Virus record (IMG/VR): IMGVR_UViG_3300014202_000331
Reading direction: 5' to 3' (one strand)
DNA length: 43,339 nt
Source of the DNA: a virus
Positions 1 to 43,339 of the stretch are shown here, piece after piece (within the stretch, counting starts at the first letter, position 1; every line of letters begins with the position of its first letter). The translations under genes were made by a program, and so were the position numbers. The notes below the pieces were generated by a model. That model had not been told where the DNA came from, ran no database searches, and saw nothing but the letters and a program-made list of their open reading frames with translations.

Positions 1-140
1 ACCTCCGCGGCGCGTACCTCCGCGGCGCGTACCTCCGCGGCGCGGACCTCAGCGGCGCGAACCTCAGCGGCGCGGACCTCATCGACGCGGACCTCATCGA
101 CGCGGACCTCAGCGGCGCGAACCTCAGCGACGCGGACCTC
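1..140 (+). repeat. 15-bp tandem repeat array (pentapeptide units), part at the 5' window edge
   Basis: Strict 15-nt period GCG-[G/A/T]AC-CTC-[AGC/CGC/ATC]-G[G/A]C. Nt 1..44 are identical to 43296..43339. Confidence 0.9.
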
Positions 141-230
141 GGATCTTGGGAGCGTGGGCCCGACGGCTACACCGTGGTCCCGCGCTCAGGCGAGGGGCGT
201 ACCGACGCACTCCGGAGGGCGACGCTGTGA
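3..230 (+). CDS. Pentapeptide-repeat protein, 3' part (5' part is 42617..43339; gene spans the window junction)
   Basis: Frame from nt 3 reads [46 protein letters not shown], then a non-repeat tail [29 protein letters not shown] with stop TGA 228-230. No start codon in the window. The frame is continuous with 42617..43339 when the identical 44-nt window ends are overlapped. Confidence 0.75.
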
Positions 231-898
231 GCACCGCGCAAACACACTCGGATTCCGTAGGCAAGATCGCGGAAGCGATCGTTGCTGTCCAACGCACCTT
301 GACCACCGTGCTCAAGACCGACCAGGTCAACGCCGGCAAGCTCCACTACAGGTTCGCGCCGCTCCGCGCGATCGTCGATCTGTTGCGCCCGAGGCTCGCG
401 GAGCACGGACTCGCGATCGTGCAGCTCGTGCACGTGCATCCCGAGGGCGGCCCGGTGCTCGTGTCGGAGCTGCTCCACACGTCCGGCGAGTGGGTCCGCG
501 CGGTGCATCCGCTCCTCGGACCGATGCAGACCGCGCAGGCGATGGGCAGCGCCATCACCTACGCCCGGCGCTACTCGCTCTGCGCGCTCCTCGGAGTCGT
601 GACCGACGACGACGACGACGGCGCCGCAGCGTCGGGCTACATGCCCCCGCCGCCTCCACCACCGCCGCCCCCGGCTCCCGTGGCTCTCCAGAGCTACTCC
701 GCCGAAGGGCTCGTCGAAGCCATGTCGCAGACGTCGCCGCCGCTTGCGGCGTGGGTCCAGTCCGCGCGCGAGTGCACGGACCTCGACGCACTCAGGGGGC
801 TCGTAATGTCCGCCCGAGAGACGCTCGGAGCCTCCGAGGTCGAGCACCTGCGCGCCGTTGCCCGCGCGCGCTACGTCGAGATCGTAGGTGACGCATGA
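227..898 (+). CDS. erf: ERF-family single-strand annealing protein (recombinase)
   Basis: Track ORF 146..898. [18 protein letters not shown] matches the ERF-family signature as I recall it. GTG 227 overlaps the upstream stop as GTGA and is preferred over TTG 146. An acidic D-run and about 10 consecutive Pro precede the C-terminal domain. An exonuclease and SSB follow. Confidence 0.85.
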
Positions 899-2082
899 GA
901 AAGTTGCACCTACTACGACCGTCCAAGGCCGATCTCGCGATGCGGTGCGCGTACCCGTGGAGCGTCACGGCGCCCGCGTGGCCCGGCGACACGAGCAGCG
1001 CAGCGGCCGACCGTGGCTCGCGCATCCACCGAGCGATCGAAGCCCGCGCCAAGGGCACACGAGCGCCCGCCCACGACGACGACGAGGGCGACGCCGCAGC
1101 GCATGCGGCGAGCGCCATCACGGGCCCCGGCTGGCGCCACGAGGTCACGATCGCCTACGACCCGACGACGGACACCGCGCGAGAGATCGACGCCCCCGAG
1201 CTCGCGACCGAAGATGAGATCGTGGGCACCGTCGATGCTCTCCGCGTGGTCGATGGCTGCGTCGAGATCGTCGACTGGAAGACCGGCGCGACGGCCCGGA
1301 GCATCGATCCAGATCGAAGCCAGCAGCTCCGGTGGTACTCCCTCGCGGCGGCCCGGGCGCTCGGCGTCGAGCGCGCTCGGCCTTCGATCGTGGCGCTCTC
1401 GGAGTCGGGGTACGGCACGTGGCACGGGCGCGAGCTCGACGCCTTCGACCTGGACGAGATCCGCGACGAGCTGCGCGACTTGCTCAGGCGGGCTCCGAGC
1501 GCGCTCCCGGTCCTGGGTCGTCACTGCCGGGCGCACTACTGCCCGATCGTGGCATCCTGCCCGGCCGTACTCGCTCAGGCCAAAGCCGTGCTCCGCTCGG
1601 TGTCGACCATGGCGACGCCCACGGCCGAACCCACGACGGATGACGAGGCGCGGGCTACGCGAATCGCAGTCCGCGCGCTCGAGGCAGCGCTCGAGAAGTA
1701 CGACAACGCGGTGAAGCGATACGTCGATCGCAACGGCCCTCTCGACCTGGGAGACGGCACCTCGCTTGCGGCTGTCGAACAGGAGGGGCGCGAGTCGATT
1801 GACGCGGGCATCCCCGGCGCGGTGTCGGCCATCCGAGAGGAGCTTGGCGATCGCGCGGATGAAGCGCTCGAAGTCAAGACGAGCAAGGCCGCCATCGAGC
1901 GCGCGATCCGTGCAAGGTTGCGCGAGTCGGGCGAGATCGAGCGCGGCGCGATCAAGGCCGCCGTCGACAAGATCGACGCGCGCCTCCGGGGTCTCGGCGC
2001 CGTCCGTCAGGGCGCGCCGTATATGAAGTATGAAGAAATCCGGCCGAAGAAGGCCACCAAGAGAGGGCAGGAAGAATCATGA
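895..2082 (+). CDS. PD-(D/E)XK exonuclease, Cas4/RecB-like, with a C-terminal coiled-coil extension
   Basis: 395 aa. VEIVDWKTG (D/E-x-K motif), QQLRWYSLAA (QxxxY), one N-terminal Cys (AMRCAYPW) plus a CRAHYCPIVASC cluster typical of Cas4-type Fe-S nucleases. ATGA overlap with erf; lies between erf and ssb. Confidence 0.7.
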   Translation: MRKLHLLRPSKADLAMRCAYPWSVTAPAWPGDTSSAAADRGSRIHRAIEARAKGTRAPAHDDDEGDAAAHAASAITGPGWRHEVTIAYDPTTDTAREIDAPELATEDEIVGTVDALRVVDGCVEIVDWKTGATARSIDPDRSQQLRWYSLAAARALGVERARPSIVALSESGYGTWHGRELDAFDLDEIRDELRDLLRRAPSALPVLGRHCRAHYCPIVASCPAVLAQAKAVLRSVSTMATPTAEPTTDDEARATRIAVRALEAALEKYDNAVKRYVDRNGPLDLGDGTSLAAVEQEGRESIDAGIPGAVSAIREELGDRADEALEVKTSKAAIERAIRARLRESGEIERGAIKAAVDKIDARLRGLGAVRQGAPYMKYEEIRPKKATKRGQEES

Positions 2083-2501
2083 TCAGCGCAACGATCTACG
2101 GCCGACTCGGAGCCGATCCCGAGGTCACCGTCACCCATGGAGGGACCTCGGTGCTCAAGCTCCGCGTGGCCTGCGACCACGGCTACGGCGACAAGAAAAC
2201 CACGACCTGGGTGCGCGTCGCTTGCTTCGGCAGGCTCGCCGAATCACTCACGGGCAAGCTCGCCAAGGGCAACCGCGTGATCGTCACGGGCGAGCTGTAC
2301 TCTCAGGAGTGGATTGCGAAGGACGGCACCGCCAAGGTCGGCATCGAGCTCGACGCGCGCGACGTGCGCATCATCGACTACGCCGACAGCGGCGCGGGCC
2401 AGCAGCGACCGGCGCAGCCGCAACGATCCGCGCCTCAGCGCGGAGCGCCGCCGCCGCCCCCGCCGTTCGCCGGTGCGCCCGGTGATGACATCCCGTTCTA
2501 A
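2079..2501 (+). CDS. ssb: Single-stranded DNA-binding protein
   Basis: 140 aa. OB-fold N-terminus (TTWVRVACFGRLAE, VIVTGEL), Gly/Pro/Gln-rich linker and the canonical acidic tail DDIPF. ATGA overlap with the upstream gene. Confidence 0.95.
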   Translation: MISATIYGRLGADPEVTVTHGGTSVLKLRVACDHGYGDKKTTTWVRVACFGRLAESLTGKLAKGNRVIVTGELYSQEWIAKDGTAKVGIELDARDVRIIDYADSGAGQQRPAQPQRSAPQRGAPPPPPPFAGAPGDDIPF

Positions 2502-2730
2502 ACACCTCGCTCGACGTGTACGAGCCGCTCTACATGGGCGCTCGCGCACGGTCGCGGCGGTGTGCCTCTCGACGGGCCTCGAGCTGGACCAGGTACGCGC
2601 GGCGCTCTACCGCCTCGCGCACGCCGGTCTAGCCGAGCGCCTACCGTGCGGCCGGTGGAGACAGTGCGGGCGCGTCGCTCGCGTAGGCATGAGAGCGGAG
2701 GAGGAGCGATGGCAGAAGATCACATATTAG
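2485..2730 (+). CDS. Hypothetical small protein (possible winged-helix)
   Basis: Internal ATG of track ORF 2314..2730. Reads MTSRSKHLARRVRAALHGRSRTVAAVCLSTGLELDQVRAALYRLAHAGLAERL. Overlaps the ssb 3' end. Start uncertain. Confidence 0.35.
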   Translation: MTSRSKHLARRVRAALHGRSRTVAAVCLSTGLELDQVRAALYRLAHAGLAERLPCGRWRQCGRVARVGMRAEEERWQKITY

Positions 2731-3008
2731 AGTCAATCATGAGTCTGAGGACCAGGAAGCCCACCACGGCCGGGCCATGGGTACTGCTGAGCGATGGCCG
2801 CAGGGGGAGGTTCTACTACCATGCCCCATGCGATGGCTTTGACCCACCGTTGGCCGCTGTGGTTGGGCCTGCTGGGTGGGCCGTGTTCGACGAGCACGGG
2901 GTTACTGTCTGGGATGGCACCGTCTTGTATGGCACACCTCCAGAGACATTGGATCAGCAGTGGGCGGATATGATTCTGCGAGCGATGAACGTAGGTATGG
3001 CCCCGTAG
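2709..3008 (+). CDS. Hypothetical protein
   Basis: ATG 2709 within track ORF 2562..3008, preceded by GGAGGAGGAG (about 2697..2706). Reads MAEDHILESIMSLRTRKPTTAGPWVLL... GC content visibly lower than the surroundings. Confidence 0.5.
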   Translation: MAEDHILESIMSLRTRKPTTAGPWVLLSDGRRGRFYYHAPCDGFDPPLAAVVGPAGWAVFDEHGVTVWDGTVLYGTPPETLDQQWADMILRAMNVGMAP

Positions 3009-3011
3009 CCG

Positions 3012-3191
3012 ATGGATGACCTGACGCGCTACGTCGACCACCCAGCCATTCCCACGGCGAACCTGGAGAGACTAGCGCGCGCCGTGGGAGCGCTCGTTCC
3101 TCCGAGCTTCGTGAAAGACCCGGTGCGCCGGATGTTGCTAGTCCAACGAATCGTCGCGCGGATGCGACAGGAGAGAGGGAAGAAGAGATGA
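3012..3191 (+). CDS. Hypothetical small protein (59 aa, below the track cutoff)
   Basis: ATG 3012 to TGA 3189-3191. Reads MDDLTRYVDHPAIPTANLERLARAVGALVPPSFVKDPVRRMLLVQRIVARMRQERGKKR. Fills the gap between neighbours; ATGA overlap with the next gene. Confidence 0.4.
   Translation: MDDLTRYVDHPAIPTANLERLARAVGALVPPSFVKDPVRRMLLVQRIVARMRQERGKKR
3134..3147 (+). promoter_or_regulatory. GTTG-N6-CAAC dyad (GTTGCTAGTCCAAC), about 40 nt upstream of the ParB-like/TerL/portal genes
   Basis: Same dyad, with a following GAATC, as the five sites on the minus arm. Lies inside small ORF 3012..3191. Confidence 0.3.
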
Positions 3192-3985
3192 TTAAGTTCA
3201 GAGAAGAGATAGTCACGCCCGAGATGGCTCACCAACTGCTAGCCGTCACGCCGCACGCTCGTCAGATCGTCGCGTCGAGGGTGAAAACCTACGCGGCAGA
3301 CATGGCTCGCGGATGGTGGAGGCTCACGGCCGAGCCCGTCAAGATCGCTGAGGATGGTCTACTCCTGAACGGTCACCACAGGATGCACGCTGTCGTCATG
3401 GCAGGCGTCAAGGTGCGCATGCACTTCGCTTACGGAGTCAGCGCGGATACGAAGATCGTGCAGGACACAGGTCTTGGCGTTCGTGCTCGCGACTGGTCGG
3501 ACAGAAAGAACGTGGGTCACGGGCTCGCGATCATGAACGCGATCCTTCGCGCGACTGGCTACATACATCACACAGCGTCGAAGTTGTGCCTGTTCGCAAT
3601 GTGGGACGAGTTTGGCGACGAGCACTTGCAATTTGCGTCGGCGACCAAGAGCCGATCCGTGAATGCATCGGCCCGGATGGCCCTTGCGCTCGTTCATCGC
3701 GTCGATGTTGCACGCGCCGAACTCATGCTGTCGAGACTGAGCATGGAGGAGTCCGCTCCTACGAAGTCCCCCGAACACACGTGGCTTCGGCTCATGAGCT
3801 CCAGGTATTGGAGCGCGAAGTCTCAGGAGGCCAACAAGCTCGCGCTCAGCATGGCGAGGCTTTGCGCAAGGGGTGAGTGTGTGAGCATCCTCAGGGTTGC
3901 TGACCCTGAGCCAGCGATCCAGCTCTTTGGGCTTGGACCAGTGCTGGCGCTGTGCGGTAAGCCTGCCTCATGTCCCAAGACCTGA
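3188..3985 (+). CDS. ParB/Srx-like nuclease-domain protein (candidate small-terminase-like DNA recognition partner)
   Basis: 265 aa. EDGLLLNGHHRMHAV resembles the ParB N-terminal (D)GxHR motif. Sits immediately upstream of, and overlapping, the large terminase. Lower GC than the genome. Confidence 0.6.
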   Translation: MIKFREEIVTPEMAHQLLAVTPHARQIVASRVKTYAADMARGWWRLTAEPVKIAEDGLLLNGHHRMHAVVMAGVKVRMHFAYGVSADTKIVQDTGLGVRARDWSDRKNVGHGLAIMNAILRATGYIHHTASKLCLFAMWDEFGDEHLQFASATKSRSVNASARMALALVHRVDVARAELMLSRLSMEESAPTKSPEHTWLRLMSSRYWSAKSQEANKLALSMARLCARGECVSILRVADPEPAIQLFGLGPVLALCGKPASCPKT

Positions 3986-5403
3986 TCGATCTAGACCGGC
4001 GCATCGTCGCCAAGGGCGGGCTCTGCTCCTTCATGCGGCTTGCGTGGGACTCGGTTGAGCCAGGCGCGCGCTTCGTGCCTTCGTGGCATCTGCGCGCGCT
4101 GTGCGGCGTCCTGGAGGACGTGACGCACCGTCGGCGTACGCGCGTCGCGATCAACGTTCCCCCGGGCACCGGCAAGAGCCTGACGACGGGCGTGTTCTGG
4201 CCCGCGTGGACGTGGATCCATCAGCCCTGGCACCGATGGATGAACGTGTCGATCGACGAGCTGCTCGTGACGCGCGACGCTCGCAAGCTGCTCGATCTCG
4301 TGTCGTCGCGATGGTTCGTCGACCGCTGGGGACCGGTCGTGAGGTCGCGCAACGTACCCGTGTCGGACTTCCGCACGATCCACGGTGGCGGACGCTTCTC
4401 CACGTCCATCCGGGGCAAGGGAATCGGCCACCACGCGCACACCCAGGTTGGCGACGACTTGGCGAAGGCCAAGGACTTCGACTCGTCGGAGCTGCAACTA
4501 TCCTGGGAGCTGTGGAGCAACACGTTTGCCTCGCGCGGCATCAAGGGACCGAACGGCGAAGACTTCGCGCGCGCGATCATCATGCAGCGCATCGGCGAAG
4601 GCGACCCGTCCGACCGCGCGGTGCAGTCGGGCTACGATCACGTTTGCTGGCCCATGCTCTGTGAGCTCGACCGCCTCGACCCGCTCGACGAGCGCACGAC
4701 CGAAGGCGAGCCCCTGTGGCCCGGTCGCTACTCGGTCGAAGACCTCGAGCTACTGCGCCGCGAGACCATCATCGACGGCGGCTACGATGCGTGGGAGACG
4801 CAGTATCAGCAGCGCCCCAGCGCCCCTGGCGGGCAGATTCTCCGGCCCGAGTGGTTCGACGTCGTCAGCGAAGCCGACGTGCCGAAGCACGGGCAAACGA
4901 TCCAGTCGTGGGATCTGTCGTTCAAGGGCAAGGAGTCGAGCGACTACGTCGCCGGGCAGTGGTGGCGCGCGGCGTGGGTCGGCGACGAGTTGCACTTCTT
5001 TTGCCTCGGCGAGCCGGTGAACCAGCGGGCGACGTTCCTCGAAACGTTGGCGCTCATACGATCGAAGCGCAGCGCGTGGGAGTGCTCGCGCATCGTCGTT
5101 GAAGACAAGGCGAACGGCCCGGCGCTCGAAGACGTGCTGTCGCAGGAGATGCCGGGCTCGATCGAGCTGTACGACCCGAGGCAGGCAAGCAAGAGCGCCC
5201 GCGTTCACTCGGTCTCGGGCAGGTGGGCCTTGGGGCGCGTGCACCTCGTTCGTGGGAGCTACATCGATCGGTGGCGCAAAGACTTCTGCGCGTTCCCCCG
5301 CGTGCGGCGCGATGACGAGGTCGACGCAGCGACGCAGGCCATTCGATACCTGGACGCCGGTACCTCGCTTTTCAGCCGCGCCATGAGTATGATCCGGCGA
5401 TGA
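3970..5403 (+). CDS. terL: Terminase large subunit
   Basis: 477 aa. Walker A VPPGTGKS, QYQQRPSAPGG, IVVEDKANGPAL and DDEVDAATQAIRYL nuclease-domain acidic residues. Followed by the portal gene. Confidence 0.9.
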   Translation: MSQDLIDLDRRIVAKGGLCSFMRLAWDSVEPGARFVPSWHLRALCGVLEDVTHRRRTRVAINVPPGTGKSLTTGVFWPAWTWIHQPWHRWMNVSIDELLVTRDARKLLDLVSSRWFVDRWGPVVRSRNVPVSDFRTIHGGGRFSTSIRGKGIGHHAHTQVGDDLAKAKDFDSSELQLSWELWSNTFASRGIKGPNGEDFARAIIMQRIGEGDPSDRAVQSGYDHVCWPMLCELDRLDPLDERTTEGEPLWPGRYSVEDLELLRRETIIDGGYDAWETQYQQRPSAPGGQILRPEWFDVVSEADVPKHGQTIQSWDLSFKGKESSDYVAGQWWRAAWVGDELHFFCLGEPVNQRATFLETLALIRSKRSAWECSRIVVEDKANGPALEDVLSQEMPGSIELYDPRQASKSARVHSVSGRWALGRVHLVRGSYIDRWRKDFCAFPRVRRDDEVDAATQAIRYLDAGTSLFSRAMSMIRR

Positions 5404-6863
5404 CTCGCGACCCCAAGTTGAGCGCGATCCAGAAGGCGGCGATCTACGTCGACGGCTGGATCAACACCTGGACGAAGCTTGGGACGTCGCTCGATTCGCA
5501 GACGCACACACGGTTCGTGCGCCCGGCGCGCCTGCCTGACGAGGAGCTGTCGTCGCTCTACCACCACGACGACATCGCGCGGATCGTCTGCGAGGTGTAC
5601 CCCTCCGAGGCGCTGCGTCGCGGCTTCGGCGAGCTTCCGCTCGAAGTCGGCGGCGACTTCGAACGCCTCCGCGTGCGCGAGGTTTTCTCCGAGGCTGCCG
5701 CGCTCGGCCGGGCCTTCGGCGGCGCAGCCGTCGTTGTGGGCCTCGAAGGCCAGCCCGCCGAGACGCCGTGGACCACGCCCGGTCGCGTGACGTTCCTTGG
5801 GCTCCACGATCGGCGCTACGTGCACCGCGACTACTCAAGCCGCAACACGAACCCGGAGAGCCCGAACTACGGCAAATCGACGCTGTACCGCGTCCAGAGC
5901 GCGACCGGTGGCACGGATACGATCGTGCACCGCTCGCGCATGATCTTCTTCGGTGGTGCTACGACGGCCGAGCGCGAACGCGAGGAACTGGACGGCTGGG
6001 ATTATTCGGTTTTGCAATCGATCTACCCCTGGATCCGCAGCTACTCGAACGCCCACCTTGCGGCCGGGAGCATGCTCAGCTCGGCCACCGAGGGCATTCT
6101 AAAAATGCGCGGGCTCATCTCGGCCATCGCAGGCGGACGCCGCGAAGACCTGGAGACGCGCGCCACGCTCATGGATCTCGGGCGCTCGGTGGCGAAGACC
6201 GTGATGATCGACGCCGAGGGCGAGGACTACAGCAAAATCAGTACGAGCTTCACCGGTATCCCGGAGATGATCGACCGCTTCGCCTCGCGCCTCTCGGTCG
6301 CCACGGGCATCCCTCAGAGCGTGCTCGCCGGCCACCGCACCGTGGGCCTCGGCGACACGGGCGCCTCCGAGCTGCGCGCCTGGTACGACCGCGTAGAAGC
6401 CTACCGCGCGAACGAGATCGACCCGCGCATCAAGCGCTTCGGCGAGCTGGCCTACGGGCGCCCGCTCGAGCTCGAGTGGCCCAGCCTGTGGCAGCCGACG
6501 GACAACGAGGTCGCCGACCTCCAGGTCAAACGAGCCCAGCGCGACCAGATCTACGTGGCCTCTGAGGTCGTGCTACCGGACGAGGTCGACGTCTCGGACA
6601 TCTACCCGGCGCGCGATCTATCCCTGCGTACGCCGGCCGGCGACCCCGGCGACGAGCCCGAGCCGGTCGAGTCCGACGACGTGCCGACGGTCGATGCCGC
6701 AACGACCCTCGCCGAGCAGATGACCGCGGCCGGTGTCGACCGCTGCGAGCACGGCCGAACGAACCGCTGCCCGCTCTGCGGCGTTGAGCGCGCGCGCGGC
6801 ATCCAGACGGGCGAGGACGGGGCCGTGGGCTTCATCCGCGGGACGTGGCGTGCGCTCGCGTAG
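5400..6863 (+). CDS. Portal protein (DUF1073-like)
   Basis: 487 aa. ATGA-coupled to terL and followed by a MuF-like gene. N-terminal text resembles DUF1073 portals (recalled). C-terminal CEHGRTNRCPLC zinc-ribbon-like motif. Confidence 0.8.
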   Translation: MTRDPKLSAIQKAAIYVDGWINTWTKLGTSLDSQTHTRFVRPARLPDEELSSLYHHDDIARIVCEVYPSEALRRGFGELPLEVGGDFERLRVREVFSEAAALGRAFGGAAVVVGLEGQPAETPWTTPGRVTFLGLHDRRYVHRDYSSRNTNPESPNYGKSTLYRVQSATGGTDTIVHRSRMIFFGGATTAEREREELDGWDYSVLQSIYPWIRSYSNAHLAAGSMLSSATEGILKMRGLISAIAGGRREDLETRATLMDLGRSVAKTVMIDAEGEDYSKISTSFTGIPEMIDRFASRLSVATGIPQSVLAGHRTVGLGDTGASELRAWYDRVEAYRANEIDPRIKRFGELAYGRPLELEWPSLWQPTDNEVADLQVKRAQRDQIYVASEVVLPDEVDVSDIYPARDLSLRTPAGDPGDEPEPVESDDVPTVDAATTLAEQMTAAGVDRCEHGRTNRCPLCGVERARGIQTGEDGAVGFIRGTWRALA

Positions 6864-7566
6864 GCGCGGCCGCGCTCCGCGCCCCCGAGTCAAAGCGATC
6901 GAGGCGTACTACCGGAGCGTGCTCCGGCGCGCCCTCGAAGCGATGCAGGCCGAGATCTTGCGCGCGCTCAAGGTGCGCGACGACGACACCGCAACGAGCC
7001 GCGCGCTCGCACGGATCCGCAAGCTGCGCCTTCTCGTCGATCAACGCGATCTCGAGCGCGTCTACAAGCGCACCGAGAAGCAGGCGAGCATCGCTACCAA
7101 GGGCCTGATCGGCATCGCGCCTGCCATCGGTCCCCGCGCGCTCGCCGCCTTTCGCAGGCAGAACGCCGAGCTGATTCGCACGCTCCAAGGCTCGCAGATC
7201 CAGCGCGCCCAGCGCATCATCCGAGAAGGAGCGAACCTCCGCGTGGAAGAGATCGCGGCATCCCTCCAAGAAGCCTTCGCGATCGAGAGCCGGCACGCCG
7301 AGTTGATCGCGCGCGACCAAGTCTTGACCCTCCACGCTCAGGTCACCCGAGAGCAGCACAAATCGGCCGGCATCGAGCGCTATACGTGGAGCACGTCGAA
7401 CGACGAGCGCGTGAGAGACGACCACGCGGACCTAGACGGGCAGGTCTTCTTCTACGACGACCCCCCGGTGATCGACTCGCGCACGGGTGACCGTGGGCAC
7501 CCTGGCGACGGCATCCAGTGCCGCTGCGTCGCGGTGCCCGTCGTGCCGTGGCTCGACGAGGACTAG
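6850..7566 (+). CDS. Head morphogenesis protein, Mu F / SPP1 gp7 family
   Basis: C-terminal WSTSNDERVRDDHADLDGQVFFYDDPP...GHPGDGIQCRCV is the Mu F signature. GTG 6850 chosen within track ORF 6733..7566 because the portal ends at 6863. Confidence 0.85.
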   Translation: MRSRRRGRAPRPRVKAIEAYYRSVLRRALEAMQAEILRALKVRDDDTATSRALARIRKLRLLVDQRDLERVYKRTEKQASIATKGLIGIAPAIGPRALAAFRRQNAELIRTLQGSQIQRAQRIIREGANLRVEEIAASLQEAFAIESRHAELIARDQVLTLHAQVTREQHKSAGIERYTWSTSNDERVRDDHADLDGQVFFYDDPPVIDSRTGDRGHPGDGIQCRCVAVPVVPWLDED

Positions 7567-8141
7567 GCGGCCACGACGGACGCCAGCAGCCCACCAGGCG
7601 CGTCTTCGTCGTCGTCCCACCCAAGGCCCTGATCGGTGCCGTCGGGCTCGTCTTCGTCGTCCCACGCGAGGAGAAGCGACGTCTCGACGGGCTCGGGGGA
7701 CCAGACGACGAACAGCGCGACACCGCCCGCGACGGCGCGAGGCAAGGCGCGAGGCGTGCGCTCGACCTCGGTGGTGATGTCGATCACGACGGTGGCGGGG
7801 TGGACCTCGGCGAGCTCGTAGACGGCCCCATCCGGGAGCGCGAGCGCGAGCACGTCGATCAGGTCCGGCATTGTGCCGTGGGAGCGGAGCGCCCGGATCT
7901 CGGCCCGCAGCTCGACGCGGTAGGCATCGTCGCTCAGGCCCTCGCGCGGCATGAGCACGAGTCGCCCGAGCTGGTCGAGTTGCGCGCCCACGCCTGCGAG
8001 CGCGCGCTCGGTGCGCACCTGGATCGCGAGCGACTCGAGCTTGTCGATCTCGCGGAGGTAGATCGCGAGCAGCGCGCGTAGCTTGGCCTGATCCTTGTGG
8101 ACGTCGATCAGTCGTTCGAGGCCCTTCTCTACGTGGCTCAC
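7563..8141 (-). CDS. Baseplate/tail protein (DUF2612 or P2 gpI-like)
   Basis: 192 aa. GTGA-coupled downstream of baseplate J. AGVGAQLDQLGRLVLMPREG resembles the DUF2612 core (recalled). Confidence 0.6.
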   Translation of the reverse strand: MSHVEKGLERLIDVHKDQAKLRALLAIYLREIDKLESLAIQVRTERALAGVGAQLDQLGRLVLMPREGLSDDAYRVELRAEIRALRSHGTMPDLIDVLALALPDGAVYELAEVHPATVVIDITTEVERTPRALPRAVAGGVALFVVWSPEPVETSLLLAWDDEDEPDGTDQGLGWDDDEDAPGGLLASVVAA

Positions 8142-9370
8142 GGAACCACCACGAAGACGAGATCGACGTTCACCATCTCGGCGAAGGGCTTCTCGCGCGG
8201 AGCGACCTCACGATCGGAGTACGACCCCGCTGGGATGGTCTCGCCGATGAAGCCCACGAGCATCTCGTCGACCGCGATGACGTTCTGCTGAGCGAGCAGC
8301 GCCGACGAAAGGCGCGTGTGTCGGATGGCTCCGCCCGTGGGCACAGCGCCCGGGGGGATCGCGTTGATCTCGTCGACCAAGATCGCGCGTAGGGCACCCT
8401 TGAAAGCGTCGGTCGTGTTGACTGCGCGCACCGCCACCAGGCACTCGACGCCCGCTTGGCGCAGCGTGGGGCGCGAGAAGGCCACGGCATGCTCGGTCCC
8501 GTTGCGGTCCATCGCGGTGCCGCTCGAGCTACCGAAGGCGCCGATGCCGGCCGCCTTGGCGTCCCAGATCGTTTGCGCGATCACGTCGTCGTCCGCGTCT
8601 TCGTCGAGCCCGTCCCACACGAGGGCCTCGATCGAGTGCGGCGGGATGCCGAGCGAGTCGGTCACGCTCGAATTGTTCTGGAAGACTTGGCACGAGAGCA
8701 CCGGTCGCTCTCCGTCCTGTTCGATCGCTGCGATGCGCGCGGCGATGGCGTCGGCCGGCGAGCTACCCAGGGCGCGTAGCTCTCGCTCTCGGCGGTCGCG
8801 TAGCTCGGCCTCGGTGTCGACGTTCGTCCCGAGCACCGGACCGGTCGGGTTGTCGACCGCGAGCCAGCCGGCCACGGGCGTCGTGATGACGCTGAGCGCG
8901 TTCGGCGCGACGTCGATCGGCCCGGTCTGCGTACACGTCGCGGAGACGAAGTACCACCCCGCGCTCGTGCTCGTGACGGCCTCGGTCGTGATGAAGCGGA
9001 TCGTTGGGGCTCCGAAGACCTCGCACGTGGCGCCGGCAGCGAGCGTCACGCTCGCGTCGAGCTCGACGCGGATCTTGCGCACGCCTGCGAACCGCGAGGG
9101 GGACGCGGCGGCGCGCTGGGTGCCGGTGATGGCGCAGAGCACCTCGAGCGGGTCGCCCTCGGATGCGTCGGGGTCGATCGCGCTGTAGGCCACTGCGATC
9201 GCTTCGTACGCCTCACGAAGGGCGCTTGCGACAATGCCGTTGATCTGGCCCACGGGGCTCTCGGCGTCCACGTCGAGCAGCGGATCGATCTCCGATCGTT
9301 GCTCGTCCACGAATCCTTCGATCAGCTCCTCGACGGTCGGGATCTCCAGTCCGGCGCTCGTGAGTCCCAT
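8138..9370 (-). CDS. Baseplate J-like wedge protein
   Basis: 410 aa. N-terminus GLEIPTVEELIEGFVDEQRSEIDPLLDVDAESPVGQINGIVA is typical of the Baseplate_J/gp47 family. Flanked by W-like and I-like genes. Confidence 0.85.
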   Translation of the reverse strand: MGLTSAGLEIPTVEELIEGFVDEQRSEIDPLLDVDAESPVGQINGIVASALREAYEAIAVAYSAIDPDASEGDPLEVLCAITGTQRAAASPSRFAGVRKIRVELDASVTLAAGATCEVFGAPTIRFITTEAVTSTSAGWYFVSATCTQTGPIDVAPNALSVITTPVAGWLAVDNPTGPVLGTNVDTEAELRDRRERELRALGSSPADAIAARIAAIEQDGERPVLSCQVFQNNSSVTDSLGIPPHSIEALVWDGLDEDADDDVIAQTIWDAKAAGIGAFGSSSGTAMDRNGTEHAVAFSRPTLRQAGVECLVAVRAVNTTDAFKGALRAILVDEINAIPPGAVPTGGAIRHTRLSSALLAQQNVIAVDEMLVGFIGETIPAGSYSDREVAPREKPFAEMVNVDLVFVVVP

Positions 9371-9373
9371 GGC

Positions 9374-9781
9374 CTAGCCTCCGGTCCTGCGGATGAGTAG
9401 CGGCGCGTCCTGCGCCTTGACGATCGTGTCGCCGTCGTCGAGCCGCGCCTCGAAGGTGACGAGCGCTTGGCGGTTCGGCTTGTCGACGCCCACCGAGAGA
9501 GAGACGACCTCGGAAACGCCCGGCGTGGACGCGATGACGTCGCGGAAGATCTGCGAGATGAGCGCCCGGTTGGGGTTCGGGCGCATGATCTGCTGGTAGT
9601 ACGGCACGCCAAGTCGTTGGTCTAGAAACCACTCGCCCCGGAAGAACGCGAGCCGCCATCCCAGGCGCAAGATGACCGCGTCGGGGCCGCGCACGCTGCG
9701 CAGGGTCGACGGATCGAGCTCGGTGTAGCCCGCGGCTTTGACCGGGGGCAGGCCCGAGACGGTGCGCCAGGAGAAGATCAT
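9374..9781 (-). CDS. Baseplate wedge protein (gp25/W-like or DUF2634)
   Basis: 135 aa, immediately upstream of baseplate J. GEWFLDQRLGVPYYQQI core. Assigned by size and position. Confidence 0.6.
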   Translation of the reverse strand: MIFSWRTVSGLPPVKAAGYTELDPSTLRSVRGPDAVILRLGWRLAFFRGEWFLDQRLGVPYYQQIMRPNPNRALISQIFRDVIASTPGVSEVVSLSVGVDKPNRQALVTFEARLDDGDTIVKAQDAPLLIRRTGG

Positions 9782-10944
9782 TTCAGCCGCAACGACCTAC
9801 AGGCGAAGCCTCCGCCGAACGCGATCAGCCCGTCACCGTCGAGCCCTCGGACCCAGCATTGAACGTGCTCACCGAGCGGCGGCGCGGGGTACTGCGACCA
9901 CGTGACGCCCGAGTCCGTCGAGACGAACAGGCGCCGATCTCCGAGGGGGCGATCGAGGTCTTTCCCGGTGACGATCCACACGCCATCCCAGGAGATGCCG
10001 TCGACCCACGCGACCGAAAGATCGACGTTCGCCCCTAGCGAAGTGCGCTGCGTCCAGAGCAGGCCGTCTTCGCTGGTCCAGCACTCGCCGTCCGCCGTGA
10101 GGAGCACGACCAGGCCGCGCCGATCGTCGAAGGCCACGGAAGCCACGTTGGCCGAGAGCAATGGTTCGGTGGTGCCGCGCGTCCATGACCCTGCGCCCGT
10201 GGGATGCGTCCACATTCGACCGACAAGGTCGACCGCGAGAACGAAACCATCCACGGGGATCACCCAGTAGATCGCCGACGTCGGGAGCGTGCCTCCGAGC
10301 GTGCGCGAGACGTTCGCCGGGAGCCCTACGACCTTGGGCGTCCCACCAATGTCCTGCCCGTACGCGTAGAAGACGTCGCCGCCCGCTGTGATGTTGGCGT
10401 CGCTGTTGGCGACGACGCCCGTGATCGTCATGTCGTTGAGCGCCGCGATCAGGTTCTTTCCGACGTTCCACGCGCCGCCGACGCAGGAATACTCGCCCCC
10501 CTCTTCGACGACGATCGTCTGTGTTCCCTTGTGAGCGATCGCTTTGAGATCCGTCGGCGAGCCTGGAAAGCTCGTGTCATCGGTCCAGAAGAAGCCGTCT
10601 TCGCTCCGCGAGACGCCGTCGGGGCGCAAGGCCCACACGACGCCCATCGGCTCGTCGTACACCGCGCAGCGCGAGACGTTCGCGGGCGGGGAAGACATCC
10701 CCGTTGCGCGTGCGGACCAGTTGAGCACCTCGAGCAAGTCAGCTCGGGCGGTGCGCGCGCTGACGTCGTGCAGCACGGAGTTTGCCCACGCGGCGGGGAG
10801 TCGCTTGTTCGGCAAGAAGCCGCGCGCGAGGATGCCGTCGGTGGGGCGTACCTTCGCGGGCGAGCCGCTCCATGGGTCACTGCCCGCGGGGAAGTTGTCG
10901 TCGGTCGCGAAGACGATCGGAGGGTCGAGAGGTCGTGCGGTCAT
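9778..10944 (-). CDS. Tail fibre / receptor-binding protein with BNR (Asp-box) repeats
   Basis: 388 aa. Asp-box-like SEDGFFWT, SEDGLLWTQ and STDSGVTWSQ suggest a beta-propeller. N-terminus (PAKVRPTDGILARGFLPNKRLPAAWANSVLH) resembles conserved fibre N-termini. Confidence 0.6.
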   Translation of the reverse strand: MTARPLDPPIVFATDDNFPAGSDPWSGSPAKVRPTDGILARGFLPNKRLPAAWANSVLHDVSARTARADLLEVLNWSARATGMSSPPANVSRCAVYDEPMGVVWALRPDGVSRSEDGFFWTDDTSFPGSPTDLKAIAHKGTQTIVVEEGGEYSCVGGAWNVGKNLIAALNDMTITGVVANSDANITAGGDVFYAYGQDIGGTPKVVGLPANVSRTLGGTLPTSAIYWVIPVDGFVLAVDLVGRMWTHPTGAGSWTRGTTEPLLSANVASVAFDDRRGLVVLLTADGECWTSEDGLLWTQRTSLGANVDLSVAWVDGISWDGVWIVTGKDLDRPLGDRRLFVSTDSGVTWSQYPAPPLGEHVQCWVRGLDGDGLIAFGGGFACRSLRLK

Positions 10945-10950
10945 GGTGCC

Positions 10951-11226
10951 TCAGGTAGATCGAATCCACGCGCGCCACGTCGGATCGGCGTAGCGGTGCA
11001 CGGCATCCGTGACGGCGTTCGCCTCGTTGCCGCCGATCCCACGGTACTCCGAAGCGCTTGCAGCCGCAACGAACACGCGGACGTGGCCCGTTCCGCCGAG
11101 CAGTGGATCGCCACCTCCCCGCGCTCCGATCCACAGGTCTCCGGGCTTCGGTCGGAATCCTGCTCCGGTCGATTGTATATCTATAACGCTTGACGCGAGC
11201 GGGGGAGCGATATACGTCTTGGGCAT
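10951..11226 (-). CDS. Truncated NlpC/P60 (TIGR02594-like) peptidase paralogue lacking the catalytic-Cys half
   Basis: ATG 11226 in track ORF 10951..11325. GDLWIGARGG..GHVRVFV..YRGIGGNEANAV parallels the endolysin C-terminus (GDLAFYRR..GHVVRVS..FGGIGGNEANAV). Shares an identical 26-nt segment with it. Confidence 0.55.
   Translation of the reverse strand: MPKTYIAPPLASSVIDIQSTGAGFRPKPGDLWIGARGGGDPLLGGTGHVRVFVAAASASEYRGIGGNEANAVTDAVHRYADPTWRAWIRST
11012..11037. repeat. 26-nt dispersed direct repeat, copy 1 (ACGGCGTTCGCCTCGTTGCCGCCGAT)
   Basis: Identical to 11786..11811. Both encode IGGNEANAV on the minus strand. The two copies flank the plus-strand island. Confidence 0.9.
11190..11216 (+). promoter_or_regulatory. 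Sigma70-like promoter candidate for the plus-strand island
   Basis: TTGACG (11190..11195), 15-nt spacer, TATACG (11211..11216), in a locally AT-richer patch upstream of ATG 11263. The spacer is short. Confidence 0.3.
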
Positions 11227-11262
11227 GGGCAGCACGGAGCCGCCCACCGGAGCACGACGACC

Positions 11263-11505
11263 ATGAGCACCACGACGATCGAGACGATTATCAATGGTAT
11301 TACTTACATTGTTTGCATTCCGCACGAGGCGATGCGCTCAATCGAGTTCGCAGGCGTCGACGTGGCCGACGACATCCGCCGCATCGTGTCGGGCTCGTCG
11401 TCGGCGGCTGCGCTGCTCGCCGAGTGCGTCGACGGCTGCGAGCCGGAGCACATGGCCGACTGGCGCGACTACGTCGCGGCGCTCGAGATCGCGACGGGCG
11501 CATGA
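11263..11505 (+). CDS. Hypothetical protein (plus-strand island gene 1)
   Basis: 80 aa, MSTTTIETIINGITYIVCIPHEAMRSIEFAGVDVADD... Opposite orientation to the surrounding late operon. GGAG lies 11 nt upstream. Confidence 0.6.
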   Translation: MSTTTIETIINGITYIVCIPHEAMRSIEFAGVDVADDIRRIVSGSSSAAALLAECVDGCEPEHMADWRDYVAALEIATGA

Positions 11506-11535
11506 CCACCGCGACCACTAGGAGCTAGACGACGC

Positions 11536-11826
11536 ATGACCACGCCCGCAGCAGACCGCGTGCGCGGCGATCTGCTGGTGCGCATGACGCCGACGCAGCG
11601 CGCCGACCTGGAGCGCGTGCGCGTCGAGATGGGGCACCGCACGCTCGCCGACACGCTGCGAGCGCTGCCGCAGGTGTGGGACGCGCTGGTCGAGGCTGAG
11701 CGCGACGGAGTCATTCGGTGCTCATTCGGTGCTCACCCGGTACCCCACCAAGTCCGGGTCCCGCAGCGACCTGAGCGCCCACCGCACGGCGTTCGCCTCG
11801 TTGCCGCCGATGCCGCCGAAGTGTGA
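11536..11826 (+). CDS. Ribbon-helix-helix (CopG/Arc-like) protein (plus-strand island gene 2)
   Basis: GDLLVRMTPTQRADLERVRVEMGHRTLADTLRAL fits a beta-strand/helix/helix RHH pattern. The 3' third runs antisense through the endolysin 3' end, so the true C-terminus is uncertain. Confidence 0.5.
   Translation: MTTPAADRVRGDLLVRMTPTQRADLERVRVEMGHRTLADTLRALPQVWDALVEAERDGVIRCSFGAHPVPHQVRVPQRPERPPHGVRLVAADAAEV
11711..11732. repeat. 11-bp tandem duplication (TCATTCGGTGC x2) at the endolysin stop
   Basis: Two exact adjacent copies. Each carries TCA (minus-strand TGA), which explains why track ORFs end at both 11711 and 11722. Confidence 0.9.
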
Positions 11827-13020
11827 GCCGTCGGGGGGCTCGCTCACGCGCACGACGTGGCCCTGACTCCACGAGATGCGAGGGTCGCCGCCGGCTCTCC
11901 TGTAGAACGCGAGGTCCCCGGGCGTCGGCGTGTAGCCGCTCGAGATGTCGCGCCACGTGCCAGCCTCGCGCGCGTCGGAGATCACCTCCCACACCGCCGC
12001 ACGCCACGGCGGCACGAGCTCGCCGTCGGCGGCGGCCTCGCGGTCCGCCCAGCCCTGCAGCGCCGCACACCAGCTCGTCTCGTCGGTCGCCAGCCCGAGG
12101 CGCTTGCCCGCGAGCCCGGCGCCCCGCAGCGCGTGAGCGACGCAGCCGTAGAGGTAGTCGATGATCTGCTGCGTGTGTTGAGGCCCCGGCGTCTCGCGCA
12201 CGCCGAGCTGCTGCCGCACCACCTCGAGGGCGCGCACACCGAGGGACGGCGGCGCCACGAGCTCGCCCATGCGCCCCGGGAGCGCGGCCAGCCACGACAG
12301 CGCCGCTCCGGTCGTCGAGAGCGACACCTCGAGCAGGTCGAACTCGCCCTCGCGCTGGTCGTCGTCGTCGATGTCGGCGGGACGCAGCGCCCACGCGAGC
12401 GCCATAGGCAGCGTCTCGGTCTGCTCGGCGATGTGAGCGGCGGCGTCCATGCGCGCAGAGGGGCTCGACACGACGCGCAGGCCGCCCTCGGTGACGTCGG
12501 CGCCGGGCGGCAGCTCGAGCCCCGTGGCGCGACGCAGGACGGTCAGCGTCGAGGCGTAGGGGCCTTGCTGCCCTGCCTTCGTCGCCCGCTGCAGTCCCTC
12601 GGTGTAGGTCTGCTGGGTGCACGTGAGCACGGCCCTGCACTCGCCGGCCCGAGCTCGCGCCGCGAGGTCTCTCCACACGCGCACCTCGACGGCCTCAGCG
12701 GGCAGTGGCCACGGGCCGCTCGTCCCGTCGATCGCGAGGACGGCGAAGGGGCGCATGCCCGCGAGGAGCAAGCTCCGCACGCTCTGACAGCCGGCACTCC
12801 ACCCGCCGACGATGACGGGCGCGTCAGGTCCGCAGCCGACGAGTCGACGCGCCGCTGAGATGTCCGAGGGCTGCGCGCCGAGCAGCCGCGTCGAGCGGCA
12901 AACGATGCCCGCCCCGGGCGCGGCGGCGCGCAGGCGGGCGTAGACGCCCTGGCCCACGTGGTAGAGCGCCACGAGGGGCGCATCGGGGGACGCTGCACGC
13001 TGCACGACTTGCCAGCTCAT
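11722..13020 (-). CDS. Two-domain cell-wall hydrolase (endolysin): N-terminal alpha/beta-hydrolase-like domain plus C-terminal NlpC/P60 (TIGR02594-like) peptidase
   Basis: 432 aa. The N-terminal half has a GxSxG-type elbow (VIVGGWSAGCQS). The C-terminal half has ETSWCAALQGWA (Cys), GDLAFYRR, GHVVRVS and GGIGGNEANAV. Confidence 0.7.
   Translation of the reverse strand: MSWQVVQRAASPDAPLVALYHVGQGVYARLRAAAPGAGIVCRSTRLLGAQPSDISAARRLVGCGPDAPVIVGGWSAGCQSVRSLLLAGMRPFAVLAIDGTSGPWPLPAEAVEVRVWRDLAARARAGECRAVLTCTQQTYTEGLQRATKAGQQGPYASTLTVLRRATGLELPPGADVTEGGLRVVSSPSARMDAAAHIAEQTETLPMALAWALRPADIDDDDQREGEFDLLEVSLSTTGAALSWLAALPGRMGELVAPPSLGVRALEVVRQQLGVRETPGPQHTQQIIDYLYGCVAHALRGAGLAGKRLGLATDETSWCAALQGWADREAAADGELVPPWRAAVWEVISDAREAGTWRDISSGYTPTPGDLAFYRRAGGDPRISWSQGHVVRVSEPPDGSHFGGIGGNEANAVRWALRSLRDPDLVGYRVSTE
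11786..11811. repeat. 26-nt dispersed direct repeat, copy 2
   Basis: Identical to 11012..11037. Confidence 0.9.
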
Positions 13021-13109
13021 CGGGGCGGCCTTTCAGGCCGCGTGGCGGCCACCATCAGGAGCATGAGGCACACGACCAGGGCGAACGCCTCCGAGTCTGA
13101 GAGAGTCAC
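13017..13109 (-). CDS. 30-aa hydrophobic peptide coupled to the endolysin (possible lysis accessory)
   Basis: VTLSDSEAFALVVCLMLLMVAATRPERPPR. GTGA overlap with the upstream stop and ATGA overlap with the endolysin start. One predicted TM segment. Below the track cutoff. Confidence 0.35.
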   Translation of the reverse strand: MTLSDSEAFALVVCLMLLMVAATRPERPPR

Positions 13110-13312
13110 GGCGTCGGGGTGGGCTCGTCGTCGGGCGGTGGCGCCGGGTCGGTGTCCGCGGTCTCTTCGTGCGACACGAGCCGCGCGACGCACGAGCCGA
13201 GCCCGCCGCACGTGTCGCACGGCACGCGATAGCGTGGCGGCGCCTCGACGCAGCCGACGCCGTTGCAGGCCGGGCAGACGACTTCGACGGTGACGGGTGC
13301 GCCGGTGGTCAT
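13106..13312 (-). CDS. DnaJ-type cysteine-rich zinc-finger protein
   Basis: 68 aa from ATG 13312 (ATGA overlap with the methyltransferase stop). Two CxxCxGxG motifs (CPACNGVG, CDTCGGLG) and an acidic Pro-rich tail. Confidence 0.55.
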   Translation of the reverse strand: MTTGAPVTVEVVCPACNGVGCVEAPPRYRVPCDTCGGLGSCVARLVSHEETADTDPAPPPDDEPTPTP

Positions 13313-14484
13313 GCTGCAAGCCTCCTGCGAGCGGTCGCGATGTACTCGGCCTCGCGTTCGATGCCGATGAAGCCGAAGCCCTCCTCGCGACACGCGAGCG
13401 CCGTCGTGCCGGAGCCCATGAACGGGTCGAGCACGATGCCTCCGGGCGGCGTGATGAGCCGCACGAGATAGCGCATGAGCGCGAGAGGCTTCACCGTGGG
13501 GTGTGTGTTGCCCTCGCCGCGCTCGCGCTTGCTGGCCTTCGCGCAGTAGAAAAAGCGAGAGGCGCTGCCGGAGTCGTGGAGGGTCTGGGTCTGGTACCCC
13601 GTGGCACTGGTGCCGTCGAATCCGATGCCCGTCCCACCTCGCTTGCCTGTTTGGCGACCTCCGCCGCAAGCAGAGCGTGCTCCCGGAAACACCGCCTCCA
13701 CCTCGTCGCTGCCGTCGTGGATCAGATTCGCGGGCCAGCGGCCGAGCGGCCGCTTGAACTCGCCAGCGTTGACGCCTGTTGCGTAGCTGCTGGCGTCTTC
13801 TTTGCGCTTGCTGCCGTTGCTGTATGCGCCACCGTTCAGGTCGTCCAGCGTTGCGACCCTGCACCCGTCGATATTCAGCGCGCCCGTTCCGTGCCGCTGC
13901 ACGTTGTCGGCGACGGTACCGCGGAATGGCGCTCGGGCGAGCGTGATCGGCTCGAGCGCGGGCTTGAGAGCCGTCCCCCAGCCGGACCACTGGCGCGCGG
14001 CGTCGGTCGCTGGGGCGGTTTCAGACATGCTTCGCGCAATGGCGGTGGGGTCGCTTTGCCAAGGGCGCCTCCACCCGTCGTGCAAGGCGTGCCCGCCTCT
14101 TGAATGCACGTTGGGCCTAGGTCCCACGACCTCCCGCTTCGCACCCGCTGCCTCGTCGATCGCCTTCGACACGTCGAGCGACTTCGGGAACCCGCTCCCG
14201 TAGACCCATGCGAGCATGTCGCGGATCTCGAAGCCTCCATCTTCGATGCGCACGGCCATTCGATGCTGCGTCCGCGTGCCAGCGAATGCGAGCAGATGCC
14301 CGCCCGGCTTCACGACGCGCAGGCACTCGGCCCACAGCTCGACGCTCGGGACGTCGTAGTCCCAGCGCTTACCCATAAACGCGAGCCCGTAGGGCGGGTC
14401 GGTCACGATAGCGTCGACACTTGCCGACGGCATCGCGCGCAGCACGTCGAGCGAGTCGCCGTGGTGGAGAATGGGCGACGTCAT
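13309..14484 (-). CDS. DNA methyltransferase, N6-adenine/N4-cytosine type (DPPY, beta-class order)
   Basis: 391 aa from ATG 14484 inside track ORF 13309..14967. IVTDPPYGLAF near the N-terminus, THPTVKP and LDPFMGSGTTALA near the C-terminus. Confidence 0.9.
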   Translation of the reverse strand: MTSPILHHGDSLDVLRAMPSASVDAIVTDPPYGLAFMGKRWDYDVPSVELWAECLRVVKPGGHLLAFAGTRTQHRMAVRIEDGGFEIRDMLAWVYGSGFPKSLDVSKAIDEAAGAKREVVGPRPNVHSRGGHALHDGWRRPWQSDPTAIARSMSETAPATDAARQWSGWGTALKPALEPITLARAPFRGTVADNVQRHGTGALNIDGCRVATLDDLNGGAYSNGSKRKEDASSYATGVNAGEFKRPLGRWPANLIHDGSDEVEAVFPGARSACGGGRQTGKRGGTGIGFDGTSATGYQTQTLHDSGSASRFFYCAKASKRERGEGNTHPTVKPLALMRYLVRLITPPGGIVLDPFMGSGTTALACREEGFGFIGIEREAEYIATARRRLAA

Positions 14485-14687
14485 CGCAGCGGCCCGCCGT
14501 CTTTCGGCACCGGGTCGGTGTCGAGCCGTGCGAGCGCCTCGGCGCGCGCGGCGTCCATCGCGTCGTCGGTCGCGGGGAGCGCCGCGGGGCGCAGCTTCGG
14601 CTCGACCTGCATGGCGAGCGGCAGCAGGTTGCGGCCGATGATCTCGCCCAGGCGGACGAGCAGGCGCAGCACTTCGGCGACGCTCAC
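14481..14687 (-). CDS. Hypothetical protein
   Basis: 68 aa. GTG 14687 overlaps the upstream stop (GTGA) and the stop overlaps the methyltransferase ATG (ATGA). Reads VSVAEVLRLLVRLGEIIGRNLLPLAMQVEPK... Confidence 0.4.
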   Translation of the reverse strand: MSVAEVLRLLVRLGEIIGRNLLPLAMQVEPKLRPAALPATDDAMDAARAEALARLDTDPVPKDGGPLR

Positions 14688-15421
14688 CGTGCACCCCCAG
14701 CGACCGCAGCGGCCACGAGCTCCGAGGCTTCGACGGTCGCCGCCACCGCGGGCACGAGCGCCGCGATGTCGCCGCGAGCCTGCGCGACCTGGATCGCCAC
14801 GACGAGCGCGAGGTGAGCGCCGCGGAGCCCGCGGTACGCGTCGCGGAGCGGCAGGCACACGCCGTCGAGGCGCGCCACGTCGGCGAGGTCACCCGCGGCG
14901 CGGTACCCATCGACGCAGCGGGTCTGCAGCTGCTCGGCCGCGACCTCGCCTGCGTCGCGGGAGGCATTCGCCACGACGATGGCGCTGGTGATGGGCGAGC
15001 CGCAGCCGAGACCGTTGCACGCGGCGGAGGTCAGCACGCCGATGCACAGCGCGAGCGTGAGCATGCCAGGGGGCGCCTTGTCGAGCGGGTCGCGCGGCTT
15101 CTCGGTCGGCGGCGCGAGTGCCAGGCCGTGAGCCATCGCCTCGTATGCGGCCCGCTGCGAGGCGTCGAGCGCGTGCCATTCGGGCAAGGGCTTCCCGTTC
15201 GCGGCCTTGCCGTTCGTCGCCGATCGGTACAGCTCCCAGAGCGCCTCGCCTGAGCGCGGGGCGGCATCGGGGAACAGGCGCGCGAGGAGCCCGAGGTACG
15301 GCGCGAGACCGGGCCAGCGGGCCACGAGCGCAGGGTAGCCGCGCGATAGGAGCAGCATGCCGAGGCCGACGAGCAGGAAATGGCCGAGCGGCGTGGAGGC
15401 GAAGTCTTGGATCTGTTGCAT
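14684..15421 (-). CDS. Membrane protein (possible holin or lysis component)
   Basis: 245 aa from ATG 15421 (GAGGAA upstream). Hydrophobic segments LGHFLLVGLGMLLLS and MLTLALCIGVLTSAAC. Function is guessed from context only. Confidence 0.45.
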   Translation of the reverse strand: MQQIQDFASTPLGHFLLVGLGMLLLSRGYPALVARWPGLAPYLGLLARLFPDAAPRSGEALWELYRSATNGKAANGKPLPEWHALDASQRAAYEAMAHGLALAPPTEKPRDPLDKAPPGMLTLALCIGVLTSAACNGLGCGSPITSAIVVANASRDAGEVAAEQLQTRCVDGYRAAGDLADVARLDGVCLPLRDAYRGLRGAHLALVVAIQVAQARGDIAALVPAVAATVEASELVAAAVAGGAR

Positions 15422-15428
15422 TGATTCC

Positions 15429-16022
15429 TCAGCAGTGTTGGAGCGCGAGCACGACGCCCCCGCCCACGGTGAGCCAGCCGACGACCTGCCCGACCCACCG
15501 CAGGACGGCAGACCGGCGTTCGCCCTGGGCGCGGATGCTCTGTCGAGCGCGCTCGTTTTCGATCGCGTGCGCATCGGCCGCAGTCTCGAGCACGCGCGCA
15601 GCAATCTCGGAGAGCCGCCCATCGTCGGGCCGCGACGCACGAGCCTCGCGCGCGTCGTCCGCGGCGCTGAGCGCCTTCGATCGTGTCAGCGCGAGGTCGC
15701 TACGTAGCGCGCGCAGTTCGTCGAGCACGAGGCGATGTCGTTGCGCGTGGAGGTCCTCTTGCGCGTCGACTCGCGTGCGCAGTGTGGAGACGTCCGCCGT
15801 GAGCACGAGCAGCGCGTCGGCGTGAGCGTGCCCGCGCTCGCGGGCGTTGCGCTCGACGGCTGCGATCGAATGCCCGAGCGTCGCTTGGCGCGCGCTAAGC
15901 GACCGCACGTCGGCGAGGAGCGTGTCGAGGCGCTCGTCGTCGCTCGCAGCGTTGCCGGGCCTGCGCTCGGATTCGGCGCCGTCGTCGAGGTGCTCGGAGC
16001 CGTTGCCGCTCACTTGCTGCAC
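15429..16022 (-). CDS. Coiled-coil protein with a C-terminal transmembrane anchor
   Basis: 197 aa. Long heptad-like Arg/Ala/Asp/Leu region, then VLRWVGQVVGWLTVGGGVVLALQHC. GTG start. Preceded by a 121-nt gap (16023..16143). Confidence 0.5.
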   Translation of the reverse strand: MQQVSGNGSEHLDDGAESERRPGNAASDDERLDTLLADVRSLSARQATLGHSIAAVERNARERGHAHADALLVLTADVSTLRTRVDAQEDLHAQRHRLVLDELRALRSDLALTRSKALSAADDAREARASRPDDGRLSEIAARVLETAADAHAIENERARQSIRAQGERRSAVLRWVGQVVGWLTVGGGVVLALQHC

Positions 16023-16143
16023 CGCATTGCTCGTGGTACGACGTTGGTGTCAGTCGGGAGCGCTACACACCCTCTCGACGTGCCCGGGCAACGTGTACGC
16101 AGGAGCCTCGCGCGAGCGGGGCTTCGGCGTTTCTCCCGGGCGC

Positions 16144-16602
16144 TCACTTGCCCCGAGCCTCGCCGCTCGCGAGCGCATCGGCCGCAGCGCGCTTCGCTCC
16201 GGCATCGGTCTTCGCCGCGTCGATCTCGGCCTTGGGGGCCTTGCGCGATTCCAGCGCGCGCACGACGGCCTCGGCGTCGTCGGCCGCGCGCTTGGCGCGC
16301 TTGACCACGATCGGCTCCCAGCCTGGTGCGAACTTCTCGCGCAGTGGCGCAGGCAGGGCAGCGATAGCGGCGTCCTCGGCGTCCTCCTCGGCGAGCGCCG
16401 CGGCGACGTCGAACGGCGGCAGCGGGCCGCGACCGCACGCCGGGTGCAGCACGTAGAGTGCGCCATCGACGGCGAGCACGCGCACGGCTTCTAGCTGGTG
16501 CGGCGCGATGTTCGCGTCGTTGAACGTGGCCATGTCGGCCGGGTCGACGAGCGAGGGAGCCGCGCCGTTATGCGGAGTCATGAGGTTCATCGTGCGAATC
16601 AT
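16144..16602 (-). CDS. Hypothetical protein (possible fibre-associated)
   Basis: 152 aa. ATGA-coupled to the upstream 619-aa structural gene. Confidence 0.5.
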   Translation of the reverse strand: MIRTMNLMTPHNGAAPSLVDPADMATFNDANIAPHQLEAVRVLAVDGALYVLHPACGRGPLPPFDVAAALAEEDAEDAAIAALPAPLREKFAPGWEPIVVKRAKRAADDAEAVVRALESRKAPKAEIDAAKTDAGAKRAAADALASGEARGK

Positions 16603-18455
16603 ACGAGCACCCTTTCGTGGAGTTCGAGCACGCCGTCCGCGTTGACTGTGTCGGCCGCGTCGGTCGCGAGGCGCAGGCGAATCGTCGTGCCGGTGAAGTC
16701 GAGCACGGCGCTAAGGCCCGTCTGCCCGGCGTCCTCCAGGTCGGCGGCTACTGTCTGCGTCGCGCCGATCTGCGTCACAGTGCCAGCGACGTTCTTGAAT
16801 GCGCCGCGGACCATGTAGACGGCGCCCTCGTTGTCAGTGTCGTTGCTGACGGTGATGTAGCCGAGCACCTGATAGACGCGGTTAGACCCGGTCAGGAACG
16901 TGACAACGTTCGTGACCGTCGCGCTGGCAATGGTGGCTGATCCGCCGCGCTTAGCGCCTGTCGTGGAGCCGGCACCAGTGCGAAAATTGATGTCCGTGGC
17001 GTCGACGTACATTCCAGCGCCGCCGAGACCTGGGCTGCGGAGGAGCACGTATGTTCCCGAAAGAATGCTAATTTCGTTGGAGCCCGATAACAGTGCGAGC
17101 GACGTGTTATTCGAGGTGACCACCTGGGCCGCCACCGACGTTAGGCTGATGTCCAGTCGGCGCGCGTTCGACGTCTCGCGGATCTGGAGCGCACCGGATA
17201 CGCCACCGGCAATCGTACCGAGGCCGACCTCCAGGTTGCCTGGAGCGCTCGTTCCAGGCGTCTGCCCTTCGCCTACGTTGATGGCGACGCTGCGCCCCGC
17301 GCCGCTCGTCGCCTGCTGCGGCTGAATCCGCATCGGCGCGTTCGTGGCGCATAGGAACGTGCCCGAAGAATCCGAGCACGCGGCGCGGACGGAACCCGCG
17401 GAAAGCCTCGCCTCGGTGGTGCCCAATAGCTCGACGGTCGAGCCGTACACCTCGACGGCGCGAGTGATGTCGCCGTAGAAGAGGCCGCTCGAGCCCCCTC
17501 CGCGCTCGACGACGTGAGCGCGCCACAGGCCCGAAGACACGACCTCGAATCGAGCGGACTGCCCCGGTAGCAGACGCACGGTTGCAGATCCATCGATCGT
17601 GTCGGAGCCAGCGCGCGTGATGTCGATCGGAGTGGTGCGCTTGTTCGAAACCCACAGCTCGAGCCCGACGTCGTCAGCCGTCGCAGCCGGGAGCGCGCTG
17701 GGAGTGGCGGTGCCACTGAATACGTGGTGCAGGTCGTAACCAAGCGTCGCCGTGCCAAACGACGTAAGCACGGGGCGGGTGCGATTGATGGAGACGCTCG
17801 CCCCCGACTGATCTGTTACTCCGAAGAAACCGCCGTAAGCCCATAGCGAGACCGTGTCGGCGGCCTGTGGCTCCGTGGCCTGCTCGCCGCTTGTGTCGAT
17901 CACGATGCCTGTGACGTCGGCCCCGTTGCTGCGTAGGCGAAATCCCTCAGAGAGATCGAGTATGCCGCGCGTGATCCACGCACTCGTGACCCACTGTTGC
18001 AGGACGATCGCACCCGAGCCGTCGAGTACGATCCGCGTATCCTCGAAGCGCGCGAGCACCGTGTCTCTTGTGCCATCGGCGTTGCCCTGGAACGCCGTGG
18101 CGTAGAGCTCGCCCAGCGGGCCGCGCTGGGGCACCGTGTCCGGGTCGGGGTCGAGCGTGCCGCCCGTCGTGCCGCCCGTCGTGCTGAGCGGTTGCAGGAG
18201 CACCGAAGGGTACGCCGGCCAGCGGTTGTCGTTCCGGCGCAGCGTGTAGCGATATCCGCCCGAGATCTCCGACCGCGACGACTGCCCAGCGAACGGAATG
18301 GTGAAGGACGTACCCGTCCACACGAGCTGACGCACGCCGTCAATCTCGACGGTGATCGCGTAGGCGCCCGAGCCCGTGACGTCGAAGCGCAGGGGCGAGC
18401 CCGAGCCGATGCCCTGCGACGGGGCGGGGTCGAAGTTGCTGATCTCGAGGCTCAT
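16599..18455 (-). CDS. Large tail fibre / baseplate-attached structural protein
   Basis: About 618 aa, Gly/Thr/Ser-rich and beta-rich, directly after the spike gene. ATG 18455 overlaps the spike stop (TGATG); the track start at 18458 is TTG. Confidence 0.6.
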   Translation of the reverse strand: MSLEISNFDPAPSQGIGSGSPLRFDVTGSGAYAITVEIDGVRQLVWTGTSFTIPFAGQSSRSEISGGYRYTLRRNDNRWPAYPSVLLQPLSTTGGTTGGTLDPDPDTVPQRGPLGELYATAFQGNADGTRDTVLARFEDTRIVLDGSGAIVLQQWVTSAWITRGILDLSEGFRLRSNGADVTGIVIDTSGEQATEPQAADTVSLWAYGGFFGVTDQSGASVSINRTRPVLTSFGTATLGYDLHHVFSGTATPSALPAATADDVGLELWVSNKRTTPIDITRAGSDTIDGSATVRLLPGQSARFEVVSSGLWRAHVVERGGGSSGLFYGDITRAVEVYGSTVELLGTTEARLSAGSVRAACSDSSGTFLCATNAPMRIQPQQATSGAGRSVAINVGEGQTPGTSAPGNLEVGLGTIAGGVSGALQIRETSNARRLDISLTSVAAQVVTSNNTSLALLSGSNEISILSGTYVLLRSPGLGGAGMYVDATDINFRTGAGSTTGAKRGGSATIASATVTNVVTFLTGSNRVYQVLGYITVSNDTDNEGAVYMVRGAFKNVAGTVTQIGATQTVAADLEDAGQTGLSAVLDFTGTTIRLRLATDAADTVNADGVLELHERVLV

Positions 18456-19075
18456 CAAATGACCTTACCCTTGGGGCTCAAACAATCGGCCGTCGTCGGA
18501 AACTCGGAGGGTGGGACGATCGGTCCTGGGGGAGGCGCGGCGAGCGTGGCGATCCACGCCTGAATCGAGTCGAGCCATGCGGCGACCGCGTCACCGCGCG
18601 CGATCGGATGAGTGGCTCCGGCACCGATCGTGATCTCGGGGCCGTCGAGCTCGAGTCCCACCGGCTCGGGGAGGCCCATTTGTCGAGGCGCTACACCCGG
18701 AATGGCCCACGCTCCACCGAGACCGTGCCTGCGCGTCGTGCCCGCGTCCGAGACCTCGCCAGAGCGTCGCCAGGCGCCAGGATCGATGCACGAGAAGACA
18801 AGCAGCACGTGATCTCCGGCCGTGGGATTCCACAAGACCGAGCATCCGCCGCCCGCGGGGAACACCACCGGCACGCCCGGCAGCACGGGCAATGCCTCGT
18901 GCGTCACCGGCTCGTCGTCGTAGCCACCGAGGGGCTGGCGCACGACAGGCAGCACGTCGGCCTCGCGCTTGGTCGCGTCGTAGCTGACGATGCGCCCGGG
19001 CATGGACGTCCACACGTCCCGCGCGGTGCGGTCGCTCAGTCGTCGCAGGACTTCGGCAAGGCTCGGCTCGATCAT
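18455..19075 (-). CDS. Baseplate central spike protein (gpV / Gp138 N-terminal-like)
   Basis: 206 aa. GRIVSYDATKREADVLPVV...VPVVFPAGGG...GDHVLLVF matches the spike OB/beta-barrel pattern (recalled). Follows the hub gene. Confidence 0.65.
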   Translation of the reverse strand: MIEPSLAEVLRRLSDRTARDVWTSMPGRIVSYDATKREADVLPVVRQPLGGYDDEPVTHEALPVLPGVPVVFPAGGGCSVLWNPTAGDHVLLVFSCIDPGAWRRSGEVSDAGTTRRHGLGGAWAIPGVAPRQMGLPEPVGLELDGPEITIGAGATHPIARGDAVAAWLDSIQAWIATLAAPPPGPIVPPSEFPTTADCLSPKGKVI

Positions 19076-19078
19076 GCG

Positions 19079-19894
19079 TCAGTACCGCCGCCCTTCGATG
19101 TCGATGTACCAATCCTGGCCGGCCGTGTCGCCGGTGTGGATCGTGCGCTCGATTCTGTAGGCGCCCCGAACATCGGTCGACTCTACCACGACCAGGCGCC
19201 CGGGGAACACGTCGGGCGCCATCAACATGCGCACCGAGAGCGTGCCCTTGCCGTCGACGCTTGGAGATCCAACCATCCCCGTTGCTGCTGAAACTACAAT
19301 GGCCTCCCCTCCGAGGGCCTTCCCCAGCTCGAGAAGTTGCAAGGCGCCATCCTGGACGCTCCACGTGAGCCCCAGCGACCGGCAAACGTCCGTCAGCTCA
19401 CGCGATGCGAGGCCCGCGAACGCAGCCCCGTCGGCGAACCGGTCGGCCACGCCGCTCGACCGCAGCCGGGCCACGGCGTCGCTCAAGTTCCCGTCTTTGA
19501 CGCCCACCGCCTTGGCGACGAGCTGGAGCACCTCGGCGGCCTTGGCGTCGCGCTTCACGCTCGCGACGATGCGTGCGGTTTTGTGAGCCTCCTCCGAGTC
19601 GCCCGACGAGAGCGCGAGCATGACCTCGGGGCCTTCGCGCAGCACCTTCGCGCTCCGAAGCTCGCCCAGATAGAGCGTGCTCGTCGCGCCGACGTAGCCC
19701 GCGTCGATGCGCACGGGCACCGTTGCAAGGCCACAGATCGCGGAGATGGTGTCCCGCGACAACCCGAAGACCGTGAGATCCGCCTTGTTCGGCTCGGGCG
19801 CGAGCGACTTCTCGACGCGGAATACGAGGTCCAGCCCGTCGACCAGGATGCCCCCGACGTTGACGGAGACGAAGCGCCCGAACAGCTCAGCCAT
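19079..19894 (-). CDS. Baseplate hub protein
   Basis: 271 aa. Assigned by position between the plug-like and spike genes. Confidence 0.5.
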   Translation of the reverse strand: MAELFGRFVSVNVGGILVDGLDLVFRVEKSLAPEPNKADLTVFGLSRDTISAICGLATVPVRIDAGYVGATSTLYLGELRSAKVLREGPEVMLALSSGDSEEAHKTARIVASVKRDAKAAEVLQLVAKAVGVKDGNLSDAVARLRSSGVADRFADGAAFAGLASRELTDVCRSLGLTWSVQDGALQLLELGKALGGEAIVVSAATGMVGSPSVDGKGTLSVRMLMAPDVFPGRLVVVESTDVRGAYRIERTIHTGDTAGQDWYIDIEGRRY

Positions 19895-20219
19895 CGCGGA
19901 AGTACAGGCGCACCCGCCTCCCGAAGTCGAGCCAGCCAGGGGGCTCGGCGAGGCCGCGGCCGTCGAGCGTCAGGAAGACGAAGTAGCCCGTCTGCGGCAA
20001 GCGCGGGTCGTGGGCCTTGCGGCGGAACATCGGGATGTCGCACACGACCTTTTGCGGCCCTGCGATGGGCTCGCCTTCGGCGGTCGAGAGCTTGACGTAC
20101 CAACGATCTTCGGCTCCCACGTAGTCGACGTCGAGCAGGTACGCGCGCTCGCCTGCGACCACGCGCAGATCGTAGCGGGGCGTCTCGGGGAAGGTCGGGA
20201 TCTCGCGGATTGTTGCCAT
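19887..20219 (-). CDS. Small baseplate/tail protein (plug-like)
   Basis: 110 aa. Assigned by position after the post-tape-measure gene. Weak resemblance to cyanophage baseplate plug proteins (recalled). Confidence 0.4.
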   Translation of the reverse strand: MATIREIPTFPETPRYDLRVVAGERAYLLDVDYVGAEDRWYVKLSTAEGEPIAGPQKVVCDIPMFRRKAHDPRLPQTGYFVFLTLDGRGLAEPPGWLDFGRRVRLYFRDG

Positions 20220-20220
20220 G

Positions 20221-20922
20221 TCAGCCTCCGCTCAGCCCTTGCAGGAACGAGAACGCAGCGTCGCCGCCCTGGACGAGGAACGACTTAGCCACCTTTTTCG
20301 CGTCCACTCCCTTCGCATCTTTCGCCGCCTGCGAGCCCTTGGACTGCTTGCCTTGTCCGCGGGGCTCGGTGGGCTGGGGCGCGGCTACCGAGCGTGTCTC
20401 GACCTTGGTGAGGATGCGGAAGTCGAGCGCAAAGCTCCCGTGCCCGAACTTCGTTCGTTGGAGCTCCGAGCGAACAATCACGCAGTCGTAGTAGACGCGC
20501 GACATGGTCACGACCGCGACCAGCTCGGCAGAGCGGCGGATCTGGTCCAGCGTCTGTTGGTACTCCTCGATTCGATCCTTGTCGTCTTGCTCGTAGACCG
20601 TCGCAGACACCTCGGCGGGCGACGAGAACAGGGCCTTGGCTTCGCGGTAGAGCGCGCCGGGCGTCCCGTCGTTCGAGAACTGAGGCTGGGGGGGCTCGAA
20701 GGTGATCGTCCTCAGGTTGCCCGTCCCGCGCATCGGCGAGTTGCTCACGAGCACCTGTAGCGACACCACCGAAGGCTCGGAGCGCACGTGGTCGACGACG
20801 TCGGCTCCGAGCTCGATCGGATGCGCCGTCACGATCGACACGTCCGGGTGAGTCTCGGACTCGACCGCGTCGAAGTCGATCTCCGTGATGCCGTCCGCGC
20901 GGATGAGGTACGCGCCGCTCAT
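20221..20922 (-). CDS. Tail protein following the tape measure (distal tail/baseplate initiator)
   Basis: 233 aa from ATG 20922 (ATGA overlap with the tape-measure stop) inside track ORF 20221..21345. Confidence 0.55.
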   Translation of the reverse strand: MSGAYLIRADGITEIDFDAVESETHPDVSIVTAHPIELGADVVDHVRSEPSVVSLQVLVSNSPMRGTGNLRTITFEPPQPQFSNDGTPGALYREAKALFSSPAEVSATVYEQDDKDRIEEYQQTLDQIRRSAELVAVVTMSRVYYDCVIVRSELQRTKFGHGSFALDFRILTKVETRSVAAPQPTEPRGQGKQSKGSQAAKDAKGVDAKKVAKSFLVQGGDAAFSFLQGLSGG

Positions 20923-22592
20923 CCGATGGCCCCCAGGAGCGCGCGCCGGTCTTCTGTGAGCGCGTCGAGCAAGCCCGAGCGCGTGGCCGAGCGCGGATCG
21001 CGAACGCCGTACTGCTGGATCGTGATCGAGTTCGTCTGGCGCACGTCGGTCGACTGCGCAGGCGGCACCGGGATGCTTGCGGCGCCAAGGGTCGCGCCCA
21101 TGCTCTCGACCTGCGGAAGCGCGCGCGCGATCCGCGTCACCAAGCCCGCGACGACGTCGTCGCCGACCTCGCCGGACATGCGCGAGGGCGAGTGCGCGTC
21201 GACCCCGCGCGGCCCTCGCAGGCCTTTCTTGAGGCGCGTCCCGACTTGCCCGGTGATGTCTTCGAGCCTTACCAGCCCGCCCGACATGCCCGAGACGATG
21301 CCGTCCACGACGTCGCGTCCGATGGCGCTCGCCCACGACAGCCACTCAGCGCCCGCTGCGCGCATCGACGCGAGCACGCTCGCGCCCCACGCCTTGACCT
21401 TGCCCGGGGCCTCGGCGATGGCGTCGAAGGGGGCCAACATGGAGTTGGTCCACTCGAGCGCGGCGTCTGCAACATCCGGGTTTCTGGCAATGTACAGATC
21501 TACGGCCTCGCCGATGTCTTCGGCGAAGAACTTTACGATCGATGCTCCAACGATTCCGAACGCGGTCTCGACCTTGCTCGCCATGTCTGGCGACTTGTCG
21601 ATCTCGTCCATCAAATCAGACCAGTCGTCCTTGGCCTGCTTCGTGATGTCGCCAGTGGCGCCCACCCCGAGCATCGAATCGACGAGCCGCGAGATCGCCG
21701 AGTCGCCGCCCGCCGCCGTCACGAGCAGATCGTCGAGCAGGAGCACCGCTGCCGCGATCGCGACGATGAATGGCAGGTAAGGGATCAACATCTTGATGCC
21801 GGCGCGCCCGACCGCTGCGGCAGCAACGATCGCGACTGACTGGAAGATCTTCGAGCCCTCGGCCATCTTCGCGAAGGCGCCGACGACTTTGGAACCGCGC
21901 GTCACAAGCTCGGTGAGCGCCGGGAAGAGCGCGATGGCCAGGCGCGATTTGACGCCGCGAAACGCCATGTCGAGATCGGCTGCGCGGTCGCCGGCATCGC
22001 TCAGGACTCGCAGCGCTTCGGCCGAGACGCCGCCGCCCAGCTCCTCGAAGCGCTTGCGCATGATCTCGAGGCCCTCGGCGCCGTTTTTGAACGTGGCCGT
22101 CAGCTTCGTCCCGGACTTGCCGAAGATCTCAAGGCTCGCGGCCGTGCGCTCGGCGGCCGTGGGTAGGGCAGCGATCGCAAGGCCCGCGTCGCGGAAAACG
22201 TCGACGGAGTCTCGAGCGCCGCCGCTGGCGTCCGTGAGATCGACGCCGAGCTTGCGCAGCTTCGCGCCGCCCGAGCCCGCGTCTTGCTGGACCTTGCGGA
22301 TCGCGGTCGACACGTCCTCCATGGACGCGCCGCTCTGCGTTGCCGCGTAGCCCCACTCCTGGATCGCCTGCGACGAGATCCCGAGCGCTTCTGCCTGATC
22401 GTTGATCTGGGCTTCGAGCGCGGTCATCTCGGAGAACATCCCCTTGATGGCTCCGATGACCTGAGCGCCGGTGTAGATCGACACCGCGCCCTTGATGACG
22501 TTGGTGAAGCCTGCGACCGACTTCTCGCCCTTCCTCAGGGCACCGTCATCGACCTGGAATCCGAAGCGAGCGAGGATCTCCTTGAGTGCCAT
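20919..22592 (-). CDS. Tail tape measure protein
   Basis: 557 aa, alpha-helical and Ala/Gly-rich. N-terminus (ALGISSQAIQEWGYAATQSGASMEDV) is typical of tape-measure proteins. Preceded by the chaperone pair. Confidence 0.85.
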   Translation of the reverse strand: MALKEILARFGFQVDDGALRKGEKSVAGFTNVIKGAVSIYTGAQVIGAIKGMFSEMTALEAQINDQAEALGISSQAIQEWGYAATQSGASMEDVSTAIRKVQQDAGSGGAKLRKLGVDLTDASGGARDSVDVFRDAGLAIAALPTAAERTAASLEIFGKSGTKLTATFKNGAEGLEIMRKRFEELGGGVSAEALRVLSDAGDRAADLDMAFRGVKSRLAIALFPALTELVTRGSKVVGAFAKMAEGSKIFQSVAIVAAAAVGRAGIKMLIPYLPFIVAIAAAVLLLDDLLVTAAGGDSAISRLVDSMLGVGATGDITKQAKDDWSDLMDEIDKSPDMASKVETAFGIVGASIVKFFAEDIGEAVDLYIARNPDVADAALEWTNSMLAPFDAIAEAPGKVKAWGASVLASMRAAGAEWLSWASAIGRDVVDGIVSGMSGGLVRLEDITGQVGTRLKKGLRGPRGVDAHSPSRMSGEVGDDVVAGLVTRIARALPQVESMGATLGAASIPVPPAQSTDVRQTNSITIQQYGVRDPRSATRSGLLDALTEDRRALLGAIG

Positions 22593-22815
22593 GGGCCATC
22601 CGCTCCACTTCTTCGTACAGGTCTAGGACTTCGAGAGCGTCGATCAGGTCGATGAAGCTCCAACGAGTTTCGATGTCGATCAGGGAGTCGGAGAAGCGCC
22701 CGCTTGTGGCGACTCGGAGGAGAGGCCAGCGGTCACGGAGGTGCTCGGGGACTTCGACGCGCCGCGCATCGCGCTCGTTGCCGCTGTGACAGTCGACACG
22801 ATCTCGCCGAAAAAA
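22546..22815 (-). CDS. -1 frame extension of the tail assembly chaperone (gpGT-like fusion product)
   Basis: The -1 frame is open from the slippery site to stop 22546 and ends in protein-like DSLIDIETRWSFIDLIDALEVLDLYEEVERMAHG. Overlaps the tape-measure start. Confidence 0.55.
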   Translation of the reverse strand, partial: FFRRDRVDCHSGNERDARRVEVPEHLRDRWPLLRVATSGRFSDSLIDIETRWSFIDLIDALEVLDLYEEVERMAHGTQGDPRSLRIPGR

Positions 22816-23174
22816 TCGGCGTAGTTCACCTCGATCGCGAAGCTGAGCCACGAGAGCAGCGCGCCGATCTTGCCGGCGAAGTGCGCATCCATGTCGAGCG
22901 GCAGATCGATGCTTCGAGCCCCACTCGACTGGACGGGCTGCACCACCCTCGTGGAACCCTCGAAGGCGCACGCGAGCGTGACCACCTCGTCCGGGTCGAG
23001 CGAGCGCACGGCCTCCACGATGCCGCCCACGACGCTTCCGCCCTCGGCGGCGAGCGCCACAGGCCCGAGCAGCTTGGACAGCCTCGCGAGCGTGCGTAGG
23101 CCATCCTTCGCCCCGAGCATCGTCACGCGGTACGTGACGCCCTCGATCTCGCGCGTGTGCGTGTCTCGGCTCAT
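22680..23174 (-). CDS. Tail assembly chaperone (gpG-like, frame 0 product)
   Basis: 164 aa from ATG 23174 (ATGA overlap with the tube stop). Lies between the tube and tape-measure genes. Confidence 0.7.
   Translation of the reverse strand: MSRDTHTREIEGVTYRVTMLGAKDGLRTLARLSKLLGPVALAAEGGSVVGGIVEAVRSLDPDEVVTLACAFEGSTRVVQPVQSSGARSIDLPLDMDAHFAGKIGALLSWLSFAIEVNYADFFGEIVSTVTAATSAMRGASKSPSTSVTAGLSSESPQAGASPTP
22809..22815 (-). other. Candidate -1 programmed frameshift heptamer U UUU UUC
   Basis: Minus-strand codons GAT TTT TTC in the chaperone zero frame (A6 run 22810..22815 on the plus strand). This is the X XXY YYZ form. Confidence 0.5.
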
Positions 23175-23584
23175 GCTCCGCCCTCGAAGTGCTCGCCCTC
23201 GAGCAGGAGCGTCCACACGCGGTTGCTCACTTCCTTCGCGAACGTGCCGGTGGGGCCGCGCACGAAGGCGCAATCCCCGAAGGCGAGCGCCACGCCGTTC
23301 GTGTCGGCCATCGTGAAGGGGCCGACTTGCTTGCTCGCGTTCTTGTCGAGCGCGTGGAGCGTCGCAAGCGCGGTGTTCGCCGTGCTCGTCTGCATGAGCG
23401 TGATCGTGACGAGGAAGCGCTTGTCGTTGTTGGCGCTGAGCACCACCGCGCCGTCCGCGCCCGACACGTGCGAGTTCGTGTCGCTTACGGGGTCGATCGT
23501 GAGCCACTCGCCGTCGGCCTTGCCGTCGAAGATCGGGATCCCGAACGCGACGAGCGTGACTTTGTTGCTGTCGTAGGTCTTCAC
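23171..23584 (-). CDS. Tail tube protein
   Basis: 137 aa, directly after the sheath gene (ATGA overlap). Resembles DUF3277-type tube proteins (recalled). Confidence 0.7.
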   Translation of the reverse strand: MKTYDSNKVTLVAFGIPIFDGKADGEWLTIDPVSDTNSHVSGADGAVVLSANNDKRFLVTITLMQTSTANTALATLHALDKNASKQVGPFTMADTNGVALAFGDCAFVRGPTGTFAKEVSNRVWTLLLEGEHFEGGA

Positions 23585-25209
23585 AGAGACACCGTTCCTT
23601 GCACCTTCACCGAGTGGATCGCGCCCGCGAGAGTCGCGGTGAACACGATGTCAGGCAGGAGCCGATTCGCCTTGGCCGACGGATCGACGTCCGCAGCGAG
23701 CGGCGCCGTCACGACGAAGGGCGGACTCGCAGCGATGAAGCCGCGCGTGACGAACCCCTGAATCGAGTTGCGCACGACGCCTACGATCAGCTGGATCCCG
23801 GCATCGGTGAACGGCACCTTCGGCAGCCGAATGAGCTGCGCGAAGACGTCCTCGGCGATGCGCGCCTTGAGCGCGTGCACCCCTCGGATCGTGTCGATGT
23901 AGTCACCGTCGGGGACGTGCCCGTTGCGCGTGACGTTCTGCCCGGCTTGGCGGGTGTAGATCGTGAACTTCTTCCCGGGCAGATTCTCCGAGTCGCCGAT
24001 GGCGGCGAGCACGTCGCCCGTCGTGAGCGAGTCGGGCTGTACGCCCACCAGCGTCTTGAGGGCCCATGTCTCCTCGCCCGGCGTGTAGGGCAGGCAGCGG
24101 CCGGCGAGCGCGCTCGCGTGGTAGCCGGAGACGCGGTTCATGAGGCCGAAGATCGGCGTCTGCGAGTAGGCCGCGAGCTGAAGCTCGGATGCGGTGTCCT
24201 CGTCCTCGGCGCCGTCCCACAGCTCCGAATCGCTCATGCCCGCGAGGAGCATCTTGTCCTGCGCCTCGACGAGCGGCGCGAGGGCCTCGACCTGCGCCTG
24301 GCTGAGGTGGTCGGCGGTGATCATGTACCAGCGCGACGGATCTTCCGATAGCAGCTCGGCGAAGTCGTCGGCGACGCCCGGATCGGCCGTCTCCACGTCG
24401 AGCTCGAGAAGCGACCGGTGAGGCATGCTCCGGAGGTCGAACACCGTGCCGGGGACGTCCGCCGTGAGCAGCACGCTCGTGCTCGGAGCGCTCGAATCGA
24501 CCGCGGTGATCTCGGCCTGCAGCTCGCCGAGCAGGAAGCTCTTCCCGGCCGCGCCGGTGATGACGCACGTGGTCGTTCCAGTCGCAACGACCGTGGTGCC
24601 AGTGATCGCGTTGATCTGCGCACGGAAGCTGTCGCAGATCGTGGTCGCAGTCTCGGCGGCGCCGTTCGTGTGCGAGATCGTCGTGACGACGTCGTCCACG
24701 CGAATCGCGAACTCGTACTCGAAGCCGAGCGTCGTGTCGGTCGGCGTGAGCGTCACGACCTGCACCGCGCCGCTGGCAGACACGCCCGCGACCGCGTCGA
24801 GCTGCGAGATCAGCGCGTCGCACACGTCGTCGAGATCGGCGCCGTTCGGCACCGTGTAATCGATCTCCGTGATGACGCCCCCGGGGCTCACGGCATCGAA
24901 TCGGTAGCGCTTGCCCTCCTCGACGGACTGCGGCGTCAGACGCACAGACATGGAGAACGGCAGCGTTCGCCGGCCGACCGCGAACAGGCCCGCGCGCGGG
25001 CTCTGCGACCACGCGGCGACCATGGCCTGGTAGGCCGGGCTCGACGTGGCAAAGCCGAGGTCGAGCAGCTCGGACGGGTCGCCGAAGACTCGGCACAACT
25101 CGGGGCAGTTCTGGTGGTAGCACCAGAAGATCTGCGTGCCGAAGCCCGCTCGCGTCGGGACTTGCGTGTCCCGCGTGATCTGCACCTTGACGATCTGCTC
25201 GAGGCTCAT
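23581..25209 (-). CDS. Tail sheath protein (DUF3383-like)
   Basis: 542 aa. Assigned by size and position upstream of the tube gene. N-terminal KVQITRDTQVPTRAGFG resembles DUF3383. Confidence 0.75.
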   Translation of the reverse strand: MSLEQIVKVQITRDTQVPTRAGFGTQIFWCYHQNCPELCRVFGDPSELLDLGFATSSPAYQAMVAAWSQSPRAGLFAVGRRTLPFSMSVRLTPQSVEEGKRYRFDAVSPGGVITEIDYTVPNGADLDDVCDALISQLDAVAGVSASGAVQVVTLTPTDTTLGFEYEFAIRVDDVVTTISHTNGAAETATTICDSFRAQINAITGTTVVATGTTTCVITGAAGKSFLLGELQAEITAVDSSAPSTSVLLTADVPGTVFDLRSMPHRSLLELDVETADPGVADDFAELLSEDPSRWYMITADHLSQAQVEALAPLVEAQDKMLLAGMSDSELWDGAEDEDTASELQLAAYSQTPIFGLMNRVSGYHASALAGRCLPYTPGEETWALKTLVGVQPDSLTTGDVLAAIGDSENLPGKKFTIYTRQAGQNVTRNGHVPDGDYIDTIRGVHALKARIAEDVFAQLIRLPKVPFTDAGIQLIVGVVRNSIQGFVTRGFIAASPPFVVTAPLAADVDPSAKANRLLPDIVFTATLAGAIHSVKVQGTVSL

Positions 25210-25790
25210 GGTTCGGGCTCCGGTTCCGGTTCTTCGGGCAACGCAGGCCCGATCAATGCGTCGTTCACCTCGACGCGCTCGATGTACGTGACGCCGCCGC
25301 TCGTGCCGGTGTCTGCATCGTAGGATACTTGCTGCTCCAAGTACAACACCCGCACGCGCAAGTCGAGCGCAGCCACAGAGCGCAAGCGCTGGTCGTACTT
25401 GGTCCCGAGAACCTGCACTTGATCAGCATGGAAGATGACCGCACCGATCGCGTCGAGCGCGTCACGGGCGCTCGTTCGTTCGAGCCGCAACCGTAGGCGC
25501 ATCAACCGATCCTGAGCGTGGATCGAATGGTCGAAGCTCTCGAGCACCAGCGACAGCACGAACTCGAGGTGAGCCCGCGTCGTCTCGCCGATCTCGTGCC
25601 CTACGTCGCTTTCGTCCAGGTCTTCGCTGAAGACGTCGAGCCCCTCACCCACTCGGCGGTGCGAGCGCACCTCGAGCAGCACGTGCGCGCCGGCGCCGGC
25701 GAAGTCTCTCGGCTCGTCGCGGTAGAGCGCCGGCACGCCCGCGAGAAGCTCGACGATCTCGCGCAGGCCCTCGCGGATCTCGGGCGTCAC
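25206..25790 (-). CDS. Neck / tail-terminator-like structural protein
   Basis: 194 aa, between the gp10-like and sheath genes. C-terminal EEPEPEPEP tail. Function is by position only. Confidence 0.45.
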   Translation of the reverse strand: MTPEIREGLREIVELLAGVPALYRDEPRDFAGAGAHVLLEVRSHRRVGEGLDVFSEDLDESDVGHEIGETTRAHLEFVLSLVLESFDHSIHAQDRLMRLRLRLERTSARDALDAIGAVIFHADQVQVLGTKYDQRLRSVAALDLRVRVLYLEQQVSYDADTGTSGGVTYIERVEVNDALIGPALPEEPEPEPEP

Positions 25791-26248
25791 TTGACCACCT
25801 GCCCACGGATGCTCGCGCGGAGCTGGCCCGTGTCGATCAGCGGCACCGAGGAGCCTTTGCGCTGGACCGTGACCTCTGCGAGCTCGGGCGGAATGCCGGC
25901 CGCGATCCTGGCCTGGCAGAGCCCACCGTAGCGCGCCGCGAGCTGGTCCATGCCGCGCGCGGCCGTCACCTTGCCCTCCACGACGGCCGTGGCGAGCTTG
26001 CGCAGGTCGGCCGTGACTTTGTCTTCATTTTCGTCGGCGAAGGCACCCACGAACGAACGCGCGGGCGCGTTGCCCAGCCCGAACTCATGGATCTCGGCTA
26101 CCTCCACGAGCGTCAGGCCGTCGCCCTTCGACGCGCCTCCGTCCTCCTCGTGAATCCCGACGGTGAATCCCTTGGCTTTCGAGGCTTCCTCGATCCGCTT
26201 GTAGAGCGCAGCGGCGCCGCGGTCGATGGTCGTGACGCTCGCCTTCAT
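25787..26248 (-). CDS. Head-tail joining / tail completion protein (HK97 gp10 or Mu G-like)
   Basis: 153 aa from ATG 26248 (ATGA overlap). Motifs EFGLGNAPARSF and LIDTGQLRASI. Confidence 0.6.
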   Translation of the reverse strand: MKASVTTIDRGAAALYKRIEEASKAKGFTVGIHEEDGGASKGDGLTLVEVAEIHEFGLGNAPARSFVGAFADENEDKVTADLRKLATAVVEGKVTAARGMDQLAARYGGLCQARIAAGIPPELAEVTVQRKGSSVPLIDTGQLRASIRGQVVK

Positions 26249-26520
26249 CGCGCGCTCGCTGCGGCCACTTCGACCTGCAACTCGCGGTAGCGAAGGCCGT
26301 AGGTCGTCTGCTTGTCGTCTGACTCCAGGCGCGAGTTTTGGCCGTATGGCGACAGCGCGAGCAAATGCGCCGCGAGGTACATTTGCCCCTCGTCCTGGTA
26401 GACGCCCCACGTCGCAGCCGGGACGCTCACGAGGGCGCGCGCAAGGAACGCCTCGACCTGCGAATCAGCCGCCCGGGCGAACTCGGGGAAGCTCGCTCGA
26501 AACTCGGCGAGCGTCGCCAT
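26245..26520 (-). CDS. Head-tail adaptor (DUF4054-like)
   Basis: 91 aa. FRASFPEFARAADSQVEAFL...YLAAHLLAL matches the DUF4054 pattern (recalled). Confidence 0.6.
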   Translation of the reverse strand: MATLAEFRASFPEFARAADSQVEAFLARALVSVPAATWGVYQDEGQMYLAAHLLALSPYGQNSRLESDDKQTTYGLRYRELQVEVAAASAR

Positions 26521-26523
26521 GGG

Positions 26524-26799
26524 TCACTTCGCCCCGAGGGTGCGCTCGGCTGCAGCCTTTGCTGCAGCAACCTTCACGTTGCCCGGAAGATCGGACACGT
26601 CGAGCGAGCGCTTCGGCTTGCGCGTGTTCGCAGGCCAGTTCGGGGGCTCGACGGGCGCCCATGCATCGGTGAGACGCAGGAGGAACTTGGCTTCTTGCTC
26701 TTTCGGGATCTCGACGACCTCGCCCGGGGCGCAGAGCGCGACGGACTTGCCCACCTTGGCGTAACCCCGGATCCCAGCCGACACGTTTCGGACCTTCAT
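26524..26799 (-). CDS. Hypothetical head-associated protein
   Basis: 91 aa from ATG 26799 in track ORF 26524..27639. Reads MKVRNVSAGIRGYAKVGKSVALCAPGEVVEIPKEQ... Confidence 0.5.
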   Translation of the reverse strand: MKVRNVSAGIRGYAKVGKSVALCAPGEVVEIPKEQEAKFLLRLTDAWAPVEPPNWPANTRKPKRSLDVSDLPGNVKVAAAKAAAERTLGAK

Positions 26800-26809
26800 G
26801 CCGCGAAAG

Positions 26810-26860
26810 CCCCGGGGCTCGAAGCCTACCGGGGCGATCGCGATGGTTGGAGGCCCAACC
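26810..26860 (-). terminator. Two GC-rich hairpins between the major capsid gene and the next gene (attenuator-like)
   Basis: CCCCGG (26810..26815) pairs with CCGGGG (26829..26834). GGTTGG (26845..26850) pairs with CCAACC (26855..26860). Only a short CUUUC follows on the mRNA. Confidence 0.3.
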
Positions 26861-26873
26861 GTTGCGCCTGCGA

Positions 26874-27845
26874 TCAGGCGTCCATCAGTCCGTCGAAGTA
26901 GCACATCGACAGCGGCCGGCGAACGACCGTGCCGCCCACTCGCGCGTGACAGGGCACCGAGAAGTGGAGGCTCGCGGCCTGTGCCGGGAGCGACTCGAAG
27001 CGGATCGGCACGATGGCCGACAGATTCTCTGGGCTGGGGTCGTAGACGATCGCGCGCTCGCCGTCGCCCTGTGCATCCGCGAGATCGAGCTCCACCCAGG
27101 ACTCCACCTCGGTCACGAGCTGCTGCGAGCGCAAGAACACGCTGAGCACCGTGTCGGGAATGGTCGCGCTGTAGGGCTTCGTCGCGACGGCCTTGTAGCT
27201 CTCGGTCCCGAGCAGCATGCGGAGCCCGCCGTTGCCGTGGACCTGTTTGCTCTGCGTCCACACCTGGAAGGCCATCGACATGAGGTCCTCGAGGATGTTC
27301 TCGCCGGTCTCGTTGCCCCAGTCGAAGTTGAGGCCCGTGTCGACGAGCGGAATCAGCGTGTGGTTCAAGAAGCCCGGCACGCCGGTCGAGGTGTCGCCGT
27401 GCGCCACGATCGAATCGATCACTCGATCGATCGCCTCGCGAGCCATTCGGGCCTTGCGCGACTCGAGCTGGTAGCCCGTCTTCGCGGCGCGCCGAAGGTC
27501 CGTCAGCGAGTAGCCGAAGGCCGCGCCCACGCTGACGATCGGCGTCGCGCGCTTGGTGCCGAACTCCTCGATGTTGGGCAGGTCGGTCGCGTAGTTCGCG
27601 ATGATCTTCGCGATGCCCACGCGGTCGTAGAAGGTCCAAGCGAAGGTCTCGGAGCCCTCGTCGATCCCAGGCTCGAAGGGCACGAGCGTCAGCGCCTTGA
27701 GCGCCGGGAACTCGGCCTCGGTGATCTGGGCTCGGAGGTGCTCGAGACTCTGCTCGAAGTGGACGGTTTCGTTGGCATCCAGACGGACGCCCGACTTGGT
27801 GTGGCCGAGAATAGCCTCGAATGCGGCGCGGTCGCTCATGGTCAT
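26874..27845 (-). CDS. Major capsid protein (DUF2184-like, HK97 fold)
   Basis: 323 aa. Position after protease/scaffold/decoration. Good GGAG 4 nt upstream. Text resembles DUF2184 capsid proteins, which co-occur with DUF1073 portals and DUF2213 proteases (recalled). Confidence 0.8.
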   Translation of the reverse strand: MTMSDRAAFEAILGHTKSGVRLDANETVHFEQSLEHLRAQITEAEFPALKALTLVPFEPGIDEGSETFAWTFYDRVGIAKIIANYATDLPNIEEFGTKRATPIVSVGAAFGYSLTDLRRAAKTGYQLESRKARMAREAIDRVIDSIVAHGDTSTGVPGFLNHTLIPLVDTGLNFDWGNETGENILEDLMSMAFQVWTQSKQVHGNGGLRMLLGTESYKAVATKPYSATIPDTVLSVFLRSQQLVTEVESWVELDLADAQGDGERAIVYDPSPENLSAIVPIRFESLPAQAASLHFSVPCHARVGGTVVRRPLSMCYFDGLMDA

Positions 27846-27857
27846 GTTCTCCAGGTA

Positions 27858-27871
27858 GTTGCTACCGCAAC
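27858..27871 (-). promoter_or_regulatory. GTTG-N6-CAAC dyad upstream of the major capsid gene
   Basis: Minus strand reads GATCGTTGCGGTAGCAACTACCTGGAGAACATG. Intergenic. Confidence 0.4.
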
Positions 27872-27873
27872 GA

Positions 27874-28389
27874 TCAGGGGCCGGTCGGTCCCGTGGGTCC
27901 GGTCGGGCCAGTCGGGCCAGTCGCGCCCGCGGTCAGGTTGACGTCGACGAGCACCAGGCCCGCGTCTACCGCGCCGACGAGCACCGTGACGCCGGGCACC
28001 ACGGTCGCGGTCGTATCGTCGCCCCGCAGCTTGCCCGCATCCTCGCCCGAGTGGACGCAGTAGGCCGCAGCGTGCGCCGCGAGCGCGCCGTTGGTGGTCG
28101 CCCAGATCCGGCCAGTTCGCAGGCAGCCGATGACGGACTTCTGCGCGAACGGGCCGGGCTCGCGCGTCGGGTCGTGCACGATGAAGCCAACCGCCTTGGC
28201 GATGTCCTCCGTCTCGGTCGGGAGGATCGCGCCGTTCTCCGCGGTGCCCTTGCACACGAGCAGGCCCGCAGGCGAACCCGCGACCGTCTCCAGGACGTAC
28301 GACAGGATCGACCCGTTGAGGTGCGTCCCGTTGTCGGCGGCGAGGCCCGCGAGGGCACGAACAGGCTGGTCGAGGATCGTGGTCTGCAT
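27874..28389 (-). CDS. Head decoration-like protein (DUF2190-like) with a collagen-like (GPT)n C-terminus
   Basis: 171 aa from ATG 28389 in track ORF 27874..28617. Lies between the scaffold and capsid genes. Ends AGATGPTGPTGPTGPTGP. Confidence 0.55.
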   Translation of the reverse strand: MQTTILDQPVRALAGLAADNGTHLNGSILSYVLETVAGSPAGLLVCKGTAENGAILPTETEDIAKAVGFIVHDPTREPGPFAQKSVIGCLRTGRIWATTNGALAAHAAAYCVHSGEDAGKLRGDDTTATVVPGVTVLVGAVDAGLVLVDVNLTAGATGPTGPTGPTGPTGP

Positions 28390-28390
28390 G

Positions 28391-28969
28391 TCAGGAGGCC
28401 TTCCGTCGGTACGCGTTGATCGAGCGCTCGTAGGCGCGCTGCCTCGCCTGCTCGAGCAGGCTCGGCGTGGTCGTTGCACCTGCACCGACTCCTGGACGAC
28501 CCGCAGCGGCGGCATCCATGCGCGCCGGGGGCGGGGGCTTCGGCGCCGCGTTCGGGTCTTCGACTTCTTCCTCGGAGGTGTCCTCGACCGGCTCGGGCGC
28601 AGGCGCGGGGGCCTCACCCGTGAGCGACATCGCCGCGACGAGCAACTCCATCAGCACCTCGTGAGACTTGCCCGCGAGATCGAGCCCGGGGAACGCCTTG
28701 CTCACGATCGACGCGATGATCTCGTCGTCGGCCATGTCGGCATCGGCTCGGACCTTGCGAGCGCGCGCCGCGTCGAGCAGCCTCACGCGCTCCGCGACCC
28801 GAGCCCGGATGACCTCGGGAGCGGACTTCGCCTCCGCGATCGCGACGCGCTTCTCCGCGGCATCGCACCGCGACCGAAGCCGATCCAGCTCGAGCGCGAC
28901 GGGCTCGGGCACCTCAAGATCGACGGTGTCGATCCGAACCTTGCGCAGGGGGGTGATGGGCGTGGACAT
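28391..28969 (-). CDS. Scaffolding protein from an in-frame internal start (nested gene)
   Basis: ATG 28969 (codon 194 of the long ORF) is preceded by GGAG at 8-nt spacing and by a GTTG-N6-CAAC dyad. Reads MSTPITPLRKVRIDTVDLEV... Confidence 0.5.
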   Translation of the reverse strand: MSTPITPLRKVRIDTVDLEVPEPVALELDRLRSRCDAAEKRVAIAEAKSAPEVIRARVAERVRLLDAARARKVRADADMADDEIIASIVSKAFPGLDLAGKSHEVLMELLVAAMSLTGEAPAPAPEPVEDTSEEEVEDPNAAPKPPPPARMDAAAAGRPGVGAGATTTPSLLEQARQRAYERSINAYRRKAS

Positions 28970-29548
28970 CGTTGGTGCTCCATGGATACCGGAATCCGTT
29001 GCTGCGTCAACCATCGCGGAGGCGCAGTCGACTCGAAGGCGCACGAGCGGACCCGCTCGCCCCCATCCTTGCGGCCCCAACGCCGCGTGGTTGTACCGAA
29101 TGTTGCGCTGGATCGCGTCGTACTCCTCGCCATCGGGCGTCGTGCCGGCCGTCTCCTCGACGTCGGCCTCGTAGCCCATCGACACCTCGACGCGCTCGCG
29201 AGAGCGAATCTTCGCGATCTCGTCGGCGTCGTGAACGACGATCGAAGCTCCAACGAACGGCGGCTCGGGGCGTACGTCGTCGCCGACATGCCCCTTGCTC
29301 AGGGCGCGCCAGTTCTCGGGCCACACCATGTCGTCCGGGTGGAGGTCGGTGACCGCCACACCTCGCATCGTCGCAAGGCTCGCGTCGGCGAAGACCTCCT
29401 CGGGCGGGCGGTACTCACGGCGACGGCGGCCACTCGCATCCACGTAGACGAGCACCCCTGCCCGCGTCGTTCGGGCGTCGATGCGCATGGCGCCGCTGGG
29501 CAGCTCCACGGGCTCGATCGCGTGTGCTTCGTCGTAGCGAGTGGCCAC
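28391..29548 (-). CDS. Prohead protease (DUF2213-like) fused in frame to a scaffold domain
   Basis: 385 aa, GTG start. The N-terminal half resembles DUF2213 (GVAVTDLHP, EVSMGYEADVEE, NHAALGPQGWGRAG). The C-terminal half is helical and acidic, like a scaffold. Confidence 0.65.
   Translation of the reverse strand: MATRYDEAHAIEPVELPSGAMRIDARTTRAGVLVYVDASGRRRREYRPPEEVFADASLATMRGVAVTDLHPDDMVWPENWRALSKGHVGDDVRPEPPFVGASIVVHDADEIAKIRSRERVEVSMGYEADVEETAGTTPDGEEYDAIQRNIRYNHAALGPQGWGRAGPLVRLRVDCASAMVDAATDSGIHGAPTMSTPITPLRKVRIDTVDLEVPEPVALELDRLRSRCDAAEKRVAIAEAKSAPEVIRARVAERVRLLDAARARKVRADADMADDEIIASIVSKAFPGLDLAGKSHEVLMELLVAAMSLTGEAPAPAPEPVEDTSEEEVEDPNAAPKPPPPARMDAAAAGRPGVGAGATTTPSLLEQARQRAYERSINAYRRKAS
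28998..29011 (-). promoter_or_regulatory. GTTG-N6-CAAC dyad upstream of the internal scaffold start
   Basis: Minus strand reads GATGGTTGACGCAGCAACGGATTCCGGTATCCATGGAGCACCAACGATG. Also gives a TTGACG...TATCCA promoter-like pair. Confidence 0.4.
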
Positions 29549-29570
29549 GTCGTCAGGCTACGCGGAGACC

Positions 29571-29584
29571 GTTGCTGCCGCAAC
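29571..29584 (-). promoter_or_regulatory. GTTG-N6-CAAC dyad upstream of the protease gene
   Basis: Minus strand reads TTGACAGTTGCGGCAGCAACGGTCTCCGCG, 23 nt before GTG 29548. Intergenic. Confidence 0.4.
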
Positions 29585-29586
29585 TG

Positions 29587-30195
29587 TCAAGCGCCGGATC
29601 GTCGAATCTTGCCCAGCTCGAGCACGCGCAGGGCCTCGAGCTCCTCGACCGTCAGCTCATCGAGCTCGGGCTTCGCGTCGTCGTCGGCTCCGTCGCCCAT
29701 GGGCCTGGTGTCCTCGGGCTTCATGCCTCCGAACTTCGCGAGCTGCTCAGCAGCCGTGGACCGGCGCGCGTCGACAGCGGCGTACGCCTGCGCGATCGAG
29801 AGCACCTCGCGAGCGTCACCCGACGAGCCTTCGGCGACGAGTCGGCGCGCAAGGATGCTCGCAGGCTCGGCGGACTCCTCGACCGTCGTGAGCATCGTCG
29901 CTACGCCGACGTGGCCTGGCGCGGCGTCGATGCGCAGCGAGTGCGACGCGGCCTGCGACGACGTGAGGACCGTCGAGTGTGGGATCTGCCACAGCTCGGC
30001 CAAGAGCTTCGAACTTCGGCCGACTGCCCAGAGGTCGCGGGCCATGAGGTCGCGGATGCCACGTACGCGCCCTAGGACGTCGCGTGGCTCGACTTCAACA
30101 GCGACCTCACGAGCGGCAGCCAGGGCCGCGTCGATGCGCTCCGGGGTCATGGGCGCGCCGTACTGCCGCGCTGCTCGGGCTGGCCTGGACGCCAT
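29587..30195 (-). CDS. Hypothetical protein with an HTH-like segment (candidate late regulator or packaging accessory)
   Basis: Track ORF 29587..30210 (GTG 30210; first ATG at 30195). SSKLLAELWQIPHSTVLTSSQAAS is HTH-like. Acidic coiled C-terminus. First gene of the head block. Confidence 0.5.
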   Translation of the reverse strand: MASRPARAARQYGAPMTPERIDAALAAAREVAVEVEPRDVLGRVRGIRDLMARDLWAVGRSSKLLAELWQIPHSTVLTSSQAASHSLRIDAAPGHVGVATMLTTVEESAEPASILARRLVAEGSSGDAREVLSIAQAYAAVDARRSTAAEQLAKFGGMKPEDTRPMGDGADDDAKPELDELTVEELEALRVLELGKIRRSGA

Positions 30196-30217
30196 GCCCC
30201 CATGATGCACCGATTCC

Positions 30218-30231
30218 GTTGCTACTTCAAC
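30218..30231 (-). promoter_or_regulatory. GTTG-N6-CAAC dyad upstream of the first head-block gene
   Basis: Minus strand reads GATCGTTGAAGTAGCAACGGAATCGGTGCATCATG. Confidence 0.4.
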
Positions 30232-30445
30232 GATCGCGCGCGGGAATCCGAGGGGAGGGGGAGGGACGACGCCCCTGCCTCGACCGGGCCAAGAGCGCGG
30301 TGGTGCAGCGCCCCTCTCGGATGTCGGCCAAGCGCTCGTCGATGACGGCCTCGAGCTCGTCAGGCAGCGCCTCGGTGTCGACAGGAGCCCGGGCGAGAGC
30401 CGCGGTGGTGGGGTCGGTGTCGTCGGCGGTCGGTCGTGTCGTCAT
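30227..30445 (-). CDS. Hypothetical small acidic protein
   Basis: 72 aa from ATG 30445 (GAGGGA 8 nt upstream) in track ORF 30227..30481. Confidence 0.45.
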   Translation of the reverse strand: MTTRPTADDTDPTTAALARAPVDTEALPDELEAVIDERLADIREGRCTTALLARSRQGRRPSPSPRIPARDR

Positions 30446-30537
30446 CGTGAGTCCCTCGGATGCCTTGCCTACATGTCGCACCGTGACCAGCGCCCTCTCT
30501 CAGATCTCTCAATAGATCGTTGGTCATGGATCAGCAC

Positions 30538-33435
30538 TTACCCACCCAAGCTCGCCGAAGCGAGCGCTACGAGACGGAGCAGGGTCCCAGGCGGTGGAGT
30601 ACGCTCCCCGCTCTGCCACCGGAGGACGGTGCGCGGCTCGACTCCCAGGGCACGCGCTGCCGCGTACGGCCCCCCCAGGCGCTCGACGTGCCCACGGAGG
30701 GCCTCCGACGCGCTCAGGGGTCCGCCAGAGCCTGGCTCGACGATCTCGACGTCCTGGGGCCACCCAGCCGGCACGACGCGCCCCACGTGCAGCTGACGCG
30801 CGGGTCTCGTGCGGTGGACAGTGCGCAGGCGTCCGTGGACCTGCTCGAGCTCGGCTGCGGCCCTCATGCGCGCCCAGTCATCCGGCGCGGTGACGCTCGC
30901 CTCACCTCGGGCGACCCAGGCGGCCTCACGGGCCACGGCTCCGATGTTGGGCGTGGGGTCCCCCAGGCTGGCCAGCTCATCGAGCTCGCGCCAGCTGTCC
31001 AGGCCCCGGAGCTGTCCGTACCAGGCCAGGGCCACGCGATCCGAGCCACGCGGCCCGAGCTGACGAAGGCGCGCGCGCAGCCATGCGGCGGCGTCGCTGC
31101 GCGGCTCCTGTAGTTCGGCGACGATGGTTTTGAATGACACGATGGCGAGGGCACGCTCGCGCGGTCCCTCACACCACCACGCGATGGCGGCGTCGAGAGC
31201 GGCGCGCACGCGGGACCAGTCGATCTGGCCTCCGGGCATCCATCCCGAGCGCGTGGCGTGGCGGTCGGCGATCATTCGTCGGCGCACGGTGCACTCGGGC
31301 GCTGCGACCGCCTCGAGACGCGGGGCGTACCCCACGACGCGCGTGACGCTCGGCCGGATGACGTCGGCATCAGCCGCGAGGACCACGACCGAGCCGTCGC
31401 GCCTGAGCGCCGCGTGCATGCGTCGATCGGACGCCGCGAGCACGAGTGCACGCCGCGGTGGCGCGTCATCCTGCGCGCCTCGATGCGCGATCTGCTCGAC
31501 GGATGCCGACACGTCCCCCGAGTCTAGCACGGCCCTCCGCACGAGACCTAGCACCCTCGCCATGGCCCCCACGCGCCGCGCCGAATCTACGTCGACGCGA
31601 AGCCGAAAACGTGCCGCATCCCGGATCGGTATCGTCTCCCCGGTCTCGTCGCCCATGGCCGCGCGCGCCCATCCTGCCGCGTCCAGCTCGCCGCTTCGCT
31701 CTACCGCGGCGGCCTCGAGCGCCCCATCGACGTCTCGGAGGTGCTCGACGATGGCGCCCGCTGCCCTTGGGTCGTCGGTCGGAGTTGTCGACTCGACCCA
31801 GCGGATCACGGCGTCGAGAACCGCCGACATGCACTCGGTGTAGCCGTCGCGACACCACCTGTCCGGGCTCCGCAGCGTGTCGAGCGCCGCGTGGAGCTCG
31901 CCCGGGGTGACGGGCTCGACCTGGAGTAGCTCGGGCGGCTCGTCGATCACGAGCAAGCCCGTCGTGCCCACCATGCCGTCTAGCTCGCCCACCAATCCAT
32001 GCGGACCGACCAGCACGGGCGCCGAGGGCTCGCCGTCGATGCCGTCGCGCGCGCTGCACGTGTCCCGATGGTCGCAGCCGCGACAGAGAATTTTCGCGAC
32101 GCTTAAACCACCGGCAGCGAGTGCCGCCCCTTGTTTGCGGTACTTGCAGATCCAGCGGCCTTGCTCGTCGCGCGCGCTCAGCGGCCCGAAGATGCGCGCG
32201 GATGCGACACCGGCCGCCCGGAGATCTCCGACGACCTGGATCGCGAGCGCGTGCGTGGGGACGCTGATCGCGGTCCGCGTGTGCCGTTTGCCTTCGCGCG
32301 CCGCTCGCTCGGCGGCCACGATGCGCGCCGCGCGTGTCTTGCCCAGGCCGCACTGCGCCCGCACGAGCGTGCACCCGTCGCCGGGCCTTCGGATGACCTC
32401 GGCCAGCTGCCGCCCTGCGCGCGCCACGGCCTCAGCGCGGTCTTCGCCTTGGGTCACCTGGACGCGATCTCGCGGCGCCGCAACGATGCCTCCCAGAGCC
32501 TCGGAGACGGCGCGCGCCATGCCGGGCCAGGGGCTCAGATCGTTCTTCAGCCCATAGCCTCCGACGTAGCGGCGCACGGTCTCCTCGGCCATACGCAGGC
32601 ACTCGGCTTGCTCCTCGCGGCCCTCGAAGATGCGACCGATCAGCGCGGGCACAAGCTCGGGGCGTACGCCTCTGCGGCACAGCGCAGCCGGCAGCACGAG
32701 CGCGATGTCGTGTCGCTGCCCCGGCACGAAGGCCCGGCGCACGTCGTCTCCCAGTGCCCTGGCCACACGCTCGAGATCCGCGGGCAACTCGCGAGCGAAC
32801 GCGATCGGCCCGGATGCCCCGCTGCCCCCGCGCCTTCGACGCGCGATCGAGATGCCTCGCGGGGCAGCGATGGGCGTGCTCCTGCGCTCGACGAACGGAG
32901 AGCGGTACGGCTTGCCGTCGCGCATGACGTGCGGGCAACGAAAGTGCCGCGTCCAGTCCATGCACTTCTCGTCGGCGACGATGCCGCGCTCCCCCAGCTC
33001 ACGAAGCCACGCGCCGATCGCGGGCTCGGCGGCATCGATCGCGAGCAGGACCGCAAGCGGCTGGACGATGCGAGCGCCGCCTCGGGTCGCGTACACGATC
33101 GCGGTCGGGACCTGCGCCGCCATGCGCTCGCACCCCGCGATCGCGTCTTCGTCGCTCCTCCAAGCACCGTGGTTCGGGTTGTCGACGTCCGCCACCATGC
33201 ACGCCAGACGCACGACGCCTCCGCGCGCTTCGACCAGCCCCAGACCGCCTTTGTTGATGCGCGGCTGCGTCGCCCAGCCCTCGACCACGTACGCGACGAA
33301 GTGCGCGTCGGTGCGGTACGTGGTCGAGAGCATCGCGTCCACGTGCGTCACCTCGTAGGCGTGCTCCGCTTCGAGCTGGCCCTTCGACACGTCCAGGCCC
33401 TTGCGCATCTTGTCCGGCGCGACGGCGACTAGCAT
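30538..33435 (-). CDS. Replicase: archaeo-eukaryotic-type primase-polymerase domain fused to a P-loop NTPase/helicase, with a C-terminal HTH
   Basis: About 965 aa. AEP-like CMVADVDNP, YATRGGARIVQPL, TRHFRCPH. Walker A AQCGLGKTRAA and Walker B GLLVIDEPPE. C-terminal ALGVEPRTVLRWQSGERTPPPG. Start is ATG 33435 or GTG 33501. Confidence 0.75.
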   Translation of the reverse strand: MLVAVAPDKMRKGLDVSKGQLEAEHAYEVTHVDAMLSTTYRTDAHFVAYVVEGWATQPRINKGGLGLVEARGGVVRLACMVADVDNPNHGAWRSDEDAIAGCERMAAQVPTAIVYATRGGARIVQPLAVLLAIDAAEPAIGAWLRELGERGIVADEKCMDWTRHFRCPHVMRDGKPYRSPFVERRSTPIAAPRGISIARRRRGGSGASGPIAFARELPADLERVARALGDDVRRAFVPGQRHDIALVLPAALCRRGVRPELVPALIGRIFEGREEQAECLRMAEETVRRYVGGYGLKNDLSPWPGMARAVSEALGGIVAAPRDRVQVTQGEDRAEAVARAGRQLAEVIRRPGDGCTLVRAQCGLGKTRAARIVAAERAAREGKRHTRTAISVPTHALAIQVVGDLRAAGVASARIFGPLSARDEQGRWICKYRKQGAALAAGGLSVAKILCRGCDHRDTCSARDGIDGEPSAPVLVGPHGLVGELDGMVGTTGLLVIDEPPELLQVEPVTPGELHAALDTLRSPDRWCRDGYTECMSAVLDAVIRWVESTTPTDDPRAAGAIVEHLRDVDGALEAAAVERSGELDAAGWARAAMGDETGETIPIRDAARFRLRVDVDSARRVGAMARVLGLVRRAVLDSGDVSASVEQIAHRGAQDDAPPRRALVLAASDRRMHAALRRDGSVVVLAADADVIRPSVTRVVGYAPRLEAVAAPECTVRRRMIADRHATRSGWMPGGQIDWSRVRAALDAAIAWWCEGPRERALAIVSFKTIVAELQEPRSDAAAWLRARLRQLGPRGSDRVALAWYGQLRGLDSWRELDELASLGDPTPNIGAVAREAAWVARGEASVTAPDDWARMRAAAELEQVHGRLRTVHRTRPARQLHVGRVVPAGWPQDVEIVEPGSGGPLSASEALRGHVERLGGPYAAARALGVEPRTVLRWQSGERTPPPGTLLRLVALASASLGG

Positions 33436-33905
33436 GCTTGCACAACAAACGATCTCCTGGTAGCACAGGAGACAGCCGCGGCGTGTCTCCCCCTCTCGCA
33501 CGACTCGGCCAGACCGACCCGGACGCCGACACGCCCGGGCGGTCGCCTATTATGGCTACGCTTTGCCAGCGAAGCACCGTCCGGGGGGGGCTCTCTACGG
33601 AGCTGCTTGACGAGCTTCTCGGTCGTCTCTTGCTCCGACTTCGTGAGGTCGTGCACACGGTCATCCGACAGAATCTTCACGAGTGCGTCCGCGAGTTGCC
33701 GGCGTCCCTCTGCGGCGTTGCTCACCATCGGCTGAGAAAACATGTCCGTTCTCTTGAGCGGCAATAGGTGCATTGCGAAGACGACGCCGCCGATGGGCGT
33801 GTCGCGCCCCACTCTTTCGAGCATGCCCTTGATCACCATGCGCGCGGTCTCACCCATGCGCCCGGCATCGCTACCTTCGATCACTGTGATTTCTTCGTCG
33901 CTCAT
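33429..33905 (-). CDS. Hypothetical protein (3' end suspect because of a C8 tract)
   Basis: ATG 33905 in track ORF 33429..33947. Protein-like up to ...EKLVKQLRRE, then a C8 run (33583..33590) followed by low-quality text. Confidence 0.5.
   Translation of the reverse strand: MSDEEITVIEGSDAGRMGETARMVIKGMLERVGRDTPIGGVVFAMHLLPLKRTDMFSQPMVSNAAEGRRQLADALVKILSDDRVHDLTKSEQETTEKLVKQLRREPPPDGASLAKRSHNRRPPGRVGVRVGLAESCERGRHAAAVSCATRRSFVVQAC
33583..33590 (-). other. C8 (plus-strand G8) homopolymer, candidate frameshift/indel site
   Basis: [12 protein letters not shown] the plus strand. The +1 frame downstream encodes PRTVLRWQS. Confidence 0.8.
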
Positions 33906-33910
33906 GTCGT

Positions 33911-34288
33911 CTACCTCTCTTGTTCTTCCATCACCACCGAGGCCCACACGTGCGGCTCGGTGCCATCGGCGACACGCCAGCTACATGCGACCACGTGCCG
34001 CAACGTGTCGTCGCGTACGATGCGCGCCTTCGTCATCGCATCGAGAACGATCTTCTCGACGTTGTCGCCGTCGCATCTGAGCGGCGGCGCGACCATGACG
34101 ATCTCGACGCTCACGCGCCCGTCGAAGCGCTCGGGCCATTCGGCGGCGATGCGTGCCGCGTCCAGCGCACGACACACGCGGGCCTGGTATTCGACCGTCT
34201 TGCGAGGAGTCGACGTGCCTCGCGTGCTCGAGATGCGCGCGCGGGCCTTGGGTACCGCGGGACCTGGGATGCGGACTTGCAGGATCAT
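33911..34288 (-). CDS. rusA: RusA-family Holliday junction resolvase
   Basis: 125 aa. PKARARIS..., CDGDNVEKIVLDAMTKARIVRDDTL (the D-x-D-N..K...D...DD pattern). ATGA overlap with the upstream gene. Confidence 0.8.
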   Translation of the reverse strand: MILQVRIPGPAVPKARARISSTRGTSTPRKTVEYQARVCRALDAARIAAEWPERFDGRVSVEIVMVAPPLRCDGDNVEKIVLDAMTKARIVRDDTLRHVVACSWRVADGTEPHVWASVVMEEQER

Positions 34289-35328
34289 CGAAGCGCCTCA
34301 TGGATCGCGCCGCTCATGATGAGCCGTCCGATGACTTCGGCGCACTGGGGCACGACGGCGTTTCCGATGGCTCGCAGTCGTCGGTTCCGGTTCGGTCGGG
34401 GGCCTCCGTCGCTCGGCCGGACGCGCGGTCCTCTCGGCACGGCTCGCGGCGACTCCCATTCTCGCGGGGCTTCTGCGGGACCACTAGGCCAGCGGTCCAG
34501 CCAGGCGGGAACCCCATGAGTTCCTCGACCCATGCTGGATTGAGCGCCATCTTGGGACCAGCTCGACGAGCCATCGTCTCGAGCGATGCCTTGCCCTTCA
34601 TTGCGTAACTTCCCCGACCGTCGCCCGGATCGCCGTTGTTCGAGCTCCCGTAGCTCGTCGCTGTCGGCGTAGGCCACTGCGCGACCTGACTCGGGAGGGA
34701 CCACTCTCTGCCAGGCCCCTTCCAGTCCCGAGGCACCGCCGTCGCCGGCCTCCGAACGACCGCATCCGTGAGCGTGGTCCCCGCGTGCTGTCCGGGTTTG
34801 CACTTGTCCGTCATCATCGATCCGCTCGAGCTCGCGTCGCTCGCTGTCGCGGTAGGCCACAACGAAGATCCTCTCTCGCCGGTGTGGTGCTCCGACGTCT
34901 GCGGCAGATAGCTGGATGGCGGCCGAACGGTAGCCGAGAGCTCGCAGGTCGTGCCGCACGTGAGGCAGCCAACGCGCCGCCCCGCTCGCCACGTTCTCGA
35001 CGACGGCCCAGGGGGGGGCGAGCTCTTCGAGGACGCGCCGATACTCTCGCCAGAGCCCTGAGCGCTCGCCTTCGAGCCCGGCTCGCTTGCCGGCGCTGGA
35101 GACGTCCTGACAGGGGAATCCTCCGGCCACGAGTCCCACAGGAGCAAGAGTTGCTTTTCCGGCCAATCGCACATCGTTGCAGCTCCTATCTACGCTCGGC
35201 CACCACCTCGACAGCACCGAGCGGCACCCCTCGTCCTGTTCGACCTGCCACACCACGTGACCCATCCCAGCCCGCTCGAGCCCGAGCTCGAGGCCGCCGA
35301 TCCCGCTGAACAGCGAACCGATCTTCAT
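34285..35328 (-). CDS. DNA (cytosine-5)-methyltransferase; central region apparently out of frame (see findings)
   Basis: ATG 35328 (ATGA overlap). Motif I LFSGIGG, IV GGFPCQDVS, VI VVENV, VIII QLSAADVGAPHRRERIFVVA, X RLRAIGNAVVPQ. The middle of this frame is low-complexity, while frame +1 carries WPTPTA and LNPAWVEELMGFPPGWT. Confidence 0.8.
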   Translation of the reverse strand: MKIGSLFSGIGGLELGLERAGMGHVVWQVEQDEGCRSVLSRWWPSVDRSCNDVRLAGKATLAPVGLVAGGFPCQDVSSAGKRAGLEGERSGLWREYRRVLEELAPPWAVVENVASGAARWLPHVRHDLRALGYRSAAIQLSAADVGAPHRRERIFVVAYRDSERRELERIDDDGQVQTRTARGDHAHGCGRSEAGDGGASGLEGAWQRVVPPESGRAVAYADSDELRELEQRRSGRRSGKLRNEGQGIARDDGSSSWSQDGAQSSMGRGTHGVPAWLDRWPSGPAEAPREWESPRAVPRGPRVRPSDGGPRPNRNRRLRAIGNAVVPQCAEVIGRLIMSGAIHEALR

Positions 35329-35591
35329 CGCAGCACCAACCTTCGCGCCATCTCGCACAGGGGGCACCACCCCCCGGCCTGGTGTCCCTCGAGCTCGCCT
35401 CCGCATGCGTCGCACTGCCCCGGCCGCATCAACGGCAGCTTCACGGGCCTTCGCATTGCATCGACGCGGGCGGCGACAGCCTCGCGAACGCGCGGCTGTA
35501 GCTCAGGTTGCGCCCGTAGCCGAAGCTGCCCCCCGGCGTAGTACGCGCTCGCCCCGTCGTCGCGGAGCGTGCCCCATGTCTCGGGGTTCAT
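35325..35591 (-). CDS. Zinc-ribbon protein
   Basis: 88 aa. CDACGG...CPLC. Confidence 0.5.
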   Translation of the reverse strand: MNPETWGTLRDDGASAYYAGGQLRLRAQPELQPRVREAVAARVDAMRRPVKLPLMRPGQCDACGGELEGHQAGGWCPLCEMARRLVLR

Positions 35592-35610
35592 TGTTGCGCT
35601 ACCCGAACAC

Positions 35611-35632
35611 GATCACTCTTCGAAGTGTGATC
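35611..35632. promoter_or_regulatory. 22-bp near-perfect palindrome GATCACTCTTCGAAGTGTGATC
   Basis: 20 of 22 positions are self-complementary, centred on TTCGAA. Lies in the gap between genes 35631..36011 and 35325..35591. Confidence 0.3.
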
Positions 35633-36011
35633 AAGGCTTGCTCCATTCTTCGGTCACGTGCCGCCAGTTGCGGCAGAACGTGAACCAGGGCCCCTCTTTC
35701 GAGGTGCTCAAGTCCCGAGCGAACACGCTCGAATCGCTGTCGATCAGGTAGAGCACCTTGAGTCGCGCGGTGTTCTGCCACGACTTGCCTCGGCCCTCGG
35801 TACCCTCGATGACGTCGCCGACCGCGAGATCGATCGTGCCCGTCGCGGTGCGGTACGTGCGCCGTGGTCGCGCGTCGGCGGGCTTGGTGGGCTCCGGCTT
35901 TTCGTCTTTGGCCTGCGTCGCAGCCGCCAACGCTGCCAAGTCCGCGTCGGCCAGGACAGCGGCGCGCACGAGCTGACGCGCAAGCCTCCGGGCTTCCTCG
36001 GGCGTCAGCAA
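35631..36011 (-). CDS. Hypothetical protein
   Basis: 126 aa. TTG start in the track; the true start is uncertain. Confidence 0.45.
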   Translation of the reverse strand: MLTPEEARRLARQLVRAAVLADADLAALAAATQAKDEKPEPTKPADARPRRTYRTATGTIDLAVGDVIEGTEGRGKSWQNTARLKVLYLIDSDSSVFARDLSTSKEGPWFTFCRNWRHVTEEWSKP

Positions 36012-36042
36012 GAACTCGTGATTCGTCTCCCAGTCTCCATGT

Positions 36043-36588
36043 TCATGTCCTCCCCTTCGGCTCGGCGTCCTTCTCCAGCGTCACCTTGAACAGCGCGCCG
36101 CTCGCCGTGTGGAAGGCCACGATGCCCTCGGGCCTCATGAAGCCGGGCGCAGCGAAGGAACCGCCCTTGCGGAGCATGCTGAGCGCAGCGCACACCGCGT
36201 CCGTTGGGTCGTCGATAGTCGACCCGATTATCGGCACCACACCGCAGCATGCGGGCCGCTTCTCCGGGTCACTCCAGCGCGATACGTTGAACAGCGAGAA
36301 GCGCCGCTCGCTCAGGCCGTAGCGTCGCTGGATGCCCGCCCCCCACCACTCGCCGTAGTGGTAGCCCGGACCGAGCCGCCGCAACTCGGCGGCGTTCTCC
36401 TCGACCCAGTACGCGAAGCCGAAGTTGTCATCCATCGGCGTGATCCATCGCGTGCGCGAACCGGCTCGCACCGTCTCGCCGTCTTCGCTCACGTGGACCA
36501 CGGCGTTCGTGCCGTCGATCTTCTCGGTGATGATCCACTCGCGATTGAACCGCGCGATCTTCGGGAATGCCTTGAACTCGATCTCCAT
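36043..36588 (-). CDS. ATP-dependent RNA ligase-like nucleotidyltransferase (minimal, about 180 aa)
   Basis: Motif I EKIDGTN, GEWWG, FSLFNV, EGIVAF, LFKV. ATG 36588 has AGGAAG upstream. The alternative GTG 36612 overlaps the helicase stop. Confidence 0.75.
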   Translation of the reverse strand: MEIEFKAFPKIARFNREWIITEKIDGTNAVVHVSEDGETVRAGSRTRWITPMDDNFGFAYWVEENAAELRRLGPGYHYGEWWGAGIQRRYGLSERRFSLFNVSRWSDPEKRPACCGVVPIIGSTIDDPTDAVCAALSMLRKGGSFAAPGFMRPEGIVAFHTASGALFKVTLEKDAEPKGRT

Positions 36589-36608
36589 GTCCGTCTTCCT
36601 CTCTCTCT

Positions 36609-38087
36609 TCACCAGGCGATCTCCGATGCCGCAACCGTTGCAGCATCAACGAACGCTTGCTCCTCGGCGGTCCACTTCGGCCGCTTGTGTCCCTTGGGCG
36701 GCTGTCGGCCCTTCTCGCGCTGCCAGCGGTGCCACACCATGCCCGGCTTGTACGGGTGCAGGCCGCGGCCCATGCGCTCGCGGTTCTCCTCGCGCCAAGC
36801 CTCGACCATCGTATCCCACGCCGCAAGCGCCGCGCTCGGCTTCACGATGCGCGCCGCGTCGACCTCGACAAGCTCGCCCGCGGTCTCGTCCAGGCTCACC
36901 TCGCGCCACGGAAGCTCCGCATCGCACTCGGGGCACACGCGCACGCCCAGCGCCATCACGGCGAAGCACGCCGGGCACATCTTCGCGCACTCGGGATTCT
37001 TGCCCGTGCGGCGCCTCGGCGGATTCAGCTCCCACTCGCGATCGTGGTGCGGGAGCCCGTGCTCGAGCGCGCATCCGGCGTGGTCCAGAATGAGCGCCGA
37101 CACGCCTTGCCACGGTCGCAGGATGCGCCCGGCCATTTGCAGGTACAGCCCGAGAGACTTCGTTGGCCTCGCAAGGATCAGGCACTTCGCCGAGGGCTGG
37201 TCCCACCCCTCCGTGAGCACGCCCACGTTGATGACGATCAGCGTCTCACCTCGTTCGAGCCGCCCCAGGATGGCCGCGCGCTGGTCGGCCGGCGTCGTGC
37301 CGTCGAGATGCTCGGCCGCATGCCCGCGCTCGCGGAAGCGCTCGACGATCTGCTTCGAGTGCTCGACGGTGACCGCGAACCCCACCGTCCGGCGCCCTTT
37401 GGCGTGCTTCTCCCAATGCTCGACGATGTCGCCGACGAGCCGACCTTCGCTCATCACCTCGCCAAGCTGCCGCTGGTCGTAGTCGCCCGCGGTCGTCTTC
37501 ACCCGCGACAAGTCCGGCGCACGGTCGGGCGGCACGCTCAGGACACGCGGCGCCACGAGGTAGCCCTCGGCGACGAGTTGCGACACGGGCGCCGCGAGCA
37601 CCATCGAGTCATAGGCCGCGCCGAGCCCCTTGCCGTCGCCGCGCACGGGGGTCGCGGTGAAGCCTAGGTGTACCGCATCGGGGTGGTCCTCTCGTAGGCG
37701 CTGGTAGCTCTGCGCGAGGGCGCGGTGTGCCTCGTCGACGATGACCAGCGAGCACGGGGCAACCGTGCGAGTGCGCAGGCTGTCGACGCTCGCGACCTGC
37801 ACCAGAGCGCTCGGCCGCCTGCGTCGGTCACCGGCGCGCACGATGCCGATCTCGCCCTCGGGGATGCCGGCGTCGACCAGCTTGCGCGCGGCCTGGTCGA
37901 TCAGCTCGATCCGGTGCGCGACGATCATGCACCGGCGCGAGCGCTCGACAGCGCCTCCAACGATCGAGGAGAAGATCACCGTCTTGCCGCCGCCCGTGGG
38001 CAGAACGCAAAGCACGCTCCGACGCCCGGCGCGCACCTCGCCGCGCAGCCGCTCGATCGCCTGCTCCTGGTAGGGCCTGAGCTTCAC
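36609..38087 (-). CDS. Superfamily 2 DEAH-box helicase with a C-terminal zinc ribbon
   Basis: GTG 38087 in track ORF 36609..38219. LRPYQ, motif I LPTGGGKT, II VIVDEAHRA, III GFTATP. CPACFAVMALGVRVCPEC. Confidence 0.9.
   Translation of the reverse strand: MKLRPYQEQAIERLRGEVRAGRRSVLCVLPTGGGKTVIFSSIVGGAVERSRRCMIVAHRIELIDQAARKLVDAGIPEGEIGIVRAGDRRRRPSALVQVASVDSLRTRTVAPCSLVIVDEAHRALAQSYQRLREDHPDAVHLGFTATPVRGDGKGLGAAYDSMVLAAPVSQLVAEGYLVAPRVLSVPPDRAPDLSRVKTTAGDYDQRQLGEVMSEGRLVGDIVEHWEKHAKGRRTVGFAVTVEHSKQIVERFRERGHAAEHLDGTTPADQRAAILGRLERGETLIVINVGVLTEGWDQPSAKCLILARPTKSLGLYLQMAGRILRPWQGVSALILDHAGCALEHGLPHHDREWELNPPRRRTGKNPECAKMCPACFAVMALGVRVCPECDAELPWREVSLDETAGELVEVDAARIVKPSAALAAWDTMVEAWREENRERMGRGLHPYKPGMVWHRWQREKGRQPPKGHKRPKWTAEEQAFVDAATVAASEIAW
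36637..36650 (-). promoter_or_regulatory. GTTG-N6-CAAC dyad upstream of the RNA ligase gene (inside the helicase 3' end)
   Basis: Minus strand reads GTTGATGCTGCAACGGTTGCGGCATCGGAG, with an overlapping GCAACGGTTGC palindrome. Confidence 0.3.
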
Positions 38088-38164
38088 TCTCCGTCGTCCC
38101 CTTCGAGCTGCGCGATCTTCACTTCGCCGCGCGAGGCGACGACCGTTGCGTGACGCATGCTCAT
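38084..38164 (-). CDS. 26-aa bridging micro-ORF (translational coupling element?)
   Basis: MSMRHATVVASRGEVKIAQLEGDDGE. ATGA overlap with the glycosyltransferase stop and GTGA overlap with the helicase start. Confidence 0.25.
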   Translation of the reverse strand: MSMRHATVVASRGEVKIAQLEGDDGE

Positions 38165-39024
38165 CCGATGGCCCTCTCCAGTGTCTCGAGGTCGTGTGCC
38201 CCATCCTCGCGGAAGCCACGCCTCTCGGGTCCCGTGCCGCGAATCGCGTAGGCCATCCGCAGCCACACGCGCGCCTCGGCGAGCTCGCCCTGCCGCCAGC
38301 GGACCCACGCCGCGAACCAGGGCAACTCGAGCATCCACGGGCAGTGCACGAGCCCCGCTACCAGGTCGACGACCGGATCCCATTCGCCCGAGTCCCACCC
38401 GCAGCGCGCGCCCTTGAACAGCGCCCACCCCGCTTGCTCGCGGTGCCAGTCCGACGACGACTCACGGCGCATCGCAGCGCCGCGGTACCAATGCCGCGCG
38501 GTGTGCCACCTCTCCGCGAGTCGCTCTGTCTCGCCGAGGTAGAATCGCCATCGCATCGAATCCGGGTCGGCCTCGATCTGCATGCTCAGGAGCCCTCGAT
38601 CGCGAACGATCTTGCTCTCGAGGCGCGCCGACGACTTCGGCATTTCGGCGGACCTCACCCCGGGCAACAGCGCCCGCTTCGGAGCCCCCTCGAGGTACTC
38701 ATGGACGAGGCCCACGTAGCGCGCGCCGCTGCCCGCGCGAATCAGCCTCGGCGATCGGTACATGTCGATCGAATCGACGTCGTAGGCATCGATCGACTCG
38801 TCGAGCTCGGGGCGCTCGCCTTCGACGATCAACCGCTCGTCAGCGTCGAGCATGAGCGCCCAGCCCTCGCTCACGAGGCCCAGGCCCCGGTTCCGCAGCT
38901 CGCCGAAGCCCCCGCGCCCGAGTGGGTCGCTCACGCGCACGATGCGGTCGACGTAGCCCGAGCACGACAACTCCGCGTCTGCGGTGCTCTCGTTCGGGGC
39001 GTGCAGAATGATAGCTGTGATCAT
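38161..39024 (-). CDS. Family 2 glycosyltransferase-like protein with a TPR-like C-terminal half
   Basis: 287 aa from ATG 39024 (GAGGAG upstream) in track ORF 38161..39402. MITAIILHAPNE, LMLDADERL (DxD), LVHEYL, then helical-repeat text. Confidence 0.6.
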   Translation of the reverse strand: MITAIILHAPNESTADAELSCSGYVDRIVRVSDPLGRGGFGELRNRGLGLVSEGWALMLDADERLIVEGERPELDESIDAYDVDSIDMYRSPRLIRAGSGARYVGLVHEYLEGAPKRALLPGVRSAEMPKSSARLESKIVRDRGLLSMQIEADPDSMRWRFYLGETERLAERWHTARHWYRGAAMRRESSSDWHREQAGWALFKGARCGWDSGEWDPVVDLVAGLVHCPWMLELPWFAAWVRWRQGELAEARVWLRMAYAIRGTGPERRGFREDGAHDLETLERAIG

Positions 39025-39055
39025 GATTCTCCTCGCTCGATGCGGTCGGCGGTGC

Positions 39056-39661
39056 TCACGCTTCGACCATCCGAAACTCGACGCGCCACACCCACGGGTT
39101 CGCCGCCCACGACGCGGAGCCGTGGATGCTCTCCCAGAGTTTGGCGAAGCCCACTCGGTATGAGGGCAAGCGCGGCCAGCCAGCGGCACAGTCGATGACC
39201 TGCCTCTGGGCTCCCTCCCGCTCTGCGTCGGCCTCCGTGATTTCGTGCAGCCGTTCGCCGCGCACGTCGTCGATCTCCAGCGTGATGCGCGACGCCCAAC
39301 GGGGCATGTGGATCGACGGGCGCCAGCGGCCAGGCGCAGTTCGCTCCCATCCCTCGCGGTAGACTGACCACCACCTGTCGCCCTGGTCGTCCACGTGGAC
39401 ACGGTGCGGGATCGTGTCGTCGTGCCAGTACGCCGAGCACGGCACGATCGCGTGAGCCTCCTTCGCCCACAGCCGGTCTCCCGGCTCTCCGTACGGGCAG
39501 CGAATCCACCCGAGCGGCGAGTCGTGCGGCACTCTGTCGATGCCTTCGGGCGTAAGGCGCCGCGACTGCATCGGCTTCACGAGCCGCCTCGTAACGGTCT
39601 TATGTTTGTTGAGGATGGCGCGGACCATTGGAGCCGAGAACAGGATCGGTCGCTCCTTCAC
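39056..39661 (-). CDS. ASCH (PUA-like) domain protein
   Basis: 201 aa. ILFSAPMVRAILNKHKTVTRR and RPSIHMPRWASR are typical of phage ASCH-like proteins (recalled). Confidence 0.6.
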   Translation of the reverse strand: MKERPILFSAPMVRAILNKHKTVTRRLVKPMQSRRLTPEGIDRVPHDSPLGWIRCPYGEPGDRLWAKEAHAIVPCSAYWHDDTIPHRVHVDDQGDRWWSVYREGWERTAPGRWRPSIHMPRWASRITLEIDDVRGERLHEITEADAEREGAQRQVIDCAAGWPRLPSYRVGFAKLWESIHGSASWAANPWVWRVEFRMVEA

Positions 39662-39816
39662 CGCTCACCTCGCTCGATGCGGTCGATGAGCTCGCCGACC
39701 GCATCGGTCCACCCGATGTTCGCGCGCACGATGGCCGCTGCGACCTGGGGTGACACGCTGTTGCCTACGCAGCGGACCTGGGCGGGGATGGGCAACATCA
39801 CCTCTGCGGGCCTCAT
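39658..39816 (-). CDS. 52-aa ORF resembling the C-terminal motifs IX-X of a C5-methyltransferase
   Basis: MRPAEVMLPIPAQVRCVGNSVSPQVAAAIVRANIGW... ATGA and GTGA coupling to both neighbours. Confidence 0.35.
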   Translation of the reverse strand: MRPAEVMLPIPAQVRCVGNSVSPQVAAAIVRANIGWTDAVGELIDRIERGER

Positions 39817-40187
39817 GACCGCGCGCTCGCGTCGAGCACGGCCTGCACTTTGGGCGCAAGCGCACGCATCTCTCGATGACGCGCGCACTCACACCAGCCG
39901 GAGGTGGGTGCCTCCTGTTGGAGAATACGAGCCACTCGCTCGTACTCGGACTTCGAGCAGGTGACTCTGGAGAGCCAGGCCACCACTTCGGCCGCGGGTC
40001 CTACGACCCACTTGCCGAGGAAGCAGGGATCGCCCTCGGCGATCACTACTGCGATCTCACCCTCTTTTGGGGCGATCTCGCACGCGTAGTCGCGAGGGGC
40101 CATGTAGGCCCTCTCGACAAGGCAGGGCCCGAAGACCACCCTGCCGAACCCGCTTGCGGCGCCGGGCAATGCCCTCACGGTGCTCAT
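39813..40187 (-). CDS. Hypothetical protein
   Basis: 124 aa from ATG 40187 (ATGA overlap with the Cro-like stop). Confidence 0.5.
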   Translation of the reverse strand: MSTVRALPGAASGFGRVVFGPCLVERAYMAPRDYACEIAPKEGEIAVVIAEGDPCFLGKWVVGPAAEVVAWLSRVTCSKSEYERVARILQQEAPTSGWCECARHREMRALAPKVQAVLDASARS

Positions 40188-40396
40188 GACTGCTCTCCTC
40201 GTTGCTCCTCCCACACGATGCCGTAGTGTCGGTGGAGCGCGTCACGGTGCTCCTTCAGCGGCGTCGACACGCCGCGCACCCATCCGTCGACAGCCTGGCG
40301 CGACACGCCGACGGCGCGCGCGATCTCCGTGAGTGTGAGTCGGGGGCGCTCGACCAACTGCGCGAGCGCGTCCCTCCCGAGTGGTGTTTTGGGCAT
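40184..40396 (-). CDS. Cro/CI-type helix-turn-helix transcriptional regulator
   Basis: 70 aa. LTLTEIARAVGVSRQAVDGWVRG. First gene of the minus arm, next to the divergent control region. Confidence 0.8.
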   Translation of the reverse strand: MPKTPLGRDALAQLVERPRLTLTEIARAVGVSRQAVDGWVRGVSTPLKEHRDALHRHYGIVWEEQRGEQS

Positions 40397-40451
40397 GGTT
40401 CAGGAGTGAACTCATCGATTGCGATTGTCAAGTGCCGCCGTGCGCAGGCTC

Positions 40452-40478
40452 GAAAAAAGCTCGCGCGAAACTTTTTTC
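40452..40478. promoter_or_regulatory. Inverted repeat GAAAAAAG-N11-CTTTTTTC
   Basis: 40452..40459 and 40471..40478 are exact reverse complements. Confidence 0.6.
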
Positions 40479-40494
40479 AACAATCGACGACATG

Positions 40495-40515
40495 GCACTT
40501 GCGCGGCGCAAGTGC
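40495..40515. promoter_or_regulatory. 21-bp perfect palindrome GCACTTGCGC-G-GCGCAAGTGC (operator candidate)
   Basis: Arms at 40495..40504 and 40506..40515. Confidence 0.6.
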
Positions 40516-40573
40516 ATGATGCAGTCTGTCTCTCAGAGGCGGACGGGCCGCCGGGGAAGAAGAGGATGACGAC

Positions 40574-40762
40574 ATGGGAACCGCAAATACGACGATCGAT
40601 ATGTTGAGTGATGTTCAGATCAGGGCGCTCCGAGCCGAGGCCGCGGCGGCCGGCGACGAGGCCACCGTGAGCGACTGCGACACCGCGCTTGAGGTGCCGA
40701 CCGCCGAAGGGCCGCGCGCTCGCATCGTGGAGGTCATCCGCAACGCCGAGGCCCAGCGATGA
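40574..40762 (+). CDS. Hypothetical early protein
   Basis: 62 aa. First gene of the plus arm. Confidence 0.5.
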   Translation: MGTANTTIDMLSDVQIRALRAEAAAAGDEATVSDCDTALEVPTAEGPRARIVEVIRNAEAQR

Positions 40763-40923
40763 CCCGCGCTGACTACTCGATCGACATCGACGACGAGCCC
40801 GACACGACCTACGAAGACGAGCGCGAGCTCGAGGACGAGCCCGACACGACCTACGAAGACGAGCGCGCGCTCGACGATGAGTACCGCCGCGACTGCATCC
40901 GCGGCATCCGGAGCGGCGGCTAG
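40759..40923 (+). CDS. 54-aa acidic protein with an internal tandem repeat
   Basis: MTRADYSIDIDDEPDTTYEDERELEDEPDTTYEDERALDDEYRRDCIRGIRSGG. ATGA overlap upstream and TAGTG overlap downstream. Below the track cutoff. Confidence 0.45.
   Translation: MTRADYSIDIDDEPDTTYEDERELEDEPDTTYEDERALDDEYRRDCIRGIRSGG
40792..40867 (+). repeat. 42-bp-period tandem duplication (34-nt identical cores)
   Basis: GACGAGCCCGACACGACCTACGAAGACGAGCGCG at 40792..40825 and again at 40834..40867. Confidence 0.9.
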
Positions 40924-41192
40924 TGCGCCGGCCTATGGCTCTCGGCCCGGAGACGCTCCGAGAGATACTCACCGGCGACGGCGAGACGGGGCCTGCGGGC
41001 TCTTGGCACGACTACAGAGGGACGATCCAAATCACGCACGCCCCGAGCTGGCCGATCGACTCCGAGCGCCCGACGCTGCCCCCGAGCGCGTGCCACCAGG
41101 CGACGCTGCGCCCGCTGGCGATGCCGCCGCAATACCCGGGCGATGACCGAGCGACCGTGCGCCCGGTAGCGCGAGAGGAGCAGGAGCGATGA
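40923..41192 (+). CDS. Hypothetical protein
   Basis: 89 aa, GTG start. Confidence 0.45.
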   Translation: MRRPMALGPETLREILTGDGETGPAGSWHDYRGTIQITHAPSWPIDSERPTLPPSACHQATLRPLAMPPQYPGDDRATVRPVAREEQER

Positions 41193-41458
41193 GCTACGAG
41201 ATCTTGCCAGTGCACTGCTACGAGATCCACGTCCAAAACACCTGCGTCGGCAATCTCAACGGGGTTGGAATTGGCGACGAATCGGCCTACGTCATCATCA
41301 CCGGGGCCGATTTCCCCGGGCTCGCCGAGGCCGGCCTACGCCGATTCGTGCATCCGGATCGTGGCTCGGTGTCCTGGCAGTCTCACTGCGCGACCTACGC
41401 TGACGCCCGGCGCATCGCAGAGCATGCGGCACGCCTGATCGACGAGGCCCAGTCGTGA
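41189..41458 (+). CDS. Hypothetical protein
   Basis: 89 aa. ATGA overlap upstream. Confidence 0.55.
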   Translation: MSYEILPVHCYEIHVQNTCVGNLNGVGIGDESAYVIITGADFPGLAEAGLRRFVHPDRGSVSWQSHCATYADARRIAEHAARLIDEAQS

Positions 41459-41562
41459 CGCCCGACGAGTCGAGGGTCATCATGCGCGAGATCGGCGCCC
41501 TCATGCGGGAGTACGCTCTGCTCGGTGGAGCCCTCGCCGACCTTGGGAGGCACGACCTGTGA
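41455..41562 (+). CDS. 35-aa micro-ORF
   Basis: VTPDESRVIMREIGALMREYALLGGALADLGRHDL. GTGA overlaps at both ends. Confidence 0.3.
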   Translation: MTPDESRVIMREIGALMREYALLGGALADLGRHDL

Positions 41563-42128
41563 GACACGCTCACTCCATGGACTCGGTCGAGTGGTACACG
41601 CCCGCGCCCGTCGTCGACCGCGCGCGAACGTCGCTCGGGGGGCGCATCATCCTGGACCCGTGCTCGTGCGAGCTCGCCCAGTCCGTCGTGCGCGCCGAGG
41701 GCTACTGCGAGACCGATGGCCTCACGGCGCTGCGGCGCTGCGCCCGCGGCGACACCGTGTTTGCCAACCCGCCCTCGCCGCCGCTGCCGTGGCTGATCGA
41801 GTGCGTGCTCGCGTGGCAGCGGGGCGCGCGCCTCGTGTACCTCGCGTACAGCATCCAGCAGATCCAGCAGGCGGCGAACTGGGGCAGGCTCTCGCTCGTG
41901 GGGGCGCAGCTCGTCATCCCCTACGCGCGGATCGCCTACGATGCGGACGCCGAGCGGCTCCGAGCGAGCTACGCAGCCCGGGGCGCCAAGGTGCCCCGCC
42001 GCATCGCCGAGGCCCCCGCAGGCACCCGCGTACGTGGTACGCAGCCCCCGCACGCGAGCGCGCTGATCCTACTCGGCGCCGACCCCGACCCCTGGCGCGA
42101 CTTCGGCGCCATCGCCACGATCGTTTGA
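41559..42128 (+). CDS. Phage Dam-like DNA N6-adenine methyltransferase homologue with an atypical NPPS motif
   Basis: 189 aa. SVEWYTPAPVV and ILDPCS resemble the phage Dam family. The catalytic tetrad position reads FANPPSPP rather than NPPY/F. Confidence 0.6.
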   Translation: MRHAHSMDSVEWYTPAPVVDRARTSLGGRIILDPCSCELAQSVVRAEGYCETDGLTALRRCARGDTVFANPPSPPLPWLIECVLAWQRGARLVYLAYSIQQIQQAANWGRLSLVGAQLVIPYARIAYDADAERLRASYAARGAKVPRRIAEAPAGTRVRGTQPPHASALILLGADPDPWRDFGAIATIV

Positions 42129-42149
42129 CCACCACAGAGAGGGATTCCC

Positions 42150-42620
42150 ATGTCTTCGACCACCGACCAGATCCAGCCCGCCCGTGGCCGGCTCCAAAGC
42201 AACCTGATCGACTTCGCGCGCCGACGCAGCATCATCGAGGCGGCCACCCTCGAGATCCGAAAGGCTCTCGCGTGCTGCTACGAGCACGTGCCCGACGGCG
42301 ACACCATCGAGGCCGGCGAGGCTGTGGCCCGCGCGATCAAGGCCGCCGTGTGCATCTACGACGACGCGATCCACGACCTGTCCCGCGAGCGCGCCGACAT
42401 CGAGACGCACGAGGCCGCGGCCCACGCGCTGCTCAGGGACCGCGCGCCGTGGCCCGAGTTGCTCGCGGCGTACGCCAGGCCCGGCGACCCGCACCGCGTG
42501 CTGTCGTGGGTGCGCTCGGTGTGCCGGGACGGCCTGGACGCCGACGACGCCGACAGCCGCGCCGAGCTCGAGTCCCAGGCCGCGGACTTGCTCGCCTCGA
42601 TCGCAGCAGGTGAGCGATGA
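42150..42620 (+). CDS. Hypothetical protein
   Basis: 156 aa. GAGAGGGA lies upstream of the ATG. Confidence 0.6.
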
Positions 42621-43339
42621 TCGTCGAGCTCACCCTCGCTGAGCTGCGCGAGCGCAACGCCTGCGATAGTGGCTATGCCTTCGCCGTCGCTCTCGCCGAT
42701 GCGGCTGGCGTCGTGCGCCTGGACATGTCCCCGCTCGCGTGGGTATGGCTCGAGAGCCACGGGCGCGCATGGGCCTCGTGGCTCGGGTTGCGAGCGCCGT
42801 ACCTCAGCGGCGCGAACCTCAGCGACGCGGACCTCCGCGGCGCGTACCTCAGCGGCGCGTACCTCAGCGGCGCGAACCTCAGCGGCGCGTACCTCCGCGG
42901 CGCGGACCTCCGCGGCGCGTACCTCCGCGGCGCGGACCTCAGCGGCGCGAACCTCAGCGGCGCGGACCTCCGCGACGCGGACCTCCGCGACGCGGACCTC
43001 AGCGACGCGGACCTCATCGACGCGAACCTCAGCGACGCGGACCTCAGCGACGCGGACCTCAGCGACGCGGACCTCAGCGACGCGAACCTCAGCGACGCGT
43101 ACCTCCGCGGCGCGGACCTCCGCGGCGCGAACCTCAGCGACGCGTACCTCCGCGGCGCGGACCTCCGCGGCGCGGACCTCAGCGACGCGGACCTCAGCGA
43201 CGCGGACCTCAGCGACGCGGACCTCATCGACGCGAACCTCAGCGGCGCGAACCTCAGCGACGCGGACCTCAGCGGCGCGTACCTCCGCGGCGCGAACCTC
43301 CGCGGCGCGTACCTCCGCGGCGCGTACCTCCGCGGCGCG
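42617..43339 (+). CDS. Pentapeptide-repeat protein, 5' part (runs off the window end; continues at 3..230)
   Basis: ATG 42617 (ATGA overlap). A 59-aa N-terminal region ([22 protein letters not shown]...) is followed by 36 A[D/N/Y]L[S/R/I][G/D] units. 723 nt = 241 codons with no stop. Absent from the ORF track because it is open-ended. Confidence 0.85.
42794..43339 (+). repeat. 15-bp tandem repeat array (36 units in this part)
   Basis: Every unit fits GCG-[G/A/T]AC-CTC-[AGC/CGC/ATC]-G[G/A]C when read unit by unit. Confidence 0.95.

Follow-up and report, generated by a model that had tools for sequence, protein, structure and literature searches.

Background

Among the cytosine-5 DNA methyltransferases described so far, the closest system to the one reported here is M.EcoHK31I of E. 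coli (YGGCCR), a two-polypeptide enzyme in which the gene for the beta chain lies wholly inside the gene for the alpha chain, in another reading frame (PMC2836561; PMC3404938). The alpha chain of M.EcoHK31I carries motifs I to VIII together with motif X, the beta chain carries motif IX, and activity requires both; beta is translated from internal ATGs and can do without its N-terminal part (PMC2836561; PMC3404938).

M.AquI (CYCGRG) is also built from two chains, split within the variable region, and its small chain carries the distal variable region along with motifs IX and X. A third kind is represented by single-chain WPTPxA enzymes of phages and prophages (P0008, P0085 and low-GC IMG/VR loci), where the order of blocks is motifs I to VIII, WPTxTA repeats, LNPxWVExLMGFPxGWT, WPxxPG..WEPPR and GNAVVP, all in one frame. 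Outside the methyltransferases, the lambda Rz/Rz1 spanin genes are an example of one gene wholly embedded in the +1 frame of another, with products that form one complex.

Here we describe a methyltransferase locus on a 43,339-nucleotide stretch of viral DNA (IMG/VR record IMGVR_UViG_3300014202_000331, hereafter the window). The locus adds to the known but rarely recognized nested kind.

Results and discussion

Locus and reading frames

Two long ORFs share the locus, and both of its edges are ATGA overlaps with neighboring genes:

34285..35328, minus strand: alpha gene (frame A, 347 aa), an ORF starting at ATG 35328
34314..35174, minus strand: beta gene (frame B, the +1 frame, 286 aa), an ORF lying wholly within alpha
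35325..35328, minus strand: ATGA overlap between the stop of the upstream 88-aa ORF and the alpha start
34285..34288, minus strand: ATGA overlap between the alpha stop and the start of a RusA-like resolvase gene (33911-34288)

The motifs of frame A, the frame-B ORF and the +1 relation between the two had been given in an earlier note on this DNA, and ORF coordinates and motif positions agree with it. The hand-counted third-position G+C of that note was also reproduced, at 0.65 for frame A and 0.76 for frame B over 34495-34863.

As in M.EcoHK31I, when the two are compared by described layout, beta lies wholly inside alpha on the same strand and in the other frame. The surroundings differ: M.EcoHK31I is a member of a restriction-modification system, whereas the window gene is flanked by the RusA-like resolvase gene on one side and by two small ORFs, for which no phage family was matched, on the other. 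The resemblance to Rz/Rz1 is in the embedding; proteins and function are unrelated, and in contrast to the short Rz1, beta takes up 861 of the 1044 nt of alpha (82%). An internal promoter was looked for within the locus and not found.

The alpha chain

The conserved parts of alpha lie at its two ends:

35293..35310, minus strand: motif I, FSGIGG (AdoMet binding)
35104..35124, minus strand: motif IV, GGFPCQD (catalytic Cys)
34990..34998, minus strand: motif VI, ENV
34855..34893, minus strand: motif VIII, GAPHRRERIFVVA
34516..34854, minus strand: low-complexity linker, residues 159-271; stays open, frame-A sequence not conserved
34438..34515, minus strand: C-terminal conserved block, GVPAWLDRWPSGPAEAPREWESPRAV, kept by homologues in frame with motif X
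34345..34380, minus strand: motif X, RLRAIGNAVVPQ, in frame A and conserved in homologues

The catalytic motifs of C5-methyltransferases, namely I (FxGxGG), IV (PCQ), VI (ENV) and VIII (RxR), are all present, and motif X (GNxVxxP) is found on the same chain at the alpha C-terminus. PF00145 matches residues 1-169 (7.5e-38) and stops short of motif X, TIGR00675 matches above its cut-off (105.7 bits), residues 16-174 of M.HhaI match alpha, and PHROG 363 spans residues 1-339. The variable region and motif IX expected between VIII and X are absent from alpha; the conserved blocks at this place are in frame +1. Alpha therefore resembles its M.EcoHK31I counterpart in having motifs I to VIII and X without IX, and the window beta has the predicted motif IX.

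The C-terminal block GVPAWLDRWPSGPAEAPREWESPRAV is conserved in P0003, P0014 and P0046 and also in the single-chain P0008, and its first seven codons overlap the end of the beta motif IX. The earlier note had extended the stretch that reads well only in frame B to about 34400. The limit lies instead at about 34494, with frame A conserved from 34515 on in P0003, P0014 and P0008. The G run in which it had placed the return to frame A is at 34398-34402 rather than 34396..34400 and is rejected as a junction; this run falls within frame-A-conserved sequence, and the wobble phase has already returned to frame A at about 34490.

The beta chain

Beta is divided into an overprinted N-terminal part, a conserved core and a tail:

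34860..35171, minus strand: residues 2-105, an N-terminal part overprinting alpha motifs IV-VIII, with its sequence dictated by alpha
34494..34859, minus strand: conserved core, recognition repeats followed by the motif IX-like LNPAWVEELMGFPPGWT
34836-34859, minus strand: block WPTATASD, recognition repeat
34755-34781, minus strand: block GTTLTDAVV, recognition repeat
34569-34676, minus strand: block WPTPTATSYGSSNNG..., recognition repeat
34494-34544, minus strand: block LNPAWVEELMGFPPGWT, motif IX-like, in frame B only
34314..34493, minus strand: tail past GWT, reading through over the alpha C-terminus

The tail is probably unconstrained, since relatives stop 5-17 codons after GWT. In the core, W106, P107, L211-N212-P213 and G225-W226 are invariant or nearly so among 40 beta homologues.

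Frame B matches PHROG 1008 'DNA methyltransferase' (9.5e-15) and 86 database proteins (best 4.8e-73), as well as the single-chain methyltransferases P0002 (1.3e-13) and P0008 (9e-6), in which the blocks are in frame with the catalytic motifs. Judged from these matches, the frame-B text represents true homology and not chance, and the identification of its blocks in the earlier note as those of the variable and C-terminal part of methyltransferases is borne out. Pfam and NCBIfam profiles did not reach past motif VIII in frame B, in a conceptual A-B-A chimera or in single-chain relatives; since they end at motif VIII everywhere, these two collections cannot discriminate between the frames.

PDB sequence searches with beta and with a beta profile gave no match, and the motif IX block was unrecognized by Pfam and PDB profiles in any relative, single-chain ones included. 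As no profile recognizes the block, 'motif IX' is assigned to LNPAWVEELMGFPPGWT from its pattern and from its place in the single-chain relatives, immediately ahead of motif X. AlphaFold2 was confident only for the LNP..GWT helix when beta was modeled alone (pLDDT 57.6), and the A-B-A chimera fell below pLDDT 50 in the middle, the linker-equivalent stretch. Structure prediction of beta alone and of the chimera thus gave no support for a folded small domain.

The distribution of blocks sets the window apart from both two-chain systems. In published descriptions of M.EcoHK31I, the predicted recognition domain belongs to alpha, and beta contributes only motif IX. In the window, conserved blocks of recognition type between VIII and X (the WPTxTA repeats) occur nowhere but in beta, and the middle of alpha is an unconstrained linker. 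Motif X is part of the small chain in M.AquI but of alpha in the window, which obliges alpha to read through the beta-coding region. An AquI-like arrangement is found in one database relative, P0143, where a beta-type N-terminus continues in frame into motif X. Relative to the single-chain enzymes, the window has the same blocks in the same order, differing by frame changes of +1 past VIII and -1 past IX.

Start signals of beta

Candidate start signals for beta are located well inside alpha:

35183..35187, minus strand: Shine-Dalgarno sequence AGGAG, 8 nt upstream of the beta ATG, formed from alpha codons GAT AGG AGC
35172..35174, minus strand: beta start codon ATG, formed from alpha codons GAT-G of a conserved Asp-Val

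ATG 35174 is the first ATG of the frame and lies five codons past the upstream +1-frame stop, and frame B is open for about 95 codons upstream of the first conserved residue, up to this ATG. The beta homologues P0122 (4.8e-73), P0123, P0130 and P0131 begin at the same ATG. The arrangement of (A/C/G)GGAG, 8 nt and then ATG is kept in all six members of the window's clade, and the alpha codons that form it are rare in the window genome (AGG, 6% of Arg codons; GAT, 21%).

Comparable features were found across the loci. Frame B remains open over 250-450 nt ahead of motif VIII, 35 of 39 relatives have an open +1 frame over the beta N-terminal part, and most distinct loci have their first frame-B ATG 0-6 codons past the upstream stop. 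A Shine-Dalgarno core precedes the beta ATG in 24 of 36 loci, against a background of 13%, although some of the Shine-Dalgarno-like motifs (GTGGAG) are confounded in that they derive from the conserved alpha residues QVE. The position of the start varies across the whole family, and other lineages use other ATGs. A universal start at the Asp-Val codon pair was rejected, with GAT present in 20 loci and GAC in 17. Two further candidates within the window were also discarded: TTG 34862, just before WPTATASD and with GAGAGG upstream, is absent in relatives, and ATG 34817, the start of P0121, would cut off the W106-P107 block.

Selection along the gene

The frame under selection changes twice along the gene, with the wobble phase switching from A to B at about 34850 and back to A at about 34490. 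Mismatches at frame-A positions 1, 2 and 3 number 98, 75 and 189 over 35328-34849, 119, 55 and 49 in the middle, and 38, 25 and 60 over 34488-34309; the two outer segments thus have a frame-A wobble pattern and the middle a frame-B one. Substitutions in the part that encodes the beta N-terminus sit on frame-A wobble positions.

Amino-acid changes follow the same division. Between the window and its close relative L089, the middle (121 residues) has 64 changes in frame A and 35 in frame B, and 53% of frame-A residues differ there versus 20-24% in the flanks. In the pair L042 and L066, the middle has 5 changes in frame B versus 26 in frame A.

Stops are avoided in both frames. All 39 distinct loci lack frame-A stops in the middle, against an expectation of 1-8 (summed log10 P = -71), and frame +2 has 1-11 over the same part. 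The earlier note had held an open frame A to be expected from the G+C content of the gene. This does not hold for the window: for an unchanged frame-B protein, 3.7 frame-A stops would be expected among the 121 codons of the middle, and the probability of none is about 0.01.

Recurrence of the layout

The 0/+1/0 layout is present in about 50 of 80 IMG/VR loci with GC from 0.42 to 0.70, in close relatives of the window (L001, L089 and L090), in an E. coli PT62 prophage, in Klebsiella phage BUCT711 and in Ralstonia phage Gerry. Its conservation extends to relatives with 50-70% identity and well past them. A tblastn search with an E. coli-type beta matched records of Salmonella, Acinetobacter, Vibrio, Stenotrophomonas and Pseudomonas phages. 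The window's own beta gave almost no tblastn matches in cultured phages, and DNA searches of cultured phages with the window returned short conserved segments only. A beta profile search (clusters at 50% identity, E up to 1e-3) retrieved 47,090 clusters, and the ten top matches, when scanned, contained no Pfam family.

Variants of the layout were also seen. The point of return to frame A differs by lineage, lying after motif IX in the window and before motif IX in a low-GC clade.

The records that we checked annotate alpha or beta, never both, with alpha labeled 'DNA cytosine methyltransferase' and beta 'hypothetical protein'. The intact gene call expected in the earlier note is made only in some cases; for the window itself, the database product P0121 is a 167-aa frame-B protein starting at ATG 34817, and callers for the relatives report either alpha or beta. 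The nested layout, known experimentally from one enzyme (M.EcoHK31I), appears to be widespread and annotated as a single gene.

Two nested genes as the best explanation

The best explanation for these observations, and one that we consider quite probable, is that two nested genes encode chains that assemble into one cytosine-5 DNA methyltransferase. Alpha would be translated straight through and supply the catalytic large domain, with motifs I-VIII at its N-terminus and motif X at its C-terminus. The 113-residue linker joining VIII to X would be free to drift in sequence as long as it stays stop-free. Beta would begin within alpha at its own ribosome-binding site (AGGAG 35187-35183, ATG 35174) and pass first through a presumably dispensable, overprinted N-terminal stretch. 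The selected part of beta (34859-34494) would then provide the small domain, made up of the WPTxTA recognition repeats and the motif IX helix. Alpha and beta may assemble non-covalently into an active enzyme that methylates phage DNA, most likely in evasion of host restriction. We infer the separate translation of beta, the heterodimer, the methyltransferase activity and the anti-restriction role from the experimentally characterized M.EcoHK31I.

Indels, recoding and dual coding had all been offered in the earlier note, and only the last of these fits. Recurrence in relatives and frame-specific wobble substitutions argue that the two-frame layout is not decay, sequencing error or frameshifting, as do the stop-free frame A and a frame B that is open up to an ATG with AGGAG.

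Programmed recoding fares best among the alternatives, and even so we regard it as very unlikely. Here ribosomal shifts of +1 directly behind motif VIII and of -1 directly behind motif IX would yield a single chain like P0008, and the middle of frame A would never be read. Such a model gains from the alignment of a conceptual A-B-A protein, as proposed in the earlier note, which runs end to end with the single-chain P0008 and P0085, and from the change of selected frame exactly at both boundaries. The boundary sequences themselves (AGG ATC TTC GTT GTG GCC at about 34860 and GGC TGG ACC GCT GGC CTA at about 34490), however, contain no slippery heptamer, stop-codon-stimulated +1 site or homopolymer, and we know of no precedent for two efficient shifts within one gene. 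Recoding requires neither the stop-free frame-A middle in all 39 loci nor the roughly 95 open codons of frame B upstream with their ATG and Shine-Dalgarno sequence, and the lineage-dependent return point also speaks against it.

It is less probable still that alpha alone is the enzyme, with its frame-A middle acting as a novel recognition region and the frame-B text being either an ancestral fossil or a beta gene with an unrelated role. The records examined do name only alpha as a DNA cytosine methyltransferase, and PHROG 363 covers nearly all of it. Yet the frame-A middle is without amino-acid constraint, as the comparison with L089 indicates, whereas W106, P107, LNP and GW of frame B are kept in the homologues. 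A fossil would have decayed across relatives that range in GC from 0.42 to 0.70, and the blocks found in beta make up the variable region and motif IX in single-chain enzymes.

The least credible alternative is a pair of compensating indels, from recent decay to a pseudogene or from assembly or sequencing error, in a true or ancestral single-frame gene: the net frame change is indeed zero, and one relative (L002, protein P0001) does carry an extra shift and is called truncated, but the identical layout recurs in independent assemblies, finished phage genomes and one complete E. coli chromosome, frame B is still under purifying selection, frame A avoids stops, and the proposed repair site, the G run, is about 100 nt inside frame-A-conserved sequence. 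Of the words sampled from the contig, 6% occur in the sequencing runs that a search turned up.

Conclusions

More tentatively, it is possible, and in our view somewhat short of an even chance, that a nested beta is standard across a very large clade of C5-methyltransferases in phages and prophages, a clade comprising tens of thousands of clusters and several frame-return variants, in which beta carries the whole recognition module and has gone unrecognized so far. If the widespread reading is true, clones of alpha alone would lack activity, and specificity would depend on a module that is labeled hypothetical or has no annotation. Methylome and restriction-modification predictions made from alpha alone would miss the chain that apparently carries the recognition module. 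'Silent' recoding or codon optimization of a cloned alpha would destroy beta and probably abolish activity.

For genome evolution, the locus is a long same-strand overlap in which selection alternates between frames and one frame is held open merely as a spacer. It also provides a clear natural example of how two frame changes can take a protein domain out of its chain. Naturally split C5-methyltransferases already serve as platforms for targeted methylation (PMC2836561), and the nested alpha/beta family would supply many more split enzymes for this use.

Two reading frames at the methyltransferase locus

On the minus strand, the window carries three tightly coupled genes at 33911-35591: an 88-aa ORF (35325-35591) without a PHROG match, the methyltransferase gene alpha, and a RusA-like Holliday-junction resolvase gene (33911-34288) that matches PHROG 140 at 1.9e-11. 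The frame of alpha, frame A, is open from 35415 and ends at 34285. Its likely start, the ATG at 35328, overlaps the stop of the 88-aa ORF as ATGA, and a second ATGA overlap joins its end to the resolvase start. The following motifs were located in alpha.

Motifs of alpha
35293-35310, minus strand, motif I, frame A
35104-35124, minus strand, motif IV, frame A
34990-34998, minus strand, motif VI, frame A
34855-34893, minus strand, motif VIII, frame A
34345-34380, minus strand, motif X, frame A

Frame B, which is frame A shifted by +1, is open across 34314-35174 (beta) and between 34859 and 34494 reads WPTATASD, GTTLTDAVV, WPTPTATSYGSSNNGDPGDGRGSYAMKGKASLETMA and LNPAWVEELMGFPPGWT. The third-position G+C counts of the earlier note were reproduced (0.65 in frame A versus 0.76 in frame B). 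These values for the gene at 34285-35328 are lower than those of the window coding set, 25 long ORFs chosen for third-position G+C above 0.80, which is consistent with a dual-coding constraint, a foreign origin or both. On the coding strand, a C8 run (35011-35018; G8 on the plus strand) falls in the alpha codons for APPW, just before motif VI, and also within the stretch of beta that is overprinted. The relative L089 lacks this run, which is a possible slippage hot-spot.

Pfam and NCBIfam matches are confined to alpha residues 1-170. Among the PHROGs, frame A matches methyltransferase families and frame B matches PHROG 1008 'DNA methyltransferase' at 9.5e-15. A search with a conceptual protein joining frame A, the frame-B middle and frame A returned two kinds of database protein. 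The first are single-chain enzymes (P0008, P0002, P0085) with the WPTxTA repeats and LNPxWVExLMGFPxGWT in the frame of the catalytic motifs. The second (P0003, P0014, P0017, P0046 and others) match frame A end to end, low-complexity middle included, and share a G(V/L)PxRVDxWPxGxG..WEPPR block immediately before motif X. By codon arithmetic, both are the same kind of DNA in shifted frames, since in the +1 frame VADADGER becomes WPTPTASD and DGLPRRVD becomes xGFPxGWT. The DNA of P0003 (locus L001) bears this out, with a +1 reading of SWPTATAGDARASGS...GTSLTDAVVR...ALNPDWVEALMGFPVGWT. Sequence searches for solved structures found no relative of beta, and structure prediction of the recognition region was uninformative.

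Selection alternates between the frames

Mismatches between the window gene and the relatives L089, L090 and L001 were binned by codon phase, frame-A position 1 being frame-B position 3.

Mismatches at frame-A positions 1/2/3
35328-34849, 98/75/189, frame-A wobble
34848-34489, 119/55/49, frame-B wobble
34488-34309, 38/25/60, frame-A wobble

The wobble phase changes over at W in WPTATASD (34859) and again at T in GWT (34494). Between the window and L089, the 121 middle codons carry 35 amino-acid changes in frame B versus 64 in frame A; the relatives L042 and L066 differ by 5 and 26, respectively. Wobble phase and protein-change counts therefore show purifying selection on frame B in the middle and none on frame A. 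The frame-B observation of the earlier note is confirmed, with corrected boundaries (34859 and 34494).

The earlier note regarded the open frame A as a by-product of G+C content. Shuffles preserving the frame-B protein refute this: 3.7 frame-A stops are expected in the window middle (P(none) = 0.010). The frame-A middle is stop-free in 39 of 39 distinct loci (summed log10 P = -71, the loci not being phylogenetically independent). Frame A is held open across the middle.

The layout recurs among phages

We retrieved 80 IMG/VR loci with the frame-A protein. In about 50, spanning GC 0.42-0.70, motifs VIII and X lie in frame 0 (alpha-type) and the WPTPxA and MGFPxGW blocks in the +1 frame (beta-type). 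In all of these, frame 0 is stop-free from motif I to motif X. The +1 frame opens 250-450 nt ahead of motif VIII (50 nt in one exception, L040) and remains open through motif IX; between VIII and IX, frame +2 is interrupted by 1-11 stops. The closest relatives of the window, L089 and L090, share the layout, as do Klebsiella phage BUCT711, Ralstonia phage Gerry and an E. coli PT62 prophage gene whose sole annotation is 'DNA cytosine methyltransferase'. In this prophage gene (L083 2398-3200, WP_230069165.1) the +1 ORF, MSWLFSQALAEEY...LNPQWVEWFMGWPIGWT, begins 4 nt downstream of the annotated alpha GTG and covers the entire annotated gene; 2 kb upstream, the prophage has another gene annotated 'DNA cytosine methyltransferase'. 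Records of Salmonella, Acinetobacter, Vibrio, Stenotrophomonas and Pseudomonas phages were also matched in a search with a beta-type protein. A profile built from 40 beta-type proteins matched 47,090 clusters (50% identity, E up to 1e-3), 5,295 of them at E up to 1e-30, counts that take in single-chain enzymes too. A Pfam scan of the ten top profile matches returned no family.

Several variants were observed. In low-GC relatives (GC 0.36-0.39; L039 1480-2560, L057 750-1850, L062 1480-2760) only the WPTPTA repeats lie in the +1 ORF, which ends immediately ahead of motif IX; RLNPDWVEWLMGFPxxWT is in frame 0 together with motif X. In L002 (3001-4100), a close relative of the window, one additional frame change places the first WPT block in +1, the remaining recognition region in 0 and motif X in +2; its product P0001 was called as a 271-aa truncated protein without motif X. 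Either decay of this copy or a faulty assembly may account for it. In L088 (1441-3900, P0240) the alpha frame is apparently broken at the PCQ motif (...AIVHN|CQPFSFAG), where an intein-like insert lies, and the beta frame has 779 open codons at GC 0.56, which exceeds what the overlap model alone explains.

A candidate start signal for beta

In most distinct loci, 0-6 codons separate the upstream stop from the first +1-frame ATG. A Shine-Dalgarno core precedes this ATG by 5-17 nt in 24 of 36 loci (background 13%), an enrichment for which the QVE residues conserved in alpha are a partial confounder. The signal is clean in the window's clade, where (A/C/G)GGAG, 8 nt and ATG follow one another in all six members (window, L001, L002, L086, L089, L090). 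There the Arg codon is AGG in 4/6 and the Asp codon GAT in 6/6, codons that are rare in this genome (6% of Arg and 21% of Asp, respectively). The clade's database beta proteins begin at the same ATG, with MF.. and MS.. N-termini; in other lineages beta starts at different positions. No internal promoter was seen, and alpha and beta are therefore probably read from one mRNA.

A proposed nested two-chain enzyme and its alternatives

An alpha frame open throughout, a beta frame open from an upstream start, alternating selection, and a short stretch truly double-constrained at the overlap of motif IX and GVPxxxDRWP together point to two genes, one nested in the other, that encode the two chains of a single enzyme, an arrangement that would give the observed pattern. 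Alpha would contribute the large domain, built from its two ends, and beta the small domain with the recognition repeats and motif IX. The two would form a heterodimer, putatively active as a methyltransferase and presumed to have an anti-restriction role. The wobble pattern indicates that alpha sets the sequence of beta residues 2-105.

Of the three explanations in the earlier note, only dual coding fits. Double programmed frameshifting is disfavoured: neither frame boundary has a shift-prone site, the return point varies by lineage (motif IX is in frame 0 in L039, L057 and L062), and neither the open frame-A middle nor an open upstream frame B with ATG and Shine-Dalgarno motif would be required. 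Alpha acting alone with a novel recognition region is contradicted by the unconstrained frame-A middle. Decay or sequencing error is excluded by the conserved layout and selection pattern, and the G run proposed as a repair site (34398-34402) falls within a stretch whose frame-A reading is conserved.

The nested-gene reading has a precedent. In M.EcoHK31I, beta lies wholly within alpha in a different frame, motifs I-VIII and X are on alpha and IX on beta, both chains are required, and beta can do without its first 42 or more residues (PMC2836561; PMC3404938). This dispensable N-terminus agrees with the alpha-dictated beta residues 2-105 in the window. Unlike in the published description, the whole recognition module is on beta in the window. 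Judged by architecture, the window gene would belong to this kind of nested alpha/beta cytosine methyltransferase. In the database protein P0143, a beta-type N-terminus continues in the same frame into WPxxRGQPQHEWEPPR...KLKALGNAVVPQ (motif X), an arrangement that resembles the M.AquI small chain.

Annotation of the two frames

The annotated frame varies among phage and prophage records: some give alpha, others beta (as a 'hypothetical protein'), and none of the records examined in detail annotates both. The earlier expectation that a gene caller would report an intact gene holds where alpha is annotated and fails for L086, where the JGI gene caller gave beta only, and for the window itself. 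The window's 167-aa frame-B product (34314-34817, starting MMTDKCKPG) is in the protein database as P0121, so at least one gene caller split the locus instead of calling the intact frame-A gene. Among two-chain C5-methyltransferases, a 2012 paper lists just M.AquI and M.EcoHK31I. In the literature searched we found no paper on the nested layout as widespread, an absence that is not proof of novelty. The two-frame layout is common in phages and is annotated as one gene in the records checked, and we consider this commonness under a single-gene annotation the most interesting lead.

Follow-up and report, generated by a model that had tools for sequence, protein, structure and literature searches.

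The window, by which we mean the whole 43,339-nt stretch of viral DNA analysed here, is a circular or terminally redundant assembly of a ~43.3-kb tailed-phage genome (68.5% G+C) that was opened inside a pentapeptide-repeat gene. This is one real plus-strand gene, with its 5' part at the end of the record and its 3' part at the beginning (Table 1). Its start codon ATG (42617) and the stop TGA of the preceding ORF overlap (ATGA), and its own TGA (228-230) overlaps the GTG start of the ERF gene (GTGA). The initial annotation had placed the gene in the early arm, GTGA-coupled to an ERF/exonuclease/SSB module, and the overlaps together with the Pfam matches support a position in the early operon. 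Relatives carry an HTH_3 gene at the same place as the HTH regulator of the window. No match was obtained for the upstream 156-aa gene in Pfam, PHROG or PADLOC, and PADLOC-DB gave no defence-system match for the repeat protein or its neighbours. The long ORF on the opposite strand exists because stop codons are periodically absent from the array.

Table 1. Features of the pentapeptide-repeat locus and its neighbours, ordered by position in the window
Feature	Coordinates	Strand	Evidence
Array, part B: 9.3 units; bases 1-44 duplicate 43296-43339	1..140	+	TRF; exact terminal overlaps of 44/29/14 nt
WERGPDGY-type tail, then 19 residues that are a remnant of the downstream small gene; stop TGA 228-230	141..230	+	Motif shared with P0001, P0002 and many loci
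ERF-family single-strand annealing protein, GTGA-coupled	227..898	+	PF04404, E=7.6e-19
PD-(D/E)XK exonuclease	895..2082	+	PF12705, E=4.2e-14
SSB	2079..2501	+	PF00436, E=7.6e-19
HTH regulator, divergent from the early operon holding the repeat gene	40184..40396	-	PHROG transcriptional regulator/repressor matches
156-aa gene, ATGA-coupled to the repeat gene	42150..42620	+	Homologues P0235 and P0236 mark the closest relatives
5' part of the pentapeptide-repeat gene, ATG to record end	42617..43339	+	Frame matches array; PF00805, E=7e-87
N-terminal domain, 59 aa, small alpha/beta, family-specific	42617..42793	+	Profile search, AlphaFold
Shadow ORF, 184 aa, not a gene	42673..43227	-	ORF list; the plus-strand frame is the one backed by Pfam and orthologues
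Array, part A: 36.4 units of 15 nt	42794..43339	+	TRF, unit table, per-position counts
Terminal overlap copy, assembly junction within the array in a GAYLR run	43296..43339	.	Exact overlap; repeated 44-mers

The gene product is an acidic pentapeptide-repeat protein composed of the 59-aa N-domain, about 43 repeat units and a WERGPDGY-type tail. With Pfam family PF00805 it scored 284.8 bits (gathering threshold 20.2 bits; E=7e-87), in seven stretches. An AlphaFold model contained a quadrilateral beta-helix with one bridge residue per five residues over positions 62-272 (pLDDT 77), and Foldseek matched this predicted helix to HetL, Np275/276 (rmsd 0.6 Å over 155 columns), QnrB1, MfpA, AlbG and EfsQnr. 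The helix is predicted to be right-handed, with four units per coil and about 10.7 coils. Both the pentapeptide-repeat gene and the beta-helix proposed from the sequence are supported, by the family HMM and by structure prediction respectively, the best structural matches being solved pentapeptide proteins; the invariant Ala and Leu, which had been assigned to the core, occupy positions that face inward in the pentapeptide beta-helix (PMC10886550). The protein is acidic, as had been claimed, with a net charge of -28 and a pI of 4.07. This charge is banded along the helix, coils 1-3, 6 and 9 being neutral or basic and coil 9 carrying +4. The model of the N-domain reached a pLDDT of about 90 for residues 1-40 and had no fold match in the PDB by Foldseek (best E=3.8), and a search of N-domains against Pfam found nothing. 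A C-terminal helix at residues 294-301 was modelled only at pLDDT below 50.

Analysis with TRF identified a 15-nt period with the same consensus in both parts of the array, comprising 35.9 copies at 42801-43339 and 9.3 copies at 1-140 (91% matches, 0 indels). Read unit by unit, 41-42 units fit G[G/A]C-GCG-[G/A/T]AC-CTC-[A/C][G/T]C, with the remaining 11 positions invariant. The strict 15-nt array described for 42794-43339 and 1-140 was therefore upheld by TRF and the unit table, and the claimed lack of any deviation at the other 11 nt holds for these 41-42 units but not for the first (CCG-TAC-CTC-AGC-GGC at 42797, with Pro for Ala) and the last (which changes to GGA-TCT), both of which are array boundaries. 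The encoded unit is A-[D/N/Y]-L-[S/R/I]-[G/D], the variable residues being the three that face outward. Only four of the 15 nucleotide positions vary, all at codon position 1 or 2 of the i-1, i+1 and i+2 codons, while codon position 3 is invariant throughout the window array; these per-position counts agree with the proposed restriction of variation to surface codons. Among the 18 possible unit types, 11-12 are present. A four-unit (one-coil) periodicity in unit similarity was looked for within the array and none was found.

The number of units depends on how the record is closed. Its last 44 nt are identical to its first 44 nt, and both ends lie inside the array; terminal overlaps of 29 and 14 nt are exact as well because the sequence is periodic. 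Plain end-to-start joining leaves the gene out of frame and without a stop codon, and the ORF is restored only by removing 44, 29 or 14 nt, resulting in 302, 307 or 312 aa. The 42-43 units first annotated apply under the 44-nt merge (42.8) but not to the raw record (45.7). As the ends are out of frame and share 44 nt, 'about 43 units' is an assembly-dependent estimate; the record cannot fix the true number, and we consider it doubtful that the exact copy number is 43. The array holds 486 distinct 31-mers, which sets its length at 516 nt or more if they come from one haplotype.

A serious alternative, though in our judgement not the probable case, is that the recorded array is in part a product of assembly, the repeat gene itself being real but the length and order of its units unreliable through collapse, mis-joining or pooling of strain variants. 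In addition to the shared and out-of-frame ends, exact repeats inside the array extend up to 65 nt, and a 59-nt periodic run was crossed yet the record breaks at a 44-nt run, suggesting a longer or heterogeneous run at that point. A k=45 de Bruijn break was rejected as the source of the 44-nt overlap because k=45 could not have crossed the 65-nt repeats. Contigs of relatives also end inside the array, at its 5' side (P0236), at its 3' side (P0238) or at both (the L050/L052 pair); P0236 and P0238 occur on 12 and 13 Logan contigs, two and one of which, respectively, were inspected. An identical ERF protein is encoded on a 43,421-bp JGI contig, which exceeds the window by 82 bp, and pentapeptide repeats were reported to be 26-fold under-represented in short-read viral assemblies (PMC9238414). 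Against an assembly product, 556 of 598 45-mers and all 77-mers of the array are unique, so that reads of at least 100 nt could order it; moreover, repeats are usually collapsed rather than invented by assemblers, and an equally long array exists in a cultured phage (RW, see below). Such arrays systematically interrupt short-read phage assemblies and produce false direct terminal repeats.

A profile search with the N-domain yielded 199 representative clusters; in almost all of them the domain forms the N-terminus of a small pentapeptide protein, most being 80-230 aa long. The pattern L..L....AC..G ... W..WL ... W is present in the window protein, whose N-domain shares 78% identity with P0001 and 38-45% with P0002, P0004 and P0007, over 87-100% of a 90-aa query. 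At 302 aa, the window copy is the longest observed, compared with 274 aa or less among the top 150 representatives. Family members from metagenomic phages and prophages (P0001, P0002, P0106, P0112, L002, L033, L045) have the N-domain and the tail motif in common with the window, occur in an early or replication-recombination context as in the window, and in many cases contain homogenised arrays. No match was found by megablast of window positions 140-6000 against INPHARED phages or by tblastn of a consensus-like N-domain against cultured phages, and a related-locus search with the single window N-domain gave no confirmed relatives. An exact-pattern search of IMG/VR with window DNA was likewise negative, as were exact look-ups of the ERF, nuclease and SSB proteins of the window and of P0237. 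Recombination or nuclease genes directly follow a pentapeptide gene in the window and in L001, L042, L044, L045 and L051/L052. The WERGPDGY-type tail was found with at least three unrelated N-domains. In the family it ends in ARR(K/R); in the window the motif at 141-170 is followed instead by TVVPRSGEG..., a remnant of the next gene, indicating a fusion with that gene. Compared with L051 and L052, in which a 74-aa gene lies between the repeat gene and ERF, the GTGA coupling in the window is the result of lineage-specific fusion and deletion.

Orthologues with the same N-domain and tail contain four units (P0001/L001) or about 12-13 (P0002/L042), as against about 43 in the window, and a k141 contig of the closest relative contains 25 units or more. 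The flanks of the window array are 94-96% identical to those of L050/L052, whereas the arrays are only about 82% identical and differently patterned. This comparison supports the recent expansion or homogenisation and the variable copy number that had been suggested, and the array is turned over much faster than its flanks. Within each of the arrays of the window, L004, L010, L027, L029, L044 and RW, third codon positions do not vary, but the codons differ between arrays. Across arrays, 1 of 30 third positions was variable compared with 19 of 36 surface first and second positions (Fisher p=8e-6), and adjacent units were more similar to each other than shuffled units (z=-2.7). The array thus behaves as a 15-bp minisatellite, probably turned over by replication slippage or unequal recombination. 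Codons are homogenised within a lineage, codon set and unit number differ from one lineage to the next, and polymorphism persists only at positions 1 and 2 of the outward-facing codons. The greater polymorphism of surface residues than of synonymous sites across arrays points to selection on the helix surface itself. We have high confidence in the identity of the pentapeptide-repeat gene and in this evolutionary mode of its array.

As to function, a DNA-mimic or decoy role is a plausible candidate. The product may be an accessory protein, expressed early, that presents a rod-like surface of negative charge and would thereby decoy or inhibit an enzyme with which the host handles DNA; a restriction enzyme and an end-processing nuclease of the RecBCD/AdnAB type are candidate targets. 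Blocking such a target would protect the phage DNA and the products of the adjoining ERF/exonuclease/SSB recombination module. The net charge and the recurrent place upstream of recombination or nuclease genes favour this role, but the banded charge fits an ideal B-DNA mimic poorly. The existence of an orthologue with about four units (one coil) implies that a long rod may not be essential, and as P22-like phages carry both a pentapeptide gene and the dedicated anti-RecBCD gene abc2, RecBCD as a target would be redundant there. The putative decoy function of the repeat protein is accordingly offered only tentatively. Pentapeptide-repeat genes are common in phages (several PHROG families; 178 phage records matched), and all PHROG families matched are of 'unknown function' except for a weak match to 'tail fiber protein' (E=1.3e-07). 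A literature search for an experimentally characterised phage pentapeptide anti-defence protein found none. Given the combination of homogenised DNA with exposed-residue variation, fast array turnover and a recurrent place heading recombination or nuclease modules, it is reasonable to consider the family a candidate for a novel class of proteins that modulate DNA metabolism or counter defence.

Two other roles were considered. The beta-helix could serve only as a rigid scaffold or spacer, adjustable in length, with the activity residing in the N-domain and/or the tail and consisting in binding to a protein of host or phage that has nothing to do with DNA mimicry. We regard this as rather unlikely, even though conservation lies in the N-domain and the WERGPDGY-type tail, with unit number varying between about 4 and about 43, the 199 clusters of the N-domain form a separate family for which no fold is known, and charge differs between arrays, for example between L027 and L010 (ADLGG/ADLRG). 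Counting against a spacer are the excess of surface-residue polymorphism, a tail that accompanies at least three unrelated N-domains and, in the window, the replacement of the tail end by a fusion remnant. Alternatively, the protein could be a Qnr/MfpA-like ligand of host gyrase or topoisomerase IV that modulates supercoiling for phage replication or shields the enzyme from poisons or toxins. The predicted fold is shared with QnrB1, MfpA, AlbG and EfsQnr, the protein is acidic, and phage-encoded gyrase modulators are known (reviewed in PMC10886550). Nevertheless, the NCBIfam cutoffs for Qnr (NF033086; 87.6 versus 240 bits) and MfpA (NF000349; 79.3 versus 360 bits) were missed, the ~10.7 coils exceed those of MfpA or Qnr monomers, the strictly periodic model has no Qnr-type loops and a C-terminal dimerisation helix was not modelled with confidence, which makes a topoisomerase ligand improbable.

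An acidic beta-helix protein encoded by a slippage-driven array and possibly serving as a decoy is, taken as a whole, the explanation that we consider best and probably correct. A more speculative extension, to which we attach little likelihood, is that phage pentapeptide arrays of this type are contingency-like loci, in which slippage would keep the units identical in DNA and alter rod length, and diversifying selection would re-pattern the three exposed residues per unit. If so, the array would provide a decoy surface that can be rapidly re-tuned, much as TALE repeats are through their variable residues, and that keeps pace with host nucleases or restriction systems in an arms race; the example in the window would be the longest and the most acidic to date. 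That the surface-only variation instead stems from targeted mutagenesis, for example by a diversity-generating retroelement, is extremely improbable in spite of its confinement to a few codon positions with invariant third positions: the same pattern occurs in many unrelated contigs, and a retroelement target was rejected as TRF found no second (template) array copy in the window, there was no reverse transcriptase among the 10 largest unassigned ORFs, and the xAC codons vary at the first base only, their invariant second-position adenine counting against a retroelement because adenine-directed mutagenesis would change both bases.

The proposed decoy can be compared with inhibitors encoded in other early operons. 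In lambda, an inhibitor gene shares the early gam-bet-exo operon with the genes for the annealing protein and exonuclease of the phage itself. Similarly, P22-like phages carry abc2 beside erf in the early operon, as the window gene lies beside ERF. Lambda Gam, P22 Abc2, T7 gp5.9 and Ocr are acidic early-operon inhibitors of RecBCD or restriction enzymes, and Gam, gp5.9 and Ocr have been described as DNA mimics (PMC5218532, PMC9836394, PMC7261183). The analogy of the window protein with these inhibitors is one of gene position and charge only, and there is no similarity in sequence or fold. In MfpA, Qnr, AlbG and EfsQnr, the repeat units have diverged at the DNA and protein level. These proteins have about 8-9 coils, dimerise through a C-terminal helix and are not phage early genes; their right-handed quadrilateral beta-helix, which has an acidic DNA-like surface (PMC10886550), is a fold predicted for the window protein too.

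Closer parallels exist among phage genes, and the novelty implied for a DNA-level array and for changes in unit number is not supported. Phages L and ST64T, which are >99.9% identical, differ by one 15-bp unit in orf232 (PMC8022706). This gene, like the pentapeptide gene of the P22-like phage Salfasec13b, which follows ral in an operon carrying erf, abc2 and lar, belongs to an early-left operon with erf, abc2 and restriction-alleviation genes. In contrast to the window array, orf232 has about 15 imperfect repeats for which strict DNA-level identity was not reported; the hosts of these phages are low-GC enterobacteria, and their N-domain differs, the window N-domain not being aligned by tblastn. 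The nearest counterpart of the array is gp016 of Caulobacter phage RW (MK929790.1, QDH50377.1, annotated as 'pentapeptide repeat family protein'), a 15-bp array of 46.4 copies (92% matches, no indels) whose consensus, GGCGCGGACCTCAGC, is identical to that of the window. As in the window, variation is limited to four nucleotides, all at first or second positions of surface codons, with third positions invariant; gp016 is likewise acidic (-16) and located in the early region. It differs in its unrelated flanks, a short helical N-cap and a C-terminal domain of ~80 aa in place of the AC..G N-domain and WERGPDGY tail, in its variable residues (N/D, S/R/H and G/S, without the Y, I and i+2 Asp of the window) and in not adjoining ERF. 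The sibling isolate GB2A lacks 375 bp (25 units) of the RW pentapeptide gene (PMC11053796). The window gene therefore belongs to an already deposited kind of phage array and is not unprecedented.

Tandem Repeats Finder resolved the pentapeptide-repeat gene into a 15-nt array at both ends of the record (35.9 and 9.3 copies), both parts showing 91% matches, 0 indels and a single common consensus. In-register reading gave the unit pattern G[G/A]C-GCG-[G/A/T]AC-CTC-[A/C][G/T]C in 41–42 units, with 11 of 15 nucleotides invariant, bearing out the strict array described in the initial annotation. The absence of deviation at these 11 nucleotides, also claimed there, holds for those 41–42 units and fails for the boundary units, the only deviating ones (Pro-Tyr-Leu-Ser-Gly at 42797 and a last unit passing into GGA-TCT). 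All four variable nucleotides are first or second codon positions of residues i-1, i+1 and i+2 (i being the invariant Leu), and third positions do not vary; variation is confined to outward-facing codons as proposed, with 11–12 of the 18 possible unit types (3 x 3 x 2) present.

The record breaks inside this array. Its final 44 nt equal its initial 44 nt (owing to the periodicity, so do stretches of 29 and 14 nt), and since the record ends on a complete codon and starts with the last two bases of another, plain concatenation is out of frame and without a stop. Removal of 44, 29 or 14 nt resulted in an ORF from ATG 42617 to TGA 228–230 of 302, 307 or 312 amino acids; the 42–43 units originally counted apply to the 44-nt merge only (42.8 units), the raw count being 45.7. 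The array cannot be an assembler invention, because it contains 486 distinct 31-mers, corresponding to at least 516 nt if a single haplotype is present, and all its 77-mers are unique. Exact repeats within it reach 65 nt. The assembler crossed a 59-nt periodic run, yet the break sits at a 44-nt GAYLR run, so we infer that the reads contain a longer or heterogeneous version of it. What looks like a 44-nt 'direct terminal repeat' lies within a coding minisatellite and is an assembly junction whose register is uncertain; tools based on terminal repeats would take it for a sign of genome completeness. Two JGI contigs encode a protein 100% identical to the ERF of the window (P0237), and the larger of them, at 43 421 bp, exceeds the window by 82 bp, additional length that may come from the array or the terminal overlap. 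Long-read viromes show a 26-fold enrichment of pentapeptide repeats over short-read viral assemblies, since repeats cause assemblies to break up (PMC9238414).

The encoded protein matched Pfam PF00805 (E=7e-87), and an AlphaFold2 model (16-sequence alignment; pLDDT 77, pTM 0.66) predicted a small alpha/beta N-domain (residues 1–58), a periodic beta-helix in which bridge residues recur at intervals of five between residues 62 and 272, and an unconfident tail. The top Foldseek matches in the PDB were pentapeptide solenoids only (designed beta1 proteins, HetL, Np275/276, QnrB1, MfpA, AlbG and EfsQnr), Np275/276 superposing with an rmsd of 0.6 Å over 155 columns. The first and third residues of a unit point inward (PMC10886550), in agreement with the suggested core position of the invariant Ala and Leu. 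The protein is acidic overall, as had been noted (net charge −28, pI 4.07), and its charge is banded: coils (of four units) 4–5, 7–8 and 10–11 carry −4 to −7 each, and coils 1–3, 6 and 9 range from neutral to +4. Membership of the Qnr family (87.6 bits, cutoff 240) and of MfpA (79 bits, cutoff 360) was rejected, and no PADLOC defence model matched. For the N-domain, no Pfam family was found and Foldseek returned no fold match in the PDB. The protein also matched Pfam 'Decapeptide' (PF25296) weakly. A minus-strand ORF opposite the array was rejected as a gene, being a shadow of the array periodicity.

The window is a tailed-phage genome of 68.5% G+C with a large terminase only ~30% identical to that of any cultured phage and no nucleotide match among INPHARED phages. 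A tightly packed plus-strand operon faces an HTH regulator and includes the repeat gene.

Features of the window, with operon genes numbered in order
Feature	Position	Strand	Remark
9-nt tandem repeat	27878-27927		just upstream of ORF 26874-27845
ORF	26874-27845	-	
RusA	33911-34288	-	
C5 cytosine methylase	34285-35415	-	
RNA ligase	36043-36612	-	
ResIII/DEAD helicase	36609-38219	-	
HTH regulator	40184-40396	-	divergent from operon
Small ORFs		+	operon 1
54-aa acidic ORF	40759-40923		same early operon as repeat gene
42-nt tandem repeat	40787-40881		within 54-aa ORF
Second methyltransferase-like gene	41559-42128	+	operon 2; two genes upstream of repeat gene
156-aa gene without assigned function	42150-42620	+	operon 3
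Repeat gene	42617-43339, 1-230	+	operon 4; ATGA overlap with 156-aa gene
15-nt array	42801-43339, 1-140		
Rejected ORF	42673-43227	-	
44-nt terminal repeat	43296-43339, 1-44		
ERF	227-898	+	operon 5; GTGA overlap with repeat gene
PD-(D/E)XK nuclease		+	operon 6
SSB		+	operon 7

The 54-aa, very acidic ORF DDEPDTTYEDERELEDEPDTTYEDERALDD, whose internal repeat has 2.3 copies with 92% matches, gave no PADLOC match and may be a further early gene for a small acidic protein. The 9-nt repeat GGGCCAGTC has 5.6 copies with 80% matches. In L033, a related locus, an RNA ligase gene lies immediately upstream of the repeat gene; L033 and L031 are the same Acidobacteriaceae MAG contig, the L031 copy being frameshifted within its array.

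The N-terminal 90 amino acids identified P0001 (78% identity; 95 amino acids, in a 44.6-kb contig), which has a window-type N-domain and tail, yet only ~4 units, and P0002 (140 amino acids), with ~12–13 units and the same tail. A profile of the N-domain recovered 199 representative clusters, nearly all small proteins (~50–274 amino acids) with the domain at residue 1; the window protein (302 amino acids, 44-nt merge) was the longest, the best 150 of the 199 representatives not exceeding 274. A DNA pattern for the tail motif WERGPDGY revealed many more tailed pentapeptide genes in viral, metagenomic and MAG contigs, with at least three different N-domains and several contigs ending within the array. 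Some elements, L002 and the L031/L033 contig among them, carry two paralogous N-domain/array/tail genes a few kb apart; the two L002 copies (2836-3492 and about 4085-4726) combine a homogenised array with a diverged one.

Among closer relatives, homologues of the 156-aa gene product (P0235, 93% identity; P0236, 86%, on 12 Logan contigs) and of ERF (P0328, at least 90%; P0238, 91%, on 13 Logan contigs) were found, and the retrieved contigs all stop inside the array on one side or the other (two of the 12 and one of the 13 Logan contigs inspected). Two contigs of one MEGAHIT assembly, L050 and L052, have flanks 94–96% identical to the window and an array (at least 25 units in L052 alone) of units ANLGG, AYLSG and ADLGS that is only ~82% identical to that of the window, without one-to-one register; a further codon set (GGG-GCC-xAC-CTC-xGC) characterises the L048/L051 lineage. 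Array turnover is therefore much faster than that of the flanks. The two-unit (30-nt) super-period of the L050/L052 array (L050:2340-2478, L052:1-380) recalls the PF25296 match. In L051 (compared at 58-330) the repeat gene is separated from ERF by a distinct 74-aa Cys-rich gene (CDRCHAGACAC). L052 (380-615) has lost ~36 nt between two GGCTAC repeats, which joins the repeat gene to the Cys-rich gene, and window positions 141–230 show the L052-type fusion with a further 147-nt in-frame deletion, leaving 19 small-gene residues. The GTGA coupling to the ERF/exonuclease/SSB module, correctly noted as an overlap, was therefore inherited from the small gene.

Third codon positions were invariant or nearly so within the arrays of the window, L004, L006, L010, L027, L029, L044 and Caulobacter phage RW, surface-codon first and second positions were multi-allelic, and the fixed codons differed between arrays (GGC or GGG, CTC or CTG, GCG or GCC). 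In six arrays picked after inspection, 1 of 30 third positions and 19 of 36 surface first/second positions were variable (Fisher p=8e-6); older arrays showed third-position divergence (0.41 in the second L002 copy). Within the window array, neighbouring units were more similar than shuffled ones (z=-2.7) and blocks recurred at lags of ~12–14 units, with no 4-unit periodicity in unit similarity. Such a pattern is characteristic of concerted evolution through slippage or unequal exchange, with, in addition, either selection for diversity of exposed residues or purging of diversity elsewhere. A retroelement mechanism was excluded, as neither a template copy in the window nor a reverse transcriptase in the ORFs tested was found, and the second-position adenine of xAC never varies. 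The proposal of a recently expanded or homogenised array of variable copy number gained support from the orthologues with ~4 and ~12–13 units and from the differently patterned arrays of relatives.

Genomic context is the sole functional lead. Our literature search found no tested role for any phage pentapeptide protein, and every matching PHROG family is of 'unknown function' except for a weak 'tail fiber protein' match. In six lineages, genes for recombination or nuclease functions follow the repeat gene directly or after one intervening gene: ERF, PD-(D/E)XK nuclease and SSB in the window, a 5'-3' exonuclease fused to AAA_24 in L001, a 5'-3' exonuclease in L042, ERF in L045, a 758-aa PD-(D/E)XK protein in L044, and such genes in L051/L052. 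In L002 and L043 it adjoins a DnaB helicase gene. In P22-like Salfasec13b a pentapeptide gene follows ral in an operon that also holds arf, erf, lar and abc2, which encodes an anti-RecBCD protein. Because position and charge resemble those of phage proteins that inhibit host nucleases or restriction enzymes, such as Gam, Abc2, gp5.9 and Ocr, our favoured though tentative reading, less likely than not, is that the protein would act on a host DNA-handling enzyme as its decoy or inhibitor. The banded charge, the existence of an orthologue of a single coil (P0001) and the co-occurrence of pentapeptide gene and abc2 in P22-like phages count against it.

The structural and evolutionary interpretation in the initial annotation is supported. 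The analysis has as its most interesting outcome a family-level pattern that unites concerted evolution, diversity restricted to the surface, very rapid turnover and repeated association with recombination modules. The contrast drawn with Qnr, MfpA and AlbG was fair; the implied novelty is not supported, phage DNA-level arrays of variable unit number being already on record. RW gp016 ('pentapeptide repeat family protein') comprises 46.4 copies of a 15-bp unit (92% matches, 0 indels) with a consensus, GGCGCGGACCTCAGC, identical to that of the window and likewise only four variable nucleotides, at first and second positions. A 375-bp (25-unit) deletion in the gp016 gene sets the sibling phage GB2A apart from RW (PMC11053796), and the Salmonella phages L and ST64T, >99.9% identical, are one 15-bp unit apart in orf232 of the early left operon (PMC8022706). 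The window gene is an unusually long addition to this already known, functionally uncharacterised group.
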